From positions 166,446 through 230,445 of IMG/VR virus record IMGVR_UViG_3300044974_001280: 64,000 nt of DNA. One strand, 5' to 3'. Within the stretch, counting starts at the first letter, position 1, and each line of letters starts with the position of its first letter. Positions 1-64,000 of this stretch are shown here, one piece after another. Position numbers and translations under genes: made by a program. Under the pieces are notes generated by a model. That model did no database searches, was not told the DNA's origin, and worked only from the letters and a program-made list of their open reading frames with translations.

Positions 1-2347
1 GTGCAATTGACGGATGAGGAGTTATTCTTCGGACCGGTTCTGCATCTGGATCAAAATCCTCATCCTCATCTTCATCCTCACTGGGTGTAGGTTTAGGAGT
101 AGGCTTAGGCTGTGGTTTAGGCGTAGGTTTAGGCAGTGGTTTAGGCAGTGGTTTAGGCAAAGGAGCTGGTTTTCCCTTTTCCTCTTCTTTCTCCCTTTCT
201 GTTTCCGCCTCGTCTAATCTATCGCTAAATTCTGAAAAACTATTGATTCTTCTAGGACTTGTAGATTCGAACAAAGAAAAACTTTTGTGGATTTTTCTGA
301 GTCTAGATTCAGATAACTCTGAAATTTTCTTTCCGTTAATGACTAACTCATCTGCCAAGGAATCGTAATCAATTTTGAGGTTGGATCCTTCCTCAATCTC
401 TTCCTCGATTATAAAATTGGCTAGAGGGTCCTTGATATATTTCTCCACTGCTCTTCTAAGGGGTCTAGCCCCATATTCAGGGTCAAATCCGTGTTTAAGT
501 AACAACTTGTAAACCGAAGTTCCCCAAGTCAGATTAATGTCTTGGGTATTTTTAATCCTATCTGCCACCTTCTCGAGCTCTTTTTCTGCAATCTTTTTTA
601 TTGATTCTTGGTCTATTGACTGAAAAATAACAATATCATCTATTCTATTAATAAATTCGGGCGAAAACTCTTTTTTGATCGCTGCATCGACTCTTGCTTT
701 GATTTCCTCAGGTGATTCTGCTCCAGTCTGTTTTGTTTCATCTTCTGGTTCATCTTTAACCAAAAAACCAATCGCTTTTCTGGGTTCCTTTGATTTAACC
801 TTTTTAGATCCTGTTTTTGATCCCACATTAGAAGTCATGATAATAACACAGTTTGTAAAGTCAACCGTTCTCCCTTGCCCGTCCGTCATCCTTCCATCTT
901 CTAGCACCCCTAGCAGGGATTGTATAACTTGAGGGTTTGCTTTTTCGATCTCATCTAGCAAAATTACCGAATAAGGGTTTCTTCTGACTTGCTCTGTTAG
1001 TTTGCCTCCTTCCGAATAACCTACATAACCGGGAGGTGATCCAAACAATTTAGATCCTGTATGAGCCTCCGAATATTCATTCATATCAATCCTAATCAAT
1101 TTAGATTCCCTAGATCCAAAAAGCTCCTCAGCCAATTTTTTCACCAAATAGGTTTTACCTGTCCCAGTAGGGCCCACGAATAAAAATACCCCTTCAGGTC
1201 TATTAGGGTCTTTAAGACCCGACCTGTTTCTTTTAATTGTTCTAACAACGGTCTCTACCGCCTCGTCTTGACCGATAACTTTTGATTTCAGTCTGCTTGA
1301 CATTCCTTTTAGGATTGCCTTACTGCCCTTTTTCATCGTTTCAACAGGAATCCCTGTTTTATCTGCCACTAGTTTTTCCACCATTTCTTTAGTGACGGTA
1401 ATTTTAGGTCCCATTTGACCTTTCGCAGCCATTTTTTCAAGCCGACTCTCTATCTTTTCTTTTTCATCTGATAGATCTGCAGCAGCATCATAGTCACCTT
1501 CTGCCGTCTTTTGCCTGATCCGGTCTAGGAGTTCTAAATTTTTCTTTTCTAGATTCGCAACCTCCGCATCCGGGGCATTTTTAATGCGAATTCGTGCACC
1601 GGATTCGTCCATCAAGTCGATAGCTTTATCTGGCAAAAATCGGTCTTTAATATACTGCTTAGATAGTTTATAAAAGGATTCTAAGGCTTCTGGTGAATAA
1701 TTAACATGATGCCAATCCCCATATTTTTCTTGGATTTCTCTAAGTATTTCCATGCATTCCTCGTAGGTAGGCTCTTCAACTTTGATCGGTTGAAATCTTC
1801 TTTCCATGGCTCCGTCTTTCTCAATAGTTTGACCATATTCACTATAAGTGGAACCACCGATCATATGAAGTTTGGCTTTAGCCAAAAAGGGTTTGAGTTC
1901 ATCGTAACTTGCTTTAGGTAGAGAATGGAGTTCGTCCACAAAAATAATCAAGTTATCTTCCTCAATTTCACGGGCCAAAAGGGGTAAATAACCTCCATTA
2001 ACTATTTTTTTAAATGCCCAGGTCAAATCTATTAACTTTTTCCCCTTTAAAAAACCGGGACATTTATCGCTTGCCATTAAAAGAGCAAGCTTATCCACAA
2101 TAGCGGTTTTTCCAACGCCCGGCTCTCCAACCAAAACTGGATTATCCTTGGTTTTCCTGGCCAGAATGCGAAGCAACTGTTCCAATTCCTTATCCCTTCC
2201 AATTACTTCATTTATCTCTCCCTCCTTCGCTGCTTTGGTCATATCCTCACCGTATGCTTGCCAAAGCTTTTCATCATCTGGGACTTTTAGTTCTTCCTCA
2301 GATTCGAATAATCTTAATTTTTTGTAATTCTTGGATATTCTTTTCAT
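1..2347 (-). CDS. clpC: ClpC-type AAA+ unfoldase lacking the Clp N-domain, with a long C-terminal extension (partial; open at the window edge)
   Basis: Manual translation from ATG 2347: GEPGVGKT, IIFVDELH, MERRFQ, RFLPDKAIDLMDE, UVR-like GDYDAAADL, GPTGTGKT, GSPPGYVGY, LLDEIEKA, AIGF loop, FSPEFINRID, YGARPLRR; then a PKP repeat with no stop before position 1. Confidence 0.93.
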   Translation of the reverse strand, partial: MKRISKNYKKLRLFESEEELKVPDDEKLWQAYGEDMTKAAKEGEINEVIGRDKELEQLLRILARKTKDNPVLVGEPGVGKTAIVDKLALLMASDKCPGFLKGKKLIDLTWAFKKIVNGGYLPLLAREIEEDNLIIFVDELHSLPKASYDELKPFLAKAKLHMIGGSTYSEYGQTIEKDGAMERRFQPIKVEEPTYEECMEILREIQEKYGDWHHVNYSPEALESFYKLSKQYIKDRFLPDKAIDLMDESGARIRIKNAPDAEVANLEKKNLELLDRIRQKTAEGDYDAAADLSDEKEKIESRLEKMAAKGQMGPKITVTKEMVEKLVADKTGIPVETMKKGSKAILKGMSSRLKSKVIGQDEAVETVVRTIKRNRSGLKDPNRPEGVFLFVGPTGTGKTYLVKKLAEELFGSRESKLIRIDMNEYSEAHTGSKLFGSPPGYVGYSEGGKLTEQVRRNPYSVILLDEIEKANPQVIQSLLGVLEDGRMTDGQGRTVDFTNCVIIMTSNVGSKTGSKKVKSKEPRKAIGFLVKDEPEDETKQTGAESPEEIKARVDAAIKKEFSPEFINRIDDIVIFQSIDQESIKKIAEKELEKVADRIKNTQDINLTWGTSVYKLLLKHGFDPEYGARPLRRAVEKYIKDPLANFIIEEEIEEGSNLKIDYDSLADELVINGKKISELSESRLRKIHKSFSLFESTSPRRINSFSEFSDRLDEAETEREKEEEKGKPAPLPKPLPKPLPKPTPKPQPKPTPKPTPSEDEDEDEDFDPDAEPVRRITPHPSIA
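80..170 (-). repeat. PKP(L/T/Q) coding repeat (Pro/Lys hinge) in the ClpC extension
   Basis: Repeated ggtttagg units translate on the minus strand as PAPLPKPLPKPLPKPTPKPQPKPTPKPTPS, followed by EDEDEDED. Confidence 0.85.
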
Positions 2348-2368
2348 AAATTTTTTTTACATTTGCAC

Positions 2369-2445
2369 TATATATTCATTCTCGTAAACGGTTCCGTTCC
2401 ATCTCAGAGAAAAATTCGGGGTTTTTTAGAATGATGAAATATATA
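2369..2445. promoter_or_regulatory. Divergent AATATATA (putative late) promoters for clpC and tmRNA
   Basis: AATATATA on minus (2369-2376) and plus (2438-2445); (G/A)ATATATA also at 6167, 6805, 16763, 22436, 58459, 59534, 60304 and 60266 (minus), always shortly upstream of a gene. Confidence 0.6.
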
Positions 2446-2451
2446 AAAAAT

Positions 2452-2891
2452 GGGGCTGAAAGGAATCGACTGGAGGCATAAGTTCTTTGACATGATGCAG
2501 GCGGTGCTAGCTTTGGAAGCACCTAAATATCCTAAGTACTTCTTAAATGGCGAAAATCCATTTTTTGCTTTGGCTGGACTAGGTTCAGCGGAGCCGGTTG
2601 AAGTTGCCTTGGCAGCCTAAACCTCGGGGGGTGACACCCAGGAACAGAAAGTCACGAGGGTGGGAAAAAGGGTTAACAGTACCACACAATCCGTCGATCC
2701 TCAGTAACCCTGCGGGCTCCGGTCCAATACCCTTCAGATCGCTGTAGGGATCGATGATGTGGATTATCTCCTATCACAGTCAAAAACTAGGAGGTAAAGA
2801 TTTGTCTGTTTAGAAAAATGGACTAAGCCTGTGAACGAGTTTCATGGAATTACCTAGCAGGACGGCGGTTCGAATCCGCCCAGCTCCACCA
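2452..2891 (+). ncRNA. ssrA: tmRNA
   Basis: 5' GGGGCTGAAAGGAATCGAC pairs with 3' CAGCTCC-ACCA (G3.U70); T-arm GGCGG-TTCGAAT-CCGCC; tag ORF 2549-2620 GENPFFALAGLGSAEPVEVALAA*. Confidence 0.95.
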
Positions 2892-2921
2892 AAAGTTTGT
2901 CGTAAGACAAACTTTTTTTTT
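2891..2921 (+). terminator. Rho-independent terminator
   Basis: AAAAGTTTGTC-GTAA-GACAAACTTTT plus T run. Confidence 0.85.
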
Positions 2922-2954
2922 GAAACTTTTGTGTAATTTCTTATAGAAATTCGA

Positions 2955-3401
2955 AAGGCGTAGTTCTGCTTCAAAAAAAATTAAAAATTATGGCAATACT
3001 TTATTTTCTTTTAGGTGCGCTTACCGTGGTGGTCTTGGTCACCGTGGCGGGTGTGTTTAAGATGAATTCGGATTTAGACCGAAAAATCAGAACCAAAATC
3101 TCCGACCACATCGAATCGGTCATGAAAGAGATTGAAATTACAAGGAACAATTTACACTCCGATGATTCTTACATCCACAATCGGATCGATGAAGTTCTCG
3201 ACGAAATCAATAAACGAGAAGAAGTCGGAATCAGATCGGGAAGAGAACAATTTGAATCTCTACAAAAGCAGTTGGATTCCAGATGCGATAAGCTCTGGGC
3301 TCAGGTGAATGCAAATTACGAGTTGAGCCAAATGAGGTTCAACGATATTTCAAACAAAAAAAATTCCCAGACAGAGGGATAAAATCGCAGAACTACGCCT
3401 T
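2955..3401. repeat. Perfect 15-bp inverted repeat bracketing ORF 2990-3382
   Basis: AAGGCGTAGTTCTGC (2955-2969) and GCAGAACTACGCCTT (3387-3401). Confidence 0.9.
2990..3382 (+). CDS. Membrane-anchored coiled-coil hypothetical protein
   Basis: N-terminal hydrophobic helix followed by a charged helical region. Confidence 0.75.
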   Translation: MAILYFLLGALTVVVLVTVAGVFKMNSDLDRKIRTKISDHIESVMKEIEITRNNLHSDDSYIHNRIDEVLDEINKREEVGIRSGREQFESLQKQLDSRCDKLWAQVNANYELSQMRFNDISNKKNSQTEG

Positions 3402-3413
3402 GAATTATTTATT

Positions 3414-4394
3414 ATGAATTATCCATTTAAAAAAATTTTCATTATAAATTGTTTTCCTTCTAGTGACTACCATTTACAAATTCTGAAAGAATGTATTGTC
3501 AGACTCAAGGGGCTTGACTACAAACTGATGGTTGTTTCACATTTACCTCTGCCCCTTGATGTGCAGAAGGAAATAGACTATTTTATTTATGATTCAGAAA
3601 ATCCACTCTTAGGATCCCATTCATTCAGTTGGTTTGCTAATTCTTTTATTAAGGCAACTCTGTGGAACATAGGTCACATGCTTGCTATCTGTAAAAATAT
3701 GGACACTAGTATTTCTGCCGCCCACCGAATGGGCTATGAGTATTTCTATTTTTTGGAATGTGACAATTTAATTTCTGAAAAAGATCTTTCTACTTTTGAT
3801 AATTTTCTGCAAGAAATGATTCATGCCGAAAAAAAAATGATCTTTCATAGATACCAATTTAACGAGGGTTACAATTATCACACTCTCTTGTTTGGAGGAA
3901 ATGCTGAATATTTTGTGCAGAAAATCAAATTACCCACAAATTATGATGCCTATCATGCCTTTAATATCACTGGTATTCTCGAAAGAGATTTTTATGAGCA
4001 TTTGGGTGTAAATGAATCTGATTTTTTGATTAAGGAATGTTACGAAGATGGTGCTATGGAAGGATTTAGAACTAGCGAGATGAATAGAATTTCCGCTATT
4101 GGGATAGTGTGTGAAGTCCTCCCATCTCAAACTGGCTACTATCTTTTTTTAATGAACAACACCTCAAGAGAAATAATATATTACGTCGGAGAGAATCAAA
4201 TTGTTCTTACACTTGGGGGTTATTGGTACTGCCCAGCCTCTGAAAAAATGGAAGTTCGAATCGTGGATGGCAAATATTCCTTAGAAAAAAGATTCGAATT
4301 GACCGAAGAGAACGAAAAGTTTTACAGTGCCAAAGGATTTTTAGAACTGTATGAGTTTGCAGATTTAAACGGCGGATATGGTTCTATCTATTAA
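3414..4394 (+). CDS. Putative glycosyltransferase-like protein (paralog of 9477 and 13607)
   Basis: VSHLPLP..DYFIYDSENP, YFLECD; lies in the sugar-modification cluster. Confidence 0.5.
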   Translation: MNYPFKKIFIINCFPSSDYHLQILKECIVRLKGLDYKLMVVSHLPLPLDVQKEIDYFIYDSENPLLGSHSFSWFANSFIKATLWNIGHMLAICKNMDTSISAAHRMGYEYFYFLECDNLISEKDLSTFDNFLQEMIHAEKKMIFHRYQFNEGYNYHTLLFGGNAEYFVQKIKLPTNYDAYHAFNITGILERDFYEHLGVNESDFLIKECYEDGAMEGFRTSEMNRISAIGIVCEVLPSQTGYYLFLMNNTSREIIYYVGENQIVLTLGGYWYCPASEKMEVRIVDGKYSLEKRFELTEENEKFYSAKGFLELYEFADLNGGYGSIY

Positions 4395-4408
4395 TTTAAT
4401 ATCTCTTC

Positions 4409-4615
4409 TTACAGGCCATTCAATCTGGAGATCTCCTGTTTTAGCTGCGAAACCACCAAAGTGTGATGCTCTTCTAATTTTTCCAGCTCTTTATTTAGAT
4501 CTTCTACATGAGCTTTTAACCGACCGAGAATTTCACTCTTTTTCTCAGGGTCTTGGTTCAGCTCCAGATCTAGAATTAAATTCTTGATCCGATTGGTCCA
4601 CTTGTTAACTTCCAT
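4409..4615 (-). CDS. Hypothetical coiled-coil protein
   Basis: Fills the gap between plus-strand genes; A-rich leader. Confidence 0.6.
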   Translation of the reverse strand: MEVNKWTNRIKNLILDLELNQDPEKKSEILGRLKAHVEDLNKELEKLEEHHTLVVSQLKQEISRLNGL

Positions 4616-4703
4616 TGTTTTTTTTTACAAATTTAAGAAATAATTCGAAATCATTTCTTTCTTTTTCATAAAAGGTCCATATTTAATTTGACTGACAAAT
4701 CTC

Positions 4704-5090
4704 TTGGAACCACCTATTATATATCATGTACCCTCCTGCGATGAGTGCAACATCCCTAAAGGATGGGGTCATGAGGTTGTCTTCGAAAATAACGAACTGT
4801 ATTGTGGAAAACTTCTATGTTTTAAGGGAGGAGCCAAATTTTCAATGCACTATCATTTGATCAAAGATGAAACTTGGTACGTAAAGGAAGGCACTTTTAT
4901 TTATCGGTATATAGACACCCGCAACGCAGAAGTGGTTGAAAAAAATTTAATAGAAGGTGATTCGGTCAGACAAATGCCCGGCCAACCACATCAACTGGAA
5001 GCAATAACGGATGGGATAATCTTCGAGGTTTCCACCCAACACTTTGACGAGGATTCTTATCGTGTTTGGAAAGGTGATTCACAAAAATAG
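4704..5090 (+). CDS. Cupin-domain protein (sugar isomerase-like)
   Basis: KGWGHE, YCGKLL, SMHYHLIKDETWYV, PGQPHQL, EVSTQH. Confidence 0.85.
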   Translation: MEPPIIYHVPSCDECNIPKGWGHEVVFENNELYCGKLLCFKGGAKFSMHYHLIKDETWYVKEGTFIYRYIDTRNAEVVEKNLIEGDSVRQMPGQPHQLEAITDGIIFEVSTQHFDEDSYRVWKGDSQK

Positions 5091-5107
5091 AAATTGAGTA
5101 GAGAAAA

Positions 5108-5893
5108 ATGAGCTCCGTTACCGTCATAATTCCAAATTACAACTTCTCTGAATTTCTTGATACGACTCTTTTTTCCGTTTTTTCGCAGATCACCAATTTC
5201 GACGTGCAAGTATTAGTGGGGGATGATTCTTCTCAAGATCAGAGCGCTGGTATTTTAACACGGTTCAAAAAATTTTACGGGCAGGACAAATTCGACTTTT
5301 TTATCAACACAGAAAATAAGGGAGAAGTAGAAACAGTTAAAAGATTACTTTCTAAAGCTAAAGGAAATTATATAGCCTATCTTGATGGTGATGACTATTG
5401 GATAGATCCTTATAAATTACAGAAACAATTTGATTTTCTTGAGAGTAATCCAGAATTTTCCGCGTCTTCTACCGGTTATTTAACTTTAGAAGGAGAGTAT
5501 GGATTTTGTCCACATCCAGAAGGAGATTTATTTTTTGGAGTTCCCGAAGAATTTATGGATAAAAATTTCACCTCCCCTGAATTTATTTCTACCGGCAGGA
5601 ACTGTGTATATGCATCCTCCCGTTTTTTTAGAAATTATGAGGATCTTTTTCAGCCTTACTTTTTCGAATTTCCGTATTCAGATTGGCCCATGAATTATGA
5701 ATTAAGCTTAAGGGGTAAGATTAACTACGATCATTACCCTAGCTACATTTATAGGAAACATTCGAATTCTTTAACTCATCCTAAAGAAATAGAAAAAGTG
5801 GATGAAACAAGTGAAAAAGAATGGCTTGATCAAAAGTCCCTGATTTTTACCAGGAGAAAAGAAGAATTTCAGAAAAATCAGAATAAACAATAG
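5108..5893 (+). CDS. Glycosyltransferase family 2
   Basis: VIIPNYN, GDDSSQD, YLDGDDYW. Confidence 0.9.
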   Translation: MSSVTVIIPNYNFSEFLDTTLFSVFSQITNFDVQVLVGDDSSQDQSAGILTRFKKFYGQDKFDFFINTENKGEVETVKRLLSKAKGNYIAYLDGDDYWIDPYKLQKQFDFLESNPEFSASSTGYLTLEGEYGFCPHPEGDLFFGVPEEFMDKNFTSPEFISTGRNCVYASSRFFRNYEDLFQPYFFEFPYSDWPMNYELSLRGKINYDHYPSYIYRKHSNSLTHPKEIEKVDETSEKEWLDQKSLIFTRRKEEFQKNQNKQ

Positions 5894-5898
5894 AATCA

Positions 5899-6147
5899 AT
5901 GGAGACGAAAAATCACATTATTAATTCTCTCAAAAAAAGGCATCAGCTTTACACTGGATTACACGATGAGCAAATTAAGAAAGATCACCTCTGGGTGCTG
6001 AACCATCCCTTAAAAGGCTCGGTTAAAAAAGAATGGACTGATTTTGGGGTAAATTTAATTATGGCTGAAATGGGCTTGGATCAGAGATCCGCCGAGATTG
6101 AGATGTCTTTCTTGGAGCAAGAGTACGAATCTTTAGCCTCTAGATAG
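5899..6147 (+). CDS. Hypothetical protein
   Basis: ORF in a co-directional run. Confidence 0.65.
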   Translation: METKNHIINSLKKRHQLYTGLHDEQIKKDHLWVLNHPLKGSVKKEWTDFGVNLIMAEMGLDQRSAEIEMSFLEQEYESLASR

Positions 6148-6190
6148 GTTCACGACACCCAGATTGGATATATAAAGGAAAAAATATCCA

Positions 6191-6778
6191 ATGCTATCAA
6201 GAATTTTACTTTTTGTCCTTTTTTTTCCTTTTTGTACATATTCACAAAGAGCATCTGTAGCGGTTAATGCGGGGGAATACTCTCTCGTTTACTCTGAAAT
6301 ATATCAGCAACCTCTAGAATTATCATACTCGGTCAGATGTACTGCGGCAAAGGAGAGCAGACAAGGATTGGATTTTTACCGGGTTGATTCCATCATTACC
6401 TCTGATCATGCGGATTACGAAAAGAATATCTGGGACAAAGGGCACCTAGCCCCGGCGGCTACTTTCAGTTGTTCTAAGGAGTCACTAGTAAGAACTTTCT
6501 CCTACCTCAACTGTGCTCTCCAACACCAAGATTTAAATCGGGGGGTTTGGAGAATTTTAGAGGCCAAAGAGAGACAATTGGTAGCAGAATTTCATCAGGT
6601 CGACGTTCTCATTAAACTAGATTTTTCAGGGTCTCCTGAAAAATTAAGTACGGGAGCAACAGTTCCAACTGGTTTTTGGAAAATCCTAACCATCGACAAG
6701 AAAGAAAAAATAACTTATTATTTTCCAAATCGTAAGCCGGCCTTTACAGATCCTAAAAAATTTCAAATAGCAAATTAA
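6191..6778 (+). CDS. Secreted DNA/RNA non-specific endonuclease (NucA/Serratia-like)
   Basis: Signal peptide; WDKGHLAPA, TFSYLNC..Q..LNRGVW..LE, VPTGFWK. Confidence 0.9.
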   Translation: MLSRILLFVLFFPFCTYSQRASVAVNAGEYSLVYSEIYQQPLELSYSVRCTAAKESRQGLDFYRVDSIITSDHADYEKNIWDKGHLAPAATFSCSKESLVRTFSYLNCALQHQDLNRGVWRILEAKERQLVAEFHQVDVLIKLDFSGSPEKLSTGATVPTGFWKILTIDKKEKITYYFPNRKPAFTDPKKFQIAN

Positions 6779-6843
6779 AAAATTTGAAACCTTGTTGGTG
6801 ATTCAATATATAAAGAAAGTTAAAACAAAAAACAAAAAAAACA

Positions 6844-7005
6844 ATGACAAAATCCCTGCTTACGCTCGCTCTCATTTCCATCCTAAGCTCCTGCGGTCCT
6901 GTAGTAGAAACTACAACTGATGAACCGGCAGTAGTTGAAGAAACCACTCCAGTTGACACTACAACAGAAGCTACCGCCCCTGTTGATACAGTTTCAGCTC
7001 AATAA
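6844..7005 (+). CDS. Small Thr/Glu-rich lipoprotein (53 aa, not in the ORF track)
   Basis: MTKSLLTLALISILSSC-GPVVETTTDEPAVVEETTPVDTTTEATAPVDTVSAQ; own promoter motif and terminator. Confidence 0.8.
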   Translation: MTKSLLTLALISILSSCGPVVETTTDEPAVVEETTPVDTTTEATAPVDTVSAQ

Positions 7006-7020
7006 GATTTCTTCTCTTCA

Positions 7021-7043
7021 ACCCAGCTTCGGCTGGGTTTTTT
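7021..7043 (+). terminator. Rho-independent terminator
   Basis: ACCCAGC-TTCG-GCTGGGT plus T run. Confidence 0.9.
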
Positions 7044-7068
7044 GTGATTAATTTACAAATTTGAACTT

Positions 7069-7701
7069 ATGCATAGATCAGAAGTGATCAATCAGATTAT
7101 CAGTACCAAAAAATTTAGCACCTACTTGGAGATAGGAGTAAGATGGCCTGAGGATTGTTACGATTTAATTCAATGCGAAGAGAAATCTGGGGTCGATCCA
7201 GGTCTAGAAAATCCTGAAAATCCGGTCAAGTATCCGTTTACCTCTGATGAATTTTTTTCCAGGCTAGAAAATAATCTGTTGGATTTACCTCCTGATTATG
7301 AGTGGGATCTTATTTTTATCGACGGATTACACCTTTCTTACCAGGTAGAAAAAGACATCTTAAATTCTTTGAATCACTTGACAGAAGAGGGAGTTATAGT
7401 TCTTCATGATTGTGATCCTTTTATGTATGAAGTAAATTACATTCGGGTCATCGAAGATTATCTTGGAGTAGCATGGAATGGAACAGTTTGGAAAACTATC
7501 TATAAGTTAAAGGCAACCAGGCCAGATCTGAATATTTGTACTGTTAATACCGACGAAGGTGTTGGACTGATCAAAAGGGAAAGCCAAGAGCTCGTTCCTT
7601 TCGATAACCCATATTTTGAGTATAAAATTTTCCAGCAAAATAGAACCAGAGATTTGAATTTAATTTCCCCTGAAAAAATATCTTCCTGGATTTTAGATTG
7701 A
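7069..7701 (+). CDS. Class I SAM methyltransferase (Methyltransf_24-like)
   Basis: YLEIGV, DLIFIDGLH, GVIVLHD, WNGTVWK. Confidence 0.85.
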   Translation: MHRSEVINQIISTKKFSTYLEIGVRWPEDCYDLIQCEEKSGVDPGLENPENPVKYPFTSDEFFSRLENNLLDLPPDYEWDLIFIDGLHLSYQVEKDILNSLNHLTEEGVIVLHDCDPFMYEVNYIRVIEDYLGVAWNGTVWKTIYKLKATRPDLNICTVNTDEGVGLIKRESQELVPFDNPYFEYKIFQQNRTRDLNLISPEKISSWILD

Positions 7702-7761
7702 AACTTAAAATCCATCGAAAACTAATTCAGATTAGGCCGTATAATTTGAAAATTCATCCCA

Positions 7762-8538
7762 TTGAAAACATTTCAAAAGCCCTCACAAGCCATCAAGTGG
7801 GCTAAGGAAAAATTGATCGATCACGGATATGTCGTACAGACCGAGAGATGGCAGGGTATACCTTCCCCTGACGACATGTGGGAAACCTTAAATACTTCTT
7901 TCTCTATGTTTGTCCCCCACACACTCGAAGAACTACGTGATGAGGTCAGACCTAATCTTCCCTGGGCGGACGATCATTTTGAAGAAAGAATCGGGGGCCA
8001 GCCGCTGAATCCACCTCCTTCTAACGAATGGTGGCCTTTCAACCAAAAGAAGAATTCCCAATTCAAAACAGAGGAGAAATTTTCTCACACTTATCCAGAA
8101 AGACTCTGGCCTAAATTTGCATCAGAAGAACCCAATTCGACCATGTTTGGCATTAGGTACAACTACGGTGACTTTGGTGATGTGATTGATTTGTTGGCAA
8201 GAGAACCTTTCACTAGACAGGCTTTTCTGCCCCTGTGGTTCCCGGAAGACACTGGATCTGTCCACGGGGAACGAGTTCCTTGTACAATCGGCTATCATTT
8301 TATGAGAAGAGCGGATTATCTACACATCGTGTATTACATCAGGTCCTGTGACTATCTCCGCCACTTTAGAGACGATATCTATATGGCTTGTCGGAAAGTT
8401 TTTTGGGTTCTAGAAAAATTGAGGGAAAGAAATCCCGAATCCTGGGGCGAGGTTAAACCTGGATTTTTTACCATGCACATCACTTCTTTGCATTGTTTCA
8501 ATAAGGAGAAAGAAGTTCTAAGACAAAATAATAAATAA
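7762..8538 (+). CDS. Thymidylate-synthase-fold enzyme, probable pyrimidine (dCMP-type) modifying enzyme
   Basis: TRQA, catalytic VPCT, RSCDYLRHFRDD (Asp where ThyA has the PFN Asn), SLHCF. Confidence 0.8.
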   Translation: MKTFQKPSQAIKWAKEKLIDHGYVVQTERWQGIPSPDDMWETLNTSFSMFVPHTLEELRDEVRPNLPWADDHFEERIGGQPLNPPPSNEWWPFNQKKNSQFKTEEKFSHTYPERLWPKFASEEPNSTMFGIRYNYGDFGDVIDLLAREPFTRQAFLPLWFPEDTGSVHGERVPCTIGYHFMRRADYLHIVYYIRSCDYLRHFRDDIYMACRKVFWVLEKLRERNPESWGEVKPGFFTMHITSLHCFNKEKEVLRQNNK

Positions 8539-8545
8539 AAAAATT

Positions 8546-9475
8546 ATGATCTCTCTAAATCACATTTTACCGGATAGAAACGGGATAGACTTTACCAGTC
8601 ATTTTGACGAGGAAAGGGAAATTGTAATTAAGTTTATAGATTCTCACACAAGATTGTGTTATTGGGGTGACATAATTAATGTTTTTCCCAAATGTTCATA
8701 CTGGGTAGCATATAGCGGTAGAATCACAAAATTTATCACTTTTGTAGTAGAGGATTTGCAAACTGGAGAAATCCTACTCGAAGTTTGTGATTACTCAGAT
8801 ACTTTTAGGCATGATATAAGAAATTTGGACCCAAAGAACAGGTTGAAAAATATAGGAAGTAATCTTTCAAAAAAAGACTTAGTAACAGGGCTTGTACTTT
8901 GGGAGATTTTTTTAAGTGGGGAATACAACCACGAACATTGTAAAGTGGAACCTGGAGATGTTGTTGTTGATATTGGGGCAAACATCGGTTTCTTTTCCTT
9001 TTTTTCGATTACAAAAGGAGCTGCACAAGTTCACTCGTTTGAACCAGACCCCAAGCTATCAAGTTTTATTCAAACAAACTTCGGTGATTTGCCAATTCAT
9101 GTCCACAATTTAGCTGTGTGGTCGGAAAAAAAGGATTTGAAACTAAATATTCATGAGTCAAGTGTTTTGAATTCAGTTTCTGTTTCGTTCGATCACACCG
9201 ATGAAAGTGTTTTTTGTCAAGGAGTTGTCCTGGAAGAATGGGCAAAAGAAAATGAGGTAAAAATAGATTTTTTAAAAATAGACTGCGAGGGAGGTGAATG
9301 GGAAATTTTTCCAAACATGAGCTCTGAATTTTTAAAGTCTATACCAAAGATAGTTTTGGAATATCATATTCATCCTCCGGATCAATTATTGCTTATCTTT
9401 TCAGAAAATGGATTTCAAACACACCACACTGGAAATATGATCTGGGCTTGGCAGAATAAAAAGATCTTGTCTTAG
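8546..9475 (+). CDS. FkbM-family methyltransferase
   Basis: VVDIGANIGFFS, SFEP, LKIDCEGGE. Confidence 0.92.
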   Translation: MISLNHILPDRNGIDFTSHFDEEREIVIKFIDSHTRLCYWGDIINVFPKCSYWVAYSGRITKFITFVVEDLQTGEILLEVCDYSDTFRHDIRNLDPKNRLKNIGSNLSKKDLVTGLVLWEIFLSGEYNHEHCKVEPGDVVVDIGANIGFFSFFSITKGAAQVHSFEPDPKLSSFIQTNFGDLPIHVHNLAVWSEKKDLKLNIHESSVLNSVSVSFDHTDESVFCQGVVLEEWAKENEVKIDFLKIDCEGGEWEIFPNMSSEFLKSIPKIVLEYHIHPPDQLLLIFSENGFQTHHTGNMIWAWQNKKILS

Positions 9476-9476
9476 C

Positions 9477-10598
9477 ATGAATTCTGATAATTTAATAGGA
9501 GAAAAAATATCAGATAAAAAGTTCTGTGTCATCATAGATGCATATCCCCAAACCACGGAGGAACAAGAAATTCTTCTGGCCAATCTAAAAATTTTTCAAC
9601 AAAATGAGATAGACGTTCTTTTAACTAGCCACCATCCATGTACTCCCGAGATTATTGAAAACACTACTTATTTTATTTTTGAAAGGAAAAACAATTATCA
9701 TTTCCTTGATTCAGACATTCTAAATTACAATCTAGAGGGAATACAAAATCCAGTTTACCTGAAATACATTCAAATAGGAAATGAAATGTTTAGAGACCAT
9801 TTGGTTGTTACCGGTTGGTCGGTTTCCATTGTCTCCCAATTTGTTAATTCGATTAAATTTTTGTGGTCAAAGGGATATGAATTTGCCTTTTATTTTGTTG
9901 GAGATTTCAAATGTCCGGATAATATTCAACAAAAATTCTCTGAAATTTTTTCGAATTTAGGGGAGCACAAAAATTACTTTATAAAAAATAATCCAAATTT
10001 TAGTAGCTGGTATTGCCCACACCTTTTTGGGTTTACTTTGGACGAAAGTTTGATTCAAAAAATTCCAAATCTCGATTTTTCGGATAATTCCAATTTTCAA
10101 AAGATTTTTCCCAATTGTGGTCTTGAAGATGTGATGCTAAAACTTTTTGGCGGGGATAATAATCTAGTTGATGAACATTCCGAGATGGATAAATTTTTCG
10201 GATTCGGAAATTGGAATACAGTAAGTTCGATCATAAAACCTGGGCCAAGCGCTTTACATTTCACCACAACTTCTTCACTATTCTGGAAGGAAGATCTATC
10301 GGATTGTTATTTACTTTTAAATGTTGAACCAGGTTGCCCTTGTAATGAAGTCAGCTTCTCCATTAAGATTATTACTGAAAATTCAGAAGAAATTTTCCAT
10401 CGCGAAATAATTCTAGGAAAGGGAGGGTGGTACAAAGAAAAATTGAATGATTTGTTTGTAGATGGGGACTCTGTAGTTTTCACAAAAAAATTACATAATA
10501 TAGAAGATGAAACATGTCAATTCACAGATTCTATAAAAATTAAAAGAGAAAACTTGTCTAAATATGCTTTGGTAAAAAATTACTATAAAATCGAATGA
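9477..10598 (+). CDS. Putative glycosyltransferase-like protein (paralog of 3414)
   Basis: IIDAYP..LLTSHHP..YFIFERKN. Confidence 0.5.
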   Translation: MNSDNLIGEKISDKKFCVIIDAYPQTTEEQEILLANLKIFQQNEIDVLLTSHHPCTPEIIENTTYFIFERKNNYHFLDSDILNYNLEGIQNPVYLKYIQIGNEMFRDHLVVTGWSVSIVSQFVNSIKFLWSKGYEFAFYFVGDFKCPDNIQQKFSEIFSNLGEHKNYFIKNNPNFSSWYCPHLFGFTLDESLIQKIPNLDFSDNSNFQKIFPNCGLEDVMLKLFGGDNNLVDEHSEMDKFFGFGNWNTVSSIIKPGPSALHFTTTSSLFWKEDLSDCYLLLNVEPGCPCNEVSFSIKIITENSEEIFHREIILGKGGWYKEKLNDLFVDGDSVVFTKKLHNIEDETCQFTDSIKIKRENLSKYALVKNYYKIE

Positions 10599-11365
10599 AA
10601 AGAAAAGAAATAAGTGTTATAATGCCGGTCTACAATTATGCTTATTTTTTAGATCGTGCTTTTTTTTCCGTTTACGTGCAAAAAATCGACTGCAATATTC
10701 ATTTTATAGCCTGCGATGACTGTTCTACAGATCAAAGTCTGGCTATTTTACACAGATTAAAAAATTTTGAAAACGAAAATTTTAAAATTTCGATATTTTC
10801 CAATAAAGAAAACAAAGGATTTATAGAAACCGTTATTTTTCTTCTCAAAAATTGTTCAACTTCTTATGTTGCTTATATAGACCCAGATGATTATTGGATA
10901 GATCCATATAAACTAAAAAAACAATTTGATTTTTTAGAAAATAATCCTGATTTTTCTCTCGTTAGCACTGGATATTTGATTAGTGAAGGAAGAAAATTGG
11001 TTCCCTCGGCGGATGGGAGCTTTTGGATTGCTGCTATGACAGAGTATAACTCCGTTTTACATCCAATTAGTGACGGAGAAATTGACAAAAAACTTTTACA
11101 TCATAGTAACTTGTGCTACTCATCATCAAGATTTTTTAGAAATTTCACTGACATTGATTTAAGTTATGTTAAAAATAAGCATTTCATAGATTGGGCTACC
11201 AATTTTGAATTATCTCTTCGCGGTAGAATAGGATATCTTGATTATCCATCATTTGTTTATGAAAAAAAAGAAGATTCAATGTCATCTAAAGCTCAAACTG
11301 AAATAACAGAAAAAGATTTAGATGAAATTAAATCGATTTTCAATCAAAAATTTCATAATTTTTAA
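10595..11365 (+). CDS. Glycosyltransferase family 2 (paralog of 5108)
   Basis: VIMPVYN, DDCSTD, IDPDDYWIDPYKL, SSRFFRN. Confidence 0.9.
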   Translation: MKRKEISVIMPVYNYAYFLDRAFFSVYVQKIDCNIHFIACDDCSTDQSLAILHRLKNFENENFKISIFSNKENKGFIETVIFLLKNCSTSYVAYIDPDDYWIDPYKLKKQFDFLENNPDFSLVSTGYLISEGRKLVPSADGSFWIAAMTEYNSVLHPISDGEIDKKLLHHSNLCYSSSRFFRNFTDIDLSYVKNKHFIDWATNFELSLRGRIGYLDYPSFVYEKKEDSMSSKAQTEITEKDLDEIKSIFNQKFHNF

Positions 11366-11376
11366 ATTTTTTAAGA

Positions 11377-12537
11377 ATGAAAAATATTCAATTATTCAAA
11401 CCTAAGTTCAGAACATCAGAAATCTGGGAACATATGCAAGAGTGTATGGAAATAGGATGGACAGGTTTAGGTTTTAAAACTCAGCAGATTGAAGAAGAAT
11501 GGAAAAAATACACCGGATTTAAGCATGCGCATTTTCTAAATTCGAACACCTCTGGTTTGCATCTTGCCTTAAAAATTTTAAAAGACGCCAATAAATGGAA
11601 AGAAGGAGACGAGATTATCACGTCCCCCTTAACTTTTGTGTCTTCAAATCACGCAATAATGTACGAAAGACTGAGACCAATCTTTGCAGACGTAGATGAA
11701 TTTCTATGTCTGGATCCAAAATCAGTAGAATCAAAAATCACCAAAAAAACCAAAGCTGTTTTATTTGTGGGAATTGGGGGTAATGCCGGGAGGTTCGATG
11801 AAATAGTAAATTTTTGCCAACGCAAAGGCCTTAAAATTATTTTAGATGCCGCACATATGGCTGGAACCTGGATAAAAAACAAAACAGAGGTTGGTGTTGG
11901 TTACTCGAAAGATCATGTTGGTTTAGATGCTGATGTTTCTATTTTTAGTTTTCAGGCGGTCAAAAATCTTCCGACCGCAGATTCGGGAATGATCTGTTTC
12001 AAGAATGAAGATTATGACGTATTAGCCAGAAAATTATCTTGGCTTGGAATTTCTAAAGACACTTACCAAAGATCACACGACAAAGGAAGTTATAAATGGG
12101 AATATGATCTCGTTGATGTTGGTTTCAAATATCATGGTAATTCTATGATGGCTTCGATGGCTTTAGTTGGTTTGAAATATCTTGAAGAGGATAACACCAG
12201 AAGAAGAGAAATCTGCCAAATGTATGAAAAGTCATTTCAATCTGCAGGCATCCAGTCAGTTAAAGTTTCTCCGTACACAGAACTTTCTTCTAGGCATTTG
12301 TATCAAATTGTTGTGGAAGAAAGAAACAAAACTATGGAATTTTTAAATATTCGTGGGATATATCCAGGAGTTCATTATCGTGATAATACCCATTATGATA
12401 TGTACAAATCACAATTTGGGTTGAATCCGAATTCATTGAACCTGAGCGAGAAAATTATTAGTTTACCTTTACATTTATTTTTAACCGATGATGATATTGA
12501 ATTTGTGATTCAAAACGTTATCGAATCACAAAAATAA
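11377..12537 (+). CDS. DegT/DnrJ/EryC1/StrS PLP-dependent sugar aminotransferase
   Basis: NSNTSGLHLAL, SPLTFVS, LDAAH, FSFQAVKNL, ISLPLH. Confidence 0.95.
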   Translation: MKNIQLFKPKFRTSEIWEHMQECMEIGWTGLGFKTQQIEEEWKKYTGFKHAHFLNSNTSGLHLALKILKDANKWKEGDEIITSPLTFVSSNHAIMYERLRPIFADVDEFLCLDPKSVESKITKKTKAVLFVGIGGNAGRFDEIVNFCQRKGLKIILDAAHMAGTWIKNKTEVGVGYSKDHVGLDADVSIFSFQAVKNLPTADSGMICFKNEDYDVLARKLSWLGISKDTYQRSHDKGSYKWEYDLVDVGFKYHGNSMMASMALVGLKYLEEDNTRRREICQMYEKSFQSAGIQSVKVSPYTELSSRHLYQIVVEERNKTMEFLNIRGIYPGVHYRDNTHYDMYKSQFGLNPNSLNLSEKIISLPLHLFLTDDDIEFVIQNVIESQK

Positions 12538-12542
12538 CATTT

Positions 12543-12947
12543 ATGACCATTCGCGAATTTCAGAAGGGAGATGAAGCTGGATTACTGGAAATCTTGAAGG
12601 AGACCTGGTACATCACAGAAATACAAGAAAACGTTTTATCTGAATGGATGACAAATAATTACAATTTTGTTGCGGTTGAAGAACAAGAAATCATAGGAAC
12701 AATTACACTCCATCTCCAAAGAAAATTAATCCGAAATGGCGGGTTAGCAGGATTCATTGAAGATGTGGCGGTGAAAGAAAAATTTAGAGGTAATAAAATT
12801 GGTTTTTTATTGGTTCAAAAAGCTTTGGAAAAAGCCAGGGATCTTGGATGTTATAAGGTTATTCTATCCTGTTTCGATGAGAGAATTAATTTCTATGAAA
12901 GATGTGGATTTTTCAGGGAGTGCAATACTATGAGAGTGGATCTTTAA
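12543..12947 (+). CDS. GNAT acetyltransferase (glucosamine-6-P N-acetyltransferase-like)
   Basis: KLIRNGG..GFIEDVAV..RGNKIG, GCYKVILSC, FYERCGF. Confidence 0.9.
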   Translation: MTIREFQKGDEAGLLEILKETWYITEIQENVLSEWMTNNYNFVAVEEQEIIGTITLHLQRKLIRNGGLAGFIEDVAVKEKFRGNKIGFLLVQKALEKARDLGCYKVILSCFDERINFYERCGFFRECNTMRVDL

Positions 12948-12957
12948 AATAAAAAAA

Positions 12958-13599
12958 ATGAACAATTCATACAACTTAAATTTAGATGGTATCATGGATG
13001 GACATCTAAAAACTTTATATAGAGGAATTATAACTGAAAAATCCCCATTTGATTACGTAATGTATCAAATGATAATTAATGAAATAAGACCCGATTTGAT
13101 AATAGAAATAGGGACTAATTATGGAGGATCGTGTCTGTATTTGGGTGATATTTTAAATAATATAGGTAAAGGTATGGTTCATACTGTGGATATTCAGGAT
13201 GAAACTTTTTTATCAAATTCCGAAGAAAAGAGGGGTTTGATTAATCGACATCCAAGAATTCAGAGATTCTTGGGAGGTTATCAAGAATACAACTTGGATT
13301 ATGCATCCTCATTTAAAAAAATTATGTTGATTGAAGATGGGTCACACAACTATAACGATGTTTTGTCTGTGATGAATAAATTCAAAGATTTAATCAGCGA
13401 AGATTCCTATATGATCGTTGAAGACGGAACTGTGAATTGGATGGGCATCGAAAAAAACTATGACGGAGGTCCTCTTAGAGCGATAGAAGAATTTTTACCA
13501 CAAAATCCACAATTCGAAATAGATAGAAAATGGTGTGATTTTTATGGTTACAATGTCACTTTTAATCCAAATGGATATTTAAAAAAAATTAATTTTTAA
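12958..13599 (+). CDS. CmcI-family (cephalosporin hydroxylase-like) O-methyltransferase
   Basis: KSPFD..YQ..I..IRPDLIIEIGTNYGGS, EDGSH, YMIVED, NPNGYL. Confidence 0.9.
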   Translation: MNNSYNLNLDGIMDGHLKTLYRGIITEKSPFDYVMYQMIINEIRPDLIIEIGTNYGGSCLYLGDILNNIGKGMVHTVDIQDETFLSNSEEKRGLINRHPRIQRFLGGYQEYNLDYASSFKKIMLIEDGSHNYNDVLSVMNKFKDLISEDSYMIVEDGTVNWMGIEKNYDGGPLRAIEEFLPQNPQFEIDRKWCDFYGYNVTFNPNGYLKKINF

Positions 13600-13606
13600 A
13601 AGAATT

Positions 13607-14533
13607 ATGAAAAAATTAGTTTTAATTAGTTCTCATTGTGATTCAGAAGAAAAAAGAAAAGTTCTAAAAATTAATTTGGAACTTTTAAGGCAAATAGACA
13701 CATCTATTTTGCTTTATTCGTCTATTCATCTGGAAAGAGACATTCTAAACTTAGTTGATTTTTATTTTTTCAACCCAAATAACCCATTAAAAGAGGATTC
13801 TTCTAACCTTTTTTGGAAAGAAGAATTTTTTGGAGCGAAAAAAATTAAATTTTACAGATTTTGGAGAAATAACCGTTTTGCTGGGTTTTCTCAGGTTCTG
13901 AAATTAGTTCAACTTGCAAGGATTCTAAATTATGACATGAATTATTTTATGCTATATGATTTGGTCATCGATAATCAAATTTTAAATTTCATCAAATACA
14001 AAAACCAAGAATCTTTTTTTGCTTTTAGAACAACCGAAAATGGAAAAAAATTAATTAATGATTGTGCTTCCCAATTTTTTTCCGTCTCACAATCAAAATT
14101 AGAAAATCTAGAATCTGAATTTATTTGGGAAAGATGTTTGGAGTTTGATTGTGCGGAACACTTTTGGGCAGATCTTGCCCAAAAAATTAATGTTTCAATT
14201 AACAGGGATTTTATTATCGAAGATCATATTTACACTTTTCGTAATTGGCACGAAGATTTTTACAATTATTCTCCCTGGCAGGAATTCAAAATTTATTTCT
14301 CCAAAAATGTTGGCACCGCAGATCCCCAACACTGTTTGGTTTACGATGTGAAACAACCCTTGGAAATCTTTATAAGAAAGGATAACGATATCCAAAAGAT
14401 GACAATATCAGAGTTCCAACAATTTGAGATTGATCCTAGTTTACAAAAATTCGAGTTTTGGAGAAATGGTAAAATTTTTGACGTTTTGGATCAAGCCGAA
14501 AAGTTTCCAGGAGGAGGATGGGAATTTGTATGA
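13607..14533 (+). CDS. Putative glycosyltransferase-like protein (paralog of 3414)
   Basis: LISSHC..LLYSSIH..DFYFFNPNNP, MLYD. Confidence 0.5.
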   Translation: MKKLVLISSHCDSEEKRKVLKINLELLRQIDTSILLYSSIHLERDILNLVDFYFFNPNNPLKEDSSNLFWKEEFFGAKKIKFYRFWRNNRFAGFSQVLKLVQLARILNYDMNYFMLYDLVIDNQILNFIKYKNQESFFAFRTTENGKKLINDCASQFFSVSQSKLENLESEFIWERCLEFDCAEHFWADLAQKINVSINRDFIIEDHIYTFRNWHEDFYNYSPWQEFKIYFSKNVGTADPQHCLVYDVKQPLEIFIRKDNDIQKMTISEFQQFEIDPSLQKFEFWRNGKIFDVLDQAEKFPGGGWEFV

Positions 14534-15519
14534 AAAGAGCTTTTATTACACATGCCACTGAAAATTATCTAGACATAGCCAAAAATTTAGCTACAAGTAT
14601 AGAACTCTTCTCTAAATTTCCTATTATTGTTTGCGGTGTAAATTGCTCTCCTGATGCGTCCCTTTTCTTTAAAGGACTGGAAAAAGTTATCTTTAGAAAT
14701 TTAGATCTAGAACTGGATGAAGACTACCTAGATAATTTTACTCATCAAGCTAATGGTAATTTTTACGTTACCAGAGAAAATCCAAAAATTTATAAAATTT
14801 TATGTGCTAAGACTATGGCTATGCAGCTGGCTTTAGAAGAAGGTTTCGAAGAGCTCTGCTACTTAGATTCGGATTGTATAGCTTCTCCTATAATCGACGA
14901 AATGTTCGATTGGATGCCCATCGTAAAAGACTACCCAGTTTGCACGGAGGGCATTCATCAATATATGATCATAGTCGAGCCAAATGGGTTTGAAAGAGGA
15001 AATCCATTTGAAGGGTGCTGGCCAAAGGCCGATTTAACCAAAACCCTAGAATGGCCTTTAATGCAATTTTTAGAAATGCCTGCGGAATCTAGGGGAACCT
15101 ACAGAACAACCAACGTTATACTCTGTAATTCATCTTGTTTGAATTTTGTTAAAACATGGAGGGAATTCTGTTTTCTGCTTCCCAAATTGAAAATTAGTTT
15201 ATCTAGGGTTGCCGCTTTTCACGAAGAGACAATCTACAACGTTTTATCGTGGAAAAAAACCAACGAAGGATTTCCACTATGCTATATAAATTTAAGAGAT
15301 GGGATCAACACGGTTTGTCATTTTTATGAAGAGGGACATCCAGGATTTTCCACCTGGATGTCGGAGGAAAATAAGGACTATTCTCTTAATTTTTATAGAA
15401 TTCCTCCTTCTAAAAGGGACATCAAGGTTCTCCACGGCGAGAAAAGACCGGAAGAATTTCTGAAAATTTTAGATTATTTGAAACATCTCCAGCAATCTAA
15501 TTATTTTAACACTTTATAA
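14530..15519 (+). CDS. GT-A nucleotide-diphospho-sugar transferase
   Basis: FITHATENY, YLDSD, EETIYN, VLHGEK; ATGA overlap with the previous gene. Confidence 0.7.
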   Translation: MKRAFITHATENYLDIAKNLATSIELFSKFPIIVCGVNCSPDASLFFKGLEKVIFRNLDLELDEDYLDNFTHQANGNFYVTRENPKIYKILCAKTMAMQLALEEGFEELCYLDSDCIASPIIDEMFDWMPIVKDYPVCTEGIHQYMIIVEPNGFERGNPFEGCWPKADLTKTLEWPLMQFLEMPAESRGTYRTTNVILCNSSCLNFVKTWREFCFLLPKLKISLSRVAAFHEETIYNVLSWKKTNEGFPLCYINLRDGINTVCHFYEEGHPGFSTWMSEENKDYSLNFYRIPPSKRDIKVLHGEKRPEEFLKILDYLKHLQQSNYFNTL

Positions 15520-15520
15520 C

Positions 15521-16255
15521 ATGGATCTTTCTTTGGTTGTTCACACGTGTGATTCGTACCATCAGTTTTGGTTTGGTATGTTGTATTCCTTAGACCTGTA
15601 CTGGGATTTTGAAAAAATCCCTGTTTATTGGGCATCCGAAGAACGGAATGTCAAGGATTTTGAACTTTCGTGCAGGGGTCACCTCTTCAAGCCTAACTCC
15701 GCGATGCAAAGCATTTTGACCGGAAAGACGGATAAAAATGGATTTTCCACCAGAATGAAAAAAACCTTATCCGAAATTACCTCAAAATGGATCATTTATC
15801 TCCAGGAAGATATGTGGCTAAAATCTTCTTTTCCCTATCCCGTTTTAGAACAACTTTTGCTGTTCGCAGAAGTCCAAAAGGCGGAATCCATCAAGATTCA
15901 CACCAAATTACACTATTACGATGCCTACCGCCTAGATCCTACCCCTTACGTCATTAACAAGGTTAGGATCATGAAGCACAGTCAAGGAGAAAATTATCTC
16001 CACTCTCATAATGCAACTATCTGGAATAGAGAGTACTTAATCCAAAACATTGTTGATGGAGAAGATCCCTGGACAAACGAGGTTGAAGGGTCTAAAAGAA
16101 TGAGCAGCAAAGTTCACAATCATTATCACTATAACGTCCACTGGTATTCCCAGCCTGGAGTTTGTGATAAGGGCCAACCTTCAGCAGAGTATTACCTTAT
16201 GGGTCCTATTTTAGATGACCTAATGAGCATGAAATTATCGTCCGAAAAATTTTAA
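15521..16255 (+). CDS. Glycosyltransferase-like protein
   Basis: VVHTCDSY, YLQEDMWL, ATIWNREYL, DPWTNE. Confidence 0.65.
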   Translation: MDLSLVVHTCDSYHQFWFGMLYSLDLYWDFEKIPVYWASEERNVKDFELSCRGHLFKPNSAMQSILTGKTDKNGFSTRMKKTLSEITSKWIIYLQEDMWLKSSFPYPVLEQLLLFAEVQKAESIKIHTKLHYYDAYRLDPTPYVINKVRIMKHSQGENYLHSHNATIWNREYLIQNIVDGEDPWTNEVEGSKRMSSKVHNHYHYNVHWYSQPGVCDKGQPSAEYYLMGPILDDLMSMKLSSEKF

Positions 16256-16266
16256 AAATAAACAGC

Positions 16267-16548
16267 ATGCAAATCCCCCCTAAAAGAATCAGAAAGCCAG
16301 AGGATTCTCTGATGAAACATTATCAGGAACAATACGTCAGAAATCAAAACAAGTGGATTCGAAGATCCAAACTCTTGCCAGAACACTTAGATCAAGAATT
16401 TCTATTGGAAGGTGAAAAATACTGTCTTCGGGGTAGTACCAGTCCCGTTCAAGTTGTGGTTGAAAAAAAATCCACCTCCGAATACTTTATCATGTCCATT
16501 GATCCCGTTACAAAATCAATTTTAGGAGAGCCAGAAGTTGAAGATTAA
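16267..16548 (+). CDS. Hypothetical protein
   Basis: Co-directional ORF. Confidence 0.65.
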   Translation: MQIPPKRIRKPEDSLMKHYQEQYVRNQNKWIRRSKLLPEHLDQEFLLEGEKYCLRGSTSPVQVVVEKKSTSEYFIMSIDPVTKSILGEPEVED

Positions 16549-16744
16549 GATTCTTACCACCTCGCCCAGAACACATCTGGAAGTTTGTTCCCTTATTAAT
16601 CTTCATAAGGTTGAAATCTTAGAAAACAAATTTGATGAAGAAGGATTTTATAGTTTTTTTTTACTAGAAAGTCTACCTATCTACGTTGATGATTTTATTC
16701 TAATTCCCGACATAAAAGTTCACTGGAACAAGGAAATCCAGTAA
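16538..16744 (+). CDS. Hypothetical protein
   Basis: TTG start overlapping the previous ORF. Confidence 0.5.
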   Translation: MKIKILTTSPRTHLEVCSLINLHKVEILENKFDEEGFYSFFLLESLPIYVDDFILIPDIKVHWNKEIQ

Positions 16745-16779
16745 AAAATGAGTCCTGATGCAGATATATAATCTCAGTT

Positions 16780-17181
16780 ATGGAAACTCAAAAACCGATT
16801 TCAGAGATCATCAGGGAGGTTTTACAGGATGAATTAAACTCTATGAGGGAAAGATCTCCAGGCCACGATCTAAGGATCATCCAGATCAGCATGGAGGAAC
16901 TCAAAGCAGCTCAGTCTGAAATGAAAAAAGATCTCTCGGAGCTAAAGAAAAAACTTCTGGATCCAGATGATGGTGTGATCGTCAAAGTAAACGAAAACAC
17001 CAAATTCAGACTAGAACAACAGAGACAGAAGGAGAAAGATGAGGTTGAATACCGGAACCTCTTACTAGAACACTCTGACCTCATGAAGTGGAAAGGGGGG
17101 ATCACCAAAGCTATGTGGATCTTTTTCACCACTTTGGTTGGGATTTTAGCAAAAATCTTTTTCCTATCTGATACAAATTAA
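16780..17181 (+). CDS. Coiled-coil protein with a C-terminal transmembrane helix
   Basis: GATATATA upstream; C-terminal AMWIFFTTLVGILAKIFF. Confidence 0.7.
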   Translation: METQKPISEIIREVLQDELNSMRERSPGHDLRIIQISMEELKAAQSEMKKDLSELKKKLLDPDDGVIVKVNENTKFRLEQQRQKEKDEVEYRNLLLEHSDLMKWKGGITKAMWIFFTTLVGILAKIFFLSDTN

Positions 17182-17190
17182 AAAAACACC

Positions 17191-17376
17191 ATGTCAAATC
17201 CACAAACAGTTGCTCCAGACCCTAAACACACCACCGACGATAATTTCGTCAAGTGGTACGATCAAAGGGCTTACAGTTCGAAAGTTGGCTCTCTGGGTAT
17301 GAAGCAGGCCACGGTTGGTAAGCTCATGAAGTTTGAAGAGTTCAAAAAGACTTTCTCGAGCCTCCAATCTAAATAA
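17191..17376 (+). CDS. Hypothetical protein with KLMKFEEF motif
   Basis: Co-directional ORF. Confidence 0.6.
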   Translation: MSNPQTVAPDPKHTTDDNFVKWYDQRAYSSKVGSLGMKQATVGKLMKFEEFKKTFSSLQSK

Positions 17377-17468
17377 TTTTTCTTTACAATTTCTTTCAAT
17401 ACCCTTGAAAAATTGAAATTTTTTGAATTTTTGGGCTATAAACAGGAGTTCATTAAAACAAATTTAAC

Positions 17469-18521
17469 ATGAAATTAAAATTGGAGTATGTTTGGTTAGA
17501 TGGATATCAACCCGAACCAAATTTGAGATCAAAAGTAAAGATTTTCGATTATACCCCGTCAAATCTGAACACTCTTTCGCCCCAACACGCAAAACCTAGA
17601 CCAGAAGAACTTCCAGAATGGTCTTTTGATGGAAGTTCCACCCGGCAGGCTGAAGGTAATTTCTCAGATTTGATTCTAAAACCAGTGAGGGTTTATGCAG
17701 ATCCTCTCAGAATGGGCTTTTGCTATCTCGTAATGTGTGAGGTTCTAAATCCAGACCGCACCCCACATTCTTCCAATACTAGAGCCTTGATCGGAAAGGA
17801 TTCTCATGCTCTTTGGTTTGGGTTTGAGCAAGAGTATGTGCTCAGGTGGTTCAATAAAAATAGTAATCGGCCGGTAGGATTTGAAAATTTCAACCCACCC
17901 GAGTCTCAGGGCAAGTATTATTGTTCAGTCGGTCATCCTTATTCCGCTGGCAGAAATATTTCAGAGGAACATTTGGATGCCTGTCTTTCTTGTGGCATTC
18001 AGATCACAGGCACCAATGCCGAAGTGATGCTCGGTCAGTGGGAATATCAGGTTTTTGGCCAGGGAGAACAGACGGCCGCAGATGATCTTTGGATATCTAG
18101 ATTTTTGCTCATGAGAATTGCAGAAAATTACCAGATCAAAGTTGACTTTCACCCCAAGCCCATGGGAGCAGAGGAAGATTGGAACGGATCAGGAATGCAC
18201 ACCAATTTTTCAAATAATAGAATGAGAGAAACAGGAGGGGAAGAATTTTTTAACAGCATTTGTCAAGTGCTGGAAAAAACCCACGATGTTGCTATTTCCC
18301 TCTATGGATCGGACAATCATCTGAGACTTACCGGCAAGCACGAAACCCAAAGCATTTCGAAATTCAGTTGGGGTGTAAGTGATAGAGGAGCATCAATCAG
18401 AATACCCATTTCTACCTCTGATAAGTGGTTGGGTTATCTTGAAGACAGGAGACCAGGATCAAATGCGGATCCTTATAAAATCACCAAATATCTCTCCAAC
18501 TCTCTCGAGGAATTAGAATAA
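17469..18521 (+). CDS. glnA: Glutamine synthetase type II
   Basis: LEYVWLDG, WSFDGSST, WFGFEQEY, NAEVMLGQWEYQ, DWNGSGMHTNFS, DRGASIRIP, YLEDRRP. Confidence 0.97.
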   Translation: MKLKLEYVWLDGYQPEPNLRSKVKIFDYTPSNLNTLSPQHAKPRPEELPEWSFDGSSTRQAEGNFSDLILKPVRVYADPLRMGFCYLVMCEVLNPDRTPHSSNTRALIGKDSHALWFGFEQEYVLRWFNKNSNRPVGFENFNPPESQGKYYCSVGHPYSAGRNISEEHLDACLSCGIQITGTNAEVMLGQWEYQVFGQGEQTAADDLWISRFLLMRIAENYQIKVDFHPKPMGAEEDWNGSGMHTNFSNNRMRETGGEEFFNSICQVLEKTHDVAISLYGSDNHLRLTGKHETQSISKFSWGVSDRGASIRIPISTSDKWLGYLEDRRPGSNADPYKITKYLSNSLEELE

Positions 18522-18530
18522 ACTAAATTC

Positions 18531-18842
18531 ATGTACGATTCCCACCCGCCGTTCAAAGAAGCACTTCAGTTCAAAGATAAAGACAGATTTTGGGAACTCT
18601 TCCGTGAAAAGATTACCGAAGCTGTAGAACAAAGGTATAATTTCGCAGTTCTTTTTACGATGGGTCAAGATTTCAACACGGATGGTCCCAGCTATTCCGT
18701 AATCATTGAGAAAAAAGACTATGAAAAATTCCTTGTCAACTGCCAACTCTGGAACGAAAGGACTGAAAATTACGAGGCGTGTGGGCAAATAAAAAAAACT
18801 TTACAACTTCTAAAAAAATGGAAAACTCAGGATTTAGACTAA
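18531..18842 (+). CDS. Small protein with a UVR-like motif
   Basis: C-terminal ENYEACGQIKK. Confidence 0.6.
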   Translation: MYDSHPPFKEALQFKDKDRFWELFREKITEAVEQRYNFAVLFTMGQDFNTDGPSYSVIIEKKDYEKFLVNCQLWNERTENYEACGQIKKTLQLLKKWKTQDLD

Positions 18843-19042
18843 TCAGTTCACACTACTTGAACGATATGAGAATAGAAAAGGGTGACATCTTAAGAGAGAA
18901 ATCTTCCCAAAAAACTGTCAAGGTATTGAATGTACTTAAAAATAATGAAGGGAAAGTGGAGTTACTGGTGGAATATAATGCTCCAGGCTCTTTTGGAGTG
19001 CCCTTTCAAAAATCGCCGGATAGCTTTCAATTTCTGACCTAA
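18818..19042 (+). CDS. Hypothetical protein
   Basis: Co-directional ORF, ATG at 18818. Confidence 0.55.
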   Translation: MENSGFRLISSHYLNDMRIEKGDILREKSSQKTVKVLNVLKNNEGKVELLVEYNAPGSFGVPFQKSPDSFQFLT

Positions 19043-19137
19043 AAAATTCTGGCAAGAAAGATTGCTGTAAATTGTCTTTTGCACTTTAAACTCAGAAAAT
19101 TCATTCTGGTCAAAACATATATACTTCTGAATCAGAA

Positions 19138-19380
19138 ATGAAAAATCATCAGAATATAGACCGATTGAATAGGGCTTTAGAAGTCTATAGTGACATCGTA
19201 AAATTTGGCGAGAAAAGTCTTGCCTTTTCCCAGCGGGAAGAATGTATTAAAGTTTTAGAAGATTTCGAGGAATATGAAAAATGTATGGATCTTCATCAGA
19301 TCCACCCAGTAGAGCGCACCCAGTCTAAACTGAAAAAAAATGATTCAGAATTTGAAAACCGAACCGAGGATAGAGCGTAA
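19138..19380 (+). CDS. Small protein with a UVR-like motif
   Basis: LEDFEEYEKCMDL. Confidence 0.6.
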   Translation: MKNHQNIDRLNRALEVYSDIVKFGEKSLAFSQREECIKVLEDFEEYEKCMDLHQIHPVERTQSKLKKNDSEFENRTEDRA

Positions 19381-19612
19381 GGTGTACGAAAAAGCCTTAT
19401 CTAGAATGGAAAAAATGGGCAGCAGCGCCATTAACCATCCTCATCTTCTCGAAAAGAGAGAAGACATTAAAGCTAGTTTGTTGAGATACTATGAGTCGAC
19501 AGAGGAGTATGAAAAATGTCAGTACATCACAAACTTTTTCGCCAAGCTGGAGAAAGATATTCTACTCAGTCAAATTTTAACCTTGACCAAAGAATCAAAA
19601 ACCGAGAAATAA
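19340..19612 (+). CDS. Small protein with a UVR-like motif
   Basis: YYESTEEYEKCQYI. Confidence 0.6.
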   Translation: MIQNLKTEPRIERKVYEKALSRMEKMGSSAINHPHLLEKREDIKASLLRYYESTEEYEKCQYITNFFAKLEKDILLSQILTLTKESKTEK

Positions 19613-19666
19613 TTAGCCGGGATAGAAACAGTTTTAAGATTTACACTACAGTAAAAAAATTTATTC

Positions 19667-21202
19667 ATGAGTCAAATTTCACTCAAGGACCTAGCCGAAA
19701 AATTCTCAGAGGAAATCTGGTCTTTACACGGTCAAGGTTTTTCTCATACTGAGATAGCCAAAAAATTGGTTTCCGAAAAATTTCTAAATCTGGGCACTTC
19801 GGCCATTGATTCTTTTAGAAGAGCAATCTCTGCCAAGCTGTCAGAAGAATTACCGGAAGATGTTCTAAGACAATCGATCGAGGAAAAATTCAGGCAGGAG
19901 GAAATTCCTCCTTCTATGGAATTAGAAATCGACAAAGAGGAGGAAAAAATAGCCCGGTCTGCCTACAAAAAATACAAGCACAACACCAACTACTACTATG
20001 ATGAGGCAAAAGATCTCTATATAGTGTACATCAAGAACAAAGCCTATCGATTTACCGGCACCATCATTAGGGACATGAAATCCCGTTATTCTTCTCTGAC
20101 CGGCAGTGCAGAAACCATCAACGAAATCTGTCGGAATTTCGAAATACCTAGAAACATATTTACCGCCCTTAAATCTATTCTGGGCTGGACCCACGACTCC
20201 GAACCCTATACCGACGAAGAAATGTTCGTCCGAGACGAGGAAGAGATGGTTTCAGATGCTCTACAAAAAAGAAAATTTTCATTCTTCCAGAAATACACCC
20301 GGCAAGAGGAAAAAATGATCAAAGAGGCAGCCTCAAATTGGTGGGCTTTTAAGGGTCTGGTTATCAATCCTTTGGCCGAAAAATTATCCCAGGTTTTTGC
20401 CCAGTACGAGGTTCCTAAATTGACCCTGCCTCCCGGAGAACCTCATTCCCTCGTTATTTCTCCCTTTGATCTGCACTACGGGAAATATGCCTGGTCAGGA
20501 GAGGTGAGGGATGAATACAACCGTCAAATGGCCCGGGATTTATTACTCGGAAAAACTGCCTCCATCTTGTCCGATGTTGTTAAGTATCAGATTGAGAAAA
20601 TTATTATTCCTGTAGGATCCGATTTTTTTCATGTTGATACCCTCGGTGGAACCACGACCAAAGGCACACCTCAGGACTGCGATGGTACTTTTATCCAGAT
20701 CATGGTGGAGGGCCAGCAACTGATGGTAGAATTCATCGATATCCTGAGAGGGGTGGCTCCCGTTGAGATTTTATTAACTGCGGGCAATCACGACTTCAAA
20801 CTTTCTCATGTTCTTTTGGAGTATTTGGGAGCCTATTATAGGAGCTGTGAAGATGTAGAGGTGATTAAATGTCATAAATTCCGTCAGTACTACGAATACG
20901 GTGAAAATCTCATGGGATTCACGCACGGTGACGGAACCAAACTTTCAGAGCTTCCTTACCTTATGGCCAGAGAAGCTCCTGATTTTTGGTCCAGAACCAA
21001 ACACAGATTCTTCTTTACTGGACACCTGCATCATGAGATGGTGAAGGACTTCAATGGGGTGAAGGTTTATCAAATGCCGAGTCTGTCTGGTTCTGATAGA
21101 TGGCATCACCAACACGGGTTTGAAGGATCCAATAGAGCTCTTCAAGCCTATCTGATTCATCCCTCCGAAGGCATGAAAATAACTTTTGTTGCCTCAGTTT
21201 AA
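19667..21202 (+). CDS. Calcineurin-like metallophosphoesterase with an N-terminal HTH-like region
   Basis: DLHYGK, GSDFFH, GNHD, THGD, GHLHH. Confidence 0.85.
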   Translation: MSQISLKDLAEKFSEEIWSLHGQGFSHTEIAKKLVSEKFLNLGTSAIDSFRRAISAKLSEELPEDVLRQSIEEKFRQEEIPPSMELEIDKEEEKIARSAYKKYKHNTNYYYDEAKDLYIVYIKNKAYRFTGTIIRDMKSRYSSLTGSAETINEICRNFEIPRNIFTALKSILGWTHDSEPYTDEEMFVRDEEEMVSDALQKRKFSFFQKYTRQEEKMIKEAASNWWAFKGLVINPLAEKLSQVFAQYEVPKLTLPPGEPHSLVISPFDLHYGKYAWSGEVRDEYNRQMARDLLLGKTASILSDVVKYQIEKIIIPVGSDFFHVDTLGGTTTKGTPQDCDGTFIQIMVEGQQLMVEFIDILRGVAPVEILLTAGNHDFKLSHVLLEYLGAYYRSCEDVEVIKCHKFRQYYEYGENLMGFTHGDGTKLSELPYLMAREAPDFWSRTKHRFFFTGHLHHEMVKDFNGVKVYQMPSLSGSDRWHHQHGFEGSNRALQAYLIHPSEGMKITFVASV

Positions 21203-21216
21203 AAAAAAATAAACAA

Positions 21217-21618
21217 GTGGAAGAAACTGGAATTTATCATCTGGATCTGATCAGTACCTGTCAGGTCAACCCCGAATCTTTGGCGAGGTTCTTACAAAAA
21301 TTGAAAAAATTAGACATTCCCCCTGAGATGAAAGAAGCTGTTTCCGAGTCCTCTGTTATTGGTAAGTCTGGTAAATTGGAGATCTACATTGATGAAGGTG
21401 AAATCGAGATGTCCAATGCAGAGGAGTTTTTTGAGTGTGTCACAAAGGTGGAAAAAGAACTGTGCGAATTTGCAGACCATTCTAAAATCATTTGGACTTA
21501 CAATTTTCCATTCTATTCCAAAGGATGGAAAAAAAATAAATACGAATGGGAAATTCAATTTGAGGAGAAAGACGATTTCTACGAGGACATGGATCTGAAC
21601 ATTTGGACCGAGGATTAG
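21217..21618 (+). CDS. Hypothetical protein
   Basis: GTG start, co-directional. Confidence 0.6.
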   Translation: MEETGIYHLDLISTCQVNPESLARFLQKLKKLDIPPEMKEAVSESSVIGKSGKLEIYIDEGEIEMSNAEEFFECVTKVEKELCEFADHSKIIWTYNFPFYSKGWKKNKYEWEIQFEEKDDFYEDMDLNIWTED

Positions 21619-21668
21619 GCATGGACAATCCTCTTTCTTCAGGACCCTCCAAAGGGTATTTCAGAATC

Positions 21669-22406
21669 ATGTCCAATAAAAACAGGTTATCGGATCTACA
21701 AAAAATTCAAAACTCCCGTCTAAGTTCCCAAGAATTCAAGAAAAATCCCTGTCAATTCCCAACTTCAGTTTATGTGATCAACCTTGACAGAAGAGAGGAT
21801 AGATGGGAGAATTTCATGAAATTGAATCAGAACTCTTTGGCCAATTTTCAGATCACCAGATTTTCTGCCCTAGAAAAAAAATCCCCAGTAGATGGAATTT
21901 TTGCCTCCTTCTCAACTTGTCTGACTGAGCATCTAAAGGATGAAGAAACCATTATTATTATGGAAGATGATTCGTATCTCGTTGCAGGAGCTATGGATAA
22001 AATTCGTTTAGCTTTTGAAGACCTGCCTGAGGATTGGGATTGTCTTATCGGGAACCACTATTTTATAGGCAGGATCGAGATCTTAACAGACCATCTAGCA
22101 AAACCATTGGGCACAGCCTCGACCCTGAATTTTGGGATATTCAGAAGAACCATTGTTGACAAGATAGAAGCGAATATCGAGAAGAGGGACACAGTTGTTG
22201 GTATAAAAGATTTTGACCATTTCGTTACATCACCTGAAACAAATATTCACAATTACACCATTTGGCCCATGGTAACCCGGGAATTTCTGTCAATGTCGGA
22301 TCATCACCAGAAAGTTAGAAACATGGAAGCAAGAATTAGAGAAAATGCATTTCTTTACCAGTTCATTGATAGCGATACGTACTACCCCAGTCTAGAAAAC
22401 TGGTAG
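21669..22406 (+). CDS. Glycosyltransferase family 25-like
   Basis: VYVINLDRREDRW, IIMEDD, LPEDWD. Confidence 0.8.
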   Translation: MSNKNRLSDLQKIQNSRLSSQEFKKNPCQFPTSVYVINLDRREDRWENFMKLNQNSLANFQITRFSALEKKSPVDGIFASFSTCLTEHLKDEETIIIMEDDSYLVAGAMDKIRLAFEDLPEDWDCLIGNHYFIGRIEILTDHLAKPLGTASTLNFGIFRRTIVDKIEANIEKRDTVVGIKDFDHFVTSPETNIHNYTIWPMVTREFLSMSDHHQKVRNMEARIRENAFLYQFIDSDTYYPSLENW

Positions 22407-22510
22407 TCTACATGAAAAGTGTGCACTATCTTGTGGATATATAGACCGACCCCCTCGTTATACATTAAAACAAGGGCTTTCAACAGAAATCTCAAAGTTA
22501 GAACAAAAGA

Positions 22511-23428
22511 ATGAAAAAAATGAAATATCTCAAATCTTTTAGGGACTTGTATGAAAATACACCAAAATCGAACTCAGAGAGGGGGAAGGAATCTTTTGAC
22601 AAATGGATGGATTCCGAAATTAGAAGCTCTTTTGGATCCACCATCACTTCCGATTCGGGATTAGTTTCAGCTTCTAAAGCTTCTGATACTGAATCTCCTG
22701 TATCGGGAGAATTAATTCTGCCCAGTGCCCCTGCTAATCAAAAGCAGGCAATGCAAGAGCTCGTAGAAGCTCTCAATAAACACGGTCTCACAAACCCTTA
22801 CGTCCAAAGAGCGGTCTTGGGAGTTGTGAATAAAGAAAGCGGGTTCAACCCCAGCGTTGCTGAAATTTCTTATAGAAACACACCGGCTAGTAGGATTAGA
22901 GATGTTTTCGGACGGAGGGTCAAGGATCTAACAGATGCTCAGATTGAAGAATTAAGAAAGGATGATGCTAAATTCTGGGATAGAGTATACGGCGTAGATT
23001 GTCCAACTAGTACGGGTAAGGATCTAGGCAACGATCAGCCAGGTGACGGCTGGAAATATCGAGGTAGAGGATACAACGGGCTCACAGGGAAAGCAAACTA
23101 CCGAGTATACACAGACTTACTCAAAAAAGCTGGAACTAATGTTGATCTAGTAGCTAATCCTGAAACTTTAGAAAAGAATTCAAAAATTGCCGCCGAAGTA
23201 GCAGCCCTCTTCTTTAAGATCACTTTGAACAACCCAACTATCAAGGAGAAGTATTCCAACTCCAACGAGAACGATTTTCAAGATTTAAAAACTGCAGTTA
23301 GAGCAGTTAACAATGCCAATGCGGGTCCAGGAAATAATGTAGATGCCGGAATTATCGGAGAGGGTACCAGAAAAGCTCTAGATTTTGCCCAAAACATTGA
23401 GGTCAAAGACTTATCTACTACCGCCTAA
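22511..23428 (+). CDS. GH19-like lysozyme/chitinase, possibly virion-associated
   Basis: KESGF, LGNDQPGDGWKYRGRGYNGLTGKANY, DLVANPE; N-terminal MKYLKSFRDLYE. Confidence 0.85.
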   Translation: MKKMKYLKSFRDLYENTPKSNSERGKESFDKWMDSEIRSSFGSTITSDSGLVSASKASDTESPVSGELILPSAPANQKQAMQELVEALNKHGLTNPYVQRAVLGVVNKESGFNPSVAEISYRNTPASRIRDVFGRRVKDLTDAQIEELRKDDAKFWDRVYGVDCPTSTGKDLGNDQPGDGWKYRGRGYNGLTGKANYRVYTDLLKKAGTNVDLVANPETLEKNSKIAAEVAALFFKITLNNPTIKEKYSNSNENDFQDLKTAVRAVNNANAGPGNNVDAGIIGEGTRKALDFAQNIEVKDLSTTA

Positions 23429-23467
23429 TTTTTTTATTCGAAGTATCAACTATTGGAGGAATTTTTC

Positions 23468-23475
23468 TATATTTG
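23468..23475 (+). promoter_or_regulatory. Bacteroidota-type -7 promoter element TATATTTG
   Basis: Same element at 25229, 26399, 32440, 39667 and 62023; TATATTTA variants at 31510, 34552 and 48674; all just upstream of ORFs. Confidence 0.7.
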
Positions 23476-23495
23476 GGGTCTAAACCAAATTCTCC

Positions 23496-23921
23496 ATGCA
23501 ACTAATTACTCACAACTTCAGACGTAGAATGCAAAAATTGTCTATCTATTTGCTCAGGCGTCTAGACTCCACCAGCGACCGCAAAGAATCACCTTTGCCC
23601 CACGAGGCGCAGTGTGTCATGCTGTGTAAAAAGCTGGCTAAAATGTCAGACTCTATTCTCTTAATGACACCTTTGACCGACAAAAGATTTTTAAAAAACG
23701 AGAGGTTAAAGATTTATGTTATTATGGACTCCAACCAGGTCCAAATTATAGACAATATCCACAGCTACTCCGTTACCCTTCGGGAAAGAGCTTGGCAGAG
23801 ATTAATTCATTCTTATAATTTGGAAATTGAAGAAAGAAGGCATTCTCTAGAGGCTGACATCACCGCTAATATCCGTTATTCACTTAAAAATCTCCTTGAT
23901 GAAATCACCCAAAAACACTAA
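23496..23921 (+). CDS. Hypothetical phage protein
   Basis: Co-directional ORF after a promoter. Confidence 0.7.
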   Translation: MQLITHNFRRRMQKLSIYLLRRLDSTSDRKESPLPHEAQCVMLCKKLAKMSDSILLMTPLTDKRFLKNERLKIYVIMDSNQVQIIDNIHSYSVTLRERAWQRLIHSYNLEIEERRHSLEADITANIRYSLKNLLDEITQKH

Positions 23922-24216
23922 AAATCACAATTTTACCCTTTTTCTAAGCCTGGGTTTTTTGCTTTTCTTTATTTTTTGTTTCTTCAGCATTTATTTTATT
24001 TATAAAGTTGCCACCTCTGATTTTTTTAGATCCAGCTCCACACAGGATATAGAAGGAACAGTAATTCATGAAATAAAAAAGGAAGAACCCCCTATAAAAA
24101 CAACAGATACTATTTACATTACCAAATTGGTGACTGAAAAATGTGGAAAAATACATTGTCAGCACATGGACACAACAATAGAGAAAAGCTCAATCCAGGA
24201 TTCACTAAAACCATAA
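23899..24216 (+). CDS. Membrane-anchored protein
   Basis: N-terminal TM helix; DTI/DTT/DSL motifs. Confidence 0.65.
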   Translation: MKSPKNTKNHNFTLFLSLGFLLFFIFCFFSIYFIYKVATSDFFRSSSTQDIEGTVIHEIKKEEPPIKTTDTIYITKLVTEKCGKIHCQHMDTTIEKSSIQDSLKP

Positions 24217-24220
24217 ACTC

Positions 24221-24340
24221 ATGAAACTAAAACACAAAAAATTTTATTTGCTCCTCCTTTCTTCAGTAATTTCTTTCGTAACCTCCACGATTTTATTGAT
24301 AGGACTTGGAATTATCCTTTATGATTTGTTAACCAAATAG
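24221..24340 (+). CDS. Small membrane peptide (39 aa)
   Basis: MKLKHKKFYLLLLSSVISFVTSTILLIGLGIILYDLLTK fills the gap. Confidence 0.55.
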   Translation: MKLKHKKFYLLLLSSVISFVTSTILLIGLGIILYDLLTK

Positions 24341-24341
24341 T

Positions 24342-24998
24342 ATGAAAAAAAGTAAATTTGGTCCTTTTAAGGACAATCGCCCATTTAGTGCAAAAGCTAA
24401 AGACTTTGGACAATCTCTCCTATTTTGGAAGGGTAGAAAGAAAGGTATAGTACATACTCGTGATTTGGAGTGGGATGATATTCGTTATATTTTCTTTCCT
24501 AAAGATTTTTCTGAAAAGTATGGGTATTTAGGTTCTGTACCTGATTACAATAACTGTAATAAAGCTATGGTCCCATTAGTTTTGGCTATGGACTATGAAG
24601 CAAAACCTTGGTGGTGTCCTCGTTGGTTTCTTAGATTTCTCGATGTGTTTGGTAACGATAAATCTATTGTAAGGGTTCGTAATAGGGCACTACATAATTT
24701 ACATAGAAAACTAACCAAAGGAATTACATTTGTAGATTATAAAACAAAGTGGGAATGGTATGATTTAAGAATCTCAGTTGCTGCACCTCAATACATTCAG
24801 GACCTTGCTGATTCCATTGAAGATTATTACTATCGAAAAGGTTACAAAAAAGATTTAACCGAACAAATCAAAAAAATTGAACCGGATTTCAATAAGTGGA
24901 TGAGTAATGAGGATTTGGCAAAATATCTAGAAATTCATAAGATGAATAAAATAAAAAGAATTAATGACCAAATTAATGGAAGCACTGAACATTCCTGA
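24342..24998 (+). CDS. Hypothetical protein
   Basis: 218 aa ORF. Confidence 0.75.
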   Translation: MKKSKFGPFKDNRPFSAKAKDFGQSLLFWKGRKKGIVHTRDLEWDDIRYIFFPKDFSEKYGYLGSVPDYNNCNKAMVPLVLAMDYEAKPWWCPRWFLRFLDVFGNDKSIVRVRNRALHNLHRKLTKGITFVDYKTKWEWYDLRISVAAPQYIQDLADSIEDYYYRKGYKKDLTEQIKKIEPDFNKWMSNEDLAKYLEIHKMNKIKRINDQINGSTEHS

Positions 24999-25191
24999 GT
25001 TAGTTCCCGTGGGATTGGTTTCAAATTTCTTTGACGGCCAGTTGTTAGAGAAATGCGGGGAATCTCTTCAAATCCAATCGGTTTCTGGCCGGGATGTGGT
25101 TCTTGTGTCTGATTTGGAAAAAGTTTTGCCTTCTGAATATTTTCTGTCTTTTGTGGAGAAGATTCAGAGGGAAACTTTTTTTAATGGATAG
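24964..25191 (+). CDS. Hypothetical protein
   Basis: Co-directional ORF. Confidence 0.55.
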   Translation: MTKLMEALNIPELVPVGLVSNFFDGQLLEKCGESLQIQSVSGRDVVLVSDLEKVLPSEYFLSFVEKIQRETFFNG

Positions 25192-25240
25192 GTTCGATTT
25201 TTTGTGAATTAATTTTAGAATTTATTCTTATATTTGGGGA

Positions 25241-26317
25241 ATGAGAAACGTACTAGAAGATTATAAGGAAAGGGGCCTGCTCCACTCCCAGTCCCATCCT
25301 CGCTTTCCGCTGACAATTTGGAACTACAGCGAAAAGGTTCAATACGATGGATTATGGGACGATGTGACCCTTATGTGTAGAGGTCTTATTACCGATGATG
25401 TTACCGGCGGGATCCTTGTTAAACCCTTTCCAAAGTTTTTCAACTACGAAGAAATTGTGAACAAAGGACAAATTCCAACCCAAGGAGACTGTGTGTATGT
25501 GCAGGAAAAGGCGGATGGCTCTTTAGGCATACTGTTTTACTACGAGGGTGAATGGATTATGGCTACCCGGGGTTCTTTTACCTCAGACCAGGCAATAAAG
25601 GGATTAGAGATGGTTCAATCCAAATACAAGTTGGATAGTTGGATAAAAGAATACGCGTACTTGGTTGAGATCATCTACCCGGAAAATCGTATCGTTGTAA
25701 ATTACGGGGAAGAAAAAGTCATATTTTTATCTGCGGTCCCCAATAATTTTTACAAACAAACCAACGAAGAAGAATTACATTGGTCTATGGCCTGTGATGT
25801 CTTTAAGTTCAACGGTGTCTCTGATAAAGACATCACCCAAACAAAGCAGCATTTTAACTTTTCCGATCAGTTATACCGTAGTTTGAAGGCACAGAACGAT
25901 GTTAACAAGGAGGGTTTCGTTCTTAGATTTCAACCTGGTAACTTTCGGATGAAAATTAAATTTGAGGAGTATCTCAGGTTGCACAGAATAATGACAAATG
26001 TTACTTCCACTTCGATCTGGGAGGTCTTGTCTACCGGAGGTGACATGTCAGCCATCCTTGTCGACACCCCCGATGAGTTTTATGGAAAGGTGACAGGATA
26101 TGCCAACGAGCTGATAAGTCAATACCAGGAGGTAGAGAAGGAGTATTTGGCTATCTTCGACACCCTCAAGAGCATAAAAGATTTCAAGTGGAGAGCTAGT
26201 TTTGCCGAAGAAGCAAAAAAATACAAAAATCCTTCCCTTTTATTTAAAATGTACGATCGTAAGGAATACTCCTCATTAATTTGGAAAATAATAAAACCCC
26301 AATTTTATAAAATTTAA
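25241..26317 (+). CDS. rnlA: T4 Rnl1-family RNA ligase
   Basis: CRGL, PFPKFFN, motif I EKADGSL, ATRGSF, EIIYPENRIVV, EGFV, KIKFEEY. Confidence 0.92.
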   Translation: MRNVLEDYKERGLLHSQSHPRFPLTIWNYSEKVQYDGLWDDVTLMCRGLITDDVTGGILVKPFPKFFNYEEIVNKGQIPTQGDCVYVQEKADGSLGILFYYEGEWIMATRGSFTSDQAIKGLEMVQSKYKLDSWIKEYAYLVEIIYPENRIVVNYGEEKVIFLSAVPNNFYKQTNEEELHWSMACDVFKFNGVSDKDITQTKQHFNFSDQLYRSLKAQNDVNKEGFVLRFQPGNFRMKIKFEEYLRLHRIMTNVTSTSIWEVLSTGGDMSAILVDTPDEFYGKVTGYANELISQYQEVEKEYLAIFDTLKSIKDFKWRASFAEEAKKYKNPSLLFKMYDRKEYSSLIWKIIKPQFYKI

Positions 26318-26413
26318 TGAAAGTTATACTCTTAGATATTCAAAATAGTTGAGGTTGGTAATTTTTCTAAAAAATTTTGTTTTTAGTTACAAAATGTATA
26401 TATTTGCACCATT

Positions 26414-27130
26414 ATGATTTATTTACAAAAAGACAGCAACCGAGAGTTACCACATCACTTTGATGTTTCTTGTGCTATGTATGGTGCTATGGATACTGGA
26501 CAGGACTTTAGACTTATTACTTATGATGATTTAATTTCCGGCAAGTTTAATAAATTAGTAACATCTAACAATTTATTTGTTGGTTCTGTTGAGTTCATGA
26601 GAGTTGTGTTTCAAATCGCTGGTGTTGAAGATCCTAGACTACCTATGAATTCCGATAGAAAACACAGCATACAAACCTTAGGGGAAATTAAGAGATTAGC
26701 ACAACTAGGTCAAAAGTTTTTCATAAAACCATTTGACATAAAATTATTCACTGGTTTTGTGATTGATCAAATGCAGAACACATCAATTTCTAATGTTCCT
26801 GAAGAAACACGAGTTATGGTTTATGATGTTTTTGATCAACCAATTGAGAGTGAATGGAGATGCTATATCAACGATCACCGCATTGAATATCTAGCAAACT
26901 ACTCTGGTAATCTTTATGTTTCGATTGATAGTTCGTATTTAGAAAAAATAATCCAAAACAATAGAAATACTTTTCCATCGGCCTACACAATTGATATAGG
27001 TGTTTTGAGTGGGGGTCAGAACGTAGTTATTGAATACAATGATATGTGGGCTATCGGAAATTACGGACTATCCAATGATGTATATGTTAGAATGTTAAGA
27101 AAAAGATTTAAAGAATTACTTACAAAATAA
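26414..27130 (+). CDS. ATP-grasp protein (R2K/DUF4343-like)
   Basis: VGSVEF, FIKP..KLFTG, SEWRCYI, YTIDIG, IEYND.WAIGNYG. Confidence 0.8.
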   Translation: MIYLQKDSNRELPHHFDVSCAMYGAMDTGQDFRLITYDDLISGKFNKLVTSNNLFVGSVEFMRVVFQIAGVEDPRLPMNSDRKHSIQTLGEIKRLAQLGQKFFIKPFDIKLFTGFVIDQMQNTSISNVPEETRVMVYDVFDQPIESEWRCYINDHRIEYLANYSGNLYVSIDSSYLEKIIQNNRNTFPSAYTIDIGVLSGGQNVVIEYNDMWAIGNYGLSNDVYVRMLRKRFKELLTK

Positions 27131-27139
27131 ACCTTTGAT

Positions 27140-27787
27140 ATGAAAGTTATATTTTTAGATATTGATGGAGTTATGAACTCCCATATTTTTTACGAGAACC
27201 GACACAAAAAAAGGTGGTTGAAACCCAGGACTTACTACTACCTAATCAGAAAGTTTTTAGGTATTAAATCAAAACCTGTGAGTTTAGCAAATTACAAAAC
27301 ACCCGATAGCCATTACACTTATGAATACCAACTTAAAAGGTTGATTGAAGAGACTTGCCCCCAAAAATGGCAGTGGCTTTCTGATTTTTGTAATAGGACT
27401 GGAACTAAAATTTGTATTTCATCTGTTTGGAAACGCCATTTTGGAACGGAGAAAAACGTAATTCCCCAGTGGTGGGAACGCGCATTGGTTCATTTTGGAT
27501 TTAATGAGGGAACTTTTGTTGGTATCACAGGAGGTGGGTTTGGTATGAGAGGAGAAGAAATAAAGGAATGGCTAGATAAAAGACCTGAAGTTGAGGATTA
27601 TGCAATTTTAGATGATGACTCAGATATGCTTCCAGAACAAATGGATAAATTTTATCATTGCGATGGTTACTTTGGATTATCACCTAATCATTTGTATCGT
27701 ATTGGTAGAGCATTTGATGGTAAAACAAACTATGGAAAATTGAATAGAACTTTACAAAATATAAACTATGAAAAACATTTTAATTAA
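27140..27787 (+). CDS. HAD phosphatase (Swiss-army-knife RNA-repair HAD-like)
   Basis: IFLDIDGVMN, ISSVW, RGEEIKEWL, YAILDDDSDM. Confidence 0.85.
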   Translation: MKVIFLDIDGVMNSHIFYENRHKKRWLKPRTYYYLIRKFLGIKSKPVSLANYKTPDSHYTYEYQLKRLIEETCPQKWQWLSDFCNRTGTKICISSVWKRHFGTEKNVIPQWWERALVHFGFNEGTFVGITGGGFGMRGEEIKEWLDKRPEVEDYAILDDDSDMLPEQMDKFYHCDGYFGLSPNHLYRIGRAFDGKTNYGKLNRTLQNINYEKHFN

Positions 27788-27974
27788 AACATTCTCCTGC
27801 ATCCTACTTGGATTAGCATTTTCAGAACTAATGAAGTTTAGTTTCTCGTTAATGAATATGCCATCTACCATTGCTTTTTTCTTCGGAGTAATAACCTTAT
27901 TTATTGGTATTTATTTTTTATTTTTAACCTTACAATTCATTTTTAAACCAAAAACCACAACAAAACAAAACTAA
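27768..27974 (+). CDS. Two-TM membrane protein
   Basis: Two hydrophobic segments. Confidence 0.65.
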   Translation: MKNILIKTFSCILLGLAFSELMKFSFSLMNMPSTIAFFFGVITLFIGIYFLFLTLQFIFKPKTTTKQN

Positions 27975-27988
27975 AAAAACAAAAAACT

Positions 27989-28849
27989 ATGGAAAACCCT
28001 TTTAAAATTGTATCAGTAGCATTGCTAGCATTAGGATTAATCATTTTCAGTCTATCAAGTTGTGAACGCATTGATGCGGGTCACGTTGGTGTTAAAGTAA
28101 ATCTCTATGGAGATGGTAAAGGTGTAGATGATATTACTGAGGTAACTGGTTGGGTATTTTACAATCCATTTACCACAAAAATCATTGAGTTCCCAACATT
28201 TGTTCAGCACAAAGAATATAAAAACAATGGCGAAGATAATCCCGATGAATCATTTGTGGTAAACTCAAAAGATGGTTCAGAATTTCACGTTTCACCATTA
28301 TTAAACTATTCAGTTAAACGAGAACGAGTACCCTATATTTTTAGTAAATACCGAGTTACATTGGATGAGATTGAATCAGGTTTCTTAAAAACTGCGGTAT
28401 ATGATGCGTTTCGTGTGGTTGCTAACTCATATACTGCCGATGAACTTATTTCAAATCGTGAACAATTTGAAGTGAAAGTTAGAAAGGTATTAGAATCACA
28501 CTTACTACCTGAAGGATTCATGTTGGCTCAATTTACATCAAATCTTGTATATCCTGAAACATTTAAGAAAGCCATTGAAGCTAAAAATAACGCAGTTCAA
28601 TCCGCACTTACAGCCGAAAATAGGGTAAAGCAAGCTGAAGCTGAAGCCAAAATCAAAATCGCACAAGCTGAAGGTAATGCTCAAGCAATGCTAACATCAG
28701 CCAAAGCTGAAGCAGAAGCTAACAGGATGAAACAACAAACCTTAACACCATTACTATTACAACTTGAGTATATCAATAAATGGAATGGAGTTTTACCCAC
28801 TACTCAATTGGGTAGTGGAACTAATATGATGTATAATTTAGGAAAATAA
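27989..28849 (+). CDS. SPFH/band-7 domain protein
   Basis: RIDAGHVGVKV, AIEAK..A, AEAEA repeats, KWNGVLP. Confidence 0.92.
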   Translation: MENPFKIVSVALLALGLIIFSLSSCERIDAGHVGVKVNLYGDGKGVDDITEVTGWVFYNPFTTKIIEFPTFVQHKEYKNNGEDNPDESFVVNSKDGSEFHVSPLLNYSVKRERVPYIFSKYRVTLDEIESGFLKTAVYDAFRVVANSYTADELISNREQFEVKVRKVLESHLLPEGFMLAQFTSNLVYPETFKKAIEAKNNAVQSALTAENRVKQAEAEAKIKIAQAEGNAQAMLTSAKAEAEANRMKQQTLTPLLLQLEYINKWNGVLPTTQLGSGTNMMYNLGK

Positions 28850-28870
28850 TTATGAAAAAAGGATTTACTA

Positions 28871-29080
28871 ATGAAACGAGAAACATTTAACCTACACCCA
28901 AAGGATTTTGAAAAGTCTAATATATCGGTACTAAGTCCTGAAATACCAAAATGTGTGGGTGGGTATAGATTTGGCAATCAATCCACCCATTATGTACAAT
29001 TAAACTTAACTTATAGACCTAATTGGATTCATCGTACTTTTATGAAAGTATGTTTAGGAATGTATTGGTATGACCTTTAA
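28871..29080 (+). CDS. Hypothetical protein
   Basis: Co-directional ORF. Confidence 0.6.
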   Translation: MKRETFNLHPKDFEKSNISVLSPEIPKCVGGYRFGNQSTHYVQLNLTYRPNWIHRTFMKVCLGMYWYDL

Positions 29081-29089
29081 AACAAAAAA

Positions 29090-29308
29090 ATGATAGATAT
29101 TGCTAAATTGAAAATCGGAGACAAGGTTCATTACATACCATTCGAAGGATGTGATGACTGCGAAAACGGAATGGTAAAAGAAATCCCCGATCATACAAAT
29201 ACTGAAGTACGGGTTGTATATAGTTGTGGGGGAGATTGGGATAACTTTATGAATTACACATCTGCTTTAACTCCCATAAGCAAAATGAGAATGGGATGGA
29301 AACATTAA
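29090..29308 (+). CDS. Hypothetical protein
   Basis: Co-directional ORF. Confidence 0.65.
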   Translation: MIDIAKLKIGDKVHYIPFEGCDDCENGMVKEIPDHTNTEVRVVYSCGGDWDNFMNYTSALTPISKMRMGWKH

Positions 29309-29318
29309 TTTTACAGTT

Positions 29319-29672
29319 ATGAGAATGGCAAGAGCACCGCAGGAACATATTAATTGTTTAATGCATTGGATGAAATTCAACGATGAACTATGTACAATTG
29401 ATCCTACCAACAAAAACGAATGGAAATCTTTCAAATCTGATTGGGAAGGTGATGAAAAATTTATGGGGATTATAGAGCACTGCGAAGATACTGACAAGTT
29501 TAGCTGGGAATACTATATGGATTATTATCAAAAAAATATATCTCATATTCATATGCGAATAGTATTTGGATATGAGGTTTTGGTTGAAAATGTGTGTGAT
29601 ATGGAATTAGATTATTTAGATTTTAATAAAGAACTTAAAAAGTTAATGGAAGATAGCAAAAATACAATATGA
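29319..29672 (+). CDS. Hypothetical protein
   Basis: Co-directional ORF. Confidence 0.65.
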   Translation: MRMARAPQEHINCLMHWMKFNDELCTIDPTNKNEWKSFKSDWEGDEKFMGIIEHCEDTDKFSWEYYMDYYQKNISHIHMRIVFGYEVLVENVCDMELDYLDFNKELKKLMEDSKNTI

Positions 29673-29935
29673 TTAAATCAAACACATTAGAGACGCTGGG
29701 CACTCAACATAGAATTGTACAGTCATCCCATTTTAATAGAGATATGTGGGATAATTCAATTAAACCCTCATTATTCAATCTTCTTTCACACAGAGCAGAA
29801 GCGGCAAGATTAATTCTTAATCCTGAACTTACAACTGAAAGGCATAAAGAATTAGTTGATTATTTTGATTATTGTAATTATCAAATATTATTATTATTGG
29901 GATTAAAAACACATAAAAACTATGAACAAGATTGA
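29669..29935 (+). CDS. Hypothetical protein
   Basis: ATGA overlap. Confidence 0.65.
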   Translation: MIKSNTLETLGTQHRIVQSSHFNRDMWDNSIKPSLFNLLSHRAEAARLILNPELTTERHKELVDYFDYCNYQILLLLGLKTHKNYEQD

Positions 29936-30341
29936 AAGAGCAATTAGTGATATCAAATCACATATCAAATCACTTGATAGGGATATTTTAGTTTTAGAAA
30001 CTGAAAGAAAAGCATTCAAAAAGCAGTTGGATGCTCTTGAAACAATTCAATATGATAAATCTATTCCACACGATGAAAATATTCCAAATATCCCAACTTG
30101 GGACAAAAGTCATCCCGGTGGGTTCAGTATAAGTTTAACAAGTTCAGAACCTGATGAAGTTCCTTATGCAAGTATTTGCTCTTGTAATCCAAAAAATGGT
30201 GGAAGTGGTTTATGTGGTTGTATTATGGGTAATAAGATGGTCCCTAACCCAAAAAAATATGGAACTGGAGTAATCGGTACTACTACCACTAACACCGCTG
30301 TTGGTATGACTAATGGAGATATAAACTTTACTAACAAATGA
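29922..30341 (+). CDS. Hypothetical protein with CSCNPKNGGSGLCGC motif
   Basis: Coiled-coil N-terminus plus a Cys cluster. Confidence 0.65.
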   Translation: MNKIERAISDIKSHIKSLDRDILVLETERKAFKKQLDALETIQYDKSIPHDENIPNIPTWDKSHPGGFSISLTSSEPDEVPYASICSCNPKNGGSGLCGCIMGNKMVPNPKKYGTGVIGTTTTNTAVGMTNGDINFTNK

Positions 30342-31057
30342 AAACAATATTCATTGGAGATATCCACGGCCGTCCAATTTGGAAGGACATTGTAGCAAAA
30401 GAAAACGCAGATAGAATAATCTTTGTTGGAGATTACTTTGATTCTTTTGATATACCCGGTGTTGACCAAATACATAACTTTAAGGAGATATGTGAGTTTA
30501 AACGAAACTCCGACAAGGAAGTGATTCTATTGACAGGTAATCATGACCTACACTATATGCATATCAACGAAACTTATTCAGGTTTTCAACCCGCTCTTCA
30601 GTTTGATATCAGCCATGTTTTATCAGAGAATATGGACCTGTTGCAAATGGCATACTCATTTGATGATTTTCTTTGCACTCACGCAGGAGTAAGCCATTAT
30701 TGGGTTGTAGAAACTTTTGGTCGTTGTAATGTAGATACTTTGGTTGATGAAATCAATGAGCTATTTAAACACAGGCCTCATGCTTTTGCTTTTAATGGAT
30801 TTAATGCTTATGGGGATAATGTAACTCAAACTCCTGTGTGGATAAGACCTACTTCATTGTTAATGTCTAACAAACGAAGAAATGAAAACGCAATCAAAAA
30901 ACGTTTTATTCAAATATTTGGACATACTCAAATTAAAGAAATAGATTTGAATGGTATGAATAAACACATGGGTGGTAGATATTATATGATAGATGCTTTA
31001 CCATCAAAGCAATATTTGATTTATGATGGTGAACTTAAAGTTGGTAATATGTCATAA
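30338..31057 (+). CDS. Calcineurin-like metallophosphoesterase
   Basis: IGDIHG, GDYFD, GNHD, THAG, FGHT. Confidence 0.92.
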   Translation: MKTIFIGDIHGRPIWKDIVAKENADRIIFVGDYFDSFDIPGVDQIHNFKEICEFKRNSDKEVILLTGNHDLHYMHINETYSGFQPALQFDISHVLSENMDLLQMAYSFDDFLCTHAGVSHYWVVETFGRCNVDTLVDEINELFKHRPHAFAFNGFNAYGDNVTQTPVWIRPTSLLMSNKRRNENAIKKRFIQIFGHTQIKEIDLNGMNKHMGGRYYMIDALPSKQYLIYDGELKVGNMS

Positions 31058-31145
31058 CGTTTTGCAGATAAGCGAAGGCACAAATAGCGTGGGCATTGTG
31101 CTGTTGGATTTGGGCTTTTGCTTATGTGCTGTTATAACCAGTGCT
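31053..31145 (+). repeat. attC-like imperfect palindrome
   Basis: CATAAC..GCAGATAAGCGAAGG...CTTTTGCTTATGTGC.GTTATAA; starts at the upstream stop codon. Confidence 0.6.
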
Positions 31146-31177
31146 TTTACGAATTTTTAAACTTAAATAATACAAAT

Positions 31178-31465
31178 ATGGAATTTATGTCAAACATTAC
31201 AACCGAAATAAACAAAGGAAAACTAACCAAAGCAAATGGAAAATGGTTTGTTGATTACATTACTGAACCTGCTGGAGAAAACAACTGGCATCACTGCTTA
31301 CCAATTTATGAACTTGAAAAAGAAAGCGAGCAAATTGCAGATTTACTACTTGTCCAAAAATTCAACAAGCCTGTATGTGAACTTGAACAATTCGAAGTTG
31401 ATTGGAAGTATGTCGTAACTGATGGGGCAACTAATTTTGGCTATGAATATGCAGTGCTTGTTTAG
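31178..31465 (+). CDS. Hypothetical protein in a cassette-like unit
   Basis: ATG 31178; flanked by GTTATAACCAGTGCT / AGCATTGGTTATAAC. Confidence 0.65.
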   Translation: MEFMSNITTEINKGKLTKANGKWFVDYITEPAGENNWHHCLPIYELEKESEQIADLLLVQKFNKPVCELEQFEVDWKYVVTDGATNFGYEYAVLV

Positions 31466-31540
31466 CATTGGTTATAACTCCGTCATTTGGAGACACGAAA
31501 ATTCGTTCGTATATTTATACCATAAATAAAAATAAAAAAT

Positions 31541-31978
31541 ATGACACAAACAATTGGACAGTTGCTTAAATGGAACTTTGAAATAGATGGCGACTTGGTA
31601 ATTGAAACTAAAGACGGGCAGGTTGCTTATAGCGAAGATGCCACCGGTTATTGGGAAAGTAGTGAACGAGATGATAGAGGTAACCAAATTTATTGGGAAA
31701 ATTCAAAGAACCGTTGGGAACGATATGAATATGATTCTAATGATAATCGGATTAAAGAAACTACGTCAAATGGGTTTTGGGCAAGGTATGAATACAATTC
31801 TGAACGGGATATAACTTTGTATGAAGATTCGACAGGGTATTGGAAACAAACTACATATTCAAATAATGGTTGTCGAACAGAGGATTCCAATGGGATGTGG
31901 GAAAGAATAGAGTATAACTCCAAAGGATATGAAACTTACTATGAAAACTCAAAGGGTGAAGTCATAAACAAACTTTAA
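31541..31978 (+). CDS. Short-repeat (YD-like) protein
   Basis: About 22-aa repeats of Y.E.S.G.W...EY.S.G/N. Confidence 0.75.
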   Translation: MTQTIGQLLKWNFEIDGDLVIETKDGQVAYSEDATGYWESSERDDRGNQIYWENSKNRWERYEYDSNDNRIKETTSNGFWARYEYNSERDITLYEDSTGYWKQTTYSNNGCRTEDSNGMWERIEYNSKGYETYYENSKGEVINKL

Positions 31979-31979
31979 A

Positions 31980-32429
31980 ATGAAAAAACAAATTTACTTA
32001 GATGATGTTAGAACCCCCAAAGAAGATATTTGGGTGGTTGTGAGGAATTATGACGAGTTCGTGGAAGCGGTAACAAATATAGGATTAGAAAACATAGATG
32101 TAATTTCCTTGGATCACGATTTGGGTGATACAGCGATGAATGAATATTTCAATAACGTGAGTCCAAACTACAAATTGGATTACAATAACATCCTTGAAAA
32201 GACGGGAATGGATTGTGCTAAGTGGTTGGTCAATCACTATCTTGACAATTACCTTACTCAGAAAAGTAGGTCAGAAAAAAAATCATCTGGTATCGTTTTT
32301 CCACAAGTGTATACCCATTCGGCAAATCCAATCGGATCTGCCAACATTATGGGATACATTAATAATTTTTGGATGAATGAGGGTCAACCTCAATCTTGTG
32401 TTCGTGTGAACATTCCACACTTTGTTTGA
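31980..32429 (+). CDS. Cyclic-phosphate-processing receiver-like domain protein
   Basis: IYLDDVRTP, ISLDHDLG, KTGMDCAKWL, HSANPIG. Confidence 0.8.
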   Translation: MKKQIYLDDVRTPKEDIWVVVRNYDEFVEAVTNIGLENIDVISLDHDLGDTAMNEYFNNVSPNYKLDYNNILEKTGMDCAKWLVNHYLDNYLTQKSRSEKKSSGIVFPQVYTHSANPIGSANIMGYINNFWMNEGQPQSCVRVNIPHFV

Positions 32430-32458
32430 GATTTTTCCGTATATTTGTAAAAAAAATA

Positions 32459-33157
32459 ATGATTAGAGAAAATCCAAAATATCAAACGTTCATTGAATCC
32501 TGGTGTTCTAAGGATTCATATAGAACACAAATGTTGAAACCAACTTGTTTTGACGATGGATGGGTCTGCGCTACGGACACCTACAAATTAATTTGGACGT
32601 ACGATCCTGATTATAAAAATTTTGAAAACAGATACATTTATTCGGATACAGAGGGGATCAAGGCACTTCCAGTTGTTGAGAAATTCTCCGAATTTTACGA
32701 GGGTGTGCCTCGACCTATCGGTAGAATCAAAATCAAGGATTTTGAAGAAGTTTTTGAGAAAATCAAATTAATTCCAGAATTTTCGGAAAAATACATAGAA
32801 TGCTCTGAGTGTGATGGATTTGGAACTATAGAGTGTGACTGTTGTGGTTCAGAATCTGATTGTGAAAAATGTGATGGCGAAGGTGAAATACCCTCAGGCA
32901 CGGAGGAAACTGGACATTACCACTTACCAGAAAATCATTACTTTAATGTGGATGGAGTTTACTTGTCTATGAAGACTACAAGGGAATTGATTGATAATCT
33001 TTTGTTCGTTGGAATATCTGAATTGGAAATCTTTTCCACCAACGATTATAGGTGTTTTTTTGGAATACCCGGAGAAAAAACATTTTTGCTCGTTATGGGT
33101 TGTTATGTATCGGATGCACACGAAAGTCAGATATTTGAAGTTCAAATACATTCCTAA
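32459..33157 (+). CDS. Hypothetical protein with a DnaJ-type CxxCxGxG zinc finger
   Basis: CSECDGFG..CDCC..CEKCDGEG. Confidence 0.7.
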   Translation: MIRENPKYQTFIESWCSKDSYRTQMLKPTCFDDGWVCATDTYKLIWTYDPDYKNFENRYIYSDTEGIKALPVVEKFSEFYEGVPRPIGRIKIKDFEEVFEKIKLIPEFSEKYIECSECDGFGTIECDCCGSESDCEKCDGEGEIPSGTEETGHYHLPENHYFNVDGVYLSMKTTRELIDNLLFVGISELEIFSTNDYRCFFGIPGEKTFLLVMGCYVSDAHESQIFEVQIHS

Positions 33158-33168
33158 AGTTTAACACA

Positions 33169-33411
33169 ATGGACTACTCTCAAGCTAAAGAAAAATCACT
33201 CCTAGTCGAGTGGAAGATTGGCACTTGCTCTCAGGGAGAGCAATGTTGGTGCCGTACTATCAGTCCAGTTGAACCTATTTTATTTAAAGATGGAGACTTT
33301 CAAGAGGAATATCATATTCTAGTAGGTGGAGAGCTAAGCAAAGAAATAGTAGAGCATATTGTAGCACTACATAATCAAAATATTAAAAACCAAGCAAAAA
33401 ATGGACAGTAA
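33169..33411 (+). CDS. Hypothetical protein
   Basis: Co-directional ORF. Confidence 0.65.
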   Translation: MDYSQAKEKSLLVEWKIGTCSQGEQCWCRTISPVEPILFKDGDFQEEYHILVGGELSKEIVEHIVALHNQNIKNQAKNGQ

Positions 33412-33775
33412 CTTAGAGAAAATTTTAAAAGAATTTGAACTACTCAAGGGACAATTTGTGATTATATCATATAGCGAGATAGAAAGATTAGTTGCAATAG
33501 GAGACGATGGCGAAGATTACTACTATATTACTTTTAATGGTAGAGATTTTCGTTGGAGCACTTGTGTGGGTAGAGTAATGCCACTAAAAGGATATTTAAG
33601 AGACATGGACTACAATGAGTTAGTTCGTCTGGCCGAATTGAACCATTATGACAAAATGGATTTCGAGGCATTTACTAGAGCATTTGTAGATTGGAAAAAC
33701 TCTCTGTCGAGCACTAAAAGTTTTTTTCATACTGAATTTTGTTTCAGATTGGAAAGATCAAACCCAAAAACATAA
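33401..33775 (+). CDS. Hypothetical protein
   Basis: Co-directional ORF. Confidence 0.65.
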   Translation: MDSNLEKILKEFELLKGQFVIISYSEIERLVAIGDDGEDYYYITFNGRDFRWSTCVGRVMPLKGYLRDMDYNELVRLAELNHYDKMDFEAFTRAFVDWKNSLSSTKSFFHTEFCFRLERSNPKT

Positions 33776-33779
33776 ATCA

Positions 33780-34157
33780 ATGAACACACAAGATTTCGAT
33801 CATGTTTCTAGAGAACTCGTCAGATCTCTACAGACCGCCAAACAAGCGTTAATGTTAGAAAATTCCCATCACAAATGTCAACACACCTTATCTCGAGAAA
33901 TATTAGAACACTACCTATCACCAGATATCGATTGTATTATTCTCAAACAAATAACCCAACGATTGGCCGAGCAGATTGTAGGTAAGGTCAATAAACATTT
34001 ACAGGTAGAAGAACACCGAGATTCAAAAGTCTTCTCCCTAGAACTTCTAGTTTTTCCTTTGGAAGAATTCAAACATATCGTTGAATATTGTGTGAAAACA
34101 ATGCCTATAGAGGCTATTCTGAAAATCAGAAAGATTGAAACAGATGAAAAAATCTGA
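33780..34157 (+). CDS. Hypothetical protein
   Basis: Co-directional ORF. Confidence 0.65.
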   Translation: MNTQDFDHVSRELVRSLQTAKQALMLENSHHKCQHTLSREILEHYLSPDIDCIILKQITQRLAEQIVGKVNKHLQVEEHRDSKVFSLELLVFPLEEFKHIVEYCVKTMPIEAILKIRKIETDEKI

Positions 34158-34539
34158 TAGGATTAAAATTTTTGAGAAGTATGGTGGAAAATGTGCATAT
34201 TGTGGCTGTGATTTGACAAAAAGTTGGCACGCGGACCATATCCAGCCAATTGTCAGGGACAGTAAATGGGACAGAAAAAAAGGTAAGTTTGTAAATAGTG
34301 GAACATGTAGGTATCCAGAAAATGAGATTTTAGAAAACTATAATCCAGCTTGCTCTAGTTGTAATATTCAAAAAAATTCTTTCACGTTAGAACAATTTAG
34401 ATCCAATATTCAAGGTTTTTTAAATTCGCTCAACCAGTACAGTACACAATACAAATTCATAAAAAGATATGGGCTGATTGAAGAAACAGGAAGGGAGGTG
34501 AAATTTTTTTTCGAAAATTTTAAAATTGATGAAAAGTAA
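34144..34539 (+). CDS. HNH endonuclease
   Basis: GGKCAYCG, WHADHIQP, NYNPACSSCNIQK. Confidence 0.9.
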   Translation: MKKSDRIKIFEKYGGKCAYCGCDLTKSWHADHIQPIVRDSKWDRKKGKFVNSGTCRYPENEILENYNPACSSCNIQKNSFTLEQFRSNIQGFLNSLNQYSTQYKFIKRYGLIEETGREVKFFFENFKIDEK

Positions 34540-34578
34540 GAAAATTTCTAGTATATTTACGCTATAAAAATAAAAGTT

Positions 34579-34764
34579 ATGGAAAAGAAAACAAACAAGA
34601 GTTTAGGTATTGCAGGGATAATTTTTCTGATATTTTTAATTCTAAAACTATCAGATGCCGGGGTAGTTGCCAATTGGTCTTGGTGGTGGGTAACGTCTCC
34701 ACTTTGGATTCCTTTTTGTGTGGCTTTTACAATTGAATTTTTTTCAAGACTATTTAATAAATGA
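34579..34764 (+). CDS. Small membrane protein (WSWWWV..PLW family)
   Basis: LILKL....NWSWWWVTSPLW. Confidence 0.7.
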   Translation: MEKKTNKSLGIAGIIFLIFLILKLSDAGVVANWSWWWVTSPLWIPFCVAFTIEFFSRLFNK

Positions 34765-34864
34765 AAAATCTAAAATCGGAAGATAAATTCTATTATTTTA
34801 CGGTAGCATTTGCATTCATTGTTATATTATTTTGGATATCGTTTGGGATTTTAAAAATACTATT

Positions 34865-35101
34865 ATGAAAAAATTGCCTTCAAAATCTTTTTTAGGTTAC
34901 AAAACTATTAAATATAGAATTGTAGACGACAGCTATCATGGTTATGAATGTCAAGTATGGAGATGGTGGTGGCCTTTTTGGGCTCAAATGAACTTTAGGA
35001 ATGGGATAAACACTTTTAATACTTTAAAAGACGCAATTGATTTTGTTGAAAACGTCCATAGTGGAAATTTTCAAAATAAAATAATTTACGCAAAATCTTA
35101 A
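34865..35101 (+). CDS. Hypothetical protein
   Basis: Co-directional ORF. Confidence 0.6.
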   Translation: MKKLPSKSFLGYKTIKYRIVDDSYHGYECQVWRWWWPFWAQMNFRNGINTFNTLKDAIDFVENVHSGNFQNKIIYAKS

Positions 35102-35112
35102 AAATAAAAATT

Positions 35113-35676
35113 ATGGCAACATTAGAAGTTACAAACGAACAACTTAGACTAATTCAACAGGCGTTAGATATGTACTCCCGTATCGGTATCGGCCAATTAT
35201 GGGTAATTAAAGACCATCCAACATATTACAATGTTCTACGGGATAAACTCCGACCTAAAAAAGAAATAGAAGTTGGTGATAGTACCGAACGTGGTGAGGT
35301 GATAGAAATTGGAGATGGTTACATTAAAACCAAAGGTCATTGGGGTAATGGAGAAGAAATTCGTACTTGGACTGATGTTGGGGATGTAAAATTATCTATT
35401 GATTATGAAAAATACCACAGTATTAGAGATGAAGCAGATAAAATATTACATAATGCTGCTAACATGCTTTTACAAGAAAACTTTGCTAATGGCGGAAGTT
35501 TTGGTATTTACAATCCCGATGTAGTAGATGAAAGTGCAAGAGTAACTTATGATATTGTTCAAGTTATTCGCCATGAATTTTGGAAACAAGATGAAACCCG
35601 TTCTAATATGACTGTAGATAGTTCAGTTCATTTGGGAACAAAGGATTTTGATAAAATAAAATGTAAATTAGATTAA
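35113..35676 (+). CDS. Hypothetical protein
   Basis: 187 aa ORF. Confidence 0.75.
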   Translation: MATLEVTNEQLRLIQQALDMYSRIGIGQLWVIKDHPTYYNVLRDKLRPKKEIEVGDSTERGEVIEIGDGYIKTKGHWGNGEEIRTWTDVGDVKLSIDYEKYHSIRDEADKILHNAANMLLQENFANGGSFGIYNPDVVDESARVTYDIVQVIRHEFWKQDETRSNMTVDSSVHLGTKDFDKIKCKLD

Positions 35677-35681
35677 CAAAC

Positions 35682-35761
35682 AGTCAGGTGGAGTAAAAGT
35701 AACTCATGTGTGAGCATAAAAGCAAAAGAACAAGCAACAGGGGCAGTACCTGTCCTGACTA
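35682..35761 (+). ncRNA. tRNA-like RNA without an anticodon arm (copy 1)
   Basis: AGTCAGG/CCTGACT-A acceptor; D-stem GAGT/ACTC; ATGT-GTGA-GCAT hairpin; T-arm ACAGG-GGCAGTA-CCTGT. Confidence 0.7.
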
Positions 35762-35795
35762 CTAAAAATATAAAAACAATTTAAACCCAATCAAA

Positions 35796-36086
35796 ATGAA
35801 CGAAGAACAAACATTAAGAGTAGAACCTGTCGGAGAAATGCCACAGTGCTTTGAAAAGTCAACAGAGCAATGCGAAAGCAAAGAACAAGGAGAGCAACGC
35901 AGAAGGATTGAAAACCTTAAACGCTGGGAGATTGGCATTCACGCGCTAGACAGAGGATGTATCGTCAAGGTTGGATGTAAGAGTATTGCATTTACAAGCA
36001 TCGAGGCTGGATACAAAGAGATTGGTCGCTACTTGGAAAACCCACAGTTGGTAGCCACTCAACACGGCTTCGGGGAGCATTTTTAG
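35796..36086 (+). CDS. Hypothetical protein between the two tRNA-like elements
   Basis: 96 aa; LDRGCIVKVGCKSIAF. Confidence 0.7.
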   Translation: MNEEQTLRVEPVGEMPQCFEKSTEQCESKEQGEQRRRIENLKRWEIGIHALDRGCIVKVGCKSIAFTSIEAGYKEIGRYLENPQLVATQHGFGEHF

Positions 36087-36166
36087 AATATGCAGACGTT
36101 TTTACTTATAATTATAATAATAATTTTGGGCGGAATATATGAGGAGATAAAAGGCAGGTGAATTAT

Positions 36167-36298
36167 AGTCAGGTGGCGGAATGGTAGAAGCAAGTAAGCT
36201 AAAGCTGTGGGGGATGTTGCAGGAGAGACTCAAGAGACCGAAAGGTGTTATTCTCAAAGGACTCAACCCACGTACAGGTTCGAATCCTGTCCTGACTA
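36167..36298 (+). ncRNA. tRNA-like RNA with an expanded, non-canonical central region (copy 2)
   Basis: AGTCAGG-TGGCGGAATGGTAGAAGC...GTGGG..CCCAC..ACAGG-TTCGAAT-CCTGT-CCTGACT-A. Confidence 0.8.
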
Positions 36299-36328
36299 CA
36301 CAAGAATGCAAAAAATAGCTCACAAAAA

Positions 36329-36778
36329 ATGAAAAAAAGAATTTACTTAGATGATATTCGAACCCCAAACGATGAAAACTGGATAGTTGTTCGAAATTAC
36401 GAGCAGTTTGTAAAAGTTGTCACTGATATAGGATTAGAAAACATTGAGATCATTTCACTGGACCACGATCTGGGTGATACTGTCATGGAGGAATATTTCA
36501 ACAATGTTAAACCTAATTACGAGCTCAACTACTCAAACATCCTTGAAAAGACTGAGATGGACTGTGCAAAATGGTTGGTCGATTACTACCTGAATAAATA
36601 CGACACCCTCGAGGGCAGGGTAGGGAAAAAATCATCGGGCATTATTTTCCCCTTAGTTTACACCCATTCGGCCAATCCAATTGGCTCTGCTAACATCATG
36701 GGATACATCAACAATTTTTTGATGAATGAGGGACAGTCTCAATCCTGTGTTCGAGTTAACATCCCGCATAGCGTTTAG
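36329..36778 (+). CDS. Cyclic-phosphate-processing receiver-like domain protein (paralog of 31980)
   Basis: IYLDDIRTP, ISLDHDLG, HSANPIG; same length (149 aa). Confidence 0.8.
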   Translation: MKKRIYLDDIRTPNDENWIVVRNYEQFVKVVTDIGLENIEIISLDHDLGDTVMEEYFNNVKPNYELNYSNILEKTEMDCAKWLVDYYLNKYDTLEGRVGKKSSGIIFPLVYTHSANPIGSANIMGYINNFLMNEGQSQSCVRVNIPHSV

Positions 36779-36853
36779 AAAGAAAGGATCTGAAAGATTA
36801 TTCGGAACTTTTCTCCTTTCAAATCGTTTAGAAGAATAAAAAAAAATTGTCTT

Positions 36854-37048
36854 ATGAAAAAATGGTTTATCACTCCTCTAAAATCTTTATTTTCCCTCTA
36901 TTTAATTATTGGATTTATCAGATGGGATCTGATGATTTCAAATTGGAGTAACGACGACAGATTTGGACTGGTGCTTATTTCTCTTTTTGTGTGGATTTTG
37001 GCTTCTGCTCCTTCAGGAAGTGATTCTTCCGTTTCAACCGAGTCTTAA
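36854..37048 (+). CDS. Small membrane protein
   Basis: Two hydrophobic segments. Confidence 0.55.
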   Translation: MKKWFITPLKSLFSLYLIIGFIRWDLMISNWSNDDRFGLVLISLFVWILASAPSGSDSSVSTES

Positions 37049-37061
37049 TTGATTACATAAT

Positions 37062-38132
37062 ATGGAACAAACCAGAAAATTAGCTTCCATCAGATTGGTC
37101 AAGGAGATCAAGTCCATCAAAGGAGCAGACGCCATCGAATTGGCTGTTGTTGATGGGTGGCAGGTGGTAACCAAGAAAGGAGAGTTTAAACCTGGAGATA
37201 CCTGTGTTTATTTTGAGATTGATTCTTTTCTTCCGGTCCGGGATGAATTTGAGTTTCTCCGAAAATCATCTTTCAAGAAAATGGGAGATGTCGAGGGATT
37301 TAGACTCAAGACCATCCGTTTGAAAGGAGAATTATCCCAGGGATTGCTCATGCCCCTGAATGTGCTTCCCGTTAGGGGAAATGTATATCTTGGCATGGAT
37401 GTAACCGAAATTCTTGGGGTGATTAAATACGAACCACCCATTCCCGCCGAACTGGCTGGCAAAGTAAAAGGCTACTTTCCTTCTTTTCTCCGCCGAACCG
37501 ATGAGGAAAGGGTCCAAAATTTGTCTAGAGAATACGAAGAATGGAAGATCACCAGTAAACACCAGTTCTATGCAACCGAAAAGTTGGACGGCAGTTCCGC
37601 ATCATTTTATGTCAAAGACGGTGAATTTGGGGTTTGCTCTAGAAATCTCGAGTTGGCAGAACCAGGTGAATTTGTGTCAGGAACGGAACTGTGCGATGAT
37701 GGGATCGAACGGCCTAAGCGGGAAAACACTTTCTGGAAAGTGGCCCGTGAAATGGACATCAAGAAGAAGCTACTGGATACTGGTCTTAACCTTTGCATTC
37801 AGGGTGAATTGATCGGGGAAGGAATTCAGAAGAATCCTTACAAGCTCAAAGGTCATACCGTTCGTTTCTACAATGCTTTTGACATTGATAAACAGGAAAG
37901 ATTCAACCTCAGATCTTTTATCTCCCTTATGGAAGACTTAGGATTTGAGACCGTACCGATTCTCGGGACTGAGTTTCTTCTACCAGACACCATCGAAGAA
38001 CTCTTACAGCAGACTGAAGGGAAATCTGTTCTCAACCCCAATGCCGAGAGGGAAGGATTGGTCATTCGCAGCATGGACACAACTATTTCTTTCAAGGTCA
38101 TCAGCAACAGATTTTTACTTAAAAACGAATAG
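37062..38132 (+). CDS. RNA ligase, DRB0094/Rnl5 family
   Basis: RKLASI..I..I.GADAIE, YFEIDS, TDEERVQN, TEKLDGSS, QGELIG, REGLV, SFKVISN. Confidence 0.93.
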   Translation: MEQTRKLASIRLVKEIKSIKGADAIELAVVDGWQVVTKKGEFKPGDTCVYFEIDSFLPVRDEFEFLRKSSFKKMGDVEGFRLKTIRLKGELSQGLLMPLNVLPVRGNVYLGMDVTEILGVIKYEPPIPAELAGKVKGYFPSFLRRTDEERVQNLSREYEEWKITSKHQFYATEKLDGSSASFYVKDGEFGVCSRNLELAEPGEFVSGTELCDDGIERPKRENTFWKVAREMDIKKKLLDTGLNLCIQGELIGEGIQKNPYKLKGHTVRFYNAFDIDKQERFNLRSFISLMEDLGFETVPILGTEFLLPDTIEELLQQTEGKSVLNPNAEREGLVIRSMDTTISFKVISNRFLLKNE

Positions 38133-38135
38133 CTA

Positions 38136-38776
38136 GTGCAAGTCCATATCAATTTAGAAGAGCAGAAATTCTGGAATGATCCTGCAATTTGGGAAAATAA
38201 AAACGATCTTAAATACTGGTCAACTAATTTTTCTTCCCCTGAGCAGCTTTGGACTGATCTAATTTATCCTCTTTATGTTCCCCATCTGGGAAATAGAAAT
38301 TTAGAAATAGCGCCGGAGGTGGTAGAATCACAGAATTTTTCTTGAATCACTGTCCTTCCCTGAGTTTGGTTGAATACAACTCTGTTCCTCTTAAATTTTG
38401 TTTAGATAGATTTGGAGATAGAATCCACGGTTACCACATGAACGATGGAAAATCTTTGACCTGCTTCCCAAGTTCATCCTTCGATGCAATTGTTTCCTTC
38501 GATTCTTTTGTTCATATTCACTGGGATATTATTCGAGATTATCTGCCGGAAATGCATCGAGTTTTAAATATAGGGGGAAAGGCAACTTTGCATCACGCCT
38601 GGTTTGGAGGAGGTGAAGATCTGTCCTTTAAAAACAAGGGTGGCAGAGCAAATCTAGATCATGAAGAACTTAACAAAGAACTTCATCGACTTGGTTTTAA
38701 GATCGTTCAGCAGGTTCAGTGCAGTCCATCTCCACTTACAACAGATCTGGTTACCACATTTCAGAAAATAAATTAA
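38136..38776 (+). pseudogene. Class I SAM methyltransferase split by a 1-nt frameshift in motif I
   Basis: Adding one base near 38314 gives LEIAPGGGRITEFFLNHC, continuing into SFDSFVH..MHRVLNIGG. Confidence 0.75.
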
Positions 38777-38793
38777 GAAAGTTATCATAAAAA

Positions 38794-39189
38794 ATGACCT
38801 ACCAAAACTTCGACTTCAAAAGGATAACAGAGGAAATTTCAGACCACTTAAAAAATGTTTCCTACCCTAATGGTGAAGTGTCGGATTTAGGCAACGAGGT
38901 AGGCTTGGCTTTAGGTAAATCCCTGCCCCTAATTTCAAACCAGGAGATTGAAGAATTTATTAGGGGAGTGCATCACGGGATTGATTTGGCAACCTCCAAT
39001 TCACAAATATCAAGAATGGATTCTGCCTACCAAAAGTACTACAACGCCTGGATGTACACTCTGAACGATCCACTCACGAAATCCGACTTTATTGCTCGTT
39101 CAATATCAGACAAGGATTTTGCGAAAATATGGGGTGCAATTCCTCCTGATTCTTCATCAGATTCAATCAAAGAAAGAAACGATGATTAA
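38794..39189 (+). CDS. Hypothetical protein
   Basis: Co-directional ORF. Confidence 0.65.
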   Translation: MTYQNFDFKRITEEISDHLKNVSYPNGEVSDLGNEVGLALGKSLPLISNQEIEEFIRGVHHGIDLATSNSQISRMDSAYQKYYNAWMYTLNDPLTKSDFIARSISDKDFAKIWGAIPPDSSSDSIKERNDD

Positions 39190-39571
39190 AAATAAATATT
39201 TTGACTTCTCTGGTCGAATTGGCGGTACCACTTATTTTTTAAGGTCTATTCTTGCAAATATTTTGCAGTACCTAGCTGGGTTCACATGTGGTGTGGGATG
39301 GGAGTTAAATATAATAGTGTTACTATTAGGATGTGGTATGTTATTTTTAGTTTATTGGTATACCTTTGCGACCATTTATAAAAGAGCAAATGCTATTGAT
39401 TCTAAAAATGCTAATCTATGGACCGGGGTGAGTGTTGTAATCGGGTGTGTCCTGGTATTTGAAAATATCGGTGTTGGAGATGTATTTTTTAAATTATTAA
39501 ACTTCTTAATGTTAGTAATGCATCTTATATTTATTTTCAAAAACGCTGAGTCTCAAAAAGACCAAAACTAA
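39182..39571 (+). CDS. DUF805-like membrane protein
   Basis: YFDFSGRIG...Y, four hydrophobic segments, KR motif. Confidence 0.7.
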   Translation: MIKNKYFDFSGRIGGTTYFLRSILANILQYLAGFTCGVGWELNIIVLLLGCGMLFLVYWYTFATIYKRANAIDSKNANLWTGVSVVIGCVLVFENIGVGDVFFKLLNFLMLVMHLIFIFKNAESQKDQN

Positions 39572-39691
39572 AAATAAGACTCTTTAAGTAAATTCTGAAA
39601 TGGAATAATTTTTGCCGATCCAAATTTAAACCTTTTTTGGTTTTATTTTTTGTCGGATCTTTTTCGTATATTTGCTACAAATTACAACACC

Positions 39692-40342
39692 ATGATCGAC
39701 AACCTTCATCTAATAAAACCTCTGCTCAATTTTGAGAAAACTGGAGATTTTTACATGCTCTATGTGTTAAAGAGAAAAAAGGACCAGCCCGGAGAAGAAA
39801 GGGACAACCACCAATCGGTCAGAACAATCAAAACCTACTGTATCGAAAGTGTTGACCACTTAGACCGTAGATACGATGAAATTAAACAATTGTGCGAGCT
39901 GTTTAAAGCCCGTGCTTATATTCATGTTCAAAAGCAAAATCACCAAGATGTTTCTTTGAGCATGATGGTTGCCTTGGCAGAAAGAATTCGAAATGGTCAA
40001 GCGAACCAAAAAAATCTTTTCGATTCTGTTGTTGGCCAAATCCAAACCCACGAGAAAAGATGGATTGTGGATGTTGATGGGTCACAAACTCCAAGTCCTA
40101 TGATGATGTCCTATTTGGAGTATCGATGCCAACCCATCACCGTAGTCGACTTTGATGAAGCTGGGTTTCCTGTCGGCCACAAGGTGGGTCCGAAAATAGA
40201 GGCTATTATCCCCACCAAAAACGGCCACCATTTAATCACCAAAAAGTTTGACGTTATGGAATTTAGAAAAAAATATCCAGATGTCGACATTCAAAAGAAA
40301 AATCCCACACTTCTCTTTTTGCCTTTAAGTTTATCAAATTAA
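39692..40342 (+). CDS. Primpol/AEP-like protein of RNA-repair neighbourhoods
   Basis: RKKD, ARAYI, WIVDVD (DxD), IPTKNGHHLIT. Confidence 0.6.
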   Translation: MIDNLHLIKPLLNFEKTGDFYMLYVLKRKKDQPGEERDNHQSVRTIKTYCIESVDHLDRRYDEIKQLCELFKARAYIHVQKQNHQDVSLSMMVALAERIRNGQANQKNLFDSVVGQIQTHEKRWIVDVDGSQTPSPMMMSYLEYRCQPITVVDFDEAGFPVGHKVGPKIEAIIPTKNGHHLITKKFDVMEFRKKYPDVDIQKKNPTLLFLPLSLSN

Positions 40343-40349
40343 TAAAATC

Positions 40350-40805
40350 ATGAAAAAATTATCGGTTATTTTCGATCTGGATGGAACCCTGGCTCTGATC
40401 GAAAAAAGAAGATCCAAGGCTACTCTGCCAACTGGCAAATTGAACTGGAAAGAATTTTTTGCTCCTGAGAACATCCAATTGGATGAGCCCAATTTACCAG
40501 TTATCCGAACTTTTCAGTTTTTAAAGCAGGCAGGATTAAAGGTAGGGATTTTCTCGGGGAGAGATGAGATTTCCAGAAAAGAAACCGAGCAGTGGTTGGG
40601 TGATCAAGGGATCGTGCCTGATTTCCTCCAAATGAGATCACATCACGATTACACCCCGGACGAGGTCTTGAAGAAGGCATGGATGGATAAATTTATCTCG
40701 GAGGGAAATGAAATAATGTGCGTTTATGATGATAGAGATAAAGTAGTAAAAATGTGGAGGGACCAAGGTATTGCCTGTTTTCAAGTTAACTACGGAGCAT
40801 TCTAA
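40350..40805 (+). CDS. Polynucleotide 3'-phosphatase (PseT C-terminal-like HAD)
   Basis: FDLDGTLA, FSGR, MR..D..PDEVLK, YDDRDKVVKMWR. Confidence 0.9.
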   Translation: MKKLSVIFDLDGTLALIEKRRSKATLPTGKLNWKEFFAPENIQLDEPNLPVIRTFQFLKQAGLKVGIFSGRDEISRKETEQWLGDQGIVPDFLQMRSHHDYTPDEVLKKAWMDKFISEGNEIMCVYDDRDKVVKMWRDQGIACFQVNYGAF

Positions 40806-40823
40806 AACAAATTCGACAAAAGG

Positions 40824-41207
40824 ATGAAATCTTTATTTTTATTAAGAGGCTGCCCAGGGGCTGGAAAATCCACCCTAGCCAAAGCAATCGGGGGTTCTCA
40901 CGTCGAGGCTGATATGTTCTTCATGAAAGACAACGAATATAAATTTGATCCTCTTCTGCTCAAAGAAGCTCACGAGTGGTGCAAAAAAACTGCAGAAACT
41001 GCTATGAGTAGAGGAGAAGATAAGGTAGTCGTGTCCAACACTTTCACCAGAAAATGGGAAATGTCGGCCTATTATGAACTTGCAGAAAAATACGGATTCA
41101 CCGTTTTTTCATTGATTGTTGAAAACAGACACGGGGGAAAGAATGTCCACGGAGTACCTGACGAAAGAATCCTCCAAATGAAGGAAAGATTCGAAATTGT
41201 TCTGTGA
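40824..41207 (+). CDS. P-loop polynucleotide kinase-like (AAA_33)
   Basis: LRGCPGAGKSTLA, EADMFF, VSNTF, HGVP. Confidence 0.88.
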   Translation: MKSLFLLRGCPGAGKSTLAKAIGGSHVEADMFFMKDNEYKFDPLLLKEAHEWCKKTAETAMSRGEDKVVVSNTFTRKWEMSAYYELAEKYGFTVFSLIVENRHGGKNVHGVPDERILQMKERFEIVL

Positions 41208-41242
41208 GCTTGAAAATAAGCTCTTTAACTCAAAAAAATTCT

Positions 41243-41521
41243 ATGTCTAAATACAAACCAATCACAATTACACCAAAAGAAAAGGCACTTCAAATAGTCG
41301 GGTCGGTTGGATTTTCAACTAATAAAGTTTATGAAGTAACAACCGGTGAATACAAAAGTTTCTATTCAAATCCAAAATGGAAAGAATCAGCTCTTGCTGT
41401 TGTTGGTGAAATATTCCAGTTTATGAAAGATGATGACGAAGAATCGGAAACCTGTTATTGGGCAAACCATCCCAAAACAACATTCTGGGTGGAGGTAGAA
41501 AAAGAAATTAAAAATATGTAA
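41243..41521 (+). CDS. Hypothetical protein (TPKEKA family, cf. 46959)
   Basis: TPKEKA..SALAVVGEI..FWVEVEKEI. Confidence 0.6.
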   Translation: MSKYKPITITPKEKALQIVGSVGFSTNKVYEVTTGEYKSFYSNPKWKESALAVVGEIFQFMKDDDEESETCYWANHPKTTFWVEVEKEIKNM

Positions 41522-41525
41522 AACT

Positions 41526-41831
41526 ATGAATAAATTAATTAAAGATGGTAAAGTAGCAGTTCTTATTTCCCGTGGATACGGAGCTGGGTTCTACACTTGG
41601 GGAGCGCCCATTGAGGCAATATTTGATCCAAAGTTAGTAGAGTTGGTTGGATCAGAAGATTTTGATGGTGCAAACGAGTATGCTAGAAATACCTATATGG
41701 ACACGTACATCGGTGGGGTTGAAGATTTAGTCGTAGTGTGGGTAGATGAAGGAGAAGATTTTATTATCAATGAATATGATGGAAGTGAAAGTATCCAACT
41801 TAAAAGTAAAACAGAATGGATTACAGCATAA
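41526..41831 (+). CDS. Conserved phage hypothetical protein
   Basis: DGKVAVLISRGYGAG..W, INEYDGSESI. Confidence 0.75.
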   Translation: MNKLIKDGKVAVLISRGYGAGFYTWGAPIEAIFDPKLVELVGSEDFDGANEYARNTYMDTYIGGVEDLVVVWVDEGEDFIINEYDGSESIQLKSKTEWITA

Positions 41832-42193
41832 AACTAGAAGTGTTCAAAGAAATTGTTTCTAAACTTAAAGAACAACAAGAAAGCTTAGATAAAGCGTATA
41901 AATCAGGTGTTGACCTTATAAATTTTGTTGACCCATTAGAAAGTGCTATCTCTATGTTAATTGGTTCAATCTATGGCAAAGAAGGTAAAGAAACATTTGA
42001 TTGGTGGTGTTGGGAAAAAGAATGGGGAGAACGAATGGATTTGAAAATGACAGATAAAGATGGGGACGAATTATGTCGAACGGTAGAAGAACTACACCAA
42101 TACTTGGAAGAAAATCGAACTGATGATTATGAGTTACCCCGAGCAATGAGTGAGGAAGAACGAATGCAAATATTTAAACAGCTATATGGTTAA
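41816..42193 (+). CDS. Hypothetical protein
   Basis: Co-directional ORF. Confidence 0.65.
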   Translation: MDYSIKLEVFKEIVSKLKEQQESLDKAYKSGVDLINFVDPLESAISMLIGSIYGKEGKETFDWWCWEKEWGERMDLKMTDKDGDELCRTVEELHQYLEENRTDDYELPRAMSEEERMQIFKQLYG

Positions 42194-42683
42194 GTATTAC
42201 TATAACGATTTTATATACCCTATTAAAATGTGTATCAACTTCTTTAAGAACATTTGGATGTTCAGAAAACCCCTATATGAGTTTAAATGGTGGGATAATC
42301 ATAGTTTATTACATTTTATGAAAATAGGAATTAGTGATATGGCAAATGGTATAGAAACCAAAGGTTCGGAGGTTAATGAGACACGGCTTGTAAAAATTAC
42401 CAAAATGCGAAGGGCTATCCAAATTTTGTCTAATCACTTAGATGATTCTTATATTGAATTGGCCGAAAAAGAGTGTGGTAAATTAGTTCATAGAGAATTT
42501 AAGTTTGTTCCACTAACCGATAATTCTGAATTATTTACATTGAAAGATAACCTAACTAAAGAAGAGAGTGAACATAATTCTAAAGTATCTGAGTGTTCAC
42601 TTAAAATAGAAAACGATGAATGGGATGAACTATTTGAAATATTAAAGGATACAAACACTGGGTTGAAATCTTGGTGGGATTAA
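42186..42683 (+). CDS. Hypothetical protein
   Basis: Ends in SWWD. Confidence 0.7.
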   Translation: MVKYYYNDFIYPIKMCINFFKNIWMFRKPLYEFKWWDNHSLLHFMKIGISDMANGIETKGSEVNETRLVKITKMRRAIQILSNHLDDSYIELAEKECGKLVHREFKFVPLTDNSELFTLKDNLTKEESEHNSKVSECSLKIENDEWDELFEILKDTNTGLKSWWD

Positions 42684-42702
42684 TATTAAAAAAATAAAAA
42701 AA

Positions 42703-42915
42703 ATGAAAAAATTAGTTTATCTAGAGGATCTTTCCCTGACGGGAATCCCGATCACGAAGTTGATTTTCAAAGCCCTCCGAGAAATTCCGGACGACAAGAA
42801 AAATGAAATCCTGTCTATTTACAGGGAATTATACGAACAGACTTTATCAGATCTCCAAAAAGCCTACGAGATGGGTATTTCCGAAGGTCAAAAACAAGCC
42901 CTAAATCCCGAATAA
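42703..42915 (+). CDS. Hypothetical protein
   Basis: Co-directional ORF. Confidence 0.6.
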   Translation: MKKLVYLEDLSLTGIPITKLIFKALREIPDDKKNEILSIYRELYEQTLSDLQKAYEMGISEGQKQALNPE

Positions 42916-42917
42916 AC

Positions 42918-43169
42918 ATGCTAGAATCAACCCTCATCTCCCTGGGATTTGACAAAGATTACATGATCGATGACGAGACCGGGGAAACGTGCTGTCCCCA
43001 CTATGTGCTCAATTTTCCAGATTTTACCTTGCAGGGCCTGCCTTTCACAGACGATTCCAATTCCTGGTTTGTTATTTCTACTTTTTCTTCTCATTTAAGA
43101 ATTGAATTTGACGATGAATTGATCCAATTAGTTCATTTATTCAGAAAAAATTGCAGGACAGAGGACTAA
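42918..43169 (+). CDS. Hypothetical protein
   Basis: Co-directional ORF. Confidence 0.6.
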   Translation: MLESTLISLGFDKDYMIDDETGETCCPHYVLNFPDFTLQGLPFTDDSNSWFVISTFSSHLRIEFDDELIQLVHLFRKNCRTED

Positions 43170-43240
43170 GTAAGAAATAATCAGAATATTTCTCCTATAA
43201 GATAAATACCTTATTCAAATTCATAAAAAATAAATCCCAC

Positions 43241-43681
43241 GTGACAAATAAAAAAACAATTTACATTGGCTCGGATCATGCAGGCTATGAGCTCAAAAGT
43301 TTTATCATCGACAAGCTTCAAGAAAACGAATTCACGGTCAGAGATTTCGGTACCCATTCTGAAGAGTCAGTAGACTATCCAAACATCGCTCATTCACTGT
43401 CAGGAACCCTTTATAACAACATTGGAATTCTAATTTGTGGTTCGGGCAACGGAATGACCATGGCTGCTAATAAGTGGAATAGGTCCAGAGCAGCTTTGTG
43501 TTGGAACGAGGAAGTTTCTAGACTGGCCAGAAGCCACAACGACGCCAACATTTTATGTCTACCTGCCAGGTTTATCTCCTCCAGCGAGGCCTGGAAAATA
43601 GTAAAGACCTTCTTAGAAACTCCCTTCGAAGGGGGAAGACACGAACAAAGAGTTAATTTAATTCCTATTTTCAATGACTAA
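43241..43681 (+). CDS. rpiB: Ribose-5-phosphate isomerase B
   Basis: IGSDHAGYELK, SVDYP, GILICGSGNG, RSHNDANIL, FEGGRH..R. Confidence 0.96.
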   Translation: MTNKKTIYIGSDHAGYELKSFIIDKLQENEFTVRDFGTHSEESVDYPNIAHSLSGTLYNNIGILICGSGNGMTMAANKWNRSRAALCWNEEVSRLARSHNDANILCLPARFISSSEAWKIVKTFLETPFEGGRHEQRVNLIPIFND

Positions 43682-43958
43682 TCAGTTCAATCTCAACAAG
43701 ATCTACATTATCGGCAGATTGGTGGATCTGAAAGACGCTGCCGGATTTCCTTCTAATTTAAAGAAGATAAGGGTTGCAGAAATCACCAAGTGTTCTATTC
43801 TGTTAGAAGATCTAGATTCACCCCCGGAAACGAAAAAATTTCACAGATCACTTTTAGAAGAGATGAACAAAAATTGGAAAATAGTCGAGGTTGTGGAAGA
43901 TGCTCCGGCCCAAACTTATCCTGGTCAAGGACCCACCTACATTGCTCTAAATTCCTAA
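43674..43958 (+). CDS. Hypothetical protein
   Basis: Co-directional ORF. Confidence 0.6.
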   Translation: MTNQFNLNKIYIIGRLVDLKDAAGFPSNLKKIRVAEITKCSILLEDLDSPPETKKFHRSLLEEMNKNWKIVEVVEDAPAQTYPGQGPTYIALNS

Positions 43959-43959
43959 A

Positions 43960-44199
43960 GTGGAGAAAGAAGAAAACGTTAGATATCTTGATTTAGAAGA
44001 TGGAGTCATGGGAGAGATTCTAATTCTTACCGACACCTACCACAATTCTACCAGCACTCATTTTGAAAAAGAGTACAGGTGTTCTCTTTTAAGAGATGAT
44101 ATAAAAATTTACTTGACTTCTTTAAGTTCTTTGGAGGAATCTGAAAATTATTTAATACATTTGAAGAAAAATAAATTTATCCCTCCTGACAGTTTATAA
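43960..44199 (+). CDS. Hypothetical protein
   Basis: GTG start. Confidence 0.5.
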   Translation: MEKEENVRYLDLEDGVMGEILILTDTYHNSTSTHFEKEYRCSLLRDDIKIYLTSLSSLEESENYLIHLKKNKFIPPDSL

Positions 44200-44218
44200 C
44201 AAATTAAAACATTTTTTC

Positions 44219-44578
44219 ATGTCTCCTTTTCTGATAATTTTTATTGCTGCCGTGGTGATTACCCTACTCTGGGTAAAAGGCATAACCTACATGCACGAGA
44301 ACAACCCTGATTATAAAGGTCTAGATCTATTCAGTGAAGGTCTAGAAGTAGATCTATTAAATGACCACGAGCCCGTTACACCCTCCGAAAACCTGTATCA
44401 AGAGTATGTTCGCGTGGCCGGAGGGATGGAAGAGGTAGACTATTCACTCCACGTCGATGATCCAGTCAACAATTGCACTCGTCTGATGACCGAGCAAGAA
44501 TTCTGGGAGTGCGTTGCTAAAAATCCGGATTTCCTTTTGAAGGAGAAGATATGTCTATCACGGAGGAAAAAGATTTGA
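44219..44578 (+). CDS. Membrane-anchored hypothetical protein
   Basis: N-terminal TM; WVKGI.YM....PDYKG.DLF. Confidence 0.65.
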   Translation: MSPFLIIFIAAVVITLLWVKGITYMHENNPDYKGLDLFSEGLEVDLLNDHEPVTPSENLYQEYVRVAGGMEEVDYSLHVDDPVNNCTRLMTEQEFWECVAKNPDFLLKEKICLSRRKKI

Positions 44579-44643
44579 TAGATCTTGTCAAAGTACTGCG
44601 AATAATTTGGAAATCTTAACTACGTCCGGCATATCCAAAAAAA

Positions 44644-44925
44644 ATGATAAAATGGCTCTACAAACCCTCCGGTCAGTGTCCTATCCAGGCAGAGGGAGAA
44701 TTTTTAAACCACTATTTTTATTTTAGAGCAAGGTGGTCCACTGTTCTCATTGAATTTGCACCCTCTGAGAGACATTGGAATGACTCTGAAAACATCCACA
44801 CCTATTTTTTGTGGAAAACTGAATCCCCCATGGCCGGATGGGTACCCAAGTGGCAATGTTTGGTGCTTATTTACTGGGGATGTTTAAGATTTTTTTGGGA
44901 TCAAAAGATAAAACAAAATCTATGA
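44644..44925 (+). CDS. Hypothetical protein
   Basis: CPIQAEG...YFYFRARW. Confidence 0.7.
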   Translation: MIKWLYKPSGQCPIQAEGEFLNHYFYFRARWSTVLIEFAPSERHWNDSENIHTYFLWKTESPMAGWVPKWQCLVLIYWGCLRFFWDQKIKQNL

Positions 44926-45185
44926 AACTATACACAGAAGAACAAATGAGTATTGCAATTGCTCAAGCAAAAGCTAACCCTGAGCTAGCATATTTATTAA
45001 TGGTTACACTTAAACCCATCGAACTACCAAATGAGGATGAGATATATCACAATGCAAGTAATTGGGTATTTGATAAAAACTCAATGAAATGGTCAAACAA
45101 TGATGATACAGCAGGAGATAACCTTGGTAGTTTTATTGAGGGAGCGAAATGGATGCGTGATCAAATACAAGGAGGTAACAAATGA
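44922..45185 (+). CDS. Hypothetical protein, MKLYT..PIELP family
   Basis: ATG 44922; FIEGAKWMRDQI. Confidence 0.7.
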   Translation: MKLYTEEQMSIAIAQAKANPELAYLLMVTLKPIELPNEDEIYHNASNWVFDKNSMKWSNNDDTAGDNLGSFIEGAKWMRDQIQGGNK

Positions 45186-45421
45186 GGGTTGATTCGGAAA
45201 GTGCATTGATAAAATTCATCAATCAATTAAAGTCGGCTGGAATTGATATTCCGGAAAATTTAACATTTGAATTTGATAGCCAAGAGTTACAAATTTTTTT
45301 CAACGAATTAGCTAATCATTATTTACAACCACCATTTGACGGTGTGAATATATTTAGTCCCGATAATAACATAACGGAATTTATTTATTTCGGGCATAAA
45401 ATGAAATTAAAACAACAATGA
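45182..45421 (+). CDS. Hypothetical protein
   Basis: ATGA overlap. Confidence 0.6.
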   Translation: MRVDSESALIKFINQLKSAGIDIPENLTFEFDSQELQIFFNELANHYLQPPFDGVNIFSPDNNITEFIYFGHKMKLKQQ

Positions 45422-45651
45422 ACAACACCAAACAAAGTAGTATTTTATGGTTACAACAGGCATTAGAGACCATATTAACACACCAGCAAATCATGCAAAC
45501 AATTGGGATATTTGTACAGTCCCATGAGATGCACAAAGAGGAACACGCTGAAACTTGGAACAGCGCTATTGATGCAGTTCAAAAAGAAAAATGGGAATCC
45601 TACGAGCAATATTACAACGAAACTTTTAATTGTATAGCAAATGAAATTTGA
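45418..45651 (+). CDS. Hypothetical protein, KQSS..W / NETFN family
   Basis: Shares both ends with 47198. Confidence 0.65.
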   Translation: MNNTKQSSILWLQQALETILTHQQIMQTIGIFVQSHEMHKEEHAETWNSAIDAVQKEKWESYEQYYNETFNCIANEI

Positions 45652-45805
45652 ATTAATGCAGTATAGATGGTATCGTAAATGGAAAGGTGGGACTTATTAT
45701 CTTATTTACAATTGGGTTACTTTACCATTTTGGTGTGATAAAATGATTACATCCTGTGGTGGAAGAGCAATTAAAATAGAAAAATTTAACACAAAATTAA
45801 TATAG
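45641..45805 (+). CDS. Hypothetical protein (54 aa, not in the ORF track)
   Basis: MKFELMQYRWYRKWKGG...EKFNTKLI. Confidence 0.55.
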   Translation: MKFELMQYRWYRKWKGGTYYLIYNWVTLPFWCDKMITSCGGRAIKIEKFNTKLI

Positions 45806-45856
45806 AAAGTTTGGGTGGAATTAAAAAATAACTTATCTTTACTTTGTAATTAAAAA

Positions 45857-46495
45857 ATGAGAGTTATGTATTATCAAATTAAAGAAACCCTAACTAAAGA
45901 AGAAAATTTGGAATTGTCTAAAGCTTATGAAGATAAAGCTAAGGAATATCTAAATCAATTCAACGAACTATTGAAGAACGCTAATAAAGAATTTCCGGGC
46001 CGTACCTTTGGTTTAAGTAAAGCTAAGTTGGAAAAGTTGAAAACTCCAAATGAGGTTTATGACCGTCTGCAATCAGCGGCTCGTTCCTACTACAACACCA
46101 AATCCACTTACGAAATGCGTGAGAGAATGGTGAAAGAAAAGGAAGAGAAAGAGAAACAAGCAGAGCTCCTAAAACAACGAGAAGCTGAAAAATCTAATTT
46201 GGTCAATGAAGCTATCGCCTTTTGTTTGGTCAATGGACGAACCTTTGGTGATGGTCTTTCGGTAGAAACTGCAATCTCAATCGCCAACGATATTGCATTC
46301 CAAAAAGAAGTTGAGAAACGTAAAGTTGAAATCGGCGATGGTTACATTGGCTTTTCAGGTCAGAACTGTGAAGATGAATGTGATGGTTGGAATCCACAAT
46401 ACCACCGGTGCCAATGTGGCAATCGTAGAGTAAGTTGGACTGATGGTTATTATTCAGACTTTCGAAATATGGAAATCTACGCTGAAGCTTACTAA
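45857..46495 (+). CDS. Coiled-coil protein with a C-terminal Cys cluster
   Basis: NCEDECDGW....RCQCGNRRV. Confidence 0.75.
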   Translation: MRVMYYQIKETLTKEENLELSKAYEDKAKEYLNQFNELLKNANKEFPGRTFGLSKAKLEKLKTPNEVYDRLQSAARSYYNTKSTYEMRERMVKEKEEKEKQAELLKQREAEKSNLVNEAIAFCLVNGRTFGDGLSVETAISIANDIAFQKEVEKRKVEIGDGYIGFSGQNCEDECDGWNPQYHRCQCGNRRVSWTDGYYSDFRNMEIYAEAY

Positions 46496-46514
46496 ATTTT
46501 AACACCAAATAGAA

Positions 46515-46706
46515 ATGACACAAGAACAAAAAGAGTGGATTGATTCTGCTAACTATGAACAACTTCTTAGCACATATAGATTTGCTTCAGCTGGAGACCC
46601 TATGTTTATGGGAGAATGTGGAAAATACTATCTCGAAGTGATGCGTGAAAAGAAGCATAAACACCCCAATCCCAGCGAAGTTAGCAAACTAATAGGATGG
46701 GGATAA
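46515..46706 (+). CDS. Hypothetical protein
   Basis: Between two junction motifs. Confidence 0.7.
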   Translation: MTQEQKEWIDSANYEQLLSTYRFASAGDPMFMGECGKYYLEVMREKKHKHPNPSEVSKLIGWG

Positions 46707-46731
46707 ATCAAACCTTTAACACCAAATAAAC

Positions 46732-46962
46732 ATGAAAGAATATCTTATTACTCAAGAACAAATAGAAAAACTTGAACACTTCAAGAAAATGTTTGAATTC
46801 AATGCCCAATTAGTTCTAGACTTATGTAGTGGTGAAAGGGACGATATTGTATATGGGTTTGAACTTGGACGAATGTATTCACATCTAAGACAATGTTTTA
46901 TTGATATGATGAAACTTGAGTCTGAAATCAGAAATCAACCATTTAACACCAAAGAGAAATGA
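46732..46962 (+). CDS. Hypothetical protein
   Basis: Between two junction motifs; ends FNTKEK. Confidence 0.7.
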   Translation: MKEYLITQEQIEKLEHFKKMFEFNAQLVLDLCSGERDDIVYGFELGRMYSHLRQCFIDMMKLESEIRNQPFNTKEK

Positions 46963-47201
46963 CACCTAAAGAAAAATCAGAAGAACTTTACTACAAATAT
47001 TATCAGCTGGTCGCAGATGGACCATATCCCGAAGATAATGCTAAAAAATGTTCATTAATTGCAATTGATGAGATGATGGAGGTATATGCTTCAGCACTTC
47101 ACTCTATGGGTATTGCAAAAGATATTGCCGAATTAACACTAAGCCCATATCTTATGCAAGTAAAGCACGAAATTGAAAATCTTAAAATTGACAGTAAATG
47201 A
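46959..47201 (+). CDS. Hypothetical protein (MTPKEK family)
   Basis: AKKCSLIAIDE..VKHEI. Confidence 0.7.
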   Translation: MTPKEKSEELYYKYYQLVADGPYPEDNAKKCSLIAIDEMMEVYASALHSMGIAKDIAELTLSPYLMQVKHEIENLKIDSK

Positions 47202-47482
47202 AACAAAGTAGTATAGAGTGGTATGAACGCCAAGTCTGGGACCTGCTAATTCGATTTGAAAACAAGGAAATAACACTTGGCCAATATGGTGTTACCCGTG
47301 TTGACTTATTTAATCAAGCAAAAGAGATGCATAATAATGAGATGAATGTTAAAATCCAAAAAGCAATTGACAAATTTGAAGAAGCAAAAACCAATTCATC
47401 ATCTTTTAGAGACATAATCTACTTGGATGGTGTCTTAGCAGTTTTAGACACAATAAAAAACGAAACCTTTAACACCAAATAA
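47198..47482 (+). CDS. Hypothetical protein (MKQSS..W / NETFNTK family)
   Basis: ATGA overlap. Confidence 0.7.
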   Translation: MKQSSIEWYERQVWDLLIRFENKEITLGQYGVTRVDLFNQAKEMHNNEMNVKIQKAIDKFEEAKTNSSSFRDIIYLDGVLAVLDTIKNETFNTK

Positions 47483-47484
47483 AA

Positions 47485-47712
47485 ATGAAAATACCAACAG
47501 CAGAAGAAACATACACTAAAGTAACAGGTTGTATTATCAATCATAAAGATGTTAAAACAGCAATGATTGAATTTGCCAAACTTCATGTTGAAGCCGCTTT
47601 AAAAGCTTCTCTTGAAAGTATACCCTGTTTAGGTTCTAGTACTGATATTGCAACTTATGATGAAGTTGAAGAGGCCGTTTTAAACGCTTATCCATTAACA
47701 AATATAAAATGA
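47485..47712 (+). CDS. Hypothetical protein
   Basis: AMIEFAKLHVEAALK..AYPLTNIK. Confidence 0.7.
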   Translation: MKIPTAEETYTKVTGCIINHKDVKTAMIEFAKLHVEAALKASLESIPCLGSSTDIATYDEVEEAVLNAYPLTNIK

Positions 47713-48074
47713 ACACGCCAGTAAGTTTTGAGATAGCAAAGTTGCTAAAAGAAAAGGGATATAAATTAGATTTTGGCGATAATCAAAAATTTTATTTCCC
47801 AGACACAAGAGAATTGACTGAAAATCATAGAGGTAATAATTATCCAGCACCAACCATTGTAGAAGTAGTGATGTGGTTGTATGAGAAGCATGGGATTTGG
47901 ATTAATGGAGGATTGTATTCACATTTAGGTAATGTTTCAAAATTTCAATTTACAATCCAAAGTCAAAAATCCAGATCAACAAATTCAATAGTACAACTCA
48001 ATATCAATCCATTTAATTCACCAGCAGAAGCATACGAAGCAGCTATTGAATACACTTTAAAAAACTTGTTATGA
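47709..48074 (+). CDS. MNTPVSFE-family paralog 1
   Basis: Conserved N, middle (APTI.EVVMWLYEKHGIW) and C (EAYEAAIEYTL) blocks. Confidence 0.8.
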   Translation: MNTPVSFEIAKLLKEKGYKLDFGDNQKFYFPDTRELTENHRGNNYPAPTIVEVVMWLYEKHGIWINGGLYSHLGNVSKFQFTIQSQKSRSTNSIVQLNINPFNSPAEAYEAAIEYTLKNLL

Positions 48075-48658
48075 ACACATTAAAAAAAGAATTTGTCCCC
48101 TACGAAGAAGCATTAGCACTTAAAGAACTTGGGTTTGATGAACCTTGTTTTGGTAGTTATGATATGGAAACATTAAAATTATGGATTGGGTATTTGAATG
48201 ATGGAGAACAATTCAATAGAGAATATTATTACCCCGCACCAACATTCTCACAAGCATTTAGGTGGATTAGAGAGAAGTATAAAATAAATTCTCATGTCGG
48301 ATTTAAAGATGACGAAGACAAAGAGTTTGCATTCTATTATTACCAAATAAATTGGACAAAAGGTTTTGGTTTCCAAAGTCACGAAGAAGCAGAACTTGCT
48401 TGTCTTAGGAAGTTAATTGAAATTGTAAAAGAGAAACAAATATTAACGATAGAAGTAATCATACCCTCCGAACCATTTTATCAAAAATTTGAGCATGAGT
48501 TCAAAGTACTTCCTTCAATTTCCCTTAAAGAACGTATTTTGGGTGTTTTAGAGAACCAATCTATCGAAAGGAATGAATTTGATTATAAAATAATTGAGGA
48601 AAGAGATTGGGATGGATTAACAGAAAATTTGATAAGTTGTTTCAAACAATTTGGATGA
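48071..48658 (+). CDS. Distant relative of the MNTPVSFE family with a C-terminal extension
   Basis: FVPYEEALALKELGFDEPC, APTFSQAFRW, EEAELACL. Confidence 0.75.
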   Translation: MNTLKKEFVPYEEALALKELGFDEPCFGSYDMETLKLWIGYLNDGEQFNREYYYPAPTFSQAFRWIREKYKINSHVGFKDDEDKEFAFYYYQINWTKGFGFQSHEEAELACLRKLIEIVKEKQILTIEVIIPSEPFYQKFEHEFKVLPSISLKERILGVLENQSIERNEFDYKIIEERDWDGLTENLISCFKQFG

Positions 48659-48706
48659 TTGAAATAATTTTCGTATATTTACATCATAAATAAAAAAATA
48701 AAAGTT

Positions 48707-49447
48707 ATGCCACACAACCTAATTCACACAAAAGACTACCTGTTGGTGGTTGATGATTCAGAGATTAAAGAGGGTGATTGGTGTTTTCTTGGTGAGACTT
48801 CTCTGTTTAATGCTAAAATCGGTAGAGTCAACAAAAATGTAATCTCAGATAATGGGAAAAATGGACTTAATTTCAAAAAAATCATTGCTCATCTACCACT
48901 TAATGACTTTCCAATCCTTGAAGGTGTGGATTTGCTACCACCGCTTGAAGATGAAGTTGAAGAGTTAGCGGAAAGAGAATACAGCGAGCAGAGTCAATCA
49001 TGTGATGATGATCCAAACGAATTTTTTAATTATACTGGTTACTTAAAGGCTGGCTTTATAAATGGCTACAACAAGGCCAAAGAGAAGTACAAGTACACCA
49101 ATGAGGATATGCTTACAATTAGAAACAATTTAGTTACTCTACTTCCAACAGGAGATGTTACGGCGTGGGATATGATTCAAGCTATTTCAAAATATACTAA
49201 GTGGTTTGATAATTATGTTGAATCTTTATCACAACCCGAATTACCTACTGCGTTTGAATGTGAGATACAATATTTTTATATGTCAAGTGAATATTATTAT
49301 GGCACAGAAGCCGGTTGGGTTAAGTTTGATGAGTCTCAATATGAATCTATCAGAAAAGAAATACCTACCTGTCCTTTGAAAAAAGTACATAAGGAAACAA
49401 CAACCCCCGAAGGTCATACCCAATGGGTAGGGAAATACATTTACTAA
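48707..49447 (+). CDS. Hypothetical protein
   Basis: YLLVVDDSEIKEGDW, KKIIAHLPL. Confidence 0.75.
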   Translation: MPHNLIHTKDYLLVVDDSEIKEGDWCFLGETSLFNAKIGRVNKNVISDNGKNGLNFKKIIAHLPLNDFPILEGVDLLPPLEDEVEELAEREYSEQSQSCDDDPNEFFNYTGYLKAGFINGYNKAKEKYKYTNEDMLTIRNNLVTLLPTGDVTAWDMIQAISKYTKWFDNYVESLSQPELPTAFECEIQYFYMSSEYYYGTEAGWVKFDESQYESIRKEIPTCPLKKVHKETTTPEGHTQWVGKYIY

Positions 49448-49460
49448 ACCAAACTAAACC

Positions 49461-49721
49461 ATGAATCACCATCAATTAAACCACGCAAGAGAGCTTATGG
49501 ATAAGCTCAACAGGGCTGTCGCTGATTACGAATCCTTTGCTGCAGGAGTAAACCAACAATACACTACTCCTCAAATTACGCTTTATAACCATGGAACGAA
49601 AATTTATGAATTTAAAATCTCAAGAGAGCAAGCGTCTGCAATTATCGTGGATGAAAAAAACCGATTGAAAGAAAAAATGGAAAAAGCAAAAAAGGACTTT
49701 GAAGATTACATGCCAACCTAA
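49461..49721 (+). CDS. Hypothetical protein
   Basis: Preceded by TAAACCAAACTAA. Confidence 0.65.
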   Translation: MNHHQLNHARELMDKLNRAVADYESFAAGVNQQYTTPQITLYNHGTKIYEFKISREQASAIIVDEKNRLKEKMEKAKKDFEDYMPT

Positions 49722-50110
49722 ACCAAACTAACCTATGAAACTATACACAAAAGAATTGGATTGGGATTTTGCAATGCTCTGGGAAGCCAAAGCAAACGAA
49801 AAAAAGGAAATACACAATGAACCAAAATGGAAATGGGACTGTGGATTTAAATTGGACTTTGATGGCTCCTTGCTGTCAATTAGCAGCAGGTTTTATCCAC
49901 CACATAAAAACATTGGTAATTTTTGGGAAGGAACAGTCCAAGTGTATTTCCTTGATGATGAAATTTTGAGGAAAGAGTTTAAAACCGATACTCTTGACGA
50001 ATTAAAAGTTGAAGTCGAAAAATTTGTCAAACATTATGCAGGTGCGATTAAGGGTAGAATCGTGTAACCCAACCTAAACCAAACCAAACTATGAAACTAT
50101 ACACAAAAGA
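49714..50110 (+). repeat. ~40-nt direct repeats flanking ORF 49735
   Basis: CAACCTAAACCAAAC(T/C)AA(C/A)CTATGAAACTATACACAAAAGA at ~49714 and ~50070; partial copies at ~49445 and ~44920. Confidence 0.85.
49735..50067 (+). CDS. Hypothetical protein (MKLYTKE start)
   Basis: Flanked by direct repeats. Confidence 0.7.
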   Translation: MKLYTKELDWDFAMLWEAKANEKKEIHNEPKWKWDCGFKLDFDGSLLSISSRFYPPHKNIGNFWEGTVQVYFLDDEILRKEFKTDTLDELKVEVEKFVKHYAGAIKGRIV

Positions 50111-50465
50111 GATGTTTTTAACTGCCGCTGAAAAATGCGAGGTGTCAATGATAGACGCAAAACACATCATGCAATACATTGACGAGTATGTAACCCCTAT
50201 TGAATTGCCCACTATGAGCAATAACGAAACACACCCAGACGATTTTATTCATGGCAAATTAACCAAGCGCGAGTACTTTGCTTCTATTATGCCGGTGGAT
50301 GATTATACCTATGACACGGTTAGGCCGTTAATGGATTCAGATATTCCGCGTTCTCCTGATTTAGAAAGAATGAAATGGTGGATGCTTGTAGAGGCAAAAA
50401 TTAAAGTAATGAAAGCGGATGCACTAATTAAAGCACTAACCAATGAACACGCCAGTAAGTTTTGA
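50091..50465 (+). CDS. Chimeric hypothetical protein (MKLYT..PIELP + LTKREYFA..ADALI modules)
   Basis: N-terminal module shared with 44922. Confidence 0.7.
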   Translation: MKLYTKEMFLTAAEKCEVSMIDAKHIMQYIDEYVTPIELPTMSNNETHPDDFIHGKLTKREYFASIMPVDDYTYDTVRPLMDSDIPRSPDLERMKWWMLVEAKIKVMKADALIKALTNEHASKF

Positions 50466-50829
50466 GATAGCAAAGTTGCTAAAAGAGAAAGGGTTTGATA
50501 TACCATGTTGGAGTTATTATTCATCTTTAAATCTTTATACTTTTGAACTTGGAGATTGGAATAATCATACTATTGGAGATACATCTATGCATAAAAGAAA
50601 TGCTGGATATTACTCAGCACCAACCATTGCAGAAGTTGTGATGTGGTTGTATGAGAAACATGGGATTTGGACTGTAGTGAATGTGAACATTATGGGGTCT
50701 TGGTATTTTGAACATTTTGATTTGAAAAAGAAAAGGAATGCTGAATTTAAACCTACAGATACACACTATAATTCACCAACAGAAGCACACGAAGCGGCTA
50801 TTGAATACACGCTAAATAATTTAATATGA
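50443..50829 (+). CDS. MNTPVSFE-family paralog 2
   Basis: First 44 nt identical to 47709. Confidence 0.8.
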   Translation: MNTPVSFEIAKLLKEKGFDIPCWSYYSSLNLYTFELGDWNNHTIGDTSMHKRNAGYYSAPTIAEVVMWLYEKHGIWTVVNVNIMGSWYFEHFDLKKKRNAEFKPTDTHYNSPTEAHEAAIEYTLNNLI

Positions 50830-51260
50830 ACACTGAAGTAAATTTTGAAATTGCAAAACTCCTAAAAGAAAAAGGATTTTCTTGGGAATGTCGTCACTTT
50901 TATCGCAAAAGTAAGTACGATAAAGAATTTTATTTAACAACAGGTACAGAATATGAATCCGATAAAGATTGTATTTGGGATTGGAACTTGAATGGTGGTA
51001 AATCAGGTATGCTTTTAAAAAAAATTCCATACCCGAATGATGATAATGCAATCTACTACTCAGCACCAACCATTGCAGAAGTTGTGATGTGGTTGTATGA
51101 GAAACATGGGATTTGGATTTATGCACATAGGATAGACCAAAAAGAATTTTATTGGTCTATTGATACTGATAAAAAAGAGTTTACATCAGGAGAAAATTTC
51201 AAAACACCAACAGAAGCATACGAAGCAGCTATTGAGTACACGCTAAATAATTTAATATGA
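50826..51260 (+). CDS. MNTPVSFE-family paralog 3
   Basis: 51057-51117 identical to 50611-50671. Confidence 0.8.
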   Translation: MNTEVNFEIAKLLKEKGFSWECRHFYRKSKYDKEFYLTTGTEYESDKDCIWDWNLNGGKSGMLLKKIPYPNDDNAIYYSAPTIAEVVMWLYEKHGIWIYAHRIDQKEFYWSIDTDKKEFTSGENFKTPTEAYEAAIEYTLNNLI

Positions 51261-51529
51261 ACACACCAGTAAAATTTGAAATTGCTGAAATTCTGTTTAA
51301 AAAACATGGAGTATTATTGTCAACTATATCAGACGTAGTAATGTGGTTGTATGAGAAGCATGGGATTTGGACTGTAGTGAATGTGAACATTATGGGGTCT
51401 TGGTATTTTGAGCATTTTAATTTGAAAGAGAAGAGGAATGCTGAATTTAAACCTACAGACACACACTATGATTCACCAACAGAAGCATATGAAGCAGCTA
51501 TTGAATATACTTTAAAAAACTTGTTATGA
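51257..51529 (+). CDS. MNTPVSFE-family paralog 4
   Basis: Second variable region nearly identical to paralog 2; C-terminus matches paralog 1. Confidence 0.8.
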   Translation: MNTPVKFEIAEILFKKHGVLLSTISDVVMWLYEKHGIWTVVNVNIMGSWYFEHFNLKEKRNAEFKPTDTHYDSPTEAYEAAIEYTLKNLL

Positions 51530-51567
51530 CACACAAACTAATTCACACACAAGACTACCTATTTTGA
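51526..51567 (+). pseudogene. 5' remnant of a 48707-family gene
   Basis: MTHKLIHTQDYLF* versus MPHNLIHTKDYLL. Confidence 0.6.
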
Positions 51568-51585
51568 AAACCAAAATTAAACTCA

Positions 51586-51804
51586 ATGTTAAATTACGAA
51601 TTAGTAGAACATAGTTATAAAATTACCACCACACATGGTGGAAAATTGATAGGTTATTTTGTGCCTGATATTGATGGATTTTACTATTTTAGACCCGAAG
51701 ATGAAAAAGGGTATTGGAACGAACATGCTCTTTTAGAGTTGGGAAATAAACTCAAAGAGTTAAATCAAGATTTATACGATGAATTAAAAAAATTTGAAAA
51801 ATAA
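51586..51804 (+). CDS. Hypothetical protein
   Basis: Co-directional ORF. Confidence 0.65.
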   Translation: MLNYELVEHSYKITTTHGGKLIGYFVPDIDGFYYFRPEDEKGYWNEHALLELGNKLKELNQDLYDELKKFEK

Positions 51805-51807
51805 GTT

Positions 51808-52569
51808 ATGGAACAACAAAATTACACATTAGAACAGGCCGCCGAAAAATTTGGAAAACCGCATAAAATATTTGATATTCAAATAGGAGATAGACTTTAT
51901 CCAGTTTACTCAATTGATGGATATGAACACAATTTAGGTAAATGGAATGGGTGTCCTGATACATGGTGGTTAGACTACTCAGTTTATCATTCGGATAATG
52001 ATGATGAAGTACCAACCATGAGAGAGCTTATCCCATACATCGATACGGGTGTTCATAGAGTTTGCTGGGAAATAAATTATAGACAATTTAATTCAACCAA
52101 ATATAAGTGGGATGAGTGGAGCATCAGAAATGGTGGGATATGTACAATTAAAGCAAATGGTAAGGAAGTTTATAAATTTCATTGGAGAGATTTAGGAGGG
52201 GCATTGGCTGAAGCACATTCTTTGATAAGTAAAATATCAGAACATCCTTTTAATTTCATAAACCCAGAAAAAGAGATTGGAAGAAAAATATGGTATTATG
52301 GATTACCGGCCACAATCTTATTGGGATATGAACCCGGAGAAATTAGGATTAATCCCGATTTGAGTTATATGACATCGGATGAATGGTGGAATGAGTTGGA
52401 AAAAAGAAAATCAAATGTGAAACCACCAAACTCAACACAAAACGAAGATGATTTGCTGGATGCTGAACATTTTGCAGAACATAAAGATTATGGTTCGATA
52501 AATCATGGTAGTGTTTTTTATGATGGAATGATTAATTGGTTTAGACATGAAAAAAAAGATGATGAATAA
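51808..52569 (+). CDS. Hypothetical protein
   Basis: 253 aa ORF. Confidence 0.75.
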   Translation: MEQQNYTLEQAAEKFGKPHKIFDIQIGDRLYPVYSIDGYEHNLGKWNGCPDTWWLDYSVYHSDNDDEVPTMRELIPYIDTGVHRVCWEINYRQFNSTKYKWDEWSIRNGGICTIKANGKEVYKFHWRDLGGALAEAHSLISKISEHPFNFINPEKEIGRKIWYYGLPATILLGYEPGEIRINPDLSYMTSDEWWNELEKRKSNVKPPNSTQNEDDLLDAEHFAEHKDYGSINHGSVFYDGMINWFRHEKKDDE

Positions 52570-52672
52570 AGAAGAAATACAACACTGGATTAATCGTTGG
52601 TCAAAACTAAAAGGCCCAAGAGCAGAAGCGGTAGTAAACATTTGGAAAAAACATCTAAAACACTAGAAAGTT

Positions 52673-53128
52673 ATGAACGACAAACACAAAATGCTATATT
52701 CAGCAAACAAATTAAGAGATGTGTTATCATCAATTGAAGATATTCTCGAAGGGTATGAAGGGATAGAAGGTAATAAAAATTATGTGAAGTATTGCTATAA
52801 CAAAGCAAAAGAAGCTCACTCTGTTGATGATGAATTAGTTAAAATGACTGAAGACACTTATGCTATTGATTTATCACAACGTAGAGGTATTAATATTGCA
52901 ACATTAACACATAAACTTGAATTTATGTTTAAGTTGTTAGATGATATCGACACGGCAAGTGATATGTTTAAACCTAAATGGTGTAAAATATCTAGCGTTG
53001 TATCTCACCTTCAACAACTCAGATGGATTTATTGTACCGTTGAAACTGAAAAAAATGAAAGTGGCGATATGATAATAAATGGGGAATGTTTTAAAAAAGA
53101 AGATAGAATTTTACTCCAGTTATCTTAA
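52673..53128 (+). CDS. Hypothetical protein
   Basis: LLDDIDTASDMFKP. Confidence 0.7.
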   Translation: MNDKHKMLYSANKLRDVLSSIEDILEGYEGIEGNKNYVKYCYNKAKEAHSVDDELVKMTEDTYAIDLSQRRGINIATLTHKLEFMFKLLDDIDTASDMFKPKWCKISSVVSHLQQLRWIYCTVETEKNESGDMIINGECFKKEDRILLQLS

Positions 53129-53155
53129 CATACAACAACAAAACTATAGAAAGTC

Positions 53156-53449
53156 ATGAATAAAATAGAAATAACACCTGTACCTGAAATTGTTGCAAAT
53201 ACACAACGAGTATGTGAAATCAGATTTGATTGTTTGGTTACAATGCATGATGTGGCATACAGAAAATATGAAGGATTTTTAGGCGAAGAAAAATGGTCTA
53301 AAACACCACAATGGTTTAAAGCCAACCATAGAATAACATTAGAAGGTGTTAAGCATGCCGACCCATATGAACTTGGGATGAGAATTAAACAAATGTTCCA
53401 TCAGATGGAAGATACAATTAACAAATATGAAAATGGAATAAATTATTAA
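53156..53449 (+). CDS. Hypothetical protein
   Basis: Co-directional ORF. Confidence 0.65.
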   Translation: MNKIEITPVPEIVANTQRVCEIRFDCLVTMHDVAYRKYEGFLGEEKWSKTPQWFKANHRITLEGVKHADPYELGMRIKQMFHQMEDTINKYENGINY

Positions 53450-53453
53450 ATAT

Positions 53454-53642
53454 ATGAATAACACAAAATTTAAAGTAGGAGATAAAGCGTGGAAACCGAA
53501 AGGATATAAATTTCCTTGCACAATTGTATCCGTATTCACAACAATAAAAGGTGAAATTAGATTAGTAGCCGAAATGGATGAATATGGATTATTACACATT
53601 TTTAACGAACAACAATTAGAACATTATGAACAACCTCGATAA
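53454..53642 (+). CDS. Small SH3-like hypothetical protein
   Basis: KFKVGD...KGY.F...[15 protein letters not shown]. Confidence 0.65.
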
Positions 53643-53943
53643 ACAGTATCAATCACTACTCCAAGATATATTAGATAATGGAGTGGAAAAGAAAGATAGA
53701 ACAGGTACTGGTACTATTTCAGTATTTGGTAGACAAATCCGTCATAAAATGAGTGAAGGGTTTTCACTTCTTACAACCAAGAAAATGGCGTGGAAGTCAA
53801 TATGTACAGAATTACTTTGGTTTTTAAGAGGCGATACATCAATAGAGTATCTTCTTAAAAATGACTGTAACATTTGGACGGGGGATGCTTATCAAGCATA
53901 CCTAAAAGAATGTGAGAAGTTAAAGAAAGATGAGGAAAAATAA
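53626..53943 (+). CDS. thyA: Thymidylate synthase, N-terminal fragment
   Basis: [35 protein letters not shown]. Confidence 0.92.
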
Positions 53944-53952
53944 TGACTTTTG

Positions 53953-53986
53953 TTGGTTTTTAGATATTTATTATAAAAGAAACCAA
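53953..53986 (+). promoter_or_regulatory. Hairpin occluding the endonuclease start, with an ATATTTAT promoter-like motif in the loop
   Basis: TTGGTTT (53953-59) pairs with AAACCAA (53980-86); ATG at 53988. Confidence 0.5.
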
Positions 53987-53987
53987 A

Positions 53988-54959
53988 ATGTGTCTAAAAA
54001 CTAAAATTGAAACAACCTTGTGTGTTATAAAAAATAATGAGTATAAAATATTGTCTCAAAAATTAAGAGTAATTGAATCATCACTTAAACAGGATATTAT
54101 TGATAGTACTCAATATCTAACTATTTACAATCCTAAATTGGTTGATAGGATAAGGTATATCTTGAAAGATAGAAACTCCGTTAATACTTGCTTCCATTGT
54201 GGTAACCCAATTATTGATTTGAATAGAAAATTTTGTTCTGCAAAGTGTAATAACAATTCGGAACTAACTAAAAATAAATTTAGAGAAAGATATAATAGTT
54301 TATCGGAAACAGATAAAATCATAAGAAATAATAAAAGACGTAAAACTGTTAATGAAAAATACGGTGGTTATACTTTACAAAGTCCTGAACTAAAAAAGAA
54401 AATTAAATCAACTATGATTAAAAAATATGGTGTTGAACATTCTTTTCATAGTGATGCAATAAAACAAAAAGCGTTAAATACTTGGATTAAAAAGTATGGT
54501 GTTGACAACCCGTTTAAATCTCACAGTATAAAAGAGAAAATAAAGCAAGTATTAAAAGATAAATACGGGGTTAATAATTCCGCTAATATTAACTCGGAAA
54601 ATAGAATTGGTAATGGTATTAAAACAAAAATCGAAAGAGGATGGATAATACCTGATGAGTTTTTGTCGGATTACCAAATTTATAGAAAAAAAGTTAAACG
54701 ATTAACTGAAACAACATATAAAATGTATAAAAACATTATAAACCCAAATAATTTAGAAAGAGTAACAAATGGAAAAATTGGGTTCCAATTAGACCACAAA
54801 TACTCAATAATTGAAGGATTTTTGAATAATGTAGAACCTGAAATTATTAGTCATCACTGTAATCTACAAATGATAGAATGGAGTAGTAATAGAACTAAAA
54901 GTAAAAGATGTGATATTGATTTAGAACAATTAAAAAATGAAATAAAAAGTTATGAATAA
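53988..54959 (+). mobile_element. Free-standing HNH-type homing endonuclease inserted in thyA
   Basis: CxxC..FCS..C, KYG repeats (KYGGY, KYGVEH, KYGVDN, KYGVNN), LDHKYSI...NLQMI...N..K. Confidence 0.8.
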
Positions 54960-55752
54960 AGAACACTTACACCCAGATGGAAGACCATACACCCAAGAAG
55001 AATTCATCAACAAAATCAAAACAGATGATGAGTTTGCTAAGAAGTGGGGTGATTTGGGACCAATTTATGGTAAACAGTGGAGAAAATGGAAAACCGAAGT
55101 TGCTATTCCAACAACATTAAAAATTGATGATGGTGATGATATTGAACCCTTATATGTAAAAGGAACACAGTATATTGACCAAATCCAAAACCTAATCAAC
55201 GACCTTAAAACAAATCCTGATAGTAGGAGATTAATGGTTTCGGCTTGGAATGTAGGTGAATTAGACCAAATGGTTCTCCCACCTTGTCATTATGGATTTC
55301 AAGTTTATACAAGAGAGTTAAGTTATGAAGAACGGTGTAATATATTTCAATCAACAGAAAGATTTAAAATGGAAACCCGAGAACATATTAAAGAGTTAAA
55401 TATTAAAATAATGAATGAAGCCGAAGTTCCAACCAGAGCAATCTCTCTAATGTGGAATCAACGCTCAGTAGATACATTCTTGGGTTTACCATTCAACATT
55501 GCTTCTTATGGATTATTATTGGAAATGATTGCAGATGAAGTACAAATGATACCTGATGAATTGATTGGTAATTTAGGAGATACACATTTGTATTTAAATC
55601 ATATTGAACAAGCAAAAGAGCAAATAAAAAGAGAACCATTTAGACTACCAAATGTTCACGTTAGAGATGGTATCGAATCATTTATGCCAGGAGATATTAT
55701 TTTAGAAAATTATGTATCACATCCAACAATTAAAGCGCCCCTGTCCAATTGA
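54952..55752 (+). CDS. thyA: Thymidylate synthase, C-terminal fragment
   Basis: GDLGPIYGKQWR, PDSRRLMVSAWN, LPPCH, QRSVDTFLGLPFNIASY, GDTHLYLNH. Confidence 0.95.
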   Translation: MNKEHLHPDGRPYTQEEFINKIKTDDEFAKKWGDLGPIYGKQWRKWKTEVAIPTTLKIDDGDDIEPLYVKGTQYIDQIQNLINDLKTNPDSRRLMVSAWNVGELDQMVLPPCHYGFQVYTRELSYEERCNIFQSTERFKMETREHIKELNIKIMNEAEVPTRAISLMWNQRSVDTFLGLPFNIASYGLLLEMIADEVQMIPDELIGNLGDTHLYLNHIEQAKEQIKREPFRLPNVHVRDGIESFMPGDIILENYVSHPTIKAPLSN

Positions 55753-55823
55753 CATGAAAAATAACCTACAATTAAAACACCTTTTTCACAACTTTCATAT
55801 ATTTATACCAAAAGAAATAATAT

Positions 55824-56481
55824 ATGGCAGTTGTTTATTTACACAAAAAGAAAAATACTAATGAAGTTTTTTATGTTGGGATTGGCCTTTATGAAGAAAG
55901 AGCTTATTCTTATAGAAATAGAAACATACATTGGAAAAACGTTGTTGCTAAATATGGATATGATGTTGAAATTATTGAATCGGATATTGAATGGGAAGGT
56001 GCATGTGACACTGAAAAATATTTAATTCAAAAATATGGTAGAGATATGTTGACAAATATGACAGATGGGGGTGAGGGGTTATTCAATCCATCAGATGAAG
56101 TTAGAGAAAAGTTAAGATACGCAAGAACAGAAGAGCAAAAACAAAAATTAAGAGAATATCAAATTGGGGTAACGCAATCCGAAGAAACAATACAAAAAAG
56201 AATATCACATGGATTTCATAAATCTGATGAGTATAGATATAAAATGAGCATTGCATTATCAGGTGATAATAATCCAATGAAAAAAGGAGAGAATAGAGAA
56301 AAATTAAGGAAACCAAAACCACCAAGAACAAAAGAACATAGTAACAAAATAAGTGAAACCAAAAAAGGGAAAACCTACATGGAACAAAGGTAAAACTTTA
56401 GAAAAATTTGTTTGTGATATTTGTAGCAAACAAATTGGTGGGTATGGTAATCTAGTACAACACAAAAAGAAACATTTATGA
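55824..56481 (+). mobile_element. GIY-YIG/NUMOD3 homing endonuclease with a 1-nt frameshift near 56365
   Basis: VYLH..FYVGIG..RA, LTNMTDGGEG, NUMOD3 repeats; the +1 frame continues GKPTWNKGK..CDIC..HKKKHL*. Confidence 0.8.
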
Positions 56482-56498
56482 AATTAAAAATATAATTT

Positions 56499-57062
56499 AT
56501 GAAATCAAATTTAACAGAAAAACTACTATCAATCTGCGGAAGTGCAGATAAAACTTATGGTTATAATGATATTGAATCGATAACTAAACTATCAGAAGAA
56601 CAACGTATTCAAGTAGAAGCAGAACTAATTAAACATTTTGAGTTTGATAAGATTATATGGATGGAATTACCTTCAGGTCTTACTGAAGACAAGACAACTC
56701 CCATTGTTGCGAAATCTATTAAAATATCAGATTCCGAAAATCCAACTTATAAACATAAAGTAGGATATGTTTATACTATATCATTTACTCCAAAAATATA
56801 CGAACCAGAAGAGATGTATAAGCCAGTAAAAGATGGGTGTGTGTTTGCACCTATAACATTTAACCCAGAAACCTTTGAACCAAAACAAAGTATAACATTA
56901 ACTTGGTCACCTGAGTTTCCTCAAGATATTGACGCGCCTAAAAGAACATATGAAGATGATAAACAAATGATTCGTAATATGTTAGAAAGAGTATTAGATA
57001 ATCCTGAAGAGTATAGACCTATGGGATATACTGGGTGTACATTACGATATGCGGTACTATAA
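56499..57062 (+). CDS. Hypothetical protein
   Basis: 187 aa ORF. Confidence 0.7.
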   Translation: MKSNLTEKLLSICGSADKTYGYNDIESITKLSEEQRIQVEAELIKHFEFDKIIWMELPSGLTEDKTTPIVAKSIKISDSENPTYKHKVGYVYTISFTPKIYEPEEMYKPVKDGCVFAPITFNPETFEPKQSITLTWSPEFPQDIDAPKRTYEDDKQMIRNMLERVLDNPEEYRPMGYTGCTLRYAVL

Positions 57063-57092
57063 TCACATCCAGCAATTAAAAAAATATAAGTT

Positions 57093-57662
57093 ATGAGCAC
57101 AACATCACACGCAAAATTTGAATTAGAATTAGCAGGCTTCTTTGGAGAAGATTCTGACTATGGAGGAGCCATCGGAGAGGCAGTTATGGAACTAATGGAG
57201 GTATTTGAAAAACAAGGACACTCAGGTGGTTCAGCACCGATTGTAGCCTCTTTATTTCACAAATTAGCTAACTACAAACCACTGGGGCCTATTACAGGTA
57301 AAGATGAAGAGTGGGGAAATGTTAGTGATTTAGCAGGTAAACCTTGGTATCAAAACAAAAGAGAGGGTGGATTGTTTAAGGATAAGGATGGTAGGGTTAC
57401 ATATAATGACGCTATTATCAAAAGATGTCCTAATGGAACAACTTGGTCAGGACCTATTTACATGACTCGAGAGGATGCTATCAACAATACAAACCGATTT
57501 CATAGTTCTTTGGAAATTAAAGGATTTCCATTTACACCAAAAACATTTTACATTGATGTGTTGGAGGAAGAAATTAAAAAAGATGATTGGATTATGTGGG
57601 TAAAAGACCCAAAACAATTGGATGAAGTATGGGAGTATTACAAAAAACCTGATTTTTTATGA
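57093..57662 (+). CDS. Conserved phage hypothetical protein
   Basis: FEKQGHSGGSA, PLGPITG.DEEW, YQNKR. Confidence 0.8.
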   Translation: MSTTSHAKFELELAGFFGEDSDYGGAIGEAVMELMEVFEKQGHSGGSAPIVASLFHKLANYKPLGPITGKDEEWGNVSDLAGKPWYQNKREGGLFKDKDGRVTYNDAIIKRCPNGTTWSGPIYMTREDAINNTNRFHSSLEIKGFPFTPKTFYIDVLEEEIKKDDWIMWVKDPKQLDEVWEYYKKPDFL

Positions 57663-57916
57663 GCAACTACAAAATATTTAAAAGTGTGTATGTAGATGAG
57701 TATGGTAAAGAAGGTACACCATTTTTTTGGATTAAAAAAAGGAAAACCTTTATAGGAATACCTTATTGGAAGTCTATAAGACATTATGATGGTGGGGAAT
57801 ATACCGGCCTTACTAGATTTTATAATTATGATGATGCTCTTAATTTCATTCAAAATGTGTTAGAAAAAGGGATAAAACTCGATGATATAAATACTGAACT
57901 TGTACATATTTATTAG
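57659..57916 (+). CDS. Hypothetical protein
   Basis: ATGA overlap. Confidence 0.65.
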   Translation: MSNYKIFKSVYVDEYGKEGTPFFWIKKRKTFIGIPYWKSIRHYDGGEYTGLTRFYNYDDALNFIQNVLEKGIKLDDINTELVHIY

Positions 57917-58000
57917 ATAATGAAAAACAATATTTAAAGCAGATTTATAAGAAAGATATTAAAAAATAACAATACCTTTATCAAATTAAAAATTTAAATT

Positions 58001-58174
58001 ATGAAAAATTTACAAATTAAAATTACAATCACAGATGGTGAAAAAGAAGCTAAAGCAATAATTAGTGTAAATGAATACCAATCAATAAAAGAAATACATG
58101 GTATAAGTATGTTAGATGAACAAGTAGATTTTTTATTAGAAGAGATTAAAAAATCAATCACACCCAACAATTAA
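58001..58174 (+). CDS. Hypothetical protein (57 aa, not in the ORF track)
   Basis: MKNLQIKITITDGEKEAK... Confidence 0.55.
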   Translation: MKNLQIKITITDGEKEAKAIISVNEYQSIKEIHGISMLDEQVDFLLEEIKKSITPNN

Positions 58175-58186
58175 ATCTTTTGAATT

Positions 58187-58423
58187 TTGAAAACTAAAAT
58201 CCACGTCAACCAACATCACATTCGTTCCAACAAAACAAAAGGAACGGATTTACCAGTTATTACAGTGAAACAAGGTAAAAAAAATACCTACTGTAATGAG
58301 GTTGAGATTTTAGGGCCAAGTAAGATTACCTACTGCGGATCGGGCACCGAGACCAAGCCCCTCATTTCTTGTGGGGCCAGAGTCGTCATAGAAACCGACT
58401 CGGAGGTGAAAATAGTTTCATGA
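58187..58423 (+). CDS. Conserved phage hypothetical protein
   Basis: IHVNQH.IR.N, PVITVK, SCGARVVIET. Confidence 0.8.
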   Translation: MKTKIHVNQHHIRSNKTKGTDLPVITVKQGKKNTYCNEVEILGPSKITYCGSGTETKPLISCGARVVIETDSEVKIVS

Positions 58424-58481
58424 ACTGCCAAAAAATCCGAAACTTCTTTTTAAAAATAAATATATAAAAAAAAACATAAGA

Positions 58482-58745
58482 ATGAAGCATTCTTCCGCCA
58501 AAGGCACTCCCCTCATCAACTACGAAGGAGATAATTTAAGAATTGTTAAATCTCCAGGCACTAAGAATTATTTCGACGTGTACGATCAGTGGGATGAAAA
58601 ATGTTATACGCTTACCCCCACCGCATTAGGAGAATGGCTAGAAGGAAATTTTGCTATCATAGATAGTCGAGGAAAATCCTGGTTCTTCCCAGAGGAATCG
58701 GGAAGAGCAAAGATGTCAGACATCTTAGAATACATCACTTCTTAA
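58482..58745 (+). CDS. Hypothetical protein
   Basis: AATATATA upstream. Confidence 0.65.
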   Translation: MKHSSAKGTPLINYEGDNLRIVKSPGTKNYFDVYDQWDEKCYTLTPTALGEWLEGNFAIIDSRGKSWFFPEESGRAKMSDILEYITS

Positions 58746-58757
58746 TTCCACAATCAT

Positions 58758-58958
58758 ATGAAACCAGAAAAAGATCTTGTCTTAGCCGAATGCAAAGAAA
58801 TTATCAACAACTCCCCTCTGTTCGGACCCGGTGACTTTATTCAGGTAGCCCAAAAGTTAACCTCTAGCTGTCCCAACTACTATGAATTAGGGGAGATCCT
58901 TGTGACTTTATTGAATCAAGTCCAAAAAGAGCAGACCCAAAAATCATCTGACAACTAG
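58758..58958 (+). CDS. Hypothetical protein
   Basis: Co-directional ORF. Confidence 0.55.
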   Translation: MKPEKDLVLAECKEIINNSPLFGPGDFIQVAQKLTSSCPNYYELGEILVTLLNQVQKEQTQKSSDN

Positions 58959-59256
58959 TGTCTCTTGATTCTCTTCCACCTCTACAGAACGGACCCCAAA
59001 AATCATCTTCTGCTGACTCTCACCAGCAGCAGTCAGAAGTTTCCGCTATCCCTTTAAAAACAGACCTTTTTGAATCCGAAACGGAATACTTTCTGGACTA
59101 CACGGACACCGATGGTGCTTTTTCTTTCTACGAGGACTAGAGATCTAAACCCAAAAACTCTTACAAGGGATCTTGTATTTTAAACACGGGATTTCTTCTT
59201 AACTTATCCACTCACATTCATCCGAAATTACAAAAAATTAACCCACCTCTCCTCAA

Positions 59257-59514
59257 ATGGCAGAATTTAGCAAGCAATACGAAGAAGCATTTAACTTTGA
59301 TTGGCATGATTTCGACTACGCAGAAATCTGGGAAAAACTTCAGCCGAATGAATTCTATCCTTTGATCTGCGAGGGTCTAGGCACCCTGGGAGTGGGTAGA
59401 TCAGAATCTGGAGAGATGCTGTTGGGTATCCAGGACGACCAGGATCCATCTATGATGATCTTTAAAACTCTGGACCAGGTGATTTCACTGGTGGAATCAC
59501 AGGGGAGGGAATAA
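59257..59514 (+). CDS. Hypothetical protein
   Basis: MAEFSKQY..ICEG.G. Confidence 0.7.
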   Translation: MAEFSKQYEEAFNFDWHDFDYAEIWEKLQPNEFYPLICEGLGTLGVGRSESGEMLLGIQDDQDPSMMIFKTLDQVISLVESQGRE

Positions 59515-59557
59515 AAAACCAGAGTTGATGAAAGATATATAAGCCAATTCAAGGCCT

Positions 59558-59761
59558 ATGTATTCAAATCCAGAATATTTAAAACAGATTGTTTCCAAAT
59601 TGGAAAGACTCAATCTGGCCTCCACCGGCAGTCCAAATGCCACTCCCAATTCAGGATTTCATTCCGGATCCGTGAAGGGCGAGCCCAAGCTAGAAGATCC
59701 CTTACAGTGGATGGGCAGAGCAGCACAACAATATCTTTCCTCCAAACATGAAAAATCTTAA
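59558..59761 (+). CDS. Hypothetical protein
   Basis: GATATATA upstream. Confidence 0.55.
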   Translation: MYSNPEYLKQIVSKLERLNLASTGSPNATPNSGFHSGSVKGEPKLEDPLQWMGRAAQQYLSSKHEKS

Positions 59762-59945
59762 AGAAAATTTCCCAGCCTATGCTCTGGGTTTTTTTGTGTG
59801 GCTTCTGTGCCTCATCTTTTTGCCAAAAATCTGGGCAATAGTGACTTTATTACTAGGGGTTGGGCAGCTTTTTAGCTGTAGTAATCTGAAAAGGGATTTA
59901 GCCCGCCTTTGGTGGAAAAAGCAGGAAGTCAAAAACCGAATTTAA
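59748..59945 (+). CDS. Small membrane protein
   Basis: Two hydrophobic segments. Confidence 0.55.
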   Translation: MKNLKENFPAYALGFFVWLLCLIFLPKIWAIVTLLLGVGQLFSCSNLKRDLARLWWKKQEVKNRI

Positions 59946-60250
59946 AAACTAGTCAATTCTGTTCTCAACCAGGTAGAACCTGCAACACAGACATAAAGAT
60001 ACCCTCCGGTAGAACTACCAGTGAAAGCCATTTGTCCAGTTGCTCCAGTAGATCCTCCGGTGGCAGGAGCCCCAGCAGGACCAGCTACAATCGAGTTCCA
60101 ATAAGGTAAAGATGTCCAGGTTGAAACCCCGTTGCCTAATTTAAGATTATAAGTGTTGGTTTCAAACCCAAATTCTCCACTCAACAGAGTTGGGTTATTG
60201 GAGGTCCAGTTGGTTGAGGTGTCCTGACGGAGAACTATACGGTAAGCCAT
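59942..60250 (-). CDS. Short fibre/decoration protein with an Mtd-N/hyaluronidase-N-like domain
   Basis: RIVLRQDT..NW...NP.L..GE.GFET.T..LKLGNG...W..LPY; short GXY stretch; GATATATA upstream. Confidence 0.8.
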   Translation of the reverse strand: MAYRIVLRQDTSTNWTSNNPTLLSGEFGFETNTYNLKLGNGVSTWTSLPYWNSIVAGPAGAPATGGSTGATGQMAFTGSSTGGYLYVCVAGSTWLRTELTSF

Positions 60251-60324
60251 GAAATTTTTTTTCTTTATATATCGTTTTTTTCCCAGCGTTGAGACGAATT
60301 TCTGATATATAAAGTAAAAACTCT

Positions 60325-61167
60325 ATGTTACTAAAAATTGGGTCCAAAGGAGAGGACGTGAAAAAACTCCAGTCTAAATTGGGATTAAGTCCCGACGGTG
60401 TCTTTGGACCTGGAACGGAAGCCAAAGTCAAAGAATGGCAAAAGGCCAACGGTCTTGGGACGGATGGCATAGTGGGTCCGGGGACTTGGAACAAGATGTT
60501 CGTCACCTTAGCTCCTGTCTCTGAATCTGTCAAGTCCCAAACTACTACGGGATCCCAGTCTAGTCCCGCCTTGAAATTGGACAAACTGAAAGGACACGTA
60601 CCAGACTCTGTTATTGCAGAAATCCCCGATACGGCAGCTAAATTTGGCATCACCACCCCTCTGAGACTTGCTCACCTATTAGCTCAGGCATCGCACGAGT
60701 CGGGCCATTTCAAATCAGTGACAGAGAATTTGAATTATTCCGCTGATGGTTTGAAAAAAATATTCCCTAAGTACTTTCCTGGGAATTTAAATGAGTCTTA
60801 TGCAAGAAACCCACAAAAGATAGCAAACAAAGTTTATTCTTCGAGAATGGGGAATGGCGATGAGGCTTCAGGCGATGGATTCCGATATAGGGGAAGGGGT
60901 TTCTTGCAAACCACTGGCAAATCTAACTATGCAGAATTCAATAAAATAGTTGATGATGACGTAATAGCAAATCCGGATCTGGTAGCAACTAAATATGCTC
61001 TTGCCTCTGCCGCCTTCTTTTTCCAAAAAAATAACTTGTGGTCTATCTGTGACAGAGGTGCTTCAGATGAGATAGTTACATTAGTTAGTAAAAGAGTAAA
61101 CGGAGGTACAATTGGACTTAGCGAACGTTTATCAGAGTTTAAAAAATTTTATGCACTTCTCAATTAA
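60325..61167 (+). CDS. Endolysin: peptidoglycan-binding domain plus GH19
   Basis: LKIGSKGEDVKKLQ..DGVFGPGT; LAQASHESG, ENLNYS, GDGFRYRGRG, VNGGTIGL. Confidence 0.93.
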   Translation: MLLKIGSKGEDVKKLQSKLGLSPDGVFGPGTEAKVKEWQKANGLGTDGIVGPGTWNKMFVTLAPVSESVKSQTTTGSQSSPALKLDKLKGHVPDSVIAEIPDTAAKFGITTPLRLAHLLAQASHESGHFKSVTENLNYSADGLKKIFPKYFPGNLNESYARNPQKIANKVYSSRMGNGDEASGDGFRYRGRGFLQTTGKSNYAEFNKIVDDDVIANPDLVATKYALASAAFFFQKNNLWSICDRGASDEIVTLVSKRVNGGTIGLSERLSEFKKFYALLN

Positions 61168-61188
61168 AATAGAGATCTGAAACAATAT

Positions 61189-61220
61189 GGCCTAGGTTTT
61201 TTTAACCTAGGCCTTTTTTT
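61189..61220 (+). terminator. Rho-independent terminator
   Basis: GGCCTAGGTT-N5-AACCTAGGCC plus T7. Confidence 0.85.
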
Positions 61221-61246
61221 AGTATGAAAAAATCATCCATTCACCT

Positions 61247-61849
61247 ATGACTTACACCTCCGAACAAATTAGAAAGGCTCTATTGGCCAAGGGGTATGTC
61301 TGGTTTTCAGACTCACAGAACAAAGGTTTTGATCTAAACATTGTCGGCATCCGTAATTCAGAACCCGGGGATAAAGTGACCAACCTGTTCGATGACTGGA
61401 TAACAGTCTCGTATCTGGAGAAGGAAAAGCCAAAATTCTACAGCTGGGCGGCCACGACGGACCCAGGCACGAAAGGGGTTCTGGAGCACAGAAATCCCGA
61501 CGGAGTGGCCAGATTGGTGCCCGGTCAGTATCGAGGTTCTCACACTTTGGGCCTGCACCAGGGTAAATATGAAGCTTTGAGACAGCAAAAACCCATGAGG
61601 GTTTATCGGGATTCCGACAAAAACCTAATCTTCGAGGAAAGTAGAATTCAGACTGGTATTTTTGGCATCAACATCCACAAGGCAGGCAGACATTCAACTT
61701 GGGTTGAAAACTGGTCTGAAGGATGTCAGGTGTTTCAGAAAACACAGGACTTTGATGAGTTTATGAAAATCTGCCGGCAAGCAGCTAGAATTCACGGTCC
61801 TTCTTTTACCTATACCCTGTTGGAGAGCAAAGACATTAAATCTTCTTGA
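61247..61849 (+). CDS. L,D-transpeptidase/YkuD-like cysteine hydrolase
   Basis: ATTDPG, GINIHKAG....WSEGCQV. Confidence 0.65.
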   Translation: MTYTSEQIRKALLAKGYVWFSDSQNKGFDLNIVGIRNSEPGDKVTNLFDDWITVSYLEKEKPKFYSWAATTDPGTKGVLEHRNPDGVARLVPGQYRGSHTLGLHQGKYEALRQQKPMRVYRDSDKNLIFEESRIQTGIFGINIHKAGRHSTWVENWSEGCQVFQKTQDFDEFMKICRQAARIHGPSFTYTLLESKDIKSS

Positions 61850-62049
61850 CGGTGCATTTTCCTGAAACATCCGTCACCTCTAAATTCAAATTCCTATTCA
61901 CTGTGAATTTGTAGGTCATTGGCCCCTCAATAGTTTTTTCAGTTCTTCACTTTGTAGTGGCTTCGTTCAGAAAAATTATAGGATTTTTCTCTGTATATCA
62001 TTAATGTCTGAAGGCTTTCTCTTATATTTGGGGGGGCAAAACCATCTTG

Positions 62050-62667
62050 ATGAAAAAAATACTTCTTTTATCTTTAGTCATCATCATGTCTTGTTCCTCC
62101 TACGAGGGTAAAATCCAGGGACCTTCCTTTCTGGTCAAGCCTTCGATCGAAATAATTCCCGTCGGAAACATCAGCAAATCAAGGATTGAATTTGTTAAAA
62201 AAAATCTTCTTGAAACCTATCAAGTGGAGGTAACTGTCGGGAAAGGACTACCTTTAGATACTATTTCTTTTGCTAGATCCTCCACTAGACAGGGTTACAC
62301 AGGCATTAAGATTCTTCAAAGATTCTCTTCCATTAATTCGGCCAGAAAGACCCTACTGCTTATTGAAGGTCAGGTCTACACCAGAAGAACTCTAAATGGA
62401 GTAACCTATCCAGAATGGTCAATTTTAGGATTAGCCTATCGAAATGTTTGTTTGGTGGTGCCTATTCGTAGTAAATCTAGACTGCAAAAGGTTGCTATTC
62501 ATGAAGTGGGCCACACTCTGGGCCTGCCTCACTGTGAGGATAGAGGGTGTCTCATGACAGATGCCAAAGGTAATGCAAAGAACATAGACAGGGCACAGAC
62601 AGAATTTTGTCACAATTGCATCCAAAAAATGCGAAAAAATTACTTTCTATTTAAAAATATTAAATAG
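62050..62667 (+). CDS. Archaemetzincin-like (M54) zinc protease, lipoprotein
   Basis: MKKILLLSLVIIMSC; HEVGHTLGLPHC....CLM...FC..C. Confidence 0.85.
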   Translation: MKKILLLSLVIIMSCSSYEGKIQGPSFLVKPSIEIIPVGNISKSRIEFVKKNLLETYQVEVTVGKGLPLDTISFARSSTRQGYTGIKILQRFSSINSARKTLLLIEGQVYTRRTLNGVTYPEWSILGLAYRNVCLVVPIRSKSRLQKVAIHEVGHTLGLPHCEDRGCLMTDAKGNAKNIDRAQTEFCHNCIQKMRKNYFLFKNIK

Positions 62668-63952
62668 AGAACCTGATAATTTATTTTTGACCAATGAGTA
62701 TAAATTTTTTCCGATCTCCTTTCCTTCTTTTTCGATGCTGATGAGCATCTTTTGGAACGAACTAGTTGATAAAATTAAAGGCACTAAAGGCACTAGGTCT
62801 TTATCATCACCAACATCCGGTAAAATAATAACGTAACTAGGTTTAATTTCACCCATTTTTACTAAAAATTCTCGGTCCACATTTAAACAACCTGCCCCTA
62901 CTCTGCCTTTATCGGAAGCTTTATTTTCACCCCCAAAAGAAATGGGGACAAAGTTTTTTTTCAAATCCCCTGCTACTTCTTGCCTAGTTTGATTTGCGTG
63001 TCCGTGAACAGCCATCGGAATCATCTCATTGGTATCTAAGGTATATAACCGGAAAATGTTACCAGTAGGGATCTTACCCTGAGGATCTGAACTTCCTCCT
63101 GTCAGGTAATTTTCTTGCCCCCCTGTATTTGATACTCTAAAAACTCCCGGTCTTGTAGTTCCCCCTTCAGAGGGGTAAATAAAAGGAATGCGAGCTTCCG
63201 GATTTTTTTTTCGAAACTCATTGTTCTTTTTTTCAGCATCTTCGTAACTACATTCTAGATTACAACCTATTTTTTTCAAAAAATCTACAAATCTTTTGCT
63301 TTGAGGATCATTTGGTTTCTCTCTGGAGAATTTTACAGAAGCTGAGTACCAATCAGGATATGTTTTAGGTTTTCCTATACCTAAATCCTTTATTTTACCC
63401 GATGCGAAGAAAGAATTGATAACAAATTTATAGCCGGGAGCAAAAAGACTAATTGTTCCCGCTTTTTTGTTTGCAATTAGGAAAGATTCATTTTTCAATT
63501 TATTTTCTTTTTGCAGACGTAGAATAAAATTGAAAGATCTATTGGACATCTTCCCAGCTTTTTTCTCCCACCATTCAAAGACAGCTTTTGTTCTCTCCGT
63601 TGAATCGACCCTAGTACTTTCGGAAGGGGGATTGTAATAGGGGGGGCTTTATCTGTGACAGTGTTTGGGAAGACGAAGTCTTTGAAGCAGGACTTCCTCC
63701 TGATTTCTGGTATTTTTCAAGAGCACTGGCGGTTAATTCTCCGAAATATCCAGTGGGAATACCGCTTTTTGTTTTTAAAAATCCTTCATCTATTAGAATC
63801 TGCTGTAATTTCTTCACGTCTGGGACCTCTTTTGGATTTTTGGTTCCACCAGAGCCTAATTTTAAACCTTTAGGGTTGATGTTGGGTTTGGGGTCAGATC
63901 CTGATTTTTCCTCGTTAAGGATCTGTAAAAATTGGTTGAAATTGTGAACCAT
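62647..63952 (-). CDS. Peptidoglycan-binding plus L,D-transpeptidase-like protein, broken by a +1 frameshift in a C7 run (ORFs 63611-63952 and 62647-63549)
   Basis: DVKKLQQIL...TGYFGELT..AL; AVHG...GAGCLNV; removing one G at 63640-63646 fuses both ORFs. Confidence 0.7.
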
Positions 63953-64000
63953 AACTTGCTTTTAAATTTTTCTAAATATCCGTTTTTTTGAACCTGGTGT

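What the first reader, a model, noticed from the sequence alone, without database searches (positions are those of the whole stretch)
53626..55752. thyA split into two separately translated genes by a free-standing HNH endonuclease, with no intron
Seen: the N-half stops at 53943. Only 44 nt separate it from the endonuclease, whose end overlaps the ATG of the C-half (54952), so there is no room for a group I intron core and the stops exclude an intein. Both halves keep their ThyA motifs, and the break lies in the variable insert after NIW.GDAY. Established: phage Aeh1 nrdA is split this way by mobE and assembles post-translationally. Inference: a two-chain thymidylate synthase with a composite active site, which I do not know to be described for ThyA.
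Basis: partly seen in the sequence, partly recalled or inferred. Interest (0 to 1): 0.8.

Follow-up and report, generated by a model that had tools for sequence, protein, structure and literature searches.

The report
Phage thymidylate synthase split by endonuclease
In this uncultured jumbo phage the thymidylate synthase gene is cut into two separately read pieces by a selfish endonuclease gene with no sign of RNA or protein splicing. The same split recurs in many related environmental phages with three different endonucleases in the gap, so the enzyme most likely works as two chains.

Summary
ThyA-N is 53626-53943 (105 aa). A 44-nt spacer follows, then a 323-aa ORF at 53988-54959. ThyA-C is 54952-55752 (266 aa), and its ATG overlaps the ORF's stop by 8 nt.

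The two pieces are colinear with uninterrupted ThyA of Flavobacterium phage immuto (72% and 69% identity). The break lies in a loop that is hypervariable in this phage clade and about 10 residues long in cellular ThyA.

No intron family was detected, in the window or in 8 related split loci. This scan found only one of two known T4 introns in a control. The gap holds too little non-coding sequence for a ribozyme core or an intein.

The split is not a one-off:
- 114 of the 120 best short N-half homologs are 103-110 aa.
- 30 fetched metagenomic loci are split at the same point.
- Three unrelated endonuclease genes occupy the gap: a DUF7487 protein with an HNH-like C-terminus, a GIY-YIG-like protein with NUMOD1, and a canonical GIY-YIG.
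- Split alleles are scattered among continuous ones in trees, and the endonuclease is much more similar between genomes than the flanking thyA. This indicates a mobile cassette.

Both halves keep their catalytic residues and evolve under purifying selection. This is a new instance (thyA) of the known "genes-in-pieces" kind, first described for phage Aeh1 nrdA/mobE. Activity of the two-chain enzyme is inferred, not shown.

The parts
53626..53943 (+). thyA-N: 105-aa N-terminal piece of thymidylate synthase. It carries the DRTGTGT phosphate-binding Arg, the TELLWF Glu and the IW folate-site Trp, and ends in a split-specific tail, [14 protein letters not shown].
   Evidence: ORF list and sequence. 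PF00303 profile 1-90, E 1e-30. Residues 4-97 align to L. casei TS 2-95 and residues 6-85 to E. coli TS 2-81. 72% identical to immuto ThyA. Core pN 0.11-0.21 against pS 0.65-0.85; tail pN 0.15-0.20 against pS 0.64-0.84.
53944..53987 (+). 44-nt spacer. An 8-bp hairpin (arms 53953-53960 and 53979-53986) ends 1 nt before the endonuclease ATG. Its 18-nt loop holds the promoter-like motif TATTTATTATAAAA (53965-53978).
   Evidence: Sequence. 94% column identity across 9 type-A loci, although the adjacent ORF has pS 0.16-0.74. RNA fold z = -1.96 for a longer alternative stem. The motif recurs 4-15 nt upstream of ATGs elsewhere in related phages. The regulatory role is inferred.
53988..54959 (+). Free-standing homing-endonuclease gene, type A, 323 aa. 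It has a Cys4 zinc ribbon (C68, C71, C83, C87), DUF7487 DNA-binding repeats (aa 115-201) and a C-terminal HNH-like beta-beta-alpha module (about aa 262-305, nt 54771-54902).
   Evidence: PF24308 E 6e-16. phrog_3339 'homing endonuclease' E 3e-17. The N-terminal region is related to F-LimIII of Dickeya phage LIMEstone1. Invariant D269, H270, N292, N301, K304. AF2 topology. HNH-carrying neighbours in the ESM Atlas. Intact at 323 codons with pN/pS 0.12-0.39 in 9 loci.
54952..55752 (+). thyA-C: 266-aa C-terminal piece. It starts with the split-specific head MNKEHLHPDGRPY, followed by TQEEFINKIKTDDEF...GDLGPIYGKQW, DSRR, PPCH (the catalytic Cys), QRSVD, PFNIASY and GDTHLY.
   Evidence: PF00303 profile 76-265, E 3e-63. 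Alignments to E. faecalis and E. coli TS. 69% identical to immuto ThyA. Motifs are present in all 20 complete split C-halves, with conservative variants shared with continuous sister alleles. The start codon is conserved: ATG in all alleles, GTG in two.
55824..56393 (+). Second free-standing endonuclease-like gene immediately after thyA-C (GIY-YIG-like N-terminus, NUMOD3). It is a neighbour, not part of the split.
   Evidence: NUMOD3 E 2e-6. phrog_314 'homing endonuclease' E 3e-15. It is preceded at 55800-55813 by the same promoter-like motif with 2 mismatches.

Best explanation
A free-standing homing-endonuclease gene sits in a dispensable surface loop of a phage thyA gene and divides it into two cistrons, which are translated separately. 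The 105-aa and 266-aa products most likely associate non-covalently to rebuild the thymidylate synthase fold. Two such pairs would then form a (N.C)2 equivalent of the normal homodimer. Active-site residues would come from both chains: Arg21, Glu58 and Trp80 from N, and Cys146, Arg166, Asp169, Asn177, His207, Tyr209 and the Arg126'/127' pair from C (E. coli numbering). The unit 'tail - promoter-like spacer - endonuclease - head' behaves as a mobile cassette. It is shared by thyA alleles that are otherwise unrelated, and three unrelated endonuclease genes have occupied the same gap. The most likely route of spread is cleavage of endonuclease-less thyA alleles during co-infection, followed by repair from the split donor, which converts continuous genes into split ones. 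Shown: the anatomy, the recurrence, the mosaicism and the sequence constraint. Inferred: assembly and activity of the two chains, the nuclease activity and its target, and the regulatory role of the spacer.
For: Anatomy.

Recurrence: 2468 short N-half homologs, and 114 of the 120 best are 103-110 aa. Split loci number 21 of 80 in IMG/VR and 9 of 59 resolvable JGI metagenome loci, against 0 of 54 in cellular or MAG genomes. All share the tail YLKECEK... and the head ..LH..GRP.TQEEF.

Three unrelated gap ORFs occur. Type A has DUF7487 with an HNH-like C-terminus, type B has NUMOD1 with a GIY-YIG-like N-terminus, and type C has GIY-YIG with NUMOD1. One locus has a decayed type B ORF while both thyA halves remain open (L019).

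Mobility: split alleles are not monophyletic in the C-core tree, where several are well-supported sisters of continuous alleles, nor in the N-core tree, where at least 4 changes are forced. Between WIN and L035 the endonuclease plus about 100 nt upstream and 50 nt downstream is 90-100% identical, while the thyA flanks are 22-83% identical. Endonuclease pS is 0.16-0.17 where thyA-C pS is about 0.5.

Constraint: core blocks of both halves have pN 0.11-0.25 against pS 0.6-0.85. Catalytic motifs are intact in all complete split alleles.

Break site: the loop is 34-82 aa and hypervariable in continuous phage alleles, and a median of 10 aa in cellular ThyA. It maps between L. casei TS residue 95 and E. 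faecalis TS residue 121.

No splicing element: no Rfam intron hit at E<=10 in 52000-58000 or at E<=1 in 8 split loci of all three types. Only 44 nt of the gap is non-coding, and the 3' ends of the three endonuclease types are unrelated. No terminator-like site lies between the cistrons.
Against: No RNA, protein or activity data exist.

The Rfam negative is only suggestive. In the control, the T4 td intron scored 40.3 bits (E 1e-7, below the gathering score) and the T4 nrdB intron was missed at E<=1.

Recombination with continuous alleles is rampant. Part of the purifying-selection signal in the halves may therefore have been earned while those segments sat in uninterrupted genes.

No endonuclease-less split allele and no exact 'empty site' allele was found, so the insertion event and the target site are not defined.

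The window also encodes a very divergent second ThyA-superfamily ORF (7762-8538), whose role is unknown.
Confidence: 0.72

Rival explanations
1. The gap is a self-splicing (group I or II) intron that carries the endonuclease ORF. Splicing would restore a continuous thyA mRNA, as in T4 td, and the apparent tail, stop and new ATG would be intron or unspliced-precursor features.
For: thyA is a classic intron host (T4 td). Intron ORFs can overlap core elements (PMC2988022). The Rfam scan has imperfect sensitivity and missed T4 nrdB. The tail and head are conserved across cassettes with different endonucleases, as an intron core would be.
Against: There is no intron-family hit at E<=10 in the window or at E<=1 in 8 split loci, whereas the td intron is found at E 1e-7 in the same mode. 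Only 44 nt is non-coding, against about 280 nt in td. The three endonuclease types have unrelated 3' ends, so no shared 3' core can lie there. The tail evolves like coding sequence, with pS 0.64-0.84 against pN 0.15-0.20. The C-half start codon is conserved in every allele.
Confidence: 0.05
2. The split killed the gene, and the halves are decaying remnants. They look conserved only because the endonuclease cassette keeps invading intact alleles and recombination keeps importing fresh sequence. The phage would rely on host dTMP or on another enzyme.
For: Recombination and cassette transfer are frequent, so a purely 'post-split' dN/dS could not be isolated. A second, divergent ThyA-superfamily ORF exists in the window.
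Against: None of the 25 N-halves or 20 complete C-halves carries a frameshift, premature stop or lost catalytic residue. The split-specific tail exists almost only in split alleles, and it is itself under purifying selection and has diverged substantially at synonymous sites. 114 distinct 90%-identity clusters of N-halves of about 105 aa at 78-93% identity imply long persistence. One locus shows the endonuclease decaying while both thyA halves stay open (L019).
Confidence: 0.12
3. The halves are joined after translation by a split intein (the 'fractured gene' arrangement of Dassa et al. 2009), or the insert is an intein.
For: Fractured genes also have a free-standing endonuclease gene between two gene halves (PMC2677866).
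Against: The sequence beyond the conserved ThyA blocks is about 13-16 aa on each side, far below the roughly 130 aa an intein needs. No intein family appears in the Pfam scans of either half. A double stop follows the N-half, and the endonuclease is in another frame.
Confidence: 0.01
4. Only one piece is functional, or the pieces have acquired a new role, for example the C-half acting alone or with a host partner. A reconstituted thymidylate synthase is not formed.
For: Nothing direct. It cannot be excluded without biochemistry.
Against: Residues needed for dUMP and folate binding are divided between the pieces, and all are conserved. Both pieces are always found together, in the same order and on the same strand. 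The N-half core is the more strongly constrained of the two.
Confidence: 0.05

Closest known systems
Aeromonas phage Aeh1 nrdA split by the free-standing HNH endonuclease gene mobE (Friedrich et al. 2007 PNAS, as cited in PMC2988022; Crona et al. 2011, PMC3045599)
   Same: A nucleotide-metabolism gene is cut into two cistrons by a free-standing endonuclease gene, without an intron or intein. New C- and N-terminal tails appear at the break. The expected product is an (a/b)2 assembly that replaces a homodimer.
   Different: The host gene is thyA, not nrdA. The break is in a hypervariable, dispensable loop rather than a functionally critical region. The endonuclease belongs to a different family (DUF7487 with an HNH-like C-terminus). 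The split is found in many diverged genomes with three alternative endonucleases and shows clear horizontal transfer, whereas the published Aeh1 case describes one phage. Activity is proven for Aeh1 and only inferred here. Whether the tails are needed for assembly here is unknown.
T4 td group I intron with I-TevI
   Same: The host gene is the same (thymidylate synthase), in a large virulent phage. An endonuclease ORF interrupts it. A hairpin next to the endonuclease start, with a promoter-like element inside it, resembles the arrangement that limits I-TevI translation (PMC2988022).
   Different: There is no ribozyme: 44 nt of non-coding sequence against about 280 nt, and no RF00028 signal, whereas td gives E 1e-7. 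The insertion site also differs. Here it is the loop after IWxGDAY. In T4 the intron lies further downstream in td (coordinates); my own knowledge places it near the catalytic-Cys block.
Other endonuclease-associated split phage genes: T4 topoisomerase genes 39/60 with mobA, Aeromonas phage 25 gene 43 with a seg-like gene, and FelixO1-like nrdD (PMC2988022; PMC4837284)
   Same: An essential DNA or nucleotide-metabolism enzyme is encoded as two polypeptides flanking a free-standing endonuclease gene.
   Different: The host gene is different. None of these is reported with several unrelated endonuclease families at one split site.
'Fractured genes' with split inteins and a free-standing endonuclease (Dassa et al. 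2009, PMC2677866)
   Same: The gene order is the same: half, endonuclease, half. They were found in environmental metagenomes.
   Different: No intein halves are present here, so no protein trans-splicing is possible.

Membership tests
Thymidylate synthase ThyA (PF00303) | Significant match to the family profile, with the two pieces together covering it colinearly | tested here: met
   The N-half matches profile 1-90 at 106.9 bits and the C-half matches 76-265 at 214.1 bits, against a cutoff of 24.3. Both match PDB thymidylate synthases.
Thymidylate synthase ThyA (PF00303) | Catalytic and substrate-binding residues: Arg21, Glu58, Trp80, Arg126/127, Cys146, Arg166, Asp169, Asn177, His207, Tyr209 | tested here: met
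   The motifs DRTG, ELLWF, IW, SRR, PPCH, (Q/M/A)RSxD, FN(I/L), GDxHxY are present in the window and in all complete split alleles.
Thymidylate synthase ThyA (PF00303) | dUMP to dTMP activity | not testable with these tools
   This needs an enzyme assay or complementation.
Genes-in-pieces: host gene split by a free-standing homing endonuclease (Aeh1 nrdA/mobE type) | Two adjacent same-strand ORFs colinear with a single gene in relatives | tested here: met
   Alignment to immuto ThyA. More than 100 continuous homologs have the same order of blocks.
Genes-in-pieces: host gene split by a free-standing homing endonuclease (Aeh1 nrdA/mobE type) | The intervening ORF is a homing endonuclease not embedded in an intron or intein | tested here: met
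   Homing-endonuclease PHROG families match. The DUF7487 module is shared with annotated homing endonucleases. The alternative occupants carry GIY-YIG and NUMOD1 domains. There is no intron hit and no intein. Nuclease activity itself was not tested.
Genes-in-pieces: host gene split by a free-standing homing endonuclease (Aeh1 nrdA/mobE type) | No RNA or protein splicing; two polypeptides are made | tested here: inconclusive
   The computational negatives and the anatomy favour it.
Genes-in-pieces: host gene split by a free-standing homing endonuclease (Aeh1 nrdA/mobE type) | The fragments assemble into an active enzyme | not testable with these tools
   There is only indirect support from purifying selection and persistence. 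No multimer prediction was available.
Group I intron with an intron-encoded endonuclease (T4 td / I-TevI type) | A conserved ribozyme core (P3-P9) detectable by covariance model | tested here: not met
   There is no RF00028 hit at E<=10 in 52000-58000 or at E<=1 in 8 split loci. The positive control, T4 td, gave E 1e-7, but T4 nrdB was missed.
Group I intron with an intron-encoded endonuclease (T4 td / I-TevI type) | About 200 nt or more of intron sequence outside the ORF, or a core shared across occupants | tested here: not met
   The spacer is 44 nt and the ORF stop overlaps the C-half ATG. The 3' ends of the three endonuclease types are unrelated.
Intein / split intein | An in-frame insertion without stops, or intein halves of about 100 aa plus about 35 aa at the break | tested here: not met
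   A TAA TGA double stop follows the N-half. The endonuclease is in another frame. The tails are about 13-16 aa.
HNH (beta-beta-alpha-Me) endonuclease | Match to an HNH profile, or structural similarity to HNH structures | tested here: not met
   There is no Pfam or NCBIfam hit for residues 226-323 even at E<=1. A profile search against PDB sequences gave no HNH protein. Foldseek gave nothing at E<=0.001.
HNH (beta-beta-alpha-Me) endonuclease | A conserved His...Asn...Asn/His triad on a beta-hairpin plus helix | tested here: inconclusive
   D269, H270, N292, N301 and K304 are invariant in 29 homologs. The AF2 model has strands 266-270 and 293-297 and a helix 298-304, with pLDDT of about 80-94 in that region. 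Among the 100 nearest named ESM Atlas clusters, about 43 carry PF01844, with scores around 0.9; this is a lead only.

The most novel reading that the evidence does not exclude
The split is a heritable, transmissible trait rather than an accident. A 'tail - promoter - endonuclease - head' cassette converts continuous thyA alleles into two-chain alleles as it homes through a large population of freshwater and estuarine Bacteroidota-type jumbo phages. The gap then serves as a landing pad where unrelated endonucleases replace one another. The conserved tail and head may act as assembly domains for a natural heterotetrameric thymidylate synthase. That would make thyA the only gene known to host all of these solutions to endonuclease invasion: an intron in T4 and Bacillus phages, and no splicing here.
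Probability: 0.5. Interest if true: 0.68.

Novelty: new member of a known kind. Interest (0 to 1): 0.55.

Why it matters
Thymidylate synthase is a textbook obligate homodimer and drug target, and its T4 gene is where the first bacteriophage intron was described (Chu et al. 1984, cited).

A natural version made from two polypeptides would show where the fold tolerates chain scission. It would offer a ready-made split-enzyme pair for complementation or selection systems.

It would also extend the 'genes-in-pieces' solution to endonuclease invasion beyond the few single-phage cases known (nrdA, gene 43, topoisomerase, nrdD).

This case comes with dozens of diverged natural alleles, both split and continuous, and with three alternative endonucleases at one site. 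That gives an unusually good comparative system for three questions: how free-standing endonucleases spread, how they replace each other, and how host genes adapt to them.

For genome annotation, the 105-aa 'thymidylate synthase' fragments that are common in metagenomes should not be called pseudogenes.

Tried and rejected
- **Gathering-threshold Rfam scan of 12 loci.** It was negative, but the control showed that even the T4 td intron scores below gathering. I repeated the scan in E-value mode and treat all Rfam negatives as suggestive only.
- **Confirming HNH.** Pfam and NCBIfam on the C-terminal 98 aa, a profile search against PDB sequences and Foldseek of the AF2 model all gave nothing.
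- **AF2 model of the closest continuous allele (L034).** Mean pLDDT was only 61.7. The helix-coil-helix around the split-equivalent site is not reliable evidence for a disordered loop.
- **dN/dS restricted to the time since the split.** This is impossible because thyA flanks are mosaic even between loci with nearly identical endonucleases. Whole-C-half ratios of about 0.3-0.45 are inflated by three hypervariable, poorly alignable inserts.
- **Search for an exact 'empty site' allele (tail plus head without the endonuclease) and for a split without any endonuclease.** Neither was found among about 160 continuous and 30 split loci. L034 and L059 only share YL(K/R)EC.
- **Sigma-70 promoter and terminator scan.** Not informative: 15 hits against 19.9 expected.
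- **Covariation test of the spacer hairpin.** The spacer is too conserved. Only one-sided U.G to C-G changes occur.
- **Literature.** Five full-text searches and follow-up reading of the candidate papers found no endonuclease-split thyA. The library omits most subscription journals.
Full report
**1. Observation**

The window holds three ORFs on the + strand at the reported place:
- 53626-53943, 105 aa
- 53988-54959, 323 aa
- 54952-55752, 266 aa

The first ORF ends TAA and is followed in frame by TGA. A 44-nt spacer follows. The middle ORF is in another frame, and its last codons contain the ATG of the third ORF (ATGAATAA, 8-nt overlap).

Pfam Thymidylat_synt matches the first ORF over profile positions 1-90 (E 1e-30) and the third over 76-265 (E 3e-63). 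The middle ORF matches DUF7487. PHROGs calls the outer two thymidylate synthase and the middle one homing endonuclease.

The closest cultured relative is Flavobacterium phage immuto. Its ThyA is a single 423-aa protein that is 72% and 69% identical to the two pieces and colinear with them.

The arrangement is not an assembly error. The identical N-half is recorded on 31 contigs of up to 267 kb, and three IMG/VR contigs of 150-230 kb carry the identical locus.

**2. Where the break lies**

Against solved structures:
- N-half residues 4-97 align to L. casei TS 2-95, and residues 6-85 to E. coli TS 2-81.
- C-half residues 15-49 align to E. faecalis TS 121-155.
- The rest of the C-half aligns to the end of the enzyme.

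The break is therefore inside the insertion that long-form (L. casei-type) enzymes carry and E. coli TS lacks. That last statement is from my own knowledge of these structures.

In 105 continuous phage or metagenome alleles, the segment between IWxGD and the LGPIYG motif is 34-82 residues long (median 46) and has almost no sequence conservation. In 54 cellular or MAG homologs its median length is 10 residues. An AF2 model of the closest continuous allele had too little confidence to add anything.

**3. Is anything spliced?**

*Rfam scans*
- A scan of 52000-58000 at E<=10 gave no intron family.
- Eight related split loci covering all endonuclease types gave none at E<=1.
- As a control, the same mode on phage T4 found the td intron (RF00028, 40.3 bits, E 1e-7, below the gathering score) but missed the nrdB intron.
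- The negative result is therefore suggestive, not decisive.

*Anatomy (the stronger argument)*
- Only 44 nt of the 1008-nt gap is non-coding.
- The three endonuclease types found in this gap have unrelated 3' ends, so no common 3' ribozyme core can be hidden there.
- The N-half tail evolves like coding sequence, with pS 0.64-0.84 against pN 0.15-0.20.
- The C-half start codon is conserved in every allele.

*Inteins.* An intein or split intein is excluded by the stops, by the frame, and by tails of only about 13-16 aa.

**4. The split is widespread**

A search with the N-half was limited by design to proteins of 58-184 aa. It returned 2468 hits. Of the 120 best (78-100% identity), 114 are 103-110 aa long.

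| Collection | Split loci | Continuous or total |
|---|---|---|
| IMG/VR | 21 | of 80 fetched |
| Contigs found via two N-half homologs (P0074, P0110) | 4 | all split |
| JGI metagenomes | 9 | of 59 resolvable |
| Cellular or MAG genomes | 0 | of 54 |

No GenBank phage listed in the INPHARED search matches the split-specific tail.

All split alleles stop at the same point. They share the tail ...[18 protein letters not shown].. and the head M..(D/H)LH(E/P)(S/D)GRP(L/Y)TQEEF. The nearest continuous loop (L034: YQAYLRECDK-IVKSHSFSGEPERF-TQEEF) suggests that the insertion lies between ECEK and the ..H..SG.P.. segment.

**5. Three endonucleases, one gap**

| Type | Gap ORF | Loci |
|---|---|---|
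| A | 323 aa (335 aa if read from an upstream alternative start in two loci): zinc ribbon, DUF7487, HNH-like C-terminus | window and 12 other loci |
| B | 232-242 aa: GIY-YIG-like N-terminus with NUMOD1 (E 2e-9) | 18 loci |
| C | 270-283 aa: canonical GIY-YIG (E 5e-6) with two NUMOD1-like repeats | 2 loci |

- L055 combines a B-like endonuclease with an A-like head.
- In L019 the B gene is broken into 160-aa and 97-aa pieces, while both thyA halves remain open.
- Type A is intact at 323 codons in nine loci, with pN/pS 0.12-0.39.

The HNH nature of type A is probable only. D269, H270, N292, N301 and K304 are invariant in 29 homologs. The AF2 model gives strand, strand, helix at 266-304. Language-model neighbours often carry PF01844. 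No profile or fold search confirms it.

DUF7487 is combined with other nuclease domains in distant relatives. It also occurs in annotated homing endonucleases such as F-LimIII.

**6. The cassette moves**

- In a tree of the C-terminal core, split alleles are scattered. Several are strongly supported sisters of continuous alleles: L009 with L037, L011 with L069/L077, L013 with L033, and the window with immuto and L084.
- The N-core tree forces at least four changes of state.
- Between the window and L035, identity is 90-100% across the endonuclease plus about 100 nt upstream and about 50 nt downstream. It falls to 22-83% in the rest of thyA and to background in the neighbouring genes.
- L036 and L087 have endonuclease pS 0.16 but thyA-C pS 0.55.
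- L011 (split) and L069 (continuous) share about 400 nt of 98-100% identity at the 3' end of thyA in otherwise unrelated genomes.

These patterns are what homing with co-conversion would give, together with frequent recombination. The mechanism is inferred. The cleavage site is unknown.

**7. Are the pieces functional?**

- Core blocks of both halves have pN 0.11-0.25 against pS 0.6-0.85 across 14 split alleles.
- All 25 N-halves and 20 complete C-halves are open.
- All keep the catalytic and binding residues. Variants such as MRSTD and FNLASY are shared with continuous sister alleles.

The caveat is that recombination with continuous alleles could import already-purified sequence. Against that, the split-specific tail is itself constrained and has diverged at synonymous sites. 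The many diverged N-half clusters also imply long persistence.

I conclude that a two-chain enzyme is likely. It would be a (N.C)2 assembly with residues from both chains in each active site. It has not been demonstrated.

**8. Expression signals (inferred)**

The type-A spacer is 94% conserved over nine loci, much more than the adjacent coding sequence. It forms an 8-bp hairpin (53953-53960 with 53979-53986) that ends 1 nt before the endonuclease ATG. Its loop holds TATTTATTATAAAA.

The same motif, TATTTAT(A/T)(A/T)TAAAA, is present in the type B and type C spacers. In about 0.93 Mb of related loci it also occurs about 20 times outside thyA, almost always on the coding strand and 4-15 nt before an ATG. 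It therefore looks like a clade-wide promoter element.

A promoter inside a hairpin next to the start codon recalls the control of I-TevI in T4 (PMC2988022). No terminator-like site separates the three cistrons. The stop/start overlap suggests that thyA-C is co-transcribed with the endonuclease and possibly translationally coupled to it.

**9. Comparison and novelty**

This works like the Aeh1 nrdA/mobE 'genes-in-pieces' case, whose two polypeptides assemble through tails created by the insertion (PMC3045599; PMC2988022). It also resembles T4 39/60-mobA, phage 25 gene 43 and FelixO1-like nrdD.

It differs in four ways: the host gene, the neutral location of the break, the endonuclease family, and the population-wide spread with endonuclease turnover.

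Five full-text searches and follow-up reading found no description of an endonuclease-split thyA. The library is incomplete.

My rating is a new member of a known kind, with interest 0.55.

**10. Context**

The window belongs to a jumbo phage of at least 267 kb. Its nearest cultured relative infects Flavobacterium, and the nearest cellular ThyA sequences are from Bacteroidota. A Bacteroidota host is therefore likely, by inference.

Noticed in passing
window 55824-56393 (+), motif at 55800-55813: A second free-standing endonuclease-like gene lies directly after thyA-C. It has a GIY-YIG-like N-terminus and NUMOD3, and matches phrog_314 'homing endonuclease'. It is preceded by the promoter-like motif with 2 mismatches. 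Several relatives (L033, L070, L072) also have a GIY-YIG ORF ('MIGIY..') right after thyA behind the same motif.
   Followed up: partly
window 53965-53978; related loci L001-L165: The motif TATTTAT(A/T)(A/T)TAAAA has 51 exact copies in about 0.93 Mb of related phage loci. About 20 lie outside thyA gaps, nearly all on the coding strand and 4-15 nt upstream of an ATG. It is probably a clade-specific promoter giving very short leaders. Only one copy occurs in this 64-kb window.
   Followed up: partly
window 7762-8538 (+), inside the cluster 5108-18521: This is a very divergent ThyA-superfamily ORF: phrog_160 E 9e-26, Pfam below cutoff, no PDB or BLASTP similarity to the split ThyA. It sits among two family-2 glycosyltransferases, a DNA-methyltransferase-like ORF, an FkbM methyltransferase, a DegT/DnrJ aminotransferase and a glutamine-synthetase-like ORF. 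This may be a pyrimidine hydroxymethylase and DNA hypermodification island.
   Followed up: partly
window 25241-26317 and 37062-38132 (+): The same 64 kb holds two RNA ligase genes (RNA_lig_T4_1, and a PHA02142 OB domain with RNA_ligase). It also holds an SbcD/Mre11-like exonuclease at 19667-21202 and an endolysin (PG_binding_1 with Glyco_hydro_19) at 60325-61167.
   Followed up: no
L011:3341-3580 and 5561-5980 versus L069: Patches of 97-100% nucleotide identity, including the last 400 nt or so of thyA, occur between two phages whose surrounding genes are at background similarity. One has split thyA and the other continuous thyA. Gene-fragment-scale mosaicism is extreme in this clade.
   Followed up: partly
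L019:4321-5060: The type B endonuclease is broken into 160-aa and 97-aa ORFs while thyA-N and thyA-C stay open. This is an example of endonuclease decay inside a persisting split.
   Followed up: no
L055:3657-4401: This is a hybrid cassette. A type-B-like endonuclease (53-66% identical to type B) is combined with a type-A-like C-half head (MNKEHLHPEGRPY). Its stop lies 4 nt before the C-half ATG instead of overlapping it. The endonuclease was evidently replaced within an already split gene.
   Followed up: partly
thyA-C, window about 55095-55160, 55320-55430 and 55620-55700: Besides the split loop, this phage ThyA clade has three more hypervariable insertions: after QWRKW, after YTRELS and after KEQI. 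Continuous proteins therefore range from 319 to 443 aa.
   Followed up: no
thyA-C codons 111-140 (window about 55282-55371): Synonymous divergence among split alleles drops to about 0.34 around GELDQMVLPPCHYGFQVYTRE, against 0.6-0.7 elsewhere. It drops to 0.30-0.42 in the first 30 codons of the C-half. Possible causes are extra nucleotide-level constraint, an endonuclease target, or recent conversion tracts. This is unexplained.
   Followed up: no
L221 (phage T4 134000-150000): Rfam 15 in E-value mode detects the T4 td intron only below the gathering score (40.3 bits against 50) and does not report the T4 nrdB intron at E<=1. 'No Rfam hit' is therefore weak evidence against phage group I introns that carry ORFs.
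   Followed up: yes
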